NCBI GenBank assembly: GCA_030018135.1
Contig: JASEGJ010000011.1
Coordinates: 1 to 36,020, forward strand
Source of the DNA: Candidatus Hodarchaeaceae archaeon
GTDB taxonomy: Archaea; Hadarchaeota; Hadarchaeia; Hadarchaeales; Hadarchaeaceae
Length of the DNA: 36,020 nucleotides
Reading direction: 5' to 3'
Made by a program: the position numbers and the translations under genes. Shown piece after piece: positions 1-36,020 of the stretch. The notes beneath the pieces were generated by a model that searched no databases, was not told the origin of the DNA, and was given only the letters and a program-made list of their open reading frames with translations. Every line of letters begins with the position of its first letter. The first letter of the stretch is position 1.

Positions 1-330
1 ACTGATGAAAAGAAGGTCAAAAAAAGCTCCGTTTTAAAAACAGCTTAATACGTACTCTTCATACCATTTATATGGGGCGTAATGAACTGGAAACCTTACA
101 ATTTTTATGTTCCACTCTTTCATTTTCTCAAAATAACTTTTATCCCATTTTTTGCTAGTATAGCATTTCGCCGACGCCTCCGAGCTATTTAAAGTGTGGT
201 TTTGCCGTCTAAACGCAGATTTGAACGAGAATTTTAAGGGTTAGAGAAACGCAAACCCACCAAAGACCCAACGATCTTCAATTTCTCAGAAAAGTCCTCG
301 TAAAACCAAGAATTTCGCCGAATAGACGCA

Positions 331-849
331 TTACGAGGGCGTAGTCAGCTTAATACATACTCCATCGTCTTTGATCTCGTCCCTCAGGACCGCTTCCCGC
401 ACGAACCCAAGTTTTCCATGAAGGGCCTTGGATGGCTCATTGTCCTCGAACACGCACGACCTGACGATTTCAATTTCCGCCCTCTCAGCCATCCTCAGGG
501 CCTCGCGGGAGATGGCCTCGGCAATCCCCAACCGACGATACCTCCTCTTAACCCCGATCCCAAAGTTCGCCACATGCGACATTCTGTGTGTCCTCCTCCT
601 GAGTTCACAGACCGATACAATTTCTCCATTTTTCTCGGCTACGAGCATGATGATTTGTCCCCTTTTGATCCCGTCGATTTGCCTCCGGAGCCGTGCCCGC
701 TCCGTTCTCAACGCTACCTCTTTGTCGATGTTTATAGGGGCACCCTCCTTAACCAGCTCGTTGATGTATTCCAAGCAAGCTTTGGCATCCTTCATCTTTG
801 GCTCCCTAAAGATGAACGTACTTCCGTCCCTCGCCACAAACTTCAGCAT
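331..849 (-). CDS. GNAT family N-acetyltransferase
   Basis: Acetyl-CoA-binding motif 'GIGVKRRYRRLGIA', plus 'VFEDNEPSKALHGKLGF'. 172 aa. Confidence 0.88.
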   Translation of the reverse strand: MLKFVARDGSTFIFREPKMKDAKACLEYINELVKEGAPINIDKEVALRTERARLRRQIDGIKRGQIIMLVAEKNGEIVSVCELRRRTHRMSHVANFGIGVKRRYRRLGIAEAISREALRMAERAEIEIVRSCVFEDNEPSKALHGKLGFVREAVLRDEIKDDGVCIKLTTPS

Positions 850-857
850 TAGAACCC

Positions 858-1820
858 CTAAGGTCTGGAGGCCTTGACGAGCTGCCGATTCAGCCTCTTA
901 AGCTCGAGCCTCGCCTCCCTCTCCACCCTCCTCAGAACTTCCTTACTCTTCTTATCCTTCGCCGCCTTCAGCGAACTCCGAACGAACTTGAGCACGTCCT
1001 CAAGGTGGCGCTCGGGCTTGAAGTTCCGATCGCCCCAGTCGAAAATCGCACATATGTTACTCGGCAGAAAGCCAGTTTCATAATCGCCGTAAAGTCTGCT
1101 GACGCGCTCCTTTGTTTCATCAGGCAAGATCGCCTCGCCCTCCTTTCGAAAGAGCAAGTCCGTGCCGTTCTCGGCCAGTCCAAACAGCGCCTCGGCGACG
1201 AACAGGTGTATGCGGAAGTCGGGCCACCACTCCCTGAAGCGCTCCTCCCACCAAAGCAGGCGGGAGCAACCTTTAAATGATGCGGCGATGCTGAGGACGA
1301 GCAACTTCCGCACCTCATAATCTCTCCTGCGCAGCTCATCCCGTACCTCCGCGAGCGTTCTACTGAGCGATGCGCCGGTGGCGATGGTGTCGCCGGTCAG
1401 CAACACGCCGTTGTTCGGAAGCGGGTCAAAGTTGCGGTAGGTTACCTCCGCACCGAACTCGCCGCCCGATATCCTAAACCGCTTTGCGCCGACAAAGCAT
1501 CGAGGCAAGTAGCTTTTGAAAAGTTGTCCAAATGCCGCATCAAAACGGTAGCCAAGGCTACCGCGCAACACGACGATCTCGCAGATATCGCGCGTGCTCA
1601 ACCTCCCTAGCCCAGGGAGCATGCTCCAAGCCGCATTCAGGAAGACCTTGCTACACTCGAGCGAAAGCCCTTGGAGCTCATCGCCGCAGACGACCGGGTT
1701 ATAGAGGATTTTTCCTGCTTGGGGCATGCAGATTATATGGGTATTCTTCGGGAGCTCTGGGTGATCAACCCTGTAAACGTTCGCGTCTATCGGCACGTCG
1801 ATCCCTTTGAGACCCCCCAA
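858..1820 (-). CDS. Divergent type I phosphoribosyltransferase-fold protein (UPRTase-like)
   Basis: 'LLTGDTIATGASL' resembles the PRPP-binding loop and 'EIVVLRGSLG' resembles the UPRTase 'ILRAG' segment. TTG start, with a TTTATAAA element at about 1851-1858. Confidence 0.55.
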   Translation of the reverse strand: MGGLKGIDVPIDANVYRVDHPELPKNTHIICMPQAGKILYNPVVCGDELQGLSLECSKVFLNAAWSMLPGLGRLSTRDICEIVVLRGSLGYRFDAAFGQLFKSYLPRCFVGAKRFRISGGEFGAEVTYRNFDPLPNNGVLLTGDTIATGASLSRTLAEVRDELRRRDYEVRKLLVLSIAASFKGCSRLLWWEERFREWWPDFRIHLFVAEALFGLAENGTDLLFRKEGEAILPDETKERVSRLYGDYETGFLPSNICAIFDWGDRNFKPERHLEDVLKFVRSSLKAAKDKKSKEVLRRVEREARLELKRLNRQLVKASRP

Positions 1821-1946
1821 GCTAGCACCGTTGAGCCTTGATTTCCGCGATTTATAAATTTCGTGTTTCCTTTAGCCTTTAGTTCCGTTTCCTTAGGCGC
1901 GGCCATACTTGCCAATGACACAATGTCCGTAAAGCTGACGCCTTCC

Positions 1947-2174
1947 TCACGCGACTATCATCGACGTCTCGGTGCTTTTGACTCCCTCGATCGCTTGGAT
2001 CCTCCTCACGACGGTTTCGCCAAGGGCCTTTAGGTCAGCTGCTTCCACCTTTGTGACGACATCGAACCTTCCGGTAGTCGCGTATGCTTCCTTTACACCC
2101 TTCACCTTCTTGATGGCTGCTAGGATGTCAAGCGATTTACCGGCGTCGGCACGGACGAACACGAGCGCTTCCAA
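1947..2174 (-). CDS. Stand-alone Lrp/AsnC ligand-binding (RAM) domain protein
   Basis: 75 aa with 'VKEAYATTGRFDVVTKVEA' and 'IQAIEGVKSTETSMI'. No HTH. Confidence 0.88.
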   Translation of the reverse strand: MEALVFVRADAGKSLDILAAIKKVKGVKEAYATTGRFDVVTKVEAADLKALGETVVRRIQAIEGVKSTETSMIVA

Positions 2175-2336
2175 AAGATCCCCCCGTTGTTTTCGTTTTC
2201 AGCCGAAATAAAGATTACCCTTTCGGCGACACCTTTGGCGAGCGTTAGTTTGTATTGGATGATGCCGAAAACTCAGCAATTTGGCAGGACGATCACCATA
2301 GGATTGGCTTTCATTTAATTAGGATGAAGCCAATTT

Positions 2337-5264
2337 TTGATTGTGGTAGAATTGAAAAAGGCCGGGGACATCCTCGAACTCTTCTCAAGACCAATAAAGG
2401 AAGCGATCGAGCGAAGGGGCTTCATGGCATTAACTGAACCGCAGGAGAAGGCGATACCCCATATATTCAGGGGCGATAACGTCCTCCTCATCGCGCCCTC
2501 GGGTACCGGCAAGACGGAGGCCGCAATGTTGCCTGTCTTCGACATGCTAATCGCCTCGCAAAAGTCGCCGGGCATCAAGCTTCTCTACGTGACGCCGCTG
2601 AGGGCGCTCAACAGGGACATGCTGGAAAGGCTCGAGTGGTGGTGCAAGGCCCTCGACCTCCGCATAGCCACGAGGCACGGCGATACAGATGTTAGGGAGA
2701 GGGCAAAACAGGCGCTCGCGCCGCCGGATATCCTGATAACCACGCCCGAGACGCTCCAGGCGATCTTGGTCGGCAGGGTGCTCCAGCGCCACCTGCAAGC
2801 CCTGCGATGGGTGGTCGTAGATGAGGTGCACGAACTCGTGAACAACAAACGGGGAAGCCAGCTCGCCCTAGCGCTCGAGAGGCTCAGGCTGGTGGTGGGC
2901 CACGACTTTCAGACGATCGGCCTGTCGGCGACGGTCGGCTCGCCGGATGAGGTGGCTAGGTCGCTAGTCGGCGAGGGGCGCGAATGCATCATTCTAAAGG
3001 TTCCGGTTGCGAGGATGATGCTCCTCAAGATTTTATACCCGAAACCGACGAAGGAGGACTCGGCGCTGGCGGCGAGGCTTTATACATATCCCGAGGTCGC
3101 GGCGCGTCTCCGAGCCATGCGCGAGCTGATGGAGAAGTACCGCTCGACCTTGCTCTTCACAAATACCCGCTCGATAGCCGAAATCCTGGCAAGCCGCTTC
3201 AAGACTTGGGACATAAACGCACCCATAAGCATTCATCACGGCAGCCTGTCGAAGCCCTCGAGGCTTCAAACTGAGGGCGGGTTAAAGCAGGGTTCCCTAA
3301 AGGGCGTCGTCTGCACATCGTCGCTCGAACTCGGGATAGACATCGGCTCAATAGAACTCGTCATTCAGTACAACTCGCCGCGCCAAGTTACGAGGCTTGT
3401 GCAAAGGGTCGGGCGAAGCGGCCATTGGCTTGAGTGGGTCGCAGAGGGCGCGATAGTGTGCATGGACTCGGACGACCTCTTTGAATCGGCGGTCATAGCC
3501 AGACGGGGGCTCCAAGAAGACCTAGAATCGGTCAACATCCCGAGAAAGCCCCTCGATGTGCTGGCGCATCAAATTGCTGGCCTGCTCATGCAGCGGGAAA
3601 CTTGGTCGCTCTCCGAGATCTTAAAGCTGTTCACCAAAGCTTACCCCTACCGTGACCTTGACAGGCGCGAGCTGCAGGAAGTGTTAAACTATATGTATAC
3701 TAGAAGCCCCCGACTGGCGAATCTTTCCGCGGACGGAAAACTGGTTTCAAAGCCGTTCAATCGAAAGCCTCTTTATGACTATTACTTCTCCAAACTTTCC
3801 ACGATTCCGGAGGAGGTACAATACCTCGCGGTTGATGACGTGACAAATTCGCCCGTGGGCTTGCTCGACGAGGCTTTCCTCGCTGAGCATGGGGAGCCGG
3901 GGACGAGGTTGATCCTCAGGGGCTCGGCTTGGGAGGTACTCCACATCTATGAGAACACCGTCTACCTGAAGCCCGAGCACGACCCGACCGGTGCGATACC
4001 GAGCTGGGTGGGCGAGGAGATACCTGTACCGCTGGAGGTCGCGATGGAGGTCGGGGAAATCAGAAGGCTTGTTGAGCAGGAGATCGCGGACGGCAAGTCC
4101 GTATCGAACATCGTCGAGGGATTAAGCACGAGATACCCGATCGACGGAGAGGTGGCCGAGCGCGGCCTGTTGGAGATGCTCGAGCAATTGAAGCGAGGCC
4201 TACCGCTGCCCACGGATCAAAGGGCGACCGTCGAAGAGTGGGGAGAGATGATCATTGTGAACTGCACCTTCGGCTTGCTCGTCAATCGCACGCTCGCCCG
4301 ACTTTTGGGACATGTGCTCAGCGAGAAGATCGGCGCCTCCGTTGGGGTGCATCAGGACCCATATCGAATCGTGCTCAAAAGCCCCGACCTAACCGCGCGG
4401 GATGTAATCTCAACCATAAAGCAGCTTGCATCTTCGCCGATAAGACCGCTCCTCCGCCAGGCTGTGGCAAAGACCGGGTTGTTCAAGCGCAGATTCATCC
4501 ATGTCGCTAGGCGCTTTGGGGCGATGGAGAAGGGAGCCGAGCTGAGCTCCATGAAGATGTCACGGCTTTTAAAGGCATTTGAGGGGACGGTGGTTCATGA
4601 AGAAGCGATCACCGAAACGCTGGCCAACGATTTCGACGTCGAGGGTACCATGAAGGTGATGGACATGATAAATCGCGGCGACATAGATGTGGTACACATC
4701 GAGAACAAGGGCGAGCTCACGCCGATTTCTAGGGTCGGGATAACAGAGCTCACCTGGAAGAGCGACATCGTGCCGCCCGAGCGGATGCGGAAGGTGCTCA
4801 TCGAGTCCACGCGGGCTAGGGTAATGGGCGAGGGCAAGGTGCTCGCCTGCGCCGACTGCTGGAAATATTGTGAGCTCAAGGCTGTAAAGGACATCCCGCC
4901 GGAGCCCCGCTGCCCCGCATGTGGCTCGCGCTCCATGGGCGCGGTGGACGAGGAATACGAGCGGGTGCGAGAGGCGTTGGAGAAGTTCGCCCACGGCGAA
5001 AAGCCCACGCCACAGGAGGCTAGGATAAAGGGCGAGATCTCGAAAACTTCCAAGCTGGTCGGTAAATATGGCGCATCGGCGGTCGCAGCACTTTCGGCGC
5101 GCGGTTTGACCTTAAGTGAGGTCGAATCCGTTCTGGAGCGGGAAAGCGAGTTGAACTCACGCTTCTTCGAGCTGCTCCTCGAAGCTGAGAGGCAAGCATT
5201 GAGAAAGAGGTTCTTGTTCAGGCCCAGATATCGACTCGGCCGTCGGACCCGGGCGATGAAATGA
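2337..5264 (+). CDS. lhr: Lhr-family SF2 helicase with C-terminal Cys4 extension
   Basis: Motif I APSGTGKT, Ia 'YVTPLRALNRD', 'RHGDT', 'TTPETLQ', DEVH, 'GLSAT', 'TSSLELGIDIG', 'QRVGRSGH', and Lhr-type 'IPSWVGE'. C-terminal CADC...CPAC. The start may lie a few codons downstream. Confidence 0.92.
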   Translation: MIVVELKKAGDILELFSRPIKEAIERRGFMALTEPQEKAIPHIFRGDNVLLIAPSGTGKTEAAMLPVFDMLIASQKSPGIKLLYVTPLRALNRDMLERLEWWCKALDLRIATRHGDTDVRERAKQALAPPDILITTPETLQAILVGRVLQRHLQALRWVVVDEVHELVNNKRGSQLALALERLRLVVGHDFQTIGLSATVGSPDEVARSLVGEGRECIILKVPVARMMLLKILYPKPTKEDSALAARLYTYPEVAARLRAMRELMEKYRSTLLFTNTRSIAEILASRFKTWDINAPISIHHGSLSKPSRLQTEGGLKQGSLKGVVCTSSLELGIDIGSIELVIQYNSPRQVTRLVQRVGRSGHWLEWVAEGAIVCMDSDDLFESAVIARRGLQEDLESVNIPRKPLDVLAHQIAGLLMQRETWSLSEILKLFTKAYPYRDLDRRELQEVLNYMYTRSPRLANLSADGKLVSKPFNRKPLYDYYFSKLSTIPEEVQYLAVDDVTNSPVGLLDEAFLAEHGEPGTRLILRGSAWEVLHIYENTVYLKPEHDPTGAIPSWVGEEIPVPLEVAMEVGEIRRLVEQEIADGKSVSNIVEGLSTRYPIDGEVAERGLLEMLEQLKRGLPLPTDQRATVEEWGEMIIVNCTFGLLVNRTLARLLGHVLSEKIGASVGVHQDPYRIVLKSPDLTARDVISTIKQLASSPIRPLLRQAVAKTGLFKRRFIHVARRFGAMEKGAELSSMKMSRLLKAFEGTVVHEEAITETLANDFDVEGTMKVMDMINRGDIDVVHIENKGELTPISRVGITELTWKSDIVPPERMRKVLIESTRARVMGEGKVLACADCWKYCELKAVKDIPPEPRCPACGSRSMGAVDEEYERVREALEKFAHGEKPTPQEARIKGEISKTSKLVGKYGASAVAALSARGLTLSEVESVLERESELNSRFFELLLEAERQALRKRFLFRPRYRLGRRTRAMK

Positions 5265-5273
5265 AGGACTAAA

Positions 5274-5843
5274 TTACTTTAACCCCACTTCCTTCCCCAT
5301 TACCTGCTGAAGCAAGGTCCTGCTATCTATCTCCGCCCTAGCCTTCCAACCAGCGTAGAGCATGTCCTGTTCATCCTGCGACAGATAACCCCGCTTGATG
5401 AAGCGGTCGAGCGTCATCCCCACCACCCACTCGGGGAACTTTTCCTTGAGGAGCTGCTCCACCTCGCCTCTCGACGCCTTGCCATGTTTGGAGTAAAGAT
5501 AGGCCAAGGCAACGGAAAGCATGGCGAGTTCATCAACCCGCCACCCCGAGAGGTGAGCTTCGGTGGGCGATATCGGTCCCTTCGCCACGACATAAAACCT
5601 GGCCCTCTCGAGCTGCTCCTCTGTTGGCTTCGCTGGTTCTTCCGCCTGCTCGTAGACCACTCTTATTTCTAACCCGAGTTCGTCTAGTTGTCTTCGCGCG
5701 AGTTCGAGGATTTTTACGTAGTCCTTCCCCAAGCTCTTCCTCAGCTCCCATCCACGGATGCCTGGGGAGCGATGCCTCTGGAAGAGTAGCAGACGAACCG
5801 CCCGCCTCACCTTTTGAATGAATTCTGCCTCTTCCTCAGCCAT
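5274..5843 (-). CDS. Tandem winged-helix kite-like protein (Nse1/Nse3/MAGE- or ScpB-like), putative SMC subunit
   Basis: 189 aa, third gene of the SMC operon (8-nt overlap with the upstream gene). 'VRRAVRLLLFQ..GIRGWEL..ILELARRQLDELGLEI' and 'LDRFIKRGYL..YAGWKARAE' resemble the two WH domains of MAGE/Nse3 and Nse1 by eye. Confidence 0.6.
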   Translation of the reverse strand: MAEEEAEFIQKVRRAVRLLLFQRHRSPGIRGWELRKSLGKDYVKILELARRQLDELGLEIRVVYEQAEEPAKPTEEQLERARFYVVAKGPISPTEAHLSGWRVDELAMLSVALAYLYSKHGKASRGEVEQLLKEKFPEWVVGMTLDRFIKRGYLSQDEQDMLYAGWKARAEIDSRTLLQQVMGKEVGLK

Positions 5844-6633
5844 GCTTACCGGACCTCCTCGCCTTCTCCCACTGCTCGTGGGTAAGGGGAACCGGCATTG
5901 AACTCATGGGGGCTGCTTTCCCCTGCCCGTCCAGGGGCCTGATGTAAATCTCTCCCTTGAGAGGGTCTTGCTCCAATGTCGCGAGCGCTTGGGAGATCAT
6001 GAAAGCAACATAGTATGCCCTCTCGACGGACTTCTCGTAGGTGTCCTCAAGGACGAACTGCCAATAGTCGACCCTTCCAGACTTTGCCTCTTTCCTCAGC
6101 TGGCTGTAAAGTGCCTCAACCCTCTCCTTCAGCTCCGCCTGGGAGACGAACCTGAACTTAAGCAGCTCGAGTAAGGACATAGAACTCGGCGAGGTCTCGG
6201 CGACCTCCTCCATCCTCATTCGCTCGCGGAGCGGTGGGAGGGTGTTCCAATAGTCTGCCGCCTCCTCAAGCCTCTTCGGCGTGATCTGCTCGAGCACCAT
6301 GAGGGGCCTCCACGCCGCGAGTAGGCAACGTGAGAGCTCCTCCGGCTCGAGGAGCTTGAGCTTCATCTCCACGAGAGTTGGGTCGACGTAAAGCATCGAC
6401 GCCTGCCGCTTGATCCAATCACCCTGAAGCTTAATCACGGTCGAGAGCTCGTTAAACGCCTCCGCATCCGTAAGTAACTCGTCCACCGTCTTCCATCGCG
6501 GCAAATACTTCCTCAGCACCTCTAGCTTTCTCCTCACGTCCACGTCGAAAGGATCCAATCCCTTGAGCCTGACGCTTTGGCAGAGACTTATCACCCTTAG
6601 AAGTTCCCCGAGTGCGACCTTCCTGTTCATCAT
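5836..6633 (-). CDS. Kleisin-like (ScpA/Nse4-like) protein
   Basis: N-terminal 'LDPFDVDV' resembles archaeal ScpA 'IDPWDIDI'. C-terminal 'YYVAFMISQALATLEQDPLKGEIYI' resembles the kleisin winged-helix. TGATG stop/start overlap with the SMC gene. Confidence 0.65.
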   Translation of the reverse strand: MMNRKVALGELLRVISLCQSVRLKGLDPFDVDVRRKLEVLRKYLPRWKTVDELLTDAEAFNELSTVIKLQGDWIKRQASMLYVDPTLVEMKLKLLEPEELSRCLLAAWRPLMVLEQITPKRLEEAADYWNTLPPLRERMRMEEVAETSPSSMSLLELLKFRFVSQAELKERVEALYSQLRKEAKSGRVDYWQFVLEDTYEKSVERAYYVAFMISQALATLEQDPLKGEIYIRPLDGQGKAAPMSSMPVPLTHEQWEKARRSGKHG

Positions 6634-8513
6634 CAGCTCACGACCGAAACCTCTGATTTGCCTTGAACCTTTTGCACAACGATCATGTTCGCGGCCTCGC
6701 TGCTGAACACGACCTGGCTGGGGGTGATGAAGATGTACTGCGCGTCGGCATCTCCAGCCGAATCGAAGATGAGCCTCGCCATCAGCTCGCGATTGAGCGG
6801 GTCCATGTGTATATCGAACTCGTCCACCGCGCGCAGGGGCGATTTCAGATGTTGCTGGAGCGAGAGCAAAAACGCCATTATCGCTACTGTCCGCTCGCCA
6901 CCGCTTTGGGTGTAAGCGTCGAGCACCAATGACTCGCCACCCCTGTGGCCGACGAGGACCTCGAGCCCTGCCTCCTCGACGTTCTCAATATTCACAAGCC
7001 TTACCGAGCCGGACGCCCCGGCCCTAGCTAAGTTGGATTGATAAAGCGGATTGACCTCCTCGATGAGCTTCTCGAGCGTCCTCCTCCAGATTGACTTCCT
7101 CAGCTCCACATCTTCAAGCGCCTTCTGCCTGTTCTCCGTCACTTCCCTTATCCTGTCGCTTAGCTGGCTATAGATCTCGAGATGGTGGTTGTAGACCTCC
7201 TCCGCCTCCTCGGATACCTCCGCCAGGGATAGAAGCTGAGCGTTGACGTACTTGAGCTCCTCGAGCACCTCGGCAGGCGTCCTCTCGGTGGGAATTCTCT
7301 CTCCGGCCTTTGCGTGGAGCGGCTCAAGTTGTTTGAGGCCTTCCTCTTCCTCCGAGATCTTTCTGTTCAAATGGCGAATCTCCCTCTCGACGATCTCCCT
7401 CCTATACATAGAAATTGCCTCGTCCACCCTGACTTCAACTATTTTATCGAAGAGCCCTGAGATCTCCTTTTCGGACTTCGCTATGTCGCCCTCGATTTTA
7501 GCTACGCTCTGCTCAAGCCCCTTCTTCCCGCCAAGGGATTTGGGCCGCTTACCAGCTACGCCGGAGCCGCCGACCGTCTTGAGGGCCTCCAGCTGTGCTC
7601 TCTGTTTTTCAAGCGCGATGAGGTCGTAGAAGAGCCTCCGGTACTTAAATCTCTCCTGCTCGAGCTGCTGGGAAAGGGAGTCGTAGCTGGACTGCCTCTC
7701 GGCGATCCTGCGCGTCAGCTCCTCGAGCGTCGCTTCCTTTTGTTTGATCTTCTTCTTAAGTTCCTCGATGTCCCTCTCATGTTTTGTTATCCTTGCCCAG
7801 ATCTCCTCCCTCTCGAGAATTGCCTTTTTAGACCTCAGCTCGCGCTTGAGCTTGAGCCTCTCGTACTGCTCCTTCCAGTAGCCCAAGGTTTGTTCCGCTG
7901 ACCTTAACAGGTTCGTGACCGCCTCTTCCTCGCTGAGGAGCCTGTTCAACTTTTCCTGAGCCTCCAGCACCTTGCGCCTGTAATCCTGAAATCCAACGGC
8001 CTCCTCGACGAGCTGTAGCCTTTCCTCGGGCGAGATAACGCCAAATTGCTCGATCATGTTCTGATGCATTATGACAAGCAGGTTGTCCGGATTTAAGCCG
8101 ATCTCCCTGAAGATGCGCTCAACCCTACCTTTCGGGACCTGCCTATAGTCCATCTCATACCAATAGGTGCCGTCTTCCTTCAAGTATCTTGAAACTGCGA
8201 CTGAGTCGGAGCGACTGAAGGGGAAGGGCCTAACGCCGTTTATGGGCTTGTTGTCGAACAAAAGCGTTATTCTCCCGGCCTTTTTACCATGTCTTATTAA
8301 ATCACGCAGCTTTCTGGCGCGCTCAGTGTAGCTCTGACCTATCGCGACCGAGATCCCAACGAGGATCGCGGATTTTCCAGCCCCGTTCGGTCCGCAGATT
8401 AGATTCAAGCCAGGCTTGAAGGGGATCCTAGCGTATTCATATGACATGAAGTTCTCCAGGATTACCTCCTGAACGTGCGTCCTCGAAATCTGAGTTCCTT
8501 TAACAGTCGGCAT
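6633..8513 (-). CDS. Short SMC-superfamily ATPase with Smc5/6 (coalescin/ClsN)-like head
   Basis: 'ENFMSY', Walker A GPNGAGKS, Q-loop 'MHQN', signature 'QSGGER', Walker B/D-loop 'SPLRAVDEFDIHMD', H-switch region 'FITP'. About 300 aa of coiled coil; only 626 aa in total. Confidence 0.9.
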   Translation of the reverse strand: MPTVKGTQISRTHVQEVILENFMSYEYARIPFKPGLNLICGPNGAGKSAILVGISVAIGQSYTERARKLRDLIRHGKKAGRITLLFDNKPINGVRPFPFSRSDSVAVSRYLKEDGTYWYEMDYRQVPKGRVERIFREIGLNPDNLLVIMHQNMIEQFGVISPEERLQLVEEAVGFQDYRRKVLEAQEKLNRLLSEEEAVTNLLRSAEQTLGYWKEQYERLKLKRELRSKKAILEREEIWARITKHERDIEELKKKIKQKEATLEELTRRIAERQSSYDSLSQQLEQERFKYRRLFYDLIALEKQRAQLEALKTVGGSGVAGKRPKSLGGKKGLEQSVAKIEGDIAKSEKEISGLFDKIVEVRVDEAISMYRREIVEREIRHLNRKISEEEEGLKQLEPLHAKAGERIPTERTPAEVLEELKYVNAQLLSLAEVSEEAEEVYNHHLEIYSQLSDRIREVTENRQKALEDVELRKSIWRRTLEKLIEEVNPLYQSNLARAGASGSVRLVNIENVEEAGLEVLVGHRGGESLVLDAYTQSGGERTVAIMAFLLSLQQHLKSPLRAVDEFDIHMDPLNRELMARLIFDSAGDADAQYIFITPSQVVFSSEAANMIVVQKVQGKSEVSVVS

Positions 8514-8605
8514 GAGTATCGACCAAATTCTTCTCCAACTTATTTTAGGTCTCCAAGCCTTAAGAAAGGTGTGAGTACCCGTACTTAACGTCGATAATTG
8601 GGGCG

Positions 8606-9304
8606 ATGGGTGGAAGGATGGTCACGGCTGGGAAGATCTTTCGGCTGAGGGAGGAGATGGGCCTGAAGGCGATAGCCGCCAGATTAAAGGACCTTAGAGA
8701 GGAAGAAGCCCACCCCGTGGAAGGCGGCGAGGTAGGGCTCTTGACGGAGGTGTCCGATCTGAGCCTTTCTGCGGAGGACCTAAAAGGCATCTTCTCCCAG
8801 GATAAGGTCATCGAAATCTACCAGAGGGGCAAGTTCGTCCAGCAGGTGAAAACGAGGGAAACGCCATTTTTATTCTCATCCTACCGCGGTCACGTGCTGT
8901 TGACCATTTTGGAGCGAAAATTTCAGGCCAACAATATAGCCAACCAGCTCAGCAAGGCACTGTTCATCACCTCTGGTCAAATAGCGGAAGCCAAGATCTC
9001 GCCGGAAACCCTTAAAGCATTCCACGAAGGCAACCCGGAGGACACGAAGGTGATATTTTTCGACGAGGTAGACATGCCGAACATAAACAAGCTCTCGCTC
9101 TACGGCTCTGGTTTGATCGACACCTCGCTGTACAATGAGTACTGCAGTCGCGGGAAAATTTGGTACATGGTGTTCAAGTCCAAGAAGTATGGGTACATAG
9201 TCGGGGTAACGCGAAATGCTATAGTCACCATCTTCAACAACGTATCGAGAGATGAGTTTACGAGCTACGTGAAGAGCGAGGTCTTCCCGTTGCTGTCCCT
9301 GTAG
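8606..9304 (+). CDS. Hypothetical protein, divergently transcribed from the SMC operon
   Basis: 232-aa ORF with protein-like composition that fills the gap up to the tRNA. Alternative ATG at 8618 follows GGTGG. No motif recognised. Confidence 0.75.
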   Translation: MGGRMVTAGKIFRLREEMGLKAIAARLKDLREEEAHPVEGGEVGLLTEVSDLSLSAEDLKGIFSQDKVIEIYQRGKFVQQVKTRETPFLFSSYRGHVLLTILERKFQANNIANQLSKALFITSGQIAEAKISPETLKAFHEGNPEDTKVIFFDEVDMPNINKLSLYGSGLIDTSLYNEYCSRGKIWYMVFKSKKYGYIVGVTRNAIVTIFNNVSRDEFTSYVKSEVFPLLSL

Positions 9305-9307
9305 AAA

Positions 9308-9397
9308 TGGTGGACCGGGCGGGATTTGAACCCGCGACCTCCCGCTATTTCGGCTGAACATGCGAAGCGGGCGTTCATACCGCTGAACTACCGGCCC
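9308..9397 (-). tRNA. tRNA-Ala(CGC) with 14-nt canonical intron (9347-9360) and encoded CCA
   Basis: The reverse complement folds as a cloverleaf: GGGCCGG/CCGGTCC acceptor with G3:U70, anticodon stem CCCGC/GCGGG, T-loop TTCAAAT. Intron TGTTCAGCCGAAAT at 37/38 forms a BHB (TTCG/CGAA helix with 3-nt bulges). Confidence 0.96.
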
Positions 9398-9428
9398 CCA
9401 ACTTATTTTTCAGAATCAAGCCTTAAAG

Positions 9429-10486
9429 CTACGCCTCCCATTTGAGCAGAAGCAACCCCATTATCAAGAGAGCTAGTGCAAAGCAGGCCACGAAGGCAAG
9501 CGCTGGCGCGATATCGAGCAAGCCCTTTCCCCTAATTATTACATCCTTAAAAGCGTTTACCGCACGCGTCGTAGGCAACGCTCGTGCAATGGTCTGCATT
9601 GCCTTTGGCATAACTTCAACTGGTGCAAAAAGTCCGCCAAGCATGCTGATAGGCCAGACAATAGCTGACACCGAGTTTTCGGCAGCCTTTGGGGAACGCG
9701 CAAAGGTCAGGACCATTAAGCCAAGCCCAATACCAAGCAAAATTACTTAGCACTTATCAGAGCTATAAGCCAGATGCTTCCTGCTATTTTCAAGCCTAAA
9801 ACTCCCACCCCCGCGCCAAAAAACACCAAAACCTGCAAGCACCCTATAAGGAATGCCGACAGGAAATACCCTCCCAAAAAGCTCGACCTCCCAATCGGCG
9901 CTAACAAGTTTTGCTTAAATGTGCCGGCTTTCCGCTCGTTAAGTATGTCAACTGAAATGCCCATCCCCGCGCTGAATAAAATAAACATTATGCTCATACC
10001 AGAGACAAAATGTGAAACGGGGTCCCACTTTTCGCCCTTACCATAAACGCCTTCGATTGTGATGGGTACCTGTATCCTGAAAAAAGCTCGGGTGACGCCC
10101 TCGATCGTACGCACGGCGATGGTCGCTACCTCTCCCTGAGCCTCATCGTAGATTAAACGTACATTTCCCGAGCCCGCGGTGAATCCAGGAGGGATGATAG
10201 CGGCGGCTACGGTTTTGCCATCACGTACCCTAGCTTCAGCCTCGGCCACATCATCAATCCTTTCGATGACAAATATTTTTGTGTTATCTAGCGCTGAGAC
10301 GTAAGCATCTGCTAATTGGCCGTTATCCTGCTGGACTACCGAAAGCAATACACTGATTTCTCCTCCTCTAAAAATCAAGCTGAGGAAAGTGATTAGAAGA
10401 AGCGGAAATACAATTACCCAGAAAAGGGCGGTTCGATCCCTAGAGAACAGGCGTATGTTTTTTCCAGCAATCGTCAACAGCTTCAT
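9429..10486 (-). pseudogene. ABC-2 type exporter permease split by a 1-nt frameshift (pseudogene or assembly error)
   Basis: ORFs 9743-10486 and 9429-9740 are the N- and C-terminal parts of one permease ('ERKAGT..LLAP', 'LGGLFAPVEVMP..LPT'). Adding one base at GCTAAGTAATTTTG gives a continuous transmembrane helix (e.g. A-I-V-I-L). Confidence 0.8.
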
Positions 10487-10487
10487 C

Positions 10488-11420
10488 TTAATCCCTTAGT
10501 GCCCGCCCAATCAGCTTGATGAATACATCCTCAAGCGTTGGTTGAACTATGTGTAATGAGTCCACATGCACACCGCCGTCCGCCAACGATTTCACCACTC
10601 GACTGAGCACAACATCTGCTATCGGGGTGAGCAACCTTAACCCGTCCGACGTGGCATCCACTTTTTCGATTTTAGGTAATCTGCGTAATCCGACGACAAG
10701 CTCCTTCGGCACCCTCGCCTTCACCTCAATTACTTCAAGTTTTCCTATCGAGCGCTTGAGCGCGGCTGGTGCGTCGAGGGCAACGATTTTACCTTGGTCA
10801 ATGATCGCAACACGATCGCAGAGGTAATCCGCTTCCTCCATGTAGTGCGTAGTCAGCAGGATCGTGATGCCTTCGGCTTGAAACCTCTTGATAAGTTCCC
10901 AAACCGTTAATCTGGCCGCGGGATCTAAGCCTGTGGTCGGTTCGTCGAGGAATAGTATCTTTGGTTTGTGGATCAGCCCGACCGCGAGGTTGAGGCGGTG
11001 TTTCATGCCGCCCGAAAAGGTCTTAACGCGGCTCTTCGCGTGATCCCTAAGCTGTACCAGATCTAGTAGCTCGTCAATTCGTTTGCGGAGCTTGCTACCC
11101 TCGATGCCGTGAAGCCTGCCGAAGTAGGCTAAATTCTCAACTGCGGTTAAATCGTCGTATAGCCCCACATCTTGGGTTACGACTCCAATTATATCCCGAA
11201 CCTCCTTTGGTTGCTTTCGAATATCATAAGCGCCAACAATCGCAGTACCTTCCGTCGGCCGTAGAATTGTCGAAAGCATCGCCACGGTGGTGCTCTTTCC
11301 TGCGCCGTTGGGGCCGAGCAAGCCGAAGAGCTCGCCCCCCTCAATCTCTAGGTTTAAATGATCCACCGCTTTCCGGCCGTTAAAGACCTTCGTGAGATCG
11401 CGGGTTTCCACAATGGCCAT
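10488..11420 (-). CDS. ABC exporter ATP-binding protein (DrrA/NodI-like)
   Basis: GPNGAGKS, FSGGM, LFLDEPTTGLDP, TTHYMEEA, and C-terminal 'PTLEDVF'. Confidence 0.95.
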   Translation of the reverse strand: MAIVETRDLTKVFNGRKAVDHLNLEIEGGELFGLLGPNGAGKSTTVAMLSTILRPTEGTAIVGAYDIRKQPKEVRDIIGVVTQDVGLYDDLTAVENLAYFGRLHGIEGSKLRKRIDELLDLVQLRDHAKSRVKTFSGGMKHRLNLAVGLIHKPKILFLDEPTTGLDPAARLTVWELIKRFQAEGITILLTTHYMEEADYLCDRVAIIDQGKIVALDAPAALKRSIGKLEVIEVKARVPKELVVGLRRLPKIEKVDATSDGLRLLTPIADVVLSRVVKSLADGGVHVDSLHIVQPTLEDVFIKLIGRALRD

Positions 11421-11548
11421 GATTACGCACCGCAGGGTTTATCGCTTTTTTTAACTCTACCACCACATAAAAACATTCTGAGGCTTGTTTCTTTTTTCAA
11501 TGCTTTTATGTTTACGTTTATCGCTAACCCACAACCCACAACCGCATA

Positions 11549-11556
11549 TTTTATAA
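11549..11556 (+). promoter_or_regulatory. TATA box of the CxxC-x17-CxxC gene
   Basis: TTTTATAA. Usual archaeal spacing places the transcription start near 11578-11580, at the base of a predicted stem. Confidence 0.55.
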
Positions 11557-11578
11557 GCACCACGATTCAGGTAAAAGA

Positions 11579-11648
11579 GGATACGTCGGGTCTTCATAAA
11601 AGGGCCCCTCAAAGAAACAGCTAAGCTGTTGTCTTGGAGCTTGTATCC
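11579..11648 (+). ncRNA. Putative structured 5' leader (three-way junction)
   Basis: Closing stem GGATAC/GTATCC, hairpin GGGTCTT-CATAAA-AGGGCCC, and hairpin CTC..AAGA-AACAGC-TAA-GCTGTT-G-TCTT..GAG. Followed by an A-run and SD AGGAG. Confidence 0.5.
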
Positions 11649-11669
11649 AAAAAATAGGAGTGTAGAAAA

Positions 11670-11840
11670 ATGGCATACAGACGTTTTGGTGGCCGCAGAG
11701 AGGGCTTCCAGCGCGAGATGCATAAGGCAACGTGCTCCGATTGTGGAGCAGAGACGGAAGTCCCCTTTAAACCGGTCGAGGGCAGACCTGTGTACTGCAG
11801 GGAATGCTTCCAGAAGCGCCGAGCATCGAGGGGCCGGTAG
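11670..11840 (+). CDS. CxxC-x17-CxxC zinc-ribbon microprotein (56 aa, absent from the ORF track)
   Basis: MAYRRFGGRREGFQREMHKATCSDCGAETEVPFKPVEGRPVYCRECFQKRRASRGR. Exact C-x2-C-x17-C-x2-C spacing with the family 'VPFKP..GRPVYC' motif. SD AGGAG at 11656-11660. Confidence 0.93.
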   Translation: MAYRRFGGRREGFQREMHKATCSDCGAETEVPFKPVEGRPVYCRECFQKRRASRGR

Positions 11841-11996
11841 AGCAGTCCAATAATTTGGAATTCTGGGCCGTCCGCGCGGGTCAGTGGTAGCTTTCTTGAT
11901 TTTTTTTAAGTTTTTAATAAACAACGGTTGAAGGGAAGCAATCCACGGAAGAAATCGGGCTTTTAAACTCAAGAACATAATAAGAAGTTTTGGCGT

Positions 11997-12075
11997 GGGC
12001 CCGTAGCTCAGCTTGGCTCGGAGCGCTCGGCTGATAACCGGGAGGTCCGGGGTTCGAATCCCCGCGGGCCCACCA
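11997..12075 (+). tRNA. tRNA-Ile(GAT) with encoded CCA
   Basis: GGGCCCG/CGGGCCC acceptor, anticodon loop CTGATAA, T-loop TTCGAAT. TTTTAAA promoter element at about 11961. Confidence 0.97.
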
Positions 12076-12115
12076 CCCGAAAAATTTATGTGACCTTCAA
12101 AAAATTTTCTAAAAA

Positions 12116-13492
12116 TTGAGGATCGCTTTGGAGGATATCAGAGAAGCACCCGAGGCGGTTCGTGAGTGGGAGCGAATCTCGGCCCACTCCCATGTCGTCG
12201 GGTTGGGCTTGGATGGCCTAAAGGCGAGGCCGGTGGCAGGCGGCATGGTCGGCCAAATTGAAGCGAGAGAAGCCGCAGGCATAATTGTCGACATGGTGAG
12301 AAAGGGGAAGTTCGCGGGCAGGGCGATACTTTTGGCCGGCCCCCCGGGGACGGGTAAGACCGCGCTCGCTACAGCTATAGCGAAGGAGCTGGGGCGGGAT
12401 GTGCCCTTCGTGCCAGTAGCCGCGAGCGAGATCTATTCGGCTGAGATCAAAAAGACCGAGTTCTTGACGCAGGCGCTCAGAAAGGCGATAGGCGTGCGGA
12501 TACACGAGATGCGCAGGATCTACGAGGGCGAGGTAAAGGAACTCTCGGTCAAGGAGGAACCGCATCCCTACAATCCTTACTCGAAAGTGCCGACGGGTGC
12601 GACGATAAAGCTCGCTACCGCCGACGCATCTCAGAAGCTCACGATGGATCAATCCTTCGCCATTTCGCTCATTAGGCAAGGAGTTGAAACTGGCGACATC
12701 GTTCAAATAGACGCCGATAGCGGCAGGATAGCCAAGGTGGGCAAGTCGAAGGAGGCGGCTGAGAAGGAGAAGCTCGACCTCAGCACAGTCCAAGCAGTTG
12801 AAGTCCCCAGCGGACCAGTGTTGAAGCACAAGGAGTTCGTCTACACCCTGACGCTGCACAACCTCGACGTTGCCCAATCCCGCGCCGGTATAAGTATGTT
12901 CAGCCTCTTCTTCGGTGGGGAGGATAGGAAGGAGATCTCCAACGAAACGAGGAGGGGCGTCGACGAAGCCGTTAGATCGTGGGTTGAAGAGGGGCGAGCG
13001 GAGATCCTTCCGGGCGTGGTGTTCATCGACGAGTGCTCGATGCTCGATGTGGAGACGTTCTCATTCTTGGGGAGGGCGATGGAACAGGAATTGGCGCCCA
13101 TAATCATCTTCGCCACCAATCGGGGCATAACCATCGTCAGGGGTACGGATCTAAAATCGCCGCACGGCATGCCGCTAGACCTGCTCGACCGGATGCTCAT
13201 CATAAGCACGAAGTCGTACTCGCGGGAGGAGATTCTCGAGATCCTGAAGATAAGGGCCAAGGCGGAGAAGGTCGAGCTGCCCAAGGAGGCACTTGAATAT
13301 CTCGCCGATATAGGCGAGGCGACATCGCTGAGGTATGCGGTTCAGCTCCTCGCCCCAGCTTCGAACATTGCGGAGGCCGAGGGATCGAAGAGGGTAAAGA
13401 AGGAGCACATCGAACGGGTCAAGCAGCTTTTCGCGGATATCAAGCGATCGGTCGCATATCTTCAGGAGTATGAGGCCAAGATGCTCAAATAA
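12116..13492 (+). CDS. tip49: TIP49/RuvB-like AAA+ ATPase
   Basis: 'RISAHSHVVGLGL', 'GMVGQIEAREAAG', GPPGTGKT, 'SEIYSAEIKKTE', 'FATNRG', 'SPHGMPLDLLDR', 'TSLRYAVQLL'. Confidence 0.95.
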   Translation: MRIALEDIREAPEAVREWERISAHSHVVGLGLDGLKARPVAGGMVGQIEAREAAGIIVDMVRKGKFAGRAILLAGPPGTGKTALATAIAKELGRDVPFVPVAASEIYSAEIKKTEFLTQALRKAIGVRIHEMRRIYEGEVKELSVKEEPHPYNPYSKVPTGATIKLATADASQKLTMDQSFAISLIRQGVETGDIVQIDADSGRIAKVGKSKEAAEKEKLDLSTVQAVEVPSGPVLKHKEFVYTLTLHNLDVAQSRAGISMFSLFFGGEDRKEISNETRRGVDEAVRSWVEEGRAEILPGVVFIDECSMLDVETFSFLGRAMEQELAPIIIFATNRGITIVRGTDLKSPHGMPLDLLDRMLIISTKSYSREEILEILKIRAKAEKVELPKEALEYLADIGEATSLRYAVQLLAPASNIAEAEGSKRVKKEHIERVKQLFADIKRSVAYLQEYEAKMLK

Positions 13493-13543
13493 TTCAAAAA
13501 TCGACCTTTCCTCATGGTCTCGCCCAATCCTATTTGTCGATTT

Positions 13544-13564
13544 TTTTGCCCAACTAGGGCAAAA
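13544..13564. terminator. Inverted repeat downstream of tip49 (possible terminator or operator)
   Basis: TTTTGCCC-AACTA-GGGCAAAA, overlapping a T7 run. Confidence 0.35.
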
Positions 13565-13696
13565 TCCTCCCGCCCACGTAAACTGGAGACCAGTTCTCAC
13601 GTCCGTCGCTTCGCCTTGGCCAATAAAAAATATTGTGCTGTGGTTGTGGTGCGGCTATGGTTACGAGAGCCTTTTAAACAAATGCCAAAACCATTC

Positions 13697-14599
13697 ATGG
13701 GACTGAAAACGGCGAGGCGAAAACCGAGGGTCTCCGCGAAAATGGGGCTGATCGCGGGAGTCACCTTGGCCTGCATAGCGGCAGCTGCAATCGCCCTAAC
13801 CAGACCGGCACCAGCAAGGTTTGAGGTCTCGGATCTGGTGATAGATCCAAGCGAGGTCGAGGCGGGTAAGCCAGCTGAGATCTCGGTCAAGGTGAAAAAT
13901 GTCGGTGAAGCCGCCGGTACATATACCGCAGTTTTGAGGGTGGATGGCAGGGTGGAGGCTACGAAGGACATAGCGCTCGCGGGAGGAGCAACGCAGACGG
14001 TATCGTTCACGATAACGAGGGATGTCGTCGGGACGTGTGGGGTGGAAGTGGATGGGCTGGGCGGAGACCTAAAAGTTTACTTCGAGCTTGCGGACGCAGT
14101 TGGGGACGTCGAATATTTCTTTGATATAACCGGGATCACGCTTGTGAGGGAGGAGGATGGCCTGATCCTGATAATGGAGGCATCGCGCGACATCCCAACA
14201 TTGGGGGGACTCGATTCCGGGGTTTATTGTTTCTTCTTCGACGTGGACAATGATCATTCCGCGGACTTCGAGGTTTTTGGTCTTTATCGTGGGCCATTGC
14301 ATATCTCCCTCCTCGATCGTCAGGAAATGGATCTAATGGAGTTGACATACGAGCACTTAGGCCGGGCGCTAAAGATAAAGATACCGTTGGCTGAAATGGG
14401 AAGCCCGGAGTCGTTCAACTTCAGGGCCGAGGTCTACGTAGTGGGGCGGGGGCGCAGCTTTCCGATACCGCCCCGGACGCTGGATGGGCCGAAGTACGCC
14501 TCGCCTAATCTAAGAAAGGGCAGGACCGTGAAAAGGAAGCTATCCGCCGAGTTGAGGAAAAATCGCGCGGTTCGATCTACGGGCCGGAATCGAGCATAA
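13697..14599 (+). CDS. Membrane-anchored/secreted CARDB (Ig-like) domain protein, probably frameshifted near its 3' end
   Basis: Basic N-terminus plus hydrophobic helix, then CARDB pattern 'FEVSDLVIDP..ISVKVKNVG..G..TAVLRVDG..QTVSFTI'. TTTTAAA at about 13672 supports the start at 13697. The -1 frame ends 'SDTAPDAGWAEVRLA*' at 14508. Confidence 0.7.
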   Translation: MGLKTARRKPRVSAKMGLIAGVTLACIAAAAIALTRPAPARFEVSDLVIDPSEVEAGKPAEISVKVKNVGEAAGTYTAVLRVDGRVEATKDIALAGGATQTVSFTITRDVVGTCGVEVDGLGGDLKVYFELADAVGDVEYFFDITGITLVREEDGLILIMEASRDIPTLGGLDSGVYCFFFDVDNDHSADFEVFGLYRGPLHISLLDRQEMDLMELTYEHLGRALKIKIPLAEMGSPESFNFRAEVYVVGRGRSFPIPPRTLDGPKYASPNLRKGRTVKRKLSAELRKNRAVRSTGRNRA

Positions 14600-14679
14600 T
14601 CTAACCAAACCAGCCCCCCTTTTGTTGCCATTAGCAGGATGTATTCATCATAAGCAACCTAGATTTAGGCGAATCGACT

Positions 14680-16605
14680 TTAAGACTTCTTTTTACGTCC
14701 CTCTACGGCCCTCTTGATCTCATCTATGGCTGTCCTGTCCTCTATCGTGGAGTAATCCCCGAGCGGTTGACCGGTAATTATGGCTTTTATGAGTCTCCTC
14801 ATTATTTTACCGCTTCTAGTCTTTGGGATCTTATCGACGAAGCTAATGTCCCCGAGTACCACGACCGGGCCCATGGTATCCCTGACGGTTTTTCTGAGTT
14901 CGTCCTGTAGCTCGTCGCTGGGGACGTGGTCCTTTTTAAGGACCACGAATGCGGTCGCGACTTCCCCCCTCAGAGGGTCCGGCTCCCCAGTTACGGCCGC
15001 CTCAGCGACGGCCGGGTGGGAGAGGAAGGCGCTCTCTACCTCCACGGTTCCAACCCTGTGTCCCGCAATCTTTATCACCTCATCGGCCCTCGCGACGAAC
15101 CATATGTATCCGTCCTCGTCTTTTTTGGCCGCATCCCCCGTGTAATAGCAGTTCGGGATTTGGTTCCAGTACTCTTCGACGTACCTTTCGTCGGCCCTCC
15201 ATAAGGTCTGGGTTAGCCCCGGAAATGGTCTCCTGCATACGAATATGCCCTCCCTCCCGGGTGGAAGTGACCTGCCCCTTTCATCTACCACGTCCCCATC
15301 GATACCCGGGAGGGGTATGCCCGCCGAGCCCGGTTTTATGGGAATCGTCGCGATGCCGTAAGGGTATCCGGTCATGGGGCCCGAACTCTCCGTCTGCCAC
15401 ATGTGATCTATCACGGGGGCCCTATCCTTCAGGACGACCTTCTGCAACCAACTCCACGCAGGAGGATTAAGGACCTCCCCGGCACAAACCACCAATTCAA
15501 TTGTACTTAGGTCGTGTTTATTGGGCCATTCGTCACCATATCTCATCAGCCCCCTGATCAAGGTTGGGGACATCCACAATCGCGTTACCTTGTTTTTCTC
15601 CACCAACCTCCACAGGATATCGGGCTCAGGGTAGTCGGGGGTCCCCTCGTACATAAGGGTGGTGCAACCGATGAGGAAGGGCGCATAAACGACGTAACTG
15701 TGGCCGACTATCCAACCAATGTCGGACAGACACCACCAAATATCACCGTCCTTCAAACCGTAGACCCACTTCGCCATGGCATATATGTGAACCTGGTAAC
15801 CGCCGTGGGTCTGGACCGTCCCCTTCGGTTTTGCGGTGGTTCCCGAGGTGTGAAGGATGAATGATAGCTCGTTGGACCCCATCGGGACGACATCTGCGGT
15901 TATTCCCTTGCCCTCGTCCAGTGCTTTCTCCCAGCAGATGTCCCTTCCATCCCTCATTGGGAGCTCCACCTCGCCCCTCCTCAGCACTATGACTTTCTGA
16001 ACCTCGTTGGGCATCTCCAAGGCCTTATCGACTATTCCCTTTAGGTCGATTGCTTTCCCCCTCCTGTACCCCACATCCGCGGTGATCAGCACCTTTGAGC
16101 CCGCGTCCGCCACCCTATCGGCGACAGCCTTGTACCCGAATCCGGCGAACACGACCGAGTGAATGGCACCTATTCTGGTGGTTGCCAACATCGCTATCGC
16201 TGCCTCGGGGATCATCGGCATACATATGGTTACCCTATCCCCCCTCCCCACCCCGAGTGCCTTCAGCGCCGCCGCGAACCTCTCCACTTCACGAAGCAGT
16301 TCTCTATAGGTCAAAACCCTAGTTTCTCCAGTTTCGGCCGACTCCCAGATGATGGCTGCTTTATCACCCCTATTTTTCTTAAAAACTTGATAATCGAGGC
16401 AATTGTAGGATATGTTAGTCTTCCCACCCACAAACCACTTGAAGAATGGATACCCTTCCTCCTTGTAGACCTTTTCCCAGGGCTCAAACCAGTGGAGCTC
16501 CTTAGCGATTTCTCCCCAGAAGCCCTCCATGTCATTTGCCGCCCTATCCAGCATTTGCTTGAGCTGCGGTGGAAATTGCATCTTCCTCGATTTTTCCTCT
16601 CCCAA
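14680..16605 (-). CDS. acs: AMP-forming short-chain acyl-CoA synthetase (Acs/PrpE family)
   Basis: 'HTSGTTAKPKG', 'WQTE', 'YYTGD', 'PKTRSGKIMRR'. Start likely TTG 16605 or ATG 16581 rather than 16737. Confidence 0.9.
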   Translation of the reverse strand: MGEEKSRKMQFPPQLKQMLDRAANDMEGFWGEIAKELHWFEPWEKVYKEEGYPFFKWFVGGKTNISYNCLDYQVFKKNRGDKAAIIWESAETGETRVLTYRELLREVERFAAALKALGVGRGDRVTICMPMIPEAAIAMLATTRIGAIHSVVFAGFGYKAVADRVADAGSKVLITADVGYRRGKAIDLKGIVDKALEMPNEVQKVIVLRRGEVELPMRDGRDICWEKALDEGKGITADVVPMGSNELSFILHTSGTTAKPKGTVQTHGGYQVHIYAMAKWVYGLKDGDIWWCLSDIGWIVGHSYVVYAPFLIGCTTLMYEGTPDYPEPDILWRLVEKNKVTRLWMSPTLIRGLMRYGDEWPNKHDLSTIELVVCAGEVLNPPAWSWLQKVVLKDRAPVIDHMWQTESSGPMTGYPYGIATIPIKPGSAGIPLPGIDGDVVDERGRSLPPGREGIFVCRRPFPGLTQTLWRADERYVEEYWNQIPNCYYTGDAAKKDEDGYIWFVARADEVIKIAGHRVGTVEVESAFLSHPAVAEAAVTGEPDPLRGEVATAFVVLKKDHVPSDELQDELRKTVRDTMGPVVVLGDISFVDKIPKTRSGKIMRRLIKAIITGQPLGDYSTIEDRTAIDEIKRAVEGRKKKS

Positions 16606-16783
16606 ACTATCGCCCAAAAGGTTGTTGTGGTCCTCTTTTACATAAAAGGATGTGATGGAGGGGTGGCGCGAACTGGGGGCAATTTGCGAGGAAAATCCCG
16701 AGGAATCAACGGCAACACCGTTCGAGCTAGGTGACAACCCTTAATCCACGCTGTGGTGGCACCCCCTTGACGCCGCCCCCCGA

Positions 16784-18052
16784 TTACCCGTATTTCTCGA
16801 CGAATGCCCTGAGTGCTTTCTTAAAGCAGTCCATCGGCGCCCGCACGAGCCCGAACCCAACCCCCCCGACCCCGGCTTTCTTGTGGGTCACGCCGGTGTT
16901 TATGGATGGCTCTATCCCGGTCTCGACCACCTTTCGTATGTCTATCCCCAGTGATGTCCCCTCGAAGTTCATGTAGGGGATTGTGAATGCCTTGTGTCTG
17001 GCGATGGTTACCTCCCTCATCTCCCGCGTGAAGTTCTCGGCGTCTTTCACCGTCCCTCCGACTACTTGGACGACCGCCGGTGCGCAGATGCAAGCGAAGT
17101 TACCCAAGCCCATTGTTTCCATGATCGCGCTATCTCCGATATCCCCGCCCTCATCTCCCTCCTTGAAGCCCGGGAAGAACAGCGTTTTCGGCTTGGGGGC
17201 TGGCGCGGTGAACCACTGCCCGGGGAGACCGCTGACCCTAATCCCGAAGTCGGTTCCGTTCCTCGTCATCGTCGTGACCACGGTGCTGTAATCGATCCCA
17301 TGTCCAGCATCAAGCATCGCCTTGGACGCAGCCATCGAGAGCTGGAGGAAGGTCAGCTCGTTCCTGCCCATGAACTCCATTACCCTGCTCACAATTTTCC
17401 CGTCGAAACCCGTCTCAACCATATGGGGGCTCATGGTCTTCAAGAAGATGAGGCTGGCCGCGGTGTTCCTGCAATGGAGCTCGTCTCCCATATGGAGGGC
17501 CTTCGCCATTATCCCCACGAGGTCAATCGGACCTGATCTCTTGAATGCCTCCGCCAGCAGCGGGGCCATCTCGCTCTCCATCCACCTCAGCCTATCCAAC
17601 ACTTCCTCCGAGTAGGCCCCGTACCTCAAGACCTTGCCCAACCCCTCGTTGAGGTTGCAATAGGCCATGTTTCCGTGCACCTCGTTCTTGACCACGTACA
17701 CGGACATCGAGGGCGAGGTTATCCCTGCCATCGGACCGACCGAGTCGTGGTCGTGGCAAGCGGCAAACTCTATCTCCCCGCGCTCGGCCATTTTCGCCGC
17801 TTCCTCAGGGGTATCGACCCAGCCCTCGAAGACGGCGGCGCCCATCACGGCTCCGCGCTGCGGGTCACACATCCTCTCCCACGTGATGGGGGGGCCCGCG
17901 TGAAGGAGCATGTGTTCTTTCGTCCCTGGTATCACGTCCCTCGCTTTCTTGATCCCGATTACCGTCGGCTTGGCCTCCATGATTTTCTTAACAGCTTTTT
18001 CATTCGCCTCCTCTATTTTTCCCAATTCCCTCACCCCTTCACCCTTGTTCAA
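16784..18052 (-). CDS. DUF1116 / YlbE (AllG)-family protein
   Basis: 'LLHAGPPITW', 'VGPMAGITSPSM', 'NEGLGKVLRYGAY', 'ALHMGDELHCRN', 'RNGTDFGIRVSG', 'DIGDSAI', 'INTGVTHK'. Start possibly TTG 18025. Confidence 0.9.
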   Translation of the reverse strand: MNKGEGVRELGKIEEANEKAVKKIMEAKPTVIGIKKARDVIPGTKEHMLLHAGPPITWERMCDPQRGAVMGAAVFEGWVDTPEEAAKMAERGEIEFAACHDHDSVGPMAGITSPSMSVYVVKNEVHGNMAYCNLNEGLGKVLRYGAYSEEVLDRLRWMESEMAPLLAEAFKRSGPIDLVGIMAKALHMGDELHCRNTAASLIFLKTMSPHMVETGFDGKIVSRVMEFMGRNELTFLQLSMAASKAMLDAGHGIDYSTVVTTMTRNGTDFGIRVSGLPGQWFTAPAPKPKTLFFPGFKEGDEGGDIGDSAIMETMGLGNFACICAPAVVQVVGGTVKDAENFTREMREVTIARHKAFTIPYMNFEGTSLGIDIRKVVETGIEPSINTGVTHKKAGVGGVGFGLVRAPMDCFKKALRAFVEKYG

Positions 18053-18222
18053 AGTTTCTTCAACTTATCGAGCAGGTCTGCCATCTCCCGGTCCCCTCCG
18101 GCAGGCGGCCTCCAATCGACGTGAACCGTATCGGCCCCCTGAGATTTAAGATCATCATAAAAATGTTTTGCACCAACGTTGATGATCTTTGGCTCCCGCA
18201 GGAATCTCGCTGGTTCCCTCAT
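18049..18222 (-). CDS. Small stand-alone FdrA C-terminal module (57 aa)
   Basis: 'IINVG..F..DL..QG....HVDWRPPAGGD..MADLL' matches the C-terminal tail of E. coli-type FdrA. It has its own SD (GGTGGAGG) and an ATGA overlap with the fdrA stop. Confidence 0.8.
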   Translation of the reverse strand: MREPARFLREPKIINVGAKHFYDDLKSQGADTVHVDWRPPAGGDREMADLLDKLKKL

Positions 18223-19811
18223 AATTTTTCCTCCACCATCCTTTCCCAAACCTTGCCCCTCGTCGCGATCAGCGCTGTCATCCGCGCCGCCTGAGCATTA
18301 CTCGGCATTACAACCGCGCCAGCGCCCCTAAGCTTTTCCTCTTGGGAGGTTAGATCCTGGGGATCCTGAGGCGTGCCGCAAACCGAGGCGACCACCGACA
18401 GGTACCTCCCGCCCTCCTCCGCAATTTTCTTCGCCCGTATTATGGTCTTCGCTAAGGCGCCTGCGGGGTCCATATCCGCACCGTGGCCGAGCACGATGTC
18501 CAAAAGGATCACTGCTGTTTCAGGATCAGAGGCCTCGGCCAACATTCGCTTCTGTCTTAGCTCGTGATAGATCATCGGATGAGGTTTGCCAATCTTCGCC
18601 GTGAACTCATCCTCTCCATAGTCGACGAAGGTGTGCTCTCTGCTCCTGTTCGAATCCTCCAATTTCAGCTCAGGCTTCAGGGGTATGTTGGAGTACGCAT
18701 CCCCGATCAAATCTCTCACGATCAACATCGCCTCGTTGCAAAATGTCCCGCCCGAGTAAATGCCTCGGATGTACCGCTGTCCGGGCTCGAGTCTACTGTA
18801 TTCCTCCTCCGCTGTTTTCCTGACCTCGTCGAAGCTTGCGGAGAATATCATGCTTTTCGGCTTTTCTCCCCGCTGGACCGCCATCGCCTTGACCGCCGCA
18901 TCCTCGAGCGTGGTGGCGGGGATCAAGCCGGCTTCCTCTATGATTTTTGGATCTCCTCCGAGAAAACAAACCACAATTGGCTTCCCAACCTGCTTCGCGG
19001 CGTCCAAGACCTTCTTTGACACGGTTGGGGCTGGCGGCTTTGAGATCAAGACGATTGTTTGTGTTCCTGGGTCATCAGCAAGATATTGAATCCCCATGAG
19101 CATGGTAATTCCGCCCACCTCGTCGTGCAGATCGCGACTCCCGGTGCCGATGACATGAGAAACCCCGGGACCTGCACTTATCAGCGATGAAACCGCCTGG
19201 GCTCCGGTTCCCGCGGCCGCGACGATGCCGATGGGGCCCCGATTGACCACGTCCGCGAACCCGAGACCGATCCCATTTATGATCGAGGTACCGCAGTCGG
19301 GCCCCATCACCAACAGGCCCCTCTCCCTCCCTATGCGCTTCAGCCTTACCTCGTTCTCAAGGGGGACGCCATCGCTAAATATCATCACGTGCTTGCCCAG
19401 CTCCAGCGCCCGTTCGGCCTCCCTGGCGGCGAACGCGCCGGGCACCGAAACAAGGACGAGGTTGGAGTCCGGCCTTGCCTCGGCTGCGGCGTCCAACGTC
19501 CTGTAAATAACTTCGACCTTTTCCGCTAACTCCTTCGCTGCCTCAACCATCATCTCCCTAGCCTTCGAGATCACCTCCTCAGCGCGCTCGGGGCTCACTG
19601 TATCGACCACGATGGCGAGGTCGTTTGGACCAGCGCGCTCGACCTCATCGGTGAGCGTGCCAGCCTCCCTGAGCAAACATTTGTTGGCATCCGTCGCCAT
19701 CAACGCCGATGCCTGTCGAACGCCATCCAAACTTCCGAGCTGCTGGGATATGCGCATCAGGAAGATGGAATCCCGGTACTCGCCCTTGTACACGCGGCTC
19801 CTGATAACCAT
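18219..19811 (-). CDS. fdrA: FdrA (AllF)-family acyl-CoA synthetase-like protein
   Basis: 'YRDSIFLM', 'SVPGAFAA', 'MIFSD', 'LLVMGPDCGT', 'LISKPP', 'SGGTFCNE', 'DEFT...PHPMI', 'DIVLGHG'. Confidence 0.9.
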   Translation of the reverse strand: MVIRSRVYKGEYRDSIFLMRISQQLGSLDGVRQASALMATDANKCLLREAGTLTDEVERAGPNDLAIVVDTVSPERAEEVISKAREMMVEAAKELAEKVEVIYRTLDAAAEARPDSNLVLVSVPGAFAAREAERALELGKHVMIFSDGVPLENEVRLKRIGRERGLLVMGPDCGTSIINGIGLGFADVVNRGPIGIVAAAGTGAQAVSSLISAGPGVSHVIGTGSRDLHDEVGGITMLMGIQYLADDPGTQTIVLISKPPAPTVSKKVLDAAKQVGKPIVVCFLGGDPKIIEEAGLIPATTLEDAAVKAMAVQRGEKPKSMIFSASFDEVRKTAEEEYSRLEPGQRYIRGIYSGGTFCNEAMLIVRDLIGDAYSNIPLKPELKLEDSNRSREHTFVDYGEDEFTAKIGKPHPMIYHELRQKRMLAEASDPETAVILLDIVLGHGADMDPAGALAKTIIRAKKIAEEGGRYLSVVASVCGTPQDPQDLTSQEEKLRGAGAVVMPSNAQAARMTALIATRGKVWERMVEEKL

Positions 19812-20025
19812 TCCAATCCTCCAACATTCATTAGACCAATGCCAAAAATCTCATATAAATCATTCGCTGTTTTTGGCCTTGACGCGGAGAATTGCCGCGA
19901 GACCTGTGGCCGTTCCACTTGAATATCCCACTGGGAAAGCTCGCGCGGCGTGCGCAAAAAAATCGCTCCCCACTCCCTAATCTTTATAAGTTCCCACTAA
20001 GTCATTCCCTTTAGGAGGCTAGAAA

Positions 20026-20850
20026 ATGGACAAATTGCTCGAGTTGTTCGAAGGAAAGAAGGTGGAGATGTACGACCTCTCGCAGCCGCTCGGAATCCAC
20101 ACGCCCTTCTGGCCCTACTACCCGCCATTCGAGGTGAAGTACTTCAAGCGAAAGCCCGAGCACGGGGTGAACGCACAGTACATCCAGAGCTCGCTCCACA
20201 TCGGGACCCACCTGGACGCTCCGAGGCACTTCCTTACCGGGGGCAAGACCATCGATCAATTGCCTCTGGAGTGGATGTGCGGTCCGGGGGTCGTTGTGGA
20301 CCTTAGGGATGAAATGGACGACCTAGCCATCTACACCCCGGAGATGATCGAGAAGCGAGTGGATGTCCACGAGGGAGACATCCTCATCCTCCACACAGGT
20401 TTCGAGAAATACGCATGGTGCGGATCGGAACCGGATGAGGAACGCTATATTCACCGACATCCAGGGGCCGACCGACGAATGGTGGATTGGCTGATAAAGA
20501 AGAAAATACACATCTGGGGGATGGACTGCGTTTCCACGGACCACCCGATGAACTTACCCATAGGCAGATTTCTGGGGAAGGGGACCTTCGGCCAGTGTGA
20601 GAGGGTCCGGGCTCTGTGCGAGAAGAAGTTCGGTGGCAAGGAAGCGGTGGACAAACTCTTCCCACCCGAGGACTACCAGCTGACGCACAACAAGCTGTTT
20701 CCCTACGATTGTATCCACCTTGAGAACCTCGGAGGTCAGATCGCAGCTCCGGAGATCCAAAACAAGCGTCTCGTCATAAGCTGCTTCCCGTGGCTGTTCG
20801 AGGGCGGTGAGTCCGCCTGGTGCCGGGTCGTAGCATTTCTCAGCGAGTGA
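20026..20850 (+). CDS. Cyclase-family (kynurenine formamidase/isatin hydrolase-like) metal hydrolase
   Basis: HxGTHxDxPxH motif 'HIGTHLDAPRH', 'GDILILHTG', 'HLENL'. SD AGGAGG and TATA TTTATAAG at about 19983. Confidence 0.88.
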   Translation: MDKLLELFEGKKVEMYDLSQPLGIHTPFWPYYPPFEVKYFKRKPEHGVNAQYIQSSLHIGTHLDAPRHFLTGGKTIDQLPLEWMCGPGVVVDLRDEMDDLAIYTPEMIEKRVDVHEGDILILHTGFEKYAWCGSEPDEERYIHRHPGADRRMVDWLIKKKIHIWGMDCVSTDHPMNLPIGRFLGKGTFGQCERVRALCEKKFGGKEAVDKLFPPEDYQLTHNKLFPYDCIHLENLGGQIAAPEIQNKRLVISCFPWLFEGGESAWCRVVAFLSE

Positions 20851-21170
20851 ACATGACTGGGGCGATTGGCGCATCGGCTTGGCGAGAGTAGTCATATTTG
20901 GAATTGCCAGAAAATCCAAGCAGTACGCAAACTCTTAGGAAGAATAGCGTTCACGGTTAAAACAACAAAACCTCGCCGTGATTCATCAGCGTCAAGACGG
21001 GCGTCCTCCATTCGCCCCCAAGATTTTTCTTTCTTCACGAGCCCTTCTACTTCTGATTCTGAGGGTTTCGGGGGAAATCGATCAGCTCGTGAACCCCCTG
21101 AGTAACGCGCACGATGGCGAGGCAGGCTGTATCATCCCTCGAAGACTGCCATTCACGGGAGCCGAGGAAT

Positions 21171-21548
21171 TTAAAAACCGTATGTTATCACTCGCGCGCC
21201 GTAGCTGCAGAGCTTCAGTTGCTTGCAGCTCCTGCAGAGGCCATAGAGCTCCTTTATGGCACCGCTTCTCGCCAGCTCCCTCGCCTTTTCGCACGCCTCG
21301 AGCCTAAGCTCCCGGCCGACACCAAACGCGAGCAGCGTTAGGGTGCCCTTTATCCCATCTATGCTGTGGACCTTCGCGGGGATTATCTCGGTCAGCTTCT
21401 CGAACTTTTCAGCCTCGATTTTTGCCAGGATGGCATACGGCCCGGCGACGGAGTAAGCTTCAACGACCTCGTCTATTTTCAACAGCTCGCTCAGGACGTC
21501 GTCTATCCTGCCGATCTCAGCATTTATCAGGACAAAAGCTATGGGCAT
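21171..21548 (-). CDS. Lrp/AsnC RAM domain with Cys-rich C-terminal extension
   Basis: RAM domain in residues 1-76, then 'ACEKA...LCRSCKQLKLCSYG'. Confidence 0.8.
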   Translation of the reverse strand: MPIAFVLINAEIGRIDDVLSELLKIDEVVEAYSVAGPYAILAKIEAEKFEKLTEIIPAKVHSIDGIKGTLTLLAFGVGRELRLEACEKARELARSGAIKELYGLCRSCKQLKLCSYGARVITYGF

Positions 21549-21561
21549 TTTCGGCCTCCAT

Positions 21562-21792
21562 TCACTCGAACGCGAACAACGTCACGGTATTCTTTATCCC
21601 GCCGATCTTGTGCAACTTTTGAGTGACACTTTCCGCGACCCTTTCAAACTTCTCCGCCTGAAGCTTCACCACGATATCGTGTGGCCCGGCGACGGAGTAA
21701 GCTTCAACGACCCCGTCGATTTTCCGCAACTCGCTCAATATTCCGCGAATTTTTCCGACCTCGGCATTTATCAAAACAAATGCGACGGGCAT
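21562..21792 (-). CDS. Stand-alone Lrp/AsnC RAM domain protein
   Basis: 76 aa with 'AFVLINAEVG..EAYSVAGPHDIVVK'. SD GAGGAGGTGA. Confidence 0.88.
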   Translation of the reverse strand: MPVAFVLINAEVGKIRGILSELRKIDGVVEAYSVAGPHDIVVKLQAEKFERVAESVTQKLHKIGGIKNTVTLFAFE

Positions 21793-21804
21793 GCATTCAC
21801 CTCC

Positions 21805-23160
21805 TCATTTCGGTAATTTGGCAAGCGCCTGTTTGACCAGCTCGGCCGGATACTCATAGTCGATCAACTTGCCCGTGAGATATGCGTCGTAGGCCGCTAG
21901 GTCGAAGTGCCCATGCCCGCTGTTGGCAAATAGTATCACCTTCTCCTCGCCAGTTTTTTTGCACCTCAAGGCCTCATCTATGGCGGCCTTCACGCAGTGC
22001 GCGGTCTCAGGCGCCACGACGAAGCCCTCGGTTCGCGCAAATAGGACCGCTGCCTCGAAAACTTCGTTTTGGTGATACGCGGCCGCCTCCACGAACCCAT
22101 CTTTCACCAGCTTGCAGAGCAGTGGGGCATCGCCGTGATATCTGAGCCCACCCGCATGGATTGGCGGCGGGACGAACTCGTGCCCCAACGTATACATCTT
22201 CAGAAGCGGCGTGAGCTTAGCGGTGTCGCCGTGATCGTACGTGTAAGGGCCCTTCGTCAGGGTTGGGCAAGCCTTGGGCTCGCAGGCCACAGCTCTCAGC
22301 TCCGGCTTCTCACCACTTAGCTTGTCTGCGACGAATGGGAAACAGGCACCTGAAAAATTGCTCCCCCCGCCGACGCAGCCGAAGATGACATCGGGGTAGT
22401 CGTCGGCCATCTCAAATTGCTTCTTGCACTCGAGCCCAACGATGGTTTGGTGCAACAAGACATGGTTTAGCACACTTCCCAGCGAATATTTCGCGTCCTC
22501 GTGCGTCGCGGCATCCTCGATCGCCTCCGAAATCGCGATCCCCAAGCTCCCCGGGCACTCGGGATCTGCCTCCAGCATTTTCTTTCCGAATTGTGTTCTA
22601 TTGCTGGGACTGGGTATGCACTCCGCGCCCCATGTTTCCATCAATATCCTGCGGTATGGCTTTTGCTCGTAGCTCACCCTGACCATGTAGATCGTGCAAT
22701 CCAAATCGAATAGACAGGTGGCGAAGGCCAGCGAACTCCCCCATTGCCCAGCACCAGTTTCCGTGGCAAGCCTCGCGACGCCCTGTTTCATGTTGTAGTA
22801 GGCTTGCGCCACGGCGGTGTTCGGCTTGTGACTCCCCGGCGGGCTCACCCCTTCCCACTTGAAATAGATCCTCGCGGGGGTCTTCAGGGCTTTCTCTAGC
22901 TTCACCGCCCGATACAGTGGAGTGGGCCTCCACAATCGGTAGACATCTAGGACCTCTTCTGGTATTGGGATCCATCTCTCTGTACTGACCTCTTGTTTTA
23001 TCAACTCCACCGGAAAAATCGGCTCCAAGTCCGATGCCTTCACCGGCTCCTTCGTGGCGGGATTTATCGGCGGATCCAGTGGCGTTGGAAGATCCGCTTG
23101 GATGTTATACCATTTCCTCGGTATCTCGTCCTCGTCGAGCAGGAACTTCGTGTTTTCCAT
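21805..23160 (-). CDS. trpB2: Tryptophan synthase beta chain, TrpB2 type
   Basis: 'IPRKWYNI', PLP lysine 'GSHKPN', 'TETGAGQWG', '[10 protein letters not shown]', 'GGGSNF', 'HAGGLRYHG', 'SGHG'. Start at ATG 23160 (MENTKF). No trpA in the window. Confidence 0.95.
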
Positions 23161-23278
23161 CCTCGACCCTCGCCTCACTTCCTTTGTTGTATTATTTAAA
23201 GCTTTTTGGCACAATTTTGTACCTTAATAAATTATATGGGGAGGGCAAAACTACCTAATCAACGATGATGGGATTTAA

Positions 23279-23920
23279 TTGATAGAAACTATAGCTCAGT
23301 TTCCCATTGGTTTTATCGTGGCGCTGTCCGGCGTCCTGCTGCCCGGCCCATTGCTAGCGTTCGTCGTGGTCAAGACAATTTCAGGCGGCGCAAGGATTGG
23401 CACCTCCGCCGCGGTGGGTCACATCCTGGTCGAGCTCGGGATAGTTTCGCTAGTTTGTCTCGGCTTGGGCTTCGTGCTCCGGAGCCAAGCCTTCCAAGTT
23501 GGGGTAGGTGCACTTGGGGGGGGCCTACTTTTAATTCTTGGGGTTCTCAACCTCGTGCAGGTTTGGAGAATTCGTGAATTTAAACCGGAGATCGCGGGGG
23601 TGAGACATCATGCGATCATTGGAGGCGTGCTCTTCAGTACCGTCTTGAACCCAAGCGTGATCCTGTGGTGGGCAACGATCGGCTTAGCTATGCTCACCGA
23701 GGCATTTCTGACGGCGGCGGCGATCGGCGCCGCGCTTTGGTTGACTGGGCATTTCCTCGCGGACCTAGGTTGGTATTCATTCGTCTCGTACTCGATAACC
23801 AAGGGAAAGTGGTTGATGGGAAGCAGGGGCTACAAGGGACTTTTAATCGCTTGTGGATGCGTTTTGCTCCTCTTTGGGATCTACTTCATCATCAAATTTT
23901 GGTCGATTTTGATTGATTGA
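23279..23920 (+). CDS. LysE-family amino-acid exporter
   Basis: 'LSGVLLPGP', 'GH...E', 'LNP...WW..IG', 'GH...D..WY'. About 6 hydrophobic segments. Confidence 0.88.
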   Translation: MIETIAQFPIGFIVALSGVLLPGPLLAFVVVKTISGGARIGTSAAVGHILVELGIVSLVCLGLGFVLRSQAFQVGVGALGGGLLLILGVLNLVQVWRIREFKPEIAGVRHHAIIGGVLFSTVLNPSVILWWATIGLAMLTEAFLTAAAIGAALWLTGHFLADLGWYSFVSYSITKGKWLMGSRGYKGLLIACGCVLLLFGIYFIIKFWSILID

Positions 23921-24557
23921 GTTGGCGGCGTATTAAAAAATCGTGCGTCCGCGCGCCCAGCTCATGGACTTTAACGCCCAGCAAATCCGCCACATCATCG
24001 ACATCAAAGGCGACGGCGCGCGAGCGATAAATGCGCGGCCTTATGCCAGCCTTGCGGGCCTCCATCAGATGAACTGGAAAGCTTTCCCCCCCAAATCGTG
24101 GCTCCATCACATTAGGCGGCCTTAGAAACATGGCATTCGTGCCGTTGTCCTTCGACGGTGCCAGCACGATATCTTGGGGTGAAGATGCCATCGCGACGAT
24201 GTTTTCCACATCCGAGTGGCTTAAAAGCGGGAGGTCGGAGGGGATTATCAGCACAGAAGTCGCGCCCTTTGACAAGGCATGCAGAATGGCCAGCTTTATC
24301 GCTTCATTGAGCCCAACGCCCGGCTCGAGAAAACCGAGGGCGCCATTTTCCTTTGCGAAGCTCAAAACCTCCTCATCTGGGGACACGACGATTATGCCAG
24401 CTGCCGAGGGCGCACAGCGGACGGCCTCTAGCACGTCTGCAAGCATGCGGAGCGCTATTTCGCGGCGCTGGTCGTCGGTCAGTACGCCACTTAAGCTCGA
24501 CTTCGCCTCGCTCAAGCGCTTGGCGGGCACGATCGCCCACATCGACATGTCCATCAA
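23892..24557 (-). CDS. cofC: 2-phospho-L-lactate/PEP guanylyltransferase
   Basis: 'AIVPAKRLSEAKSSLS', 'MLADVL', 'GLNEA', 'SDLPLL', 'GTNA', 'FDVDDVADL'. F420 gene context. Confidence 0.92.
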   Translation of the reverse strand: MMDMSMWAIVPAKRLSEAKSSLSGVLTDDQRREIALRMLADVLEAVRCAPSAAGIIVVSPDEEVLSFAKENGALGFLEPGVGLNEAIKLAILHALSKGATSVLIIPSDLPLLSHSDVENIVAMASSPQDIVLAPSKDNGTNAMFLRPPNVMEPRFGGESFPVHLMEARKAGIRPRIYRSRAVAFDVDDVADLLGVKVHELGARTHDFLIRRQLNQSKSTKI

Positions 24558-24597
24558 GCACTTTTATGGCATCGTGCATCTTTATGTTGGTGTCCAT

Positions 24598-25734
24598 TTG
24601 GGTTTCGATGAAGCACTCGTCAGAATTTGCAACCATGAACCAACGCTCGAGGATCTAACACTCTTGCTTCGATCGACAGACAATCAGCTGACCGAATTGA
24701 TCAACCAAGCATCGGATGTTCGTGAGCTGGGGGGGCGCGAGGTCAGCTATTCGCGCAATGTTTTTTTGCCAATCACAAACCTGTGCCGCAATCGCTGCTG
24801 GTACTGTGGCTTTAGGCGCGACCCGGGCGACTCCGAGGCTTGGTTCATGTCGCTTGGGCGGGTTGCCGAACTCCTCGAGCGCGCGAGGGATGCCGCTTGT
24901 TCGGAGGCGCTTTTCACGCTCGGCGAGAGACCCGAGGTCCATGCGGAGGTCGGACGAGCACTCCGCGAGCTAGGGTATGAAATGATGATCGATTACCTGG
25001 AGGACCTTTGCCAATTTACGCTGAGTTTGGGATTGCTGCCTCACACGAATGTGGGCGTCATAAGTGAACGCGAGATGCGACGCCTGCGAAGGTTGAATGC
25101 AAGCATGGGGCTGATGTTGGAGTGCGCCGCGGATCTACCCGCGCACAGGGATAGCCCGGGCAAGGATCCACTTTTACGTCTGGAGGTGATAGAAACGGCC
25201 GGCAAGCTACGAGTGCCCTTCACCACCGGCCTGCTCATAGGCATAGGTGAGAGCTTCGAGGATCGGGCGCTCTCTTTGCTCTCGATTAAAAAAATTCATG
25301 ATGAGTACGGTCATATCCAAGAGATCATCATTCAAAATTTCGTGCCCAAGCCGAACACCCCGATGGCAAACTGCCCCGGCCCGAGCATCGAGGAGTTGTT
25401 AGCGATAGTTGCGACGGCGCGATTGTTGATGCCCGAGATGAACATCCAGGTGCCGCCGAACTTGCTGGATTTCAAGTGTGGACTTGAAACTTTCCTTTTG
25501 GCGGGCGCAAACGATCTGGGTGGGATCTCGTCCGTGACGCCAGATTTCATCAATCCCGATCACCCTTGGCCTAGCGTCGTCGAACTCCGAGCTTCGATCG
25601 AGCGGGCTGGGTTCGTCCCATGCGAGCGGTTGCCAATTTACCCACGCTACGCGAGAAACCCGAAGTTCATGTCGAGGGAGGTGAGAAAAGTTGTGCAAGA
25701 TCTTGCAGACGAGAACGGTTACCGCAGGGGCTAA
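24598..25734 (+). CDS. cofG: FO synthase subunit 1 (radical SAM)
   Basis: 'SYSRNVFLPITNLCRNRCWYCGF', 'EALFTLGERP', 'LLPHTN', 'NASMGLMLE', 'FTTGLLIGIGE', 'IQVPPNL'. Start reassigned to TTG 24598 because the track extension overlaps cofC antisense. Confidence 0.93.
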   Translation: MGFDEALVRICNHEPTLEDLTLLLRSTDNQLTELINQASDVRELGGREVSYSRNVFLPITNLCRNRCWYCGFRRDPGDSEAWFMSLGRVAELLERARDAACSEALFTLGERPEVHAEVGRALRELGYEMMIDYLEDLCQFTLSLGLLPHTNVGVISEREMRRLRRLNASMGLMLECAADLPAHRDSPGKDPLLRLEVIETAGKLRVPFTTGLLIGIGESFEDRALSLLSIKKIHDEYGHIQEIIIQNFVPKPNTPMANCPGPSIEELLAIVATARLLMPEMNIQVPPNLLDFKCGLETFLLAGANDLGGISSVTPDFINPDHPWPSVVELRASIERAGFVPCERLPIYPRYARNPKFMSREVRKVVQDLADENGYRRG

Positions 25735-25879
25735 ATCGCTGAATCTGCGTGATTCGGAGGATATATCAGCAATCCGCGTTACGGATCGGAGCGCTTATAG
25801 GTTACTTTCGGTCCCCTCTCCCCCCCAAAACCGTTTAAAAGCGTCCCCTAAATCACGAGCGGAAAACGAAACGTGGAGG

Positions 25880-26701
25880 GTGATAACGATCGAGCGCCAC
25901 CTGAAACGACGAGGAAATTATCTGCGCAAGAAAATCTCTTTTCGTGTTTTAAAACAAATGTATGGGGATGCCCTTCAGTTCCACCAAAAACGCGGATGGG
26001 GAGCCAGAAGAATCGCAAAATTGTTGACGCAACGTTATCAAACCGTGCAGAACTATGGACGCGAGTTTTCGTGGATTACTGTTGGCGGTTGGCTATACAA
26101 AGGTCATAACCCACTTAACGTTGTTAACACGTTGGACTGGAGCAAGCGATACGAGCTCGGATATCTAATCGGCGCTAGACTCAGCGATGCGTCCCCAGTC
26201 ATTGGGAAGAGGTGCAATAATTATGGACTCGAAACGGCGTCAAAAGACAAAGATTACGCTTTAGAACTCGCGCGGGTAGGCACAAAAGCTCACCAAAAGG
26301 ATAAGCCGTATGTAGTGCGTCGGTATGCCGGCGGCCATTGGCGTGTTTACGTATCCGGCGGAGAACTCGCTGAGTTACTTTCCATGGATCTGATGAAACT
26401 AAAACCATTCATAGAAGGTGACGCAAAAATTGCAAAAGGAGTTACACGCTCGTTCTTTGATGGCGACGGAAGTGTGGGTGGAAGAAATATCTCTGCTTAC
26501 GGAGATAGAGAAACGCTCGAATTCATCGTCGGCCTCTTGCGCAAACATTTCATGATAAATGCGTACGTTTTGTCAAAGCCCGTCTACAGGCTCCACATCC
26601 CCCGTAGATACTGGTTGGATTTCTATGAGGAGATAGGTTTCGCTATTCGCAGAAAGCAAAGAGTCTTGGCTGAGTTAATCAAAGAGCGTAAGGTGTTCTA
26701 A
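25880..26701 (+). mobile_element. Free-standing double-motif LAGLIDADG endonuclease-like gene with N-terminal HTH-like region
   Basis: Motifs 'LGYLIGARLSDAS' and 'GVTRSFFDGDGSV', late block 'FYEEIGFAIRRKQ'. Own BRE/TATA (AAAACCGTTTAAAA at about 25827-25840). Visibly more AT-rich than cofG/cofH. Start approximate. Confidence 0.8.
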
Positions 26702-26702
26702 G

Positions 26703-27902
26703 ATGGTTAGCTCTAACTCGAAGTTAGACTACTCCATACGGATGAAGCGAACTTCGCCGTCTATTGATGAATGTTTTAAGGAGATTGATCCCATCGTGGG
26801 CTCAATACTTGACAAGGCGCTCTGTAACAAAGATATCGACGTAAAAGAGGCAACGGAACTGTTTGGGGTTGAAGGACAAGAGCTTTGGCTTCTCGCAGTG
26901 ACAGCGGATGAATTGCGGCACAGGGCTGTGGGGGGTATCGTAACCTATGTGATAAACAGAAACATTAATCACTCGAACATCTGCGTGGGATCCTGCAAGT
27001 TCTGCGCTTTCCGACGCTCGCTAGGGGACCCGGATGCGTACGTGCTCACGCGCGAGCAGATCGCGGCAAAGGTCCGTGAGGCTGTTCGGTTTGGAGCGAC
27101 TGAGGTTTGCGTGCAAGGCGGGCTGCATCCCGACTTTGGACTCGAGGATTATTTGGTGATACTCCGCGCGATCAGGGGTGTGAGCCGGAGTATTCACATC
27201 CACGCCTTTTCCCCAGCCGAGCTCGACCACATCTCGAGGCAGGAGGGGCTGTCGATCGAGGAGGTGATAAAAACGCTTCGCGAAGCTGGATTGAATTCGG
27301 TTCCCGGCACGGCGGCCGAAATCCTCGTCGATCGCGTGCGTGGCATCATCTGCCCGAAGAAGCTGAGCTCGGAGCGATGGATCGGGATAATCAAAGCCTG
27401 CCACCGCTTGGGCTTGCCGACCACTGCGACGATGCTATACGGCCATGTTGAAACACCGCGGGAGCGGGCCAAACACATGGAAATCCTGAGGGAGATCCAG
27501 CGAGAGACACATGGCTTTACAGAATTTGTGCCGCTTTCCTTCATGCCACACAACACACCGCTGCAACGTGGGGGAGTCGTAACCGATGTCTCAACTGGCG
27601 CAGATGACATTCGTGTGCACGCCGTCGCACGCCTGATGCTGACGGGCTACATCGACAACGTCCAAGCATCCTGGGTGAAACTCGGGCCGAAGCTGGCGCA
27701 GGTGATGCTGGGCGCCGGAGCGAACGATCTGTCGGGCACGCTCATGGAGGAGAACATCTCCCGCGCGGCTGGTGCTCAACAGCAATCGATGCTGCCGCGC
27801 CAACTCGAGCGGCTCATCCTTGACATGGGACGAGTGCCTAGGCAGAGAACCACCACGTACGGGACGCCGCCACGCCGGAGTGCATACGCATCGATCGCCT
27901 GA
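26703..27902 (+). CDS. cofH: FO synthase subunit 2 (radical SAM)
   Basis: 'VTYVINRNINHSNICVGSCKFCAF', 'ATEVCVQGGLHP', 'PGTAAEIL', 'TMLYGHVE', 'GFTEFVPL', 'NVQASWVKLG', 'GTLMEENIS'. Start may be ATG 26742. Confidence 0.94.
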   Translation: MVSSNSKLDYSIRMKRTSPSIDECFKEIDPIVGSILDKALCNKDIDVKEATELFGVEGQELWLLAVTADELRHRAVGGIVTYVINRNINHSNICVGSCKFCAFRRSLGDPDAYVLTREQIAAKVREAVRFGATEVCVQGGLHPDFGLEDYLVILRAIRGVSRSIHIHAFSPAELDHISRQEGLSIEEVIKTLREAGLNSVPGTAAEILVDRVRGIICPKKLSSERWIGIIKACHRLGLPTTATMLYGHVETPRERAKHMEILREIQRETHGFTEFVPLSFMPHNTPLQRGGVVTDVSTGADDIRVHAVARLMLTGYIDNVQASWVKLGPKLAQVMLGAGANDLSGTLMEENISRAAGAQQQSMLPRQLERLILDMGRVPRQRTTTYGTPPRRSAYASIA

Positions 27903-27908
27903 CCGCGA

Positions 27909-28838
27909 TCATTTGAATTTTGCGAGTTCCAATATCGTCCGCGCCAGCGCCACCCTATTGATGTGGTCTGGCATAAGTATGTTGGCAAATACCGCCTTTA
28001 TGTTGAGTTCCTCGACCGCCGGCGCGAAATGGTTATCCGTGTTGTCCAGAACAAGCGTGCCGACGAAATCACGATAGAGCTGCGCCACGCCGACCGAACT
28101 CACCTCGTAGCCGAGGCCTTGCATGAGCGCGCCAGCTGGGCCGCTAACCGCACGATCGCCGATGATTGGGCTGACGGCGAGCACCTTCCCGCGATGTCGC
28201 GACAACGTGGCCCGGATCTCCTTGATGGAGAGGATGGGTCCTATGCTCGTTACCGGATTGCTGGGCCCGATCAAAATTGCATCGGCGGCCTCGAGGGCCT
28301 CGATCACGCCGGGAGCGGGTTCAGCGCCCTCCGCGCCCTTAAACGCGACGTCGAGAACTTTATCAGCGGCCCCTCGGACGACCCAAAATTCATGAAACGT
28401 CATCACGCCTGCCTCGGTGTTTATGTATGTGGTCACACGGTCGTCGGACATCGGCATGACGTTCGCTTCGATGCCAAGCTTGCGGCAAAGCAACTTTGTT
28501 GCCTCGGAAAGCGTCTTTCCCTGATTAAAGAGAAGCGCGCGATGAATCTTGATTGCTCGGTCCCTATCGCCTATCATTAGGAGCTCCTCCTCGCCAAGGC
28601 GCTTGAGCATCTCGTGGCAGAAGAAAGTATCGCCTCTTATGCCGTACCAAGTCTCCTCATTGACTATACCGGCGAGAGTGTAGACGACGGTATCGATATC
28701 CGGCGAGATGTAAATGCCCGACATCCCAAAGTCCTCGCCAGTGTTGACGACGATCGAGAGTTCCTTGGGCTCGAGCAGGCGCGAAAGGCCCTGTAGCAGT
28801 TTGGGCGTGCCGGTACCGCCGGAAAGCACCGCGAGCAT
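27909..28838 (-). CDS. cofD: 2-phospho-L-lactate transferase
   Basis: 'LSGGTGTPKLL', 'VNTGED', 'SPDIDTV', 'GDRDRA', 'GPSNPVTSIGPI', 'SGPA'. Confidence 0.95.
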   Translation of the reverse strand: MLAVLSGGTGTPKLLQGLSRLLEPKELSIVVNTGEDFGMSGIYISPDIDTVVYTLAGIVNEETWYGIRGDTFFCHEMLKRLGEEELLMIGDRDRAIKIHRALLFNQGKTLSEATKLLCRKLGIEANVMPMSDDRVTTYINTEAGVMTFHEFWVVRGAADKVLDVAFKGAEGAEPAPGVIEALEAADAILIGPSNPVTSIGPILSIKEIRATLSRHRGKVLAVSPIIGDRAVSGPAGALMQGLGYEVSSVGVAQLYRDFVGTLVLDNTDNHFAPAVEELNIKAVFANILMPDHINRVALARTILELAKFK

Positions 28839-28842
28839 TTTA

Positions 28843-29583
28843 TCACCTGAACAAATCTCGCTCCAAAGGCATCACCAGATCGCGCGCGCTTCCAAAACCT
28901 CGCTCGTAGACTGCACCCTTTATAATAATGACGGGCGTTCCCTCGTTTGCCTCGCCCATTACCGCGACCGCGGTCGCAGCCAACGCATCGGCCGGCGAGG
29001 TGATGGTGGTCTTCAGTTCCTTGCCGTAAAGGTCACGCCTGCCGCGCATGTCAAGCAGTGGTTTAATGCCGGCGACTCCGACCGCGACTCCGACCGCACC
29101 GCACCTGAATGGCCTGCCTTGCGTGTCCGACACGATAACCGCGACATCAACACCAACCGCCCGCTTTATACCATCTCGTATTTGCCTAGCGCTTGCGTCA
29201 GGGTCCTTTGGCAGGAGCGTCACGTGCTCATCCCAAACGTTCGAGTGGTCGACGCCAGCATTTGCGCAGACGAAGCCGTGCTCGGTGCGCGCGATCAAAA
29301 CGTGTTTCAGTCTGACTATTTCCTTGGATTGCTGTAGGATGACTTCAACCTCGCGCGGGTCCTTGTCCAATTGTCCGACAAGTTTCCTCGCGCGCCGACT
29401 GGGCTCTATGGTTCTGAGGTCAACTACCCTACCCTCAGCCTTCGAAACGATACTCTGCGCCACGACCACGACATCCCCGTCCTCCAAGCGCAAGTTTTGT
29501 TCCTCTAAAGCGTGCACGATGAGTTCATCGATGCGATCACCCCTCTTCACCAACGGCAGGCCCTTGAGCGCGATTACCTCCAC
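28843..29583 (-). CDS. cofE: F420-0:L-glutamate ligase
   Basis: 'DGDVVVVAQSIVSKAEG', 'ANAGVDHSN', 'DTQGRPFR', 'MGEANEGTP'. Immediately upstream of cofD. Confidence 0.93.
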   Translation of the reverse strand: MEVIALKGLPLVKRGDRIDELIVHALEEQNLRLEDGDVVVVAQSIVSKAEGRVVDLRTIEPSRRARKLVGQLDKDPREVEVILQQSKEIVRLKHVLIARTEHGFVCANAGVDHSNVWDEHVTLLPKDPDASARQIRDGIKRAVGVDVAVIVSDTQGRPFRCGAVGVAVGVAGIKPLLDMRGRRDLYGKELKTTITSPADALAATAVAVMGEANEGTPVIIIKGAVYERGFGSARDLVMPLERDLFR

Positions 29584-29636
29584 CCCAACACCGTCGGGTA
29601 TTTTAGCATGCCTACCTTAAATCGTGCGGGGTTAAT

Positions 29637-30614
29637 TTGAAGTTCGGCGTCGAGTTTGTGCCCTATAAATCATCGGATGTTTTGGTCGGGCTCGCCAAGC
29701 AGGTTGAGGACGCTGGTTTTAATTACATTTGGGTGTGCGACCACTATCACAACCGCTATGTGCACTCCGTGCTGGCCACGCTTGCCCTCGCAACCAAGCG
29801 CGTGAGGCTTGGTCCGGGAGTCACGAACCCGTATCTTGTCCACCCAGCCGTAACTGCCGCGGCGATCGCCACGCTCGATGAGCTCTCTCGGGGTCGTGCC
29901 GTGTTCGGCATCTCCGCGGGCGACCCGACCTTCCTCGCCACGGTTGGAGTAAAACATCGCAGGCCGATCGTCGCCGTGCGCGAGGCGGTCTACATCGCGC
30001 GAAGGTTGCTGGCTGGTGAGCGGGTGGATTTCTCGGGTGAGGTCTTCACTTGCCGCGGCGCGAAGCTTCGATTCAAGCCAGAGGTAAACGTGCCGATATA
30101 CATCGGGGGTCGCGGACCCAAGATGCTTGAGCTCGCGGGCTCGATCGCGGATGGCGCGTTAATCAACGCGTCGCACCGCGATGACCTGAGGGAATGCGTC
30201 GATTACGTCAGGAGGGGGGCAGAATCATCGAATCGAAAACTGGAGGGGCTGGATGTCGTCGCATACATGGCGACCTCCATCGGCGGAGATGCCGCCAAAG
30301 CTCGAAGGACGGCTAGGACGGTCGTAGCGTTCATAGCATCCTCCGCGCCACCTTGGGCGTTGGAGAGGCACGACATACCCGCGGACGACGTCGATGAAAT
30401 CCGCAAGCACCTTCGCGTCGGGGAGATCCAAAAGGCGGCAGAGGCGGTGAGTGATAGGATGGTAGACGCGTTCGCGGTATGCGGGACGCTGGTCGAGTTC
30501 GAGCGGCACATCAACGACCTCAGCAAGCTCGGCATAACACAGGTGGTCGTCGGCTCCCCCATAGGGCCTGAACCGACCAAGGTGATAGACTCGATAAAAA
30601 AGCTCCTGCGATAA
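29637..30614 (+). CDS. mer: F420-dependent methylene-tetrahydropterin reductase
   Basis: 'MKFGVEFVP', 'DHYHNR', 'LGPGVTNPY', 'GPKMLELAG..ADGALINASH', 'QVVVGSPIGP'. Confidence 0.88.
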   Translation: MKFGVEFVPYKSSDVLVGLAKQVEDAGFNYIWVCDHYHNRYVHSVLATLALATKRVRLGPGVTNPYLVHPAVTAAAIATLDELSRGRAVFGISAGDPTFLATVGVKHRRPIVAVREAVYIARRLLAGERVDFSGEVFTCRGAKLRFKPEVNVPIYIGGRGPKMLELAGSIADGALINASHRDDLRECVDYVRRGAESSNRKLEGLDVVAYMATSIGGDAAKARRTARTVVAFIASSAPPWALERHDIPADDVDEIRKHLRVGEIQKAAEAVSDRMVDAFAVCGTLVEFERHINDLSKLGITQVVVGSPIGPEPTKVIDSIKKLLR

Positions 30615-30616
30615 GC

Positions 30617-31732
30617 TTACTTGGGGCTTTCCTCCGGAGCTGGTGGCAGGAGCCAGGGCGGCAGGGGCTTGCCGATCCTCCTTCGTCGCTCGATCTCGTT
30701 GTTCGCCTCCCGCTTCTTCTTCGTCGCGATCCGCCTGACGGCCTCGACCCCGGGCCCGACATCATCGAGCGGCCGAAGCTCGATGGCCCTCGCCCTCTTG
30801 GCTAAATCGAGCGCTTCAAATCCGGGGGAGGTGCGCAGGAGAATCGTGGAGTAGTTGAGCGGCGATCCAACGGCTCCGACGGAGATGTCCGCTAGCTCCG
30901 CGGCGAAATCGAGGCAGAGCTTGCAGGGAACGTCCACAAATTGCTCCAAAGCATCGACAGCCAACTCGCGCTTGGGCCTGCCCCTGCGATAGATAATGAA
31001 CCTCCCCCGCTTGATGTCGAACTTCGCCACCTCCCTCAACTTGGTCTCCAGTTGCCCCTCGATGACGCGCTTGAAGAACCCCTCGTACGGGAAGGCCTCC
31101 ATGCAGAAGAGCCCGATGCAGAGCTTGATTCTATCCGTGAGGCGATGGACGGCCCGCTCGCTCGACCTCATAGCTCGAAGGGCCTTCATTTGACAGGGCG
31201 TGCCTACCAGCGCCAATCGCTCGCCGGAGTAGAGGTCCACGGCGTCGCGCAGCCCCAGCAGGATTGCGCCTCGGGAGTACTTTGTGCCGCTACACTCCAC
31301 CAGCTCCTCTCGAGTCACCGCGACCTTGGGCACGGGGCGCCACTCGTCATCTCTCCCCATCACCACCGCACCATCGATGAAGCCCGTCTTAAGCAATGCG
31401 GCGAGCAATGCTGTGACCACGCCGCCATCCTGACCATGTGCGGTTATCTCCGGATCTGACGCTCGAGCTGAAAAGGCCCGTTCATAAATACCTAAAACCT
31501 CGCTCGCGGCAGCGCCACGCCCGAAGATTCGAGCTTCCAGCGCGGCTTGGTCGTTGACCTGCGGGCAATGGTAGTAGCAGACGTTGCACAGCTCGCATCG
31601 CGCCTTGAGGACTGGCTTTTCATCCTCCATATGCAGCACGCTATGCGGACATGAAGCCACGCACGCCCCGCAGCCCAAGCAGAGCCCAGGGTTGATGACC
31701 TCCTTCATGAGGTGTGCAAATATCTTGGTCAA
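30617..31732 (-). CDS. F420 hydrogenase/dehydrogenase beta-family protein with N-terminal 2[4Fe-4S] ferredoxin (FpoF/FqoF-like)
   Basis: CLGCGACVASCP and CELCNVCYYHCP, plus FrhB motifs 'GQDGGVVT', 'GTPCQ', 'GLFCME', 'CKLCLDF..ELADISVG'. TTGA overlap with the gcvT stop. Confidence 0.88.
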   Translation of the reverse strand: MTKIFAHLMKEVINPGLCLGCGACVASCPHSVLHMEDEKPVLKARCELCNVCYYHCPQVNDQAALEARIFGRGAAASEVLGIYERAFSARASDPEITAHGQDGGVVTALLAALLKTGFIDGAVVMGRDDEWRPVPKVAVTREELVECSGTKYSRGAILLGLRDAVDLYSGERLALVGTPCQMKALRAMRSSERAVHRLTDRIKLCIGLFCMEAFPYEGFFKRVIEGQLETKLREVAKFDIKRGRFIIYRRGRPKRELAVDALEQFVDVPCKLCLDFAAELADISVGAVGSPLNYSTILLRTSPGFEALDLAKRARAIELRPLDDVGPGVEAVRRIATKKKREANNEIERRRRIGKPLPPWLLPPAPEESPK

Positions 31733-32853
31733 GTCATCCTCCTCGTGAAACCATATTTCTCCGTGTCATAAAACGGCCAGTTCACGACCTCTGCGGCGCG
31801 GGGCTTGCCGTGGATTTCGATTGCCACCCTCGCGCCGGGGGCAATGTCGGGGCTAGCATAACCCATTGCGATGCCTACGTTCAGAAGCGGGGAAATTGTG
31901 CCGGACGTCACGTAGCCAACCTCCTCGCCGTCCTCCAGCACTCTATAGCCCTGGCGCGGCACTCCACGATCGAGCATTCTCATACCTATACGAACTCGCC
32001 TTAAGCCAGTTGCCCTTTGCCTCATCAGAGCTTCACGGCCGATGAACTCGCCTTTCTCAAGCTTAACCGCGTATGATATCTTTGCCTCAAATGGTGTCGT
32101 TTCCTCGTTTAACTCGTGATCGTACAGCACGAAGCCAGCTTCCAAGCGGGTGGTGTCCCTAGCCCCAAGACCGCAAGGCTTGATGCCCACCCCCCTGCCA
32201 GCGCTCAATAATGCATTCCAAAGCCCTTCAGCCCTCGCTGGGTTTGAAGCGGGCTCACCGGTTAGGTACAATTCGAACCCGTCCTCGCCGGTATAGCCGG
32301 TGCGGCTGACCAGCGTCGGTAAGCCAGCGACTTCAATCGAAGTTGCCCTAAAGCGTCCGAGTTGGTCCAGCTCGAATTCTGTAAGCTGTTGCAACACCTG
32401 CTCCGCCCTCGGGCCTTGGAGCGCAAGCATCAGCGTCGTGTCGGTGATGTTTTGAATCTCAACGTCCCCGCTCTCTTGTTGTTTGAACCAACCGTAAATC
32501 TTCTCGATGTTTATCGCATTCGTCACCACCATGTATGCATGTTCTTCGACGCGGTAGATGAAGACATCATCCATAATCCCGCCGCGCTCGTTCAGGACGG
32601 TTGAGTAGTGCGCATCGAACACATTGAGCCTTGAAATGTCGTTGGTCGTCGTACGTTGCAGGAAGCTGCCAGCGTCTTTTTTCCTGACCAAAATCTCGCC
32701 CATGTGGCTGACGTCGAAGAGCCCGACTGCCTCGCGGACCGCCAGATGCTCCTCGACGATGCCGGAGTACCTGAGAGGCATCTCCCAGCCCGCGAATGGC
32801 ACCATCTCGGCGCCGAGCGAGCGGTGAACGCGCGCGAGCTGAAGCTGTTTCAT
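31729..32853 (-). CDS. gcvT: Glycine cleavage system aminomethyltransferase T
   Basis: 'FAGWEMPLRY', 'LFDVSHMGE', 'LALQGP', 'SRTGYTGEDGFE', 'GLGARDTTRLEAG'. Start at ATG 32853. Confidence 0.94.
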   Translation of the reverse strand: MKQLQLARVHRSLGAEMVPFAGWEMPLRYSGIVEEHLAVREAVGLFDVSHMGEILVRKKDAGSFLQRTTTNDISRLNVFDAHYSTVLNERGGIMDDVFIYRVEEHAYMVVTNAINIEKIYGWFKQQESGDVEIQNITDTTLMLALQGPRAEQVLQQLTEFELDQLGRFRATSIEVAGLPTLVSRTGYTGEDGFELYLTGEPASNPARAEGLWNALLSAGRGVGIKPCGLGARDTTRLEAGFVLYDHELNEETTPFEAKISYAVKLEKGEFIGREALMRQRATGLRRVRIGMRMLDRGVPRQGYRVLEDGEEVGYVTSGTISPLLNVGIAMGYASPDIAPGARVAIEIHGKPRAAEVVNWPFYDTEKYGFTRRMT

Positions 32854-32957
32854 GTGCCGACCAAGTCGACGATAGTGGCCGAGCCACCTTAAAACTTTTT
32901 GAAAATCATTCGATAGGTTTAAAACAATCGGCATGCACATTTACCTAGGTGGGTTTT

Positions 32958-33026
32958 TTGCGGAGAAAAAGGTGGAAGCTGAGCAAGGCGGAATGCAAGA
33001 AAAATAGCTGCGTGTGTGCATCGTGA
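32958..33026 (+). CDS. Putative 22-aa Cys-rich peptide (candidate RiPP precursor), absent from the ORF track
   Basis: TTG start preceded by SD-like AGGTGG and TATA TTTAAAA (32918-32924). Translates MRRKRWKLSKAECKKNSCVCAS*. 39 nt separate it from the rSAM/SPASM gene. Confidence 0.45.
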   Translation: MRRKRWKLSKAECKKNSCVCAS

Positions 33027-33065
33027 AGGCTGGAGCACCGAGGCACCTCTTTTTAGGGTATTCCG

Positions 33066-34070
33066 ATGGTTTGGCACGGTCTTTATTCCGTAACTTGGAA
33101 TGTGACGAGCAAGTGCAACTTTTCCTGCGAGCACTGCTACGTGCCATCGTCGGAGCAAAGAGATTTGAGCCATCGAGAAGCAAAAAGGTTGTTGGGCCAA
33201 CTGGCTGACCTCGGCGCGGAGGAGCTTTACATCAGCGGAGGTGAGCCCCTCATGAGGGGGGATCTTTTCGATTTGATAGGACACGCCGCAGACCTCGGAT
33301 TGCGAGTTGCAGCGATTACCAATGGGTGGCATCTGACGAGGGAGAAAGCCCTCCTCTTCAAGAACGGTGGCGTCGACCATGTTTCGGTCAGCGTCGACGG
33401 GATTGGGCGGACTCACGATGAATTCAGAAACAAGACTAGGTCCTTCGAGAGGTGCGTAAGGGCGATAAGGCTGTTGAAGGAGGCGGGCGTAAAAACCTAC
33501 CTCTCGCCGACCTTTTCCAAGCACAACATAGATGAACTCCCAGCCCTATTTTCGCTCGCGCTTGACCTTGGGGTGAACTTTTCGACCAAGGTGATGATTC
33601 CCATGGGTCAGGCGAGGGCCTTAAGCGAATATTGCCTCAGCCCAGATGAGCAAAAAGGGCTCTACGAGTACCTCCGTGCCAAGAAGGCCGAGTTCGATGG
33701 GAAGATCGACATCGTCACCACTTGCAACCCATATTCAGTACTCTTCAGCGGAAAGCGCAAACTAGCCAGCGATAGAATCCGCGGCGGATGCACCGCTGGC
33801 GTCTCCATCCTTTGCATCTCGGCAGACGGAAACATCCTGCCATGCTCTAGGCTGCAGATTGCACTCGGCAATGTGCGCGAGGTTTCGCTCCCTGACATCT
33901 GGTATTCGTCCGAATATTTGGCCATGCTCCGGGACAGGGATAACTTAAGGGGAAAATGTGGCGCGTGCCGCTATAAGAACTGGTGCGGCGGATGCAGGGC
34001 TATGGCCCTCGCGCGGCTTGGCGATCATTTCGCTGAAGACCCGAGCTGTTGGATTGAGGAAGGGGGTTAA
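33066..34070 (+). CDS. Radical SAM enzyme with SPASM domain
   Basis: CNFSCEHC, 'SGGEP', 'TNG', 'VSVDG...HDEFR'. SPASM cysteines 'CTAG..CISADGNILPC..CGACRYKNWCGGCRA..EDPSC'. Confidence 0.92.
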   Translation: MVWHGLYSVTWNVTSKCNFSCEHCYVPSSEQRDLSHREAKRLLGQLADLGAEELYISGGEPLMRGDLFDLIGHAADLGLRVAAITNGWHLTREKALLFKNGGVDHVSVSVDGIGRTHDEFRNKTRSFERCVRAIRLLKEAGVKTYLSPTFSKHNIDELPALFSLALDLGVNFSTKVMIPMGQARALSEYCLSPDEQKGLYEYLRAKKAEFDGKIDIVTTCNPYSVLFSGKRKLASDRIRGGCTAGVSILCISADGNILPCSRLQIALGNVREVSLPDIWYSSEYLAMLRDRDNLRGKCGACRYKNWCGGCRAMALARLGDHFAEDPSCWIEEGG

Positions 34071-34086
34071 CCGAGCGGGACACATC

Positions 34087-34926
34087 ATGAGGCGCGCCGA
34101 TCTCGCTGGCGTGAGAGTTGGCGATGATGGCCCCGTCGTCATAATTGGGGCGCTGAATATCGGGCCAGAATCATTTTACCGGGGCTCCGTCGTGCGAGGC
34201 GAGGGCGAAGTCATCGAGCGCGCAGGGCGCATGCTCGAGGAGGGAGCCAGCATCATAGACATCGGGGCGATGTCTACTGCACCCGGGATCAAGCCCATCT
34301 CTGCTTCTTTAGAAAGGCGAAGGTTGATCCCCGTCATTAAGGCTTTGGCGAAGGAGCTCGATGCACCTATCTCCGTCGACACCCAGCGTGCCATAGTGGC
34401 CGAGGCCGCACTCGAAGCCGGCGCGGGCATGGTAAACGATGTCAGCGGGCTCAAGGCCGACCCGAGGATGGCACGCGTCATCGCCGACTTCAAATGTTCG
34501 GCTGTGCTCATGGCAGCGCGGCAGAGGCCGGGCGATGCCCGAACCGTAGACGAGATCCGGCGCGCGCTGGAAGATAGCCTTCGCATATGCGAGCGCCACG
34601 GCATCGAAGCGCAAAAAATTGCCGTCGACCCAGGCATAGGATTTGGCAAGGGTGCCGAGTGGGACCTCTACATCCTTGCGAATCTCAATCGGTTGAAGGC
34701 GCTGGGGCGGCCGATATGTGTTGCAGTTTCGCGCAAGTTTTTCATCGGACATGTGTTAAACTTACCCGACCCCGCAGACCGGCTGTGGGGCTCGCTGGCC
34801 GCCACGGCGATTGCCGTGCTCAATGGCGCTGATGTCGTTAGGACTCATGATCCAAAGGAGACATCTCACGCCATCCGCGTTGCTGAGGCAGTTCGAAGTG
34901 GCAAAAACCAAAGATTAAAACGTTAG
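34087..34926 (+). CDS. folP: Dihydropteroate synthase (FolP-like pterin-binding enzyme)
   Basis: 'GALNIGPESF', 'IIDIGAMSTAPG', 'ISVDT', 'NDVSG', 'DPGIGFGK', 'SRK', 'VRTHD'. Start at ATG 34087. Confidence 0.9.
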   Translation: MRRADLAGVRVGDDGPVVIIGALNIGPESFYRGSVVRGEGEVIERAGRMLEEGASIIDIGAMSTAPGIKPISASLERRRLIPVIKALAKELDAPISVDTQRAIVAEAALEAGAGMVNDVSGLKADPRMARVIADFKCSAVLMAARQRPGDARTVDEIRRALEDSLRICERHGIEAQKIAVDPGIGFGKGAEWDLYILANLNRLKALGRPICVAVSRKFFIGHVLNLPDPADRLWGSLAATAIAVLNGADVVRTHDPKETSHAIRVAEAVRSGKNQRLKR

Positions 34927-34957
34927 GCGGGTGAGCAAAGGCTAGGAGGGTGGCTGA

Positions 34958-35728
34958 GTGCGGGTGTTGGGTTTAAACATGCCGCTAATCAAGCCGGGCG
35001 ATGAGCTGCCACAGATGATTTTGAAAGCCGCTGAGCAGGTCGGCGGCCTCAGGGACGGCGATATCGTAGTCATAGCATCGAGCGCCCTCGCAACCGCGCA
35101 GGGGCGCCTTAGGAGGCTCGCGAGTGTCCGCGCGTCCCCTCGCGCGAAGCAGCTGGCGAAGGAAAGCGGCCTCGAGCCAGAATTTGTGGAGCTTGTGCTC
35201 AGGGAGGCAAAAGAGATTTTGGGTGCGACCAAGCGGGCCTTGATGACCCTTAAGGGTGGCACGTTCCGTGTGAATGCCGGCATAGATCACTCCAATGCTC
35301 CCCCAGGGTACGTCGTGTTAATGCCAGCCAAGCCAAATCGGGCCGCAAACGAGATCATGCGGGCGCTTAGACAGCAGTCAAATGCCCTCGTCGCCGTAAT
35401 AGTCGCGGACAGCCACATTCAGCCGCTTCGACTCGGCACGATCGGCATGGCGGTCGGCGTCGCTGGCATGGAGCCGGTGATCGACTGTCGCGACCAACTC
35501 GACCTCTTCGGCAAGCCCCTGCGGATAACCTTCAGAGCTGTAGCGGATCAGCTCGCTTCGGCGGCGCAGGTCTTGATGGGAGAGGGCGCTGAGCGGGTGC
35601 CGGTCGTAGTCATACGCGATGTAGGCGTGGCCCTCGTGGACGCGCCAAAAGTCTCGCCTAAAATTGCGCCGAAGCGCTGCGTGTACATCGGCTCGTTGAA
35701 GCTCCTAAAGCTTTTTAAAAGGCGCTGA
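34958..35728 (+). CDS. Second CofE-family gamma-glutamyl ligase, probably pterin/folate-directed (FolC2-like)
   Basis: 'NAGIDHSN', 'DSHIQPLRLG', 'DLFGKPL', 'MGEGAERVP'. Directly downstream of folP. Confidence 0.75.
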   Translation: MRVLGLNMPLIKPGDELPQMILKAAEQVGGLRDGDIVVIASSALATAQGRLRRLASVRASPRAKQLAKESGLEPEFVELVLREAKEILGATKRALMTLKGGTFRVNAGIDHSNAPPGYVVLMPAKPNRAANEIMRALRQQSNALVAVIVADSHIQPLRLGTIGMAVGVAGMEPVIDCRDQLDLFGKPLRITFRAVADQLASAAQVLMGEGAERVPVVVIRDVGVALVDAPKVSPKIAPKRCVYIGSLKLLKLFKRR

Positions 35729-35775
35729 GGTGGGCCCGCCTAGCTTCAAATTCCCGTTCGCACTATGTGCTTGAT

Positions 35776-35890
35776 TTGGGCATAAGTTGAGCAGATTATA
35801 CGCCATTTTGGGGCAAAAATATTGCAGGCTTGATAGACAAAAATTGGGCAAGAATCGAGCAGTTTTAGAGCTATTTCTAGGCAAGAGGCA
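35776..35890. repeat. Degenerate ~34/68-nt tandem repeat in non-coding DNA
   Basis: GGCA cores at 35779, 35812, 35847 and 35880. The units starting at 35776 and 35844 share 23 of 34 positions by hand alignment. Confidence 0.4.
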
Positions 35891-36020
35891 GCCCGTAAAT
35901 TGACGAGCGGAAAACAGCCTTTGTATGCCGCCCGAGTTGGCCGTACGATCGCCCCCGCACAGTTATCGCCTCTTCAAAATGACCACCGTAGCAACAGCTA
36001 TGATCGCAATCAGGGATAGC

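Follow-up and report, generated by a model that had tools for sequence, protein, structure and literature searches.

The described systems closest to the locus reported here are the ranthipeptide and sactipeptide systems (SCIFF CteA/CteB, PapA/PapB, SkfA/SkfB), in which a radical SAM enzyme with a SPASM or twitch domain adjoins the gene of a short cysteine-containing peptide and in which cysteine thioethers are formed. Very short precursors whose key residues lie close to or at the C-terminal end, also served by a SPASM enzyme, occur in the PqqA/PqqE and MftA/MftC systems, whose precursors carry the motifs Glu-x3-Tyr (PQQ) and C-terminal Val-Tyr (mycofactocin). In DarE/DynA and in the streptococcal RaS-RiPP enzymes (NxxcB, WgkB), a short motif is recognized within a small peptide, and DarE works without an RRE. 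These last systems are known from bacteria, where exporters, proteases or quorum-sensing regulators accompany them. Archaeal clusters of the radical SAM type are, to our knowledge, represented by bulk predictions only. Nearly all functionally characterised archaeal RiPPs are a few lanthipeptides (PMC12144867).

We analysed a stretch of 36,020 nucleotides (hereafter the window) from an uncultured Hadarchaeota archaeon, which contains a peptide gene never annotated before directly upstream of a gene for a radical SAM/SPASM enzyme (Table 1). The locus resembles the ranthipeptide and sactipeptide systems in this gene arrangement and, by proposal, in thioether formation. In contrast to them, it has no RRE, either fused to the enzyme or adjacent, and its peptide of 20–22 aa has no separable leader, two conserved cysteines and neither a protease nor an exporter. 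The adjacent cysteine-containing precursor that characterizes sactipeptides and ranthipeptides was present in 25/25 loci and the RRE was absent, and the general RiPP plan of leader and core, protease removal and export was not found here. Unlike the PQQ and mycofactocin systems, the pair lacks an RRE partner of the PqqD or MftB type as well as tailoring genes, and the peptide has neither of the two tyrosine motifs; DarE/DynA and the RaS-RiPP enzymes differ from it in sequence family and in peptide motif. We consider it fairly likely that the two genes form a minimal, RRE-independent precursor-maturase pair that would produce cysteine thioethers. The pair offers a clean, very small and testable case, with a 20–22-aa peptide missed by every gene caller and a 334-aa enzyme free of an RRE. 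If this reading is true, it would provide a minimal model of RRE-independent substrate recognition by SPASM enzymes, and an enzyme lineage neighbouring AhbD/NirJ would act on a peptide. A literature search found no paper on this enzyme-peptide family, although one may exist.

Table 1. Features of the peptide-enzyme locus and its immediate neighbours (positions in the window).
Feature	Position	Strand	Basis
GcvT aminomethyltransferase, divergent neighbour	31729..32853	-	NF001567, 439.9 bits
TATA-like box TTTAAAA of the putative peptide-rSAM transcript	32918..32924	+	sequence read directly
Shine-Dalgarno-like AGGTGG	32947..32952	+	sequence read directly
22-codon peptide gene, MRRKRWKLSKAECKKNSCVCAS; TTG start at 32958, codons 32958-33023, TGA stop 33024-33026	32958..33026	+	sequence reading
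39-nt spacer; T5 run at 33050-33054, then a purine-rich site preceding the rSAM ATG	33027..33065	+	
Radical SAM/SPASM enzyme, 334 aa, no RRE	33066..34070	+	ATG at 33066; Pfam domains
Dihydropteroate synthase (DHPS, FolP type), next gene, same direction	34087..34926	+	TIGR01496, 261.7 bits vs cut-off 162.6
CofE-like gamma-glutamyl ligase, paired with DHPS	34958..35728	+	PF01996, E 5.5e-68

The peptide gene and its conservation

A sequence-only reading of this DNA had placed a TATA box, an AGGTGG, a TTG, a 22-aa ORF, a T5 run and the rSAM ATG before and at the enzyme gene, and direct inspection located each of them exactly there. The TTTAAAA box is a putative promoter of the peptide-rSAM transcript; by eye, the orthologous loci have an A/T-rich box (TTATTAAAG, CTTAAATC or GTTAAATAA) that begins about 38–41 nt 5' of the start codon, and a GGTG core lies 5–8 nt 5' of that codon in 25/25 aligned loci. 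The AGGTGG presumably pairs with the archaeal 16S 3' end; a single 10-base motif located no 16S 3' end in the assembly. The spacer between the peptide stop and the enzyme measures 21–40 nt in the orthologues and differs in sequence among them, with a run of 4–5 T in most (by eye), and may act as a partial terminator. The small GAG-GCAC-CTC stem that had been proposed in the spacer fared badly, as it folds no better than shuffled sequence (z +1.46; 189/200 shuffles fold equally well or better) and the orthologue spacers differ, and the region 32700-33200 matched no Rfam family at E up to 1. A read-through fusion of peptide and enzyme was ruled out: the 21–40-nt spacers keep no constant frame and stop codons intervene.

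Taken alone, a short ORF at this place is not beyond chance, several further ORFs of at least 20 aa overlapping the same intergenic stretch. We regard it as a real gene because it is conserved in orthologous loci, having been found in all 25 that have upstream DNA: the window together with four Hadarchaeota genomes (5/5) and metagenome contigs (20/20). Across 18 distinct core DNA sequences drawn from 20 of the 25 loci, its pN/pS was 0.16 and the differences by codon position were 356:258:1080, and the codon alignment displays AGC/TCG serine switches and third-position changes. The position of the stop is fixed in the alignment while TGA, TAG and TAA are all used there. The peptide ORF is genuine, under purifying selection and strictly co-occurring with its enzyme family, and it is probably translated in vivo. 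A chance ORF or conserved non-coding DNA, which the abundance of short ORFs in this intergenic region might have suggested, is extremely improbable, being contradicted by the coding-type substitutions, the fixed stop position with three different stop codons and the recurrence in 25/25 loci. Conservation alone can thus recover peptide genes below the size limits of gene callers.

Residues that never vary are those of W-K-L, a single E, and those named in a C-terminal C-x-C-x-S (W, K, L, E, C, C and the final S), and the peptide ends in [AS]-S in 25/25 loci. Of the C-x4-C-x-C pattern originally described, the C-x-C part stands, whereas its first cysteine is a serine in most orthologues and an alanine in one. 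The 2–4 N-terminal residues vary in sequence and number, the total length of 20–22 aa would not accommodate a separate leader, and tyrosine is absent from the peptide in 24/25 loci. The motif is single-copy in the 1.1-Mb genome; among 175 loci it was found in 34 entries, all of them orthologue loci, and was absent from the other 141. The check suggested along with the sequence-only reading, to look upstream of close homologues for a short ORF with a tryptophan and a cysteine pattern, came out positively in 25/25 loci, and homologues at about 30–40% identity had no recurrent cysteine-containing peptide upstream. In a collection of 15 billion proteins, the peptide was absent in every form.

The distribution of the conserved positions also bears on a different role, that of a cis-acting regulatory leader in which, as in the arrest and attenuation at TnaC, a ribosome stalled at the stop codon would control read-through of the oligo-T run into the rSAM gene. 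The conserved residues are all confined to the final 17 codons and keep a constant distance to the stop, so that the conserved nascent chain would still lie inside the ribosome tunnel, the N-terminal 2–4 residues are free to vary, most loci have the run of 4–5 T after the stop, and a cis element would likewise always accompany its gene. However, the identity of the stop codon varies, neither the hairpin nor Rfam lends support, and the conserved part is predicted to sit in the active-site cleft of the enzyme (0.86 against 0.01 for controls, see below), where a cis-acting peptide need not fit. Cysteine-containing peptides beside SPASM enzymes moreover have a high base rate of being substrates, and we know of no arrest peptide in archaea. 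A regulatory leader thus appears quite unlikely to us.

The enzyme and its relatives

The enzyme belongs to the radical SAM superfamily, with a Radical_SAM domain (PF04055, residues 12-164, E 2.1e-29, 103 bits vs cut-off 29.5) and a CX3CX2C motif, C17-x3-C21-x2-C24, that is invariant in its family. The SPASM domain (PF13186, residues 242-301, E 8e-11, 42.5 bits vs cut-off 21.5) is accompanied by the familiar seven-cysteine pattern for two auxiliary clusters, the invariant cysteines of this region being C242-x12-G255-x4-C260, C298-x2-C301-x5-C307-x2-C310 and C328, plus C220 and C250. An RRE would find no space beside the Pfam domains, the cysteine motif beginning already at residue 17. The genome has no match to the stand-alone PqqD family except a weak one within an Lhr helicase; the PqqD match in the window (23 bits) was accordingly rejected as an RRE, being part of this Lhr-type helicase.

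The best HMM matches were to AhbD, NirJ and AhbC (TIGR04545, TIGR04055, TIGR04051, TIGR04546) and TIGR04053, proteins of similar length with the same SPASM cysteine layout and about 35% identity to the Hadarchaeota enzyme. The first NCBIfam match was AhbD (243.8 bits vs cut-off 500), and NirJ2 reached 234.5 bits; the scored members of the Hadarchaeota family reach 244–276 bits with the AhbD model (269 and 276 for members P0017 and P0026), below the cut-off of 500 bits, compared with 534.5 for a true AhbD (P0049). Models of peptide maturases scored lower, at 144 bits for the nif11-class and at values well short of the respective cut-offs for PqqE (135.2 vs 381), StsB (130 vs 625), MftC (117.4 vs 265), PapB (81 vs 340) and SkfB (76.5 vs 300); the WgkB and DynA models gave weak matches of 114 and 73 bits. 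The closest solved structures by sequence are peptide modifiers, namely PqqE (6c8v, 2e-26) and SkfB (6efn, 7e-25), and also SuiB and CteB (5wgg, 1e-13).

Identity is 56–94% within the enzyme clade and at most 39% to outsiders. In an IQ-TREE phylogeny of 45 rows, obtained by a quick rather than careful search and rooted only at the midpoint, the 14 family rows formed one clade (SH-aLRT 100), placed beside but outside two others, that of AhbD+TIGR04053 (99) and the AhbC/NirJ1-like one (99). The alignments to the AhbD/NirJ/AhbC models begin at residue 9, so the family has an N-terminal strand of its own, in addition to its dedicated peptide gene. ALAD (PF00490), the single gene of the tetrapyrrole pathway that was searched for, had no match in the 92.9% complete genome, compared with a match in 11/14 control genomes. 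Clustering of the enzyme with AhbC/AhbD/NirJ had been named as an outcome that would weaken the idea of a peptide substrate; these enzymes are indeed the nearest named relatives, but the family scores far below their cut-offs and, in the quick tree, branches outside their clades.

Predicted complex and proposed mechanism

Three predictions of the peptide-enzyme complex scored 0.86, 0.90 and 0.85, and the best of 3 controls scored 0.01. The mark applied is reached by 116/157 solved complexes and by 2/215 mismatched pairs, a calibration that holds only roughly here because our own alignments and riding ligands were used, and a predictor that remembers solved SPASM-peptide complexes may account for part of the pass. 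The runs share at least 72% of contacts, with a partner pLDDT of at least 60. In the 36-aa form of the peptide that was modelled, the contacts involve residues 18-24, 26-28 and 30-36, which is exactly the conserved part, with none of the 17 additional N-terminal residues named among the contacts. On the enzyme, the invariant residues contacted are H4, G5, S8, S107, S173, K175, T218-P222 (with C220), G240-T243 (with C242), C250 and C260-R262. These predictions lend in silico support to binding of the conserved part of the peptide by the enzyme, and to its geometry.

Given a genuine ORF that the enzyme invariably accompanies, a stripped-down peptide-modification system is the most likely explanation, and the peptide would be the dedicated substrate of the adjacent enzyme. 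The pair would be transcribed from its own TATA-type promoter and the peptide translated from the TTG start (CTG in one sub-clade), with GGTG as the ribosome-binding site. As an extended strand, the conserved N-terminal half of the peptide (W-K-L-S/T-K-x-E) would then dock on the enzyme between two elements, the N-terminal strand peculiar to this enzyme family (residues 3-10) and the first SPASM hairpin (about 236-250), and this strand docking would stand in for the RRE that the enzyme lacks. The C-terminal tail, an invariant C-[VI]-C-[AS]-S, would enter the barrel and come to lie beside the first auxiliary cluster and the SAM cluster. SAM would be cleaved reductively to a 5'-deoxyadenosyl radical that abstracts a hydrogen from a peptide carbon, and capture of the carbon radical by cysteine sulfur would create one or two thioether bridges of the sactionine or ranthionine type. 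The mature product is probably intracellular, as no exporter or protease is conserved nearby.

Several observations stand against a substrate role: tetrapyrroles, not peptides, are what the nearest named relatives work on, 3/25 loci (one sub-clade) have CTG as the start codon with no conserved alternative start, and there is neither an RRE nor a conserved protease or exporter.

Genomic neighbourhood and distribution

Across the compared loci, no gene of the RRE/PqqD family, protease or exporter was consistently adjacent to the pair, in agreement with the sequence-only reading, and a minimal precursor-maturase pair is on this account the best interpretation. That earlier proposal is backed by the conserved ORF and by the complex prediction, and is weakened by the small-molecule substrates of the nearest named relatives, AhbD/NirJ/AhbC. 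Downstream, in convergent orientation, an MFS transporter was present only at loci of the group that has a 284-aa gene. This 284-aa gene without Pfam domain, which follows the enzyme in several loci, was rejected as a specific partner since it occurs in 34/61 related genomes regardless of the enzyme.

In the window, the pair is surrounded by CofC/G/H/D/E, Mer, an FrhB-like gene, GcvT, DHPS and a CofE-like gene. DHPS follows the rSAM gene in 11/21 assessable loci and other contexts were found in 10/21; GcvT is divergently upstream in 15 of the compared loci. The pair remains constant while its neighbours vary among DHPS, the 284-aa gene, T2SS-type ATPase genes, a NosD-like gene and a phosphatase, and many Hadarchaeota loci have the DHPS-CofE-like pair without the rSAM gene. 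The cofactor cluster noticed in the sequence-only reading is real, but the link of the peptide-enzyme pair to pterin/F420 genes is not conserved. True orthologues of the enzyme occur patchily, in 6/61 related genomes, and the two-gene cassette is confined to Hadarchaeota as far as we searched. The enzyme was rejected as a general step of the pABA or pterin pathway on this distribution, because most Hadarchaeota with the DHPS-CofE-like pair lack it.

The genome has no FolC, RFAP synthase or dedicated PabB, its single chorismate-binding gene, located in the trp operon, being TrpE; this leaves steps of the pterin pathway without an assigned gene. It is one reason to consider that the enzyme really acts on a small molecule and that the peptide serves it as a stable subunit or, through C-x-C, as a donor of cluster or metal ligands; the small molecule could be a carboxylate-bearing metabolite, possibly of the pterin or C1 pathway, decarboxylated as by AhbD/NirJ. 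The nearest named relatives are small-molecule enzymes, DHPS and the CofE-like ligase follow in the same direction in 11/21 loci, and the predicted interface touches the cysteine region of the first auxiliary cluster (C242, C250, C260). On the other hand, the pair is away from DHPS in 10/21 loci, the enzyme is missing from most Hadarchaeota that have the DHPS-CofE-like pair, the nine invariant SPASM-region cysteines suffice to ligate two clusters fully unaided, and we know of no such peptide subunit in the radical SAM superfamily. We consider a subunit role unlikely. A tightly bound non-substrate subunit would give the same outcome in all tests run.

If the peptide is a substrate, as we favour, its fate might still follow the logic of PQQ or mycofactocin, with C-terminal residues cross-linked and then cut out as a small redox or thiol cofactor for the neighbouring F420/pterin C1 enzymes. 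The invariant residues at the extreme C-terminus, a peptide of about the size of PqqA and MftA, an enzyme that is, like PqqE and MftC, of the SPASM kind, the lack of a conserved exporter and the cofactor genes around the pair in the window all speak for this. Genes for tailoring or excision like PqqB/C/D/F or MftB/D/E/F are nevertheless not conserved alongside, the linkage to cofactor genes is missing in 10/21 loci, and the presence in only 6/61 related genomes is more in keeping with an accessory trait than with a core cofactor; we give this fate little credence. As a broader speculation, also of low probability, the cassette may supply an intracellular peptide-derived thiol/redox cofactor or a prosthetic peptide to the F420/pterin C1 enzymes that surround the pair in half of the loci, through an AhbD-like, RRE-free enzyme re-tooled from tetrapyrrole carboxylates.

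Among sequencing runs, small shares of the stretch were listed for three hot-spring DNA runs only and for no RNA run.

The peptide gene and its conservation

According to the sequence-only reading, a hidden Cys-containing peptide and the radical SAM/SPASM enzyme downstream of it are a candidate precursor–maturase pair, and the elements listed in its support were all found in place (see the table), although the small hairpin among them did not stand up (z +1.46; equal or better folding in 189 of 200 shuffled sequences). Taken alone, the short frame is proof of nothing, since the same 210-nt intergenic region holds several further frames of at least 20 aa. The source genome is 1.1 Mb in size and 93% complete. 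True enzyme orthologues, with 57-79% identity, came from five of the 60 other related genomes, from the same five species in GTDB contigs, and from 21 metagenome contigs. The expectation that close homologues would be preceded by a short ORF with Trp and Cys was borne out in all 25 orthologue loci with upstream DNA (the window, four genomes and 20 of 20 metagenome loci), in which the same peptide ORF lies 21-40 nt before the enzyme start.

In the codon alignment, Ser codons alternate between AGC and TCG, third positions take most changes, and the frame closes with TGA, TAG or TAA, always at one fixed position. The pN/pS of the peptide core was 0.16, with differences by codon position of 356:258:1080 (18 distinct core DNA sequences drawn from 20 of the 25 loci). 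The alignment reveals selection at the protein level. The peptide ORF is a genuine gene, and we consider a chance ORF extremely improbable.

W, K, L, one E, both Cys of C-[VI]-C and the terminal Ser are invariant. Of the C-x4-C-x-C pattern read earlier, only the C-x-C part is conserved; most loci have Ser, and one has Ala, in place of the first Cys. The stretch from the start codon to the Trp, two to four residues, varies in number and identity, and we therefore placed the start at the TTG, which is found in 22 of 25 loci and preceded by a conserved GGTG. The three loci of one sub-clade (L002, L003 and L064) have CTG there, aligned with window positions 32958-32960; no conserved alternative start was seen for them in the codon alignment, and their peptide is still conserved. 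The peptide was not found in any form among ~15 billion predicted proteins, so that no annotation pipeline appears to have called it.

Coordinates of the features discussed (window positions unless a contig, C, of the source genome G000 or a compared locus, L, is named)
Feature	Position	Strand	Remark
Lhr-type helicase	2337-5264		975 aa; weak PqqD match, residues 585-620, 23.9 bits
F420 biosynthesis cluster	23892-29583		
CofC	23892-24557	-	
Two CofG/CofH-type radical SAM genes	within 24130-25734; 26703-27902	+	
CofD	27909-28838	-	
CofE	28843-29583	-	
Mer	29637-30614	+	next after F420 cluster
FrhB-like ferredoxin fusion	30617-31732	-	
GcvT	31729-32853	-	divergent
TATA-like TTTAAAA	32918-32924	+	read in sequence
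SD-like AGGTGG	32947-32952	+	read in sequence
Peptide ORF	32958-33026	+	22 codons; TTG at 32958, TGA at 33024-33026; MRRKRWKLSKAECKKNSCVCAS
T5 run	33050-33054	+	read in sequence
Radical SAM/SPASM enzyme	33066-34070	+	334 aa; ATG at 33066; ORF listing
FolP-type DHPS and CofE-like ligase	34087-35728	+	
Second radical SAM/SPASM gene	G000 C33:18124-19176	-	open frame ~505 aa; matches enzyme residues 7-226, 228-328
284-aa protein without Pfam match	L066:1686-2537; L068:4041-4892; L079:1453-2304; G000 C41:23694-24533		directly after radical SAM gene in several loci
ORF without Pfam match	L152:2483-2752	+	90 aa; between GcvT and DHPS

The enzyme family and its predicted complex with the peptide

The enzyme consists of a Radical_SAM domain (residues 12-164, with the CX3CX2C cysteines C17, C21 and C24) and a SPASM domain (242-301), with no others. 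Its C-terminal third contains nine more invariant Cys, which from their number would be enough for two auxiliary clusters. No RRE was detected in the enzyme, nor is there room for one beside its domains, and the only PqqD-family match in the source genome is weak, falls within an Lhr helicase and probably reflects likeness to a winged-helix domain. The family is tight and stands apart (its 33 protein clusters lie at 56-94% identity, after which comes a drop to 39%), and its names on record are only "radical SAM protein" or "hypothetical". Of the NCBIfam models, AhbD (243.8 bits) and NirJ2 (234.5) matched best, where cut-offs are 500; peptide maturases scored lower, and by the curated cut-offs the enzyme belongs to none of the curated families tested. 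The nearest proteins outside the family are AhbD-, AhbC/NirJ1- and TIGR04053-like. A quick-search tree of 45 rows, rooted at the midpoint, grouped the 14 rows from the family as a clade of their own (SH-aLRT 100), outside both the AhbD plus TIGR04053 clade and the AhbC/NirJ1-like clade and adjoining a few unnamed long-branched sequences. ALAD, the single tetrapyrrole pathway gene tested, had no match in the source genome, which makes a tetrapyrrole substrate unlikely. That the peptide serves a small-molecule enzyme as a stable accessory subunit is a reading to which we give little credence. The closest solved structures by sequence are PqqE and SkfB, followed by SuiB, CteB and anSME. A second radical SAM/SPASM gene of the source genome has counterparts in most related genomes.

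For the peptide, which belongs to no known family, the complex was predicted from the L002 enzyme and the unaltered 36-aa ORF that starts at an upstream in-frame ATG in the same locus, a form chosen because the tool wants chains of at least 30 residues; each chain was the first row of its orthologue alignment, and three 4Fe-4S clusters and SAM were included. Peptide–enzyme scores were 0.86, 0.90 and 0.85 (best of three controls, 0.01); the benchmark mark was attained by 116 of 157 complexes with solved structures and by 2 of 215 mismatched pairs, a calibration that is only rough here because our own alignments and ligands were supplied, and a high score may also reflect resemblance to solved SPASM–peptide complexes. 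Contact agreement between runs was at least 72% and partner pLDDT at least 60. The prediction supports binding of the peptide to the enzyme.

The contacted peptide residues (18-24, 26-28 and 30-36 of the 36-aa form) are exactly the conserved 19, and the predicted interface lists none of the added N-terminal residues. The lowest-error contacts join the W-K-L-S-K-E-E-C segment to enzyme residues 238-247, the first SPASM hairpin, and 3-8, taken as a family-specific N-terminal strand because AhbD-type model alignments begin only at residue 9. Barrel residues 82, 84, 107, 173, 175 and 217-222 are also in the interface; their pairing with the peptide tail 30-36 is our assignment and is not given by the model. 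The predicted docking suggests a possible route for short-peptide recognition without an RRE. A cis-regulatory arrest or leader peptide would agree with the constant spacing of every conserved residue from the stop codon and with the T-runs after that codon, but the model does not suggest such a role, and we regard this explanation as improbable.

Proposed mechanism and known systems

The most likely mechanism is co-transcription, docking and thioether formation. The two genes would be transcribed together, the peptide would dock on the enzyme through strand addition of its N-terminal half, and its C-x-C-x-S tail at the C-terminus would go into the active site. We infer that a SAM-derived radical would there take hydrogen from a peptide carbon, and that the carbon radical would be trapped by a Cys sulfur, closing one thioether bridge or two; candidate acceptors are the Glu, which is invariant, and the Lys-Asn ahead of the Cys pair, which is nearly so. 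As for the role of the product, we expect it to be intracellular, since no exporter or protease is conserved near the pair in the compared loci.

The putative working principle is that of sactipeptide/ranthipeptide and PQQ/mycofactocin-type pairs, but these have an RRE partner whereas the present pair has none, and the locus is unusually minimal. That the peptide is the source of a peptide-derived cofactor seems a poor prospect. In the available part of the texts, archaeal radical SAM RiPP clusters were predicted by bulk genome mining (PMC12144867), and an RRE-containing SPASM enzyme forms ranthionine on a large Cys-rich methanogen protein (PMC13692751); neither concerns this enzyme family in that part. 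Our search found no literature on the peptide–enzyme family.

Gene neighbourhood

The peptide motif occurs once in the source genome and, among 175 loci compared, is confined to the orthologue loci. No recurrent upstream Cys peptide was found for enzyme homologues of ~30-40% identity, many of which carry an N-terminal extension of 110-140 aa instead. In 11 of 21 assessable loci, the window among them, the genes downstream on the same strand are DHPS and the CofE-like ligase (one of these loci has an inserted NERD gene). No DHPS follows in the other ten; at least seven of these have, as their next conserved gene, one for a 284-aa protein, which 34 of 61 related genomes encode independently of the enzyme. 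Upstream, GcvT is the neighbour in 15 loci, and elsewhere type-IV-pilus-like ATPase genes, a NosD-like gene, or a phosphatase or CoA-binding gene. DHPS occurs in 41 of 61 genomes, and its pair with the CofE-like gene is widespread without the enzyme. The link between peptide and enzyme is thus specific and the sole constant association at the locus: as neighbours vary, and the 284-aa gene and the DHPS–CofE-like pair occur without the enzyme, the two form a two-gene cassette.

The earlier interpretation is partly supported: its precursor–maturase part holds, but its cofactor-cluster part is weak. The cluster is real in the window (CofC, CofG/H-type radical SAM genes, CofD, CofE, Mer, FrhB-like, GcvT, DHPS and CofE-like) but undependable as a functional clue, given the varying neighbours and the loci lacking DHPS.

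In a relative that lacks the radical SAM gene (locus L152), a 90-aa ORF fills the space between GcvT and DHPS. FolP-type DHPS and a second CofE-like gamma-glutamyl ligase are paired in many Hadarchaeota (L152, L153, L162, L166-L170, L172 and L173). The source genome gave no match to FolC or RFAP synthase; it encodes an MptE-like kinase, and TrpE, from the trp operon, is the one chorismate-binding enzyme it has. A possible function of the CofE-like protein is that of the pteroate glutamyl ligase.
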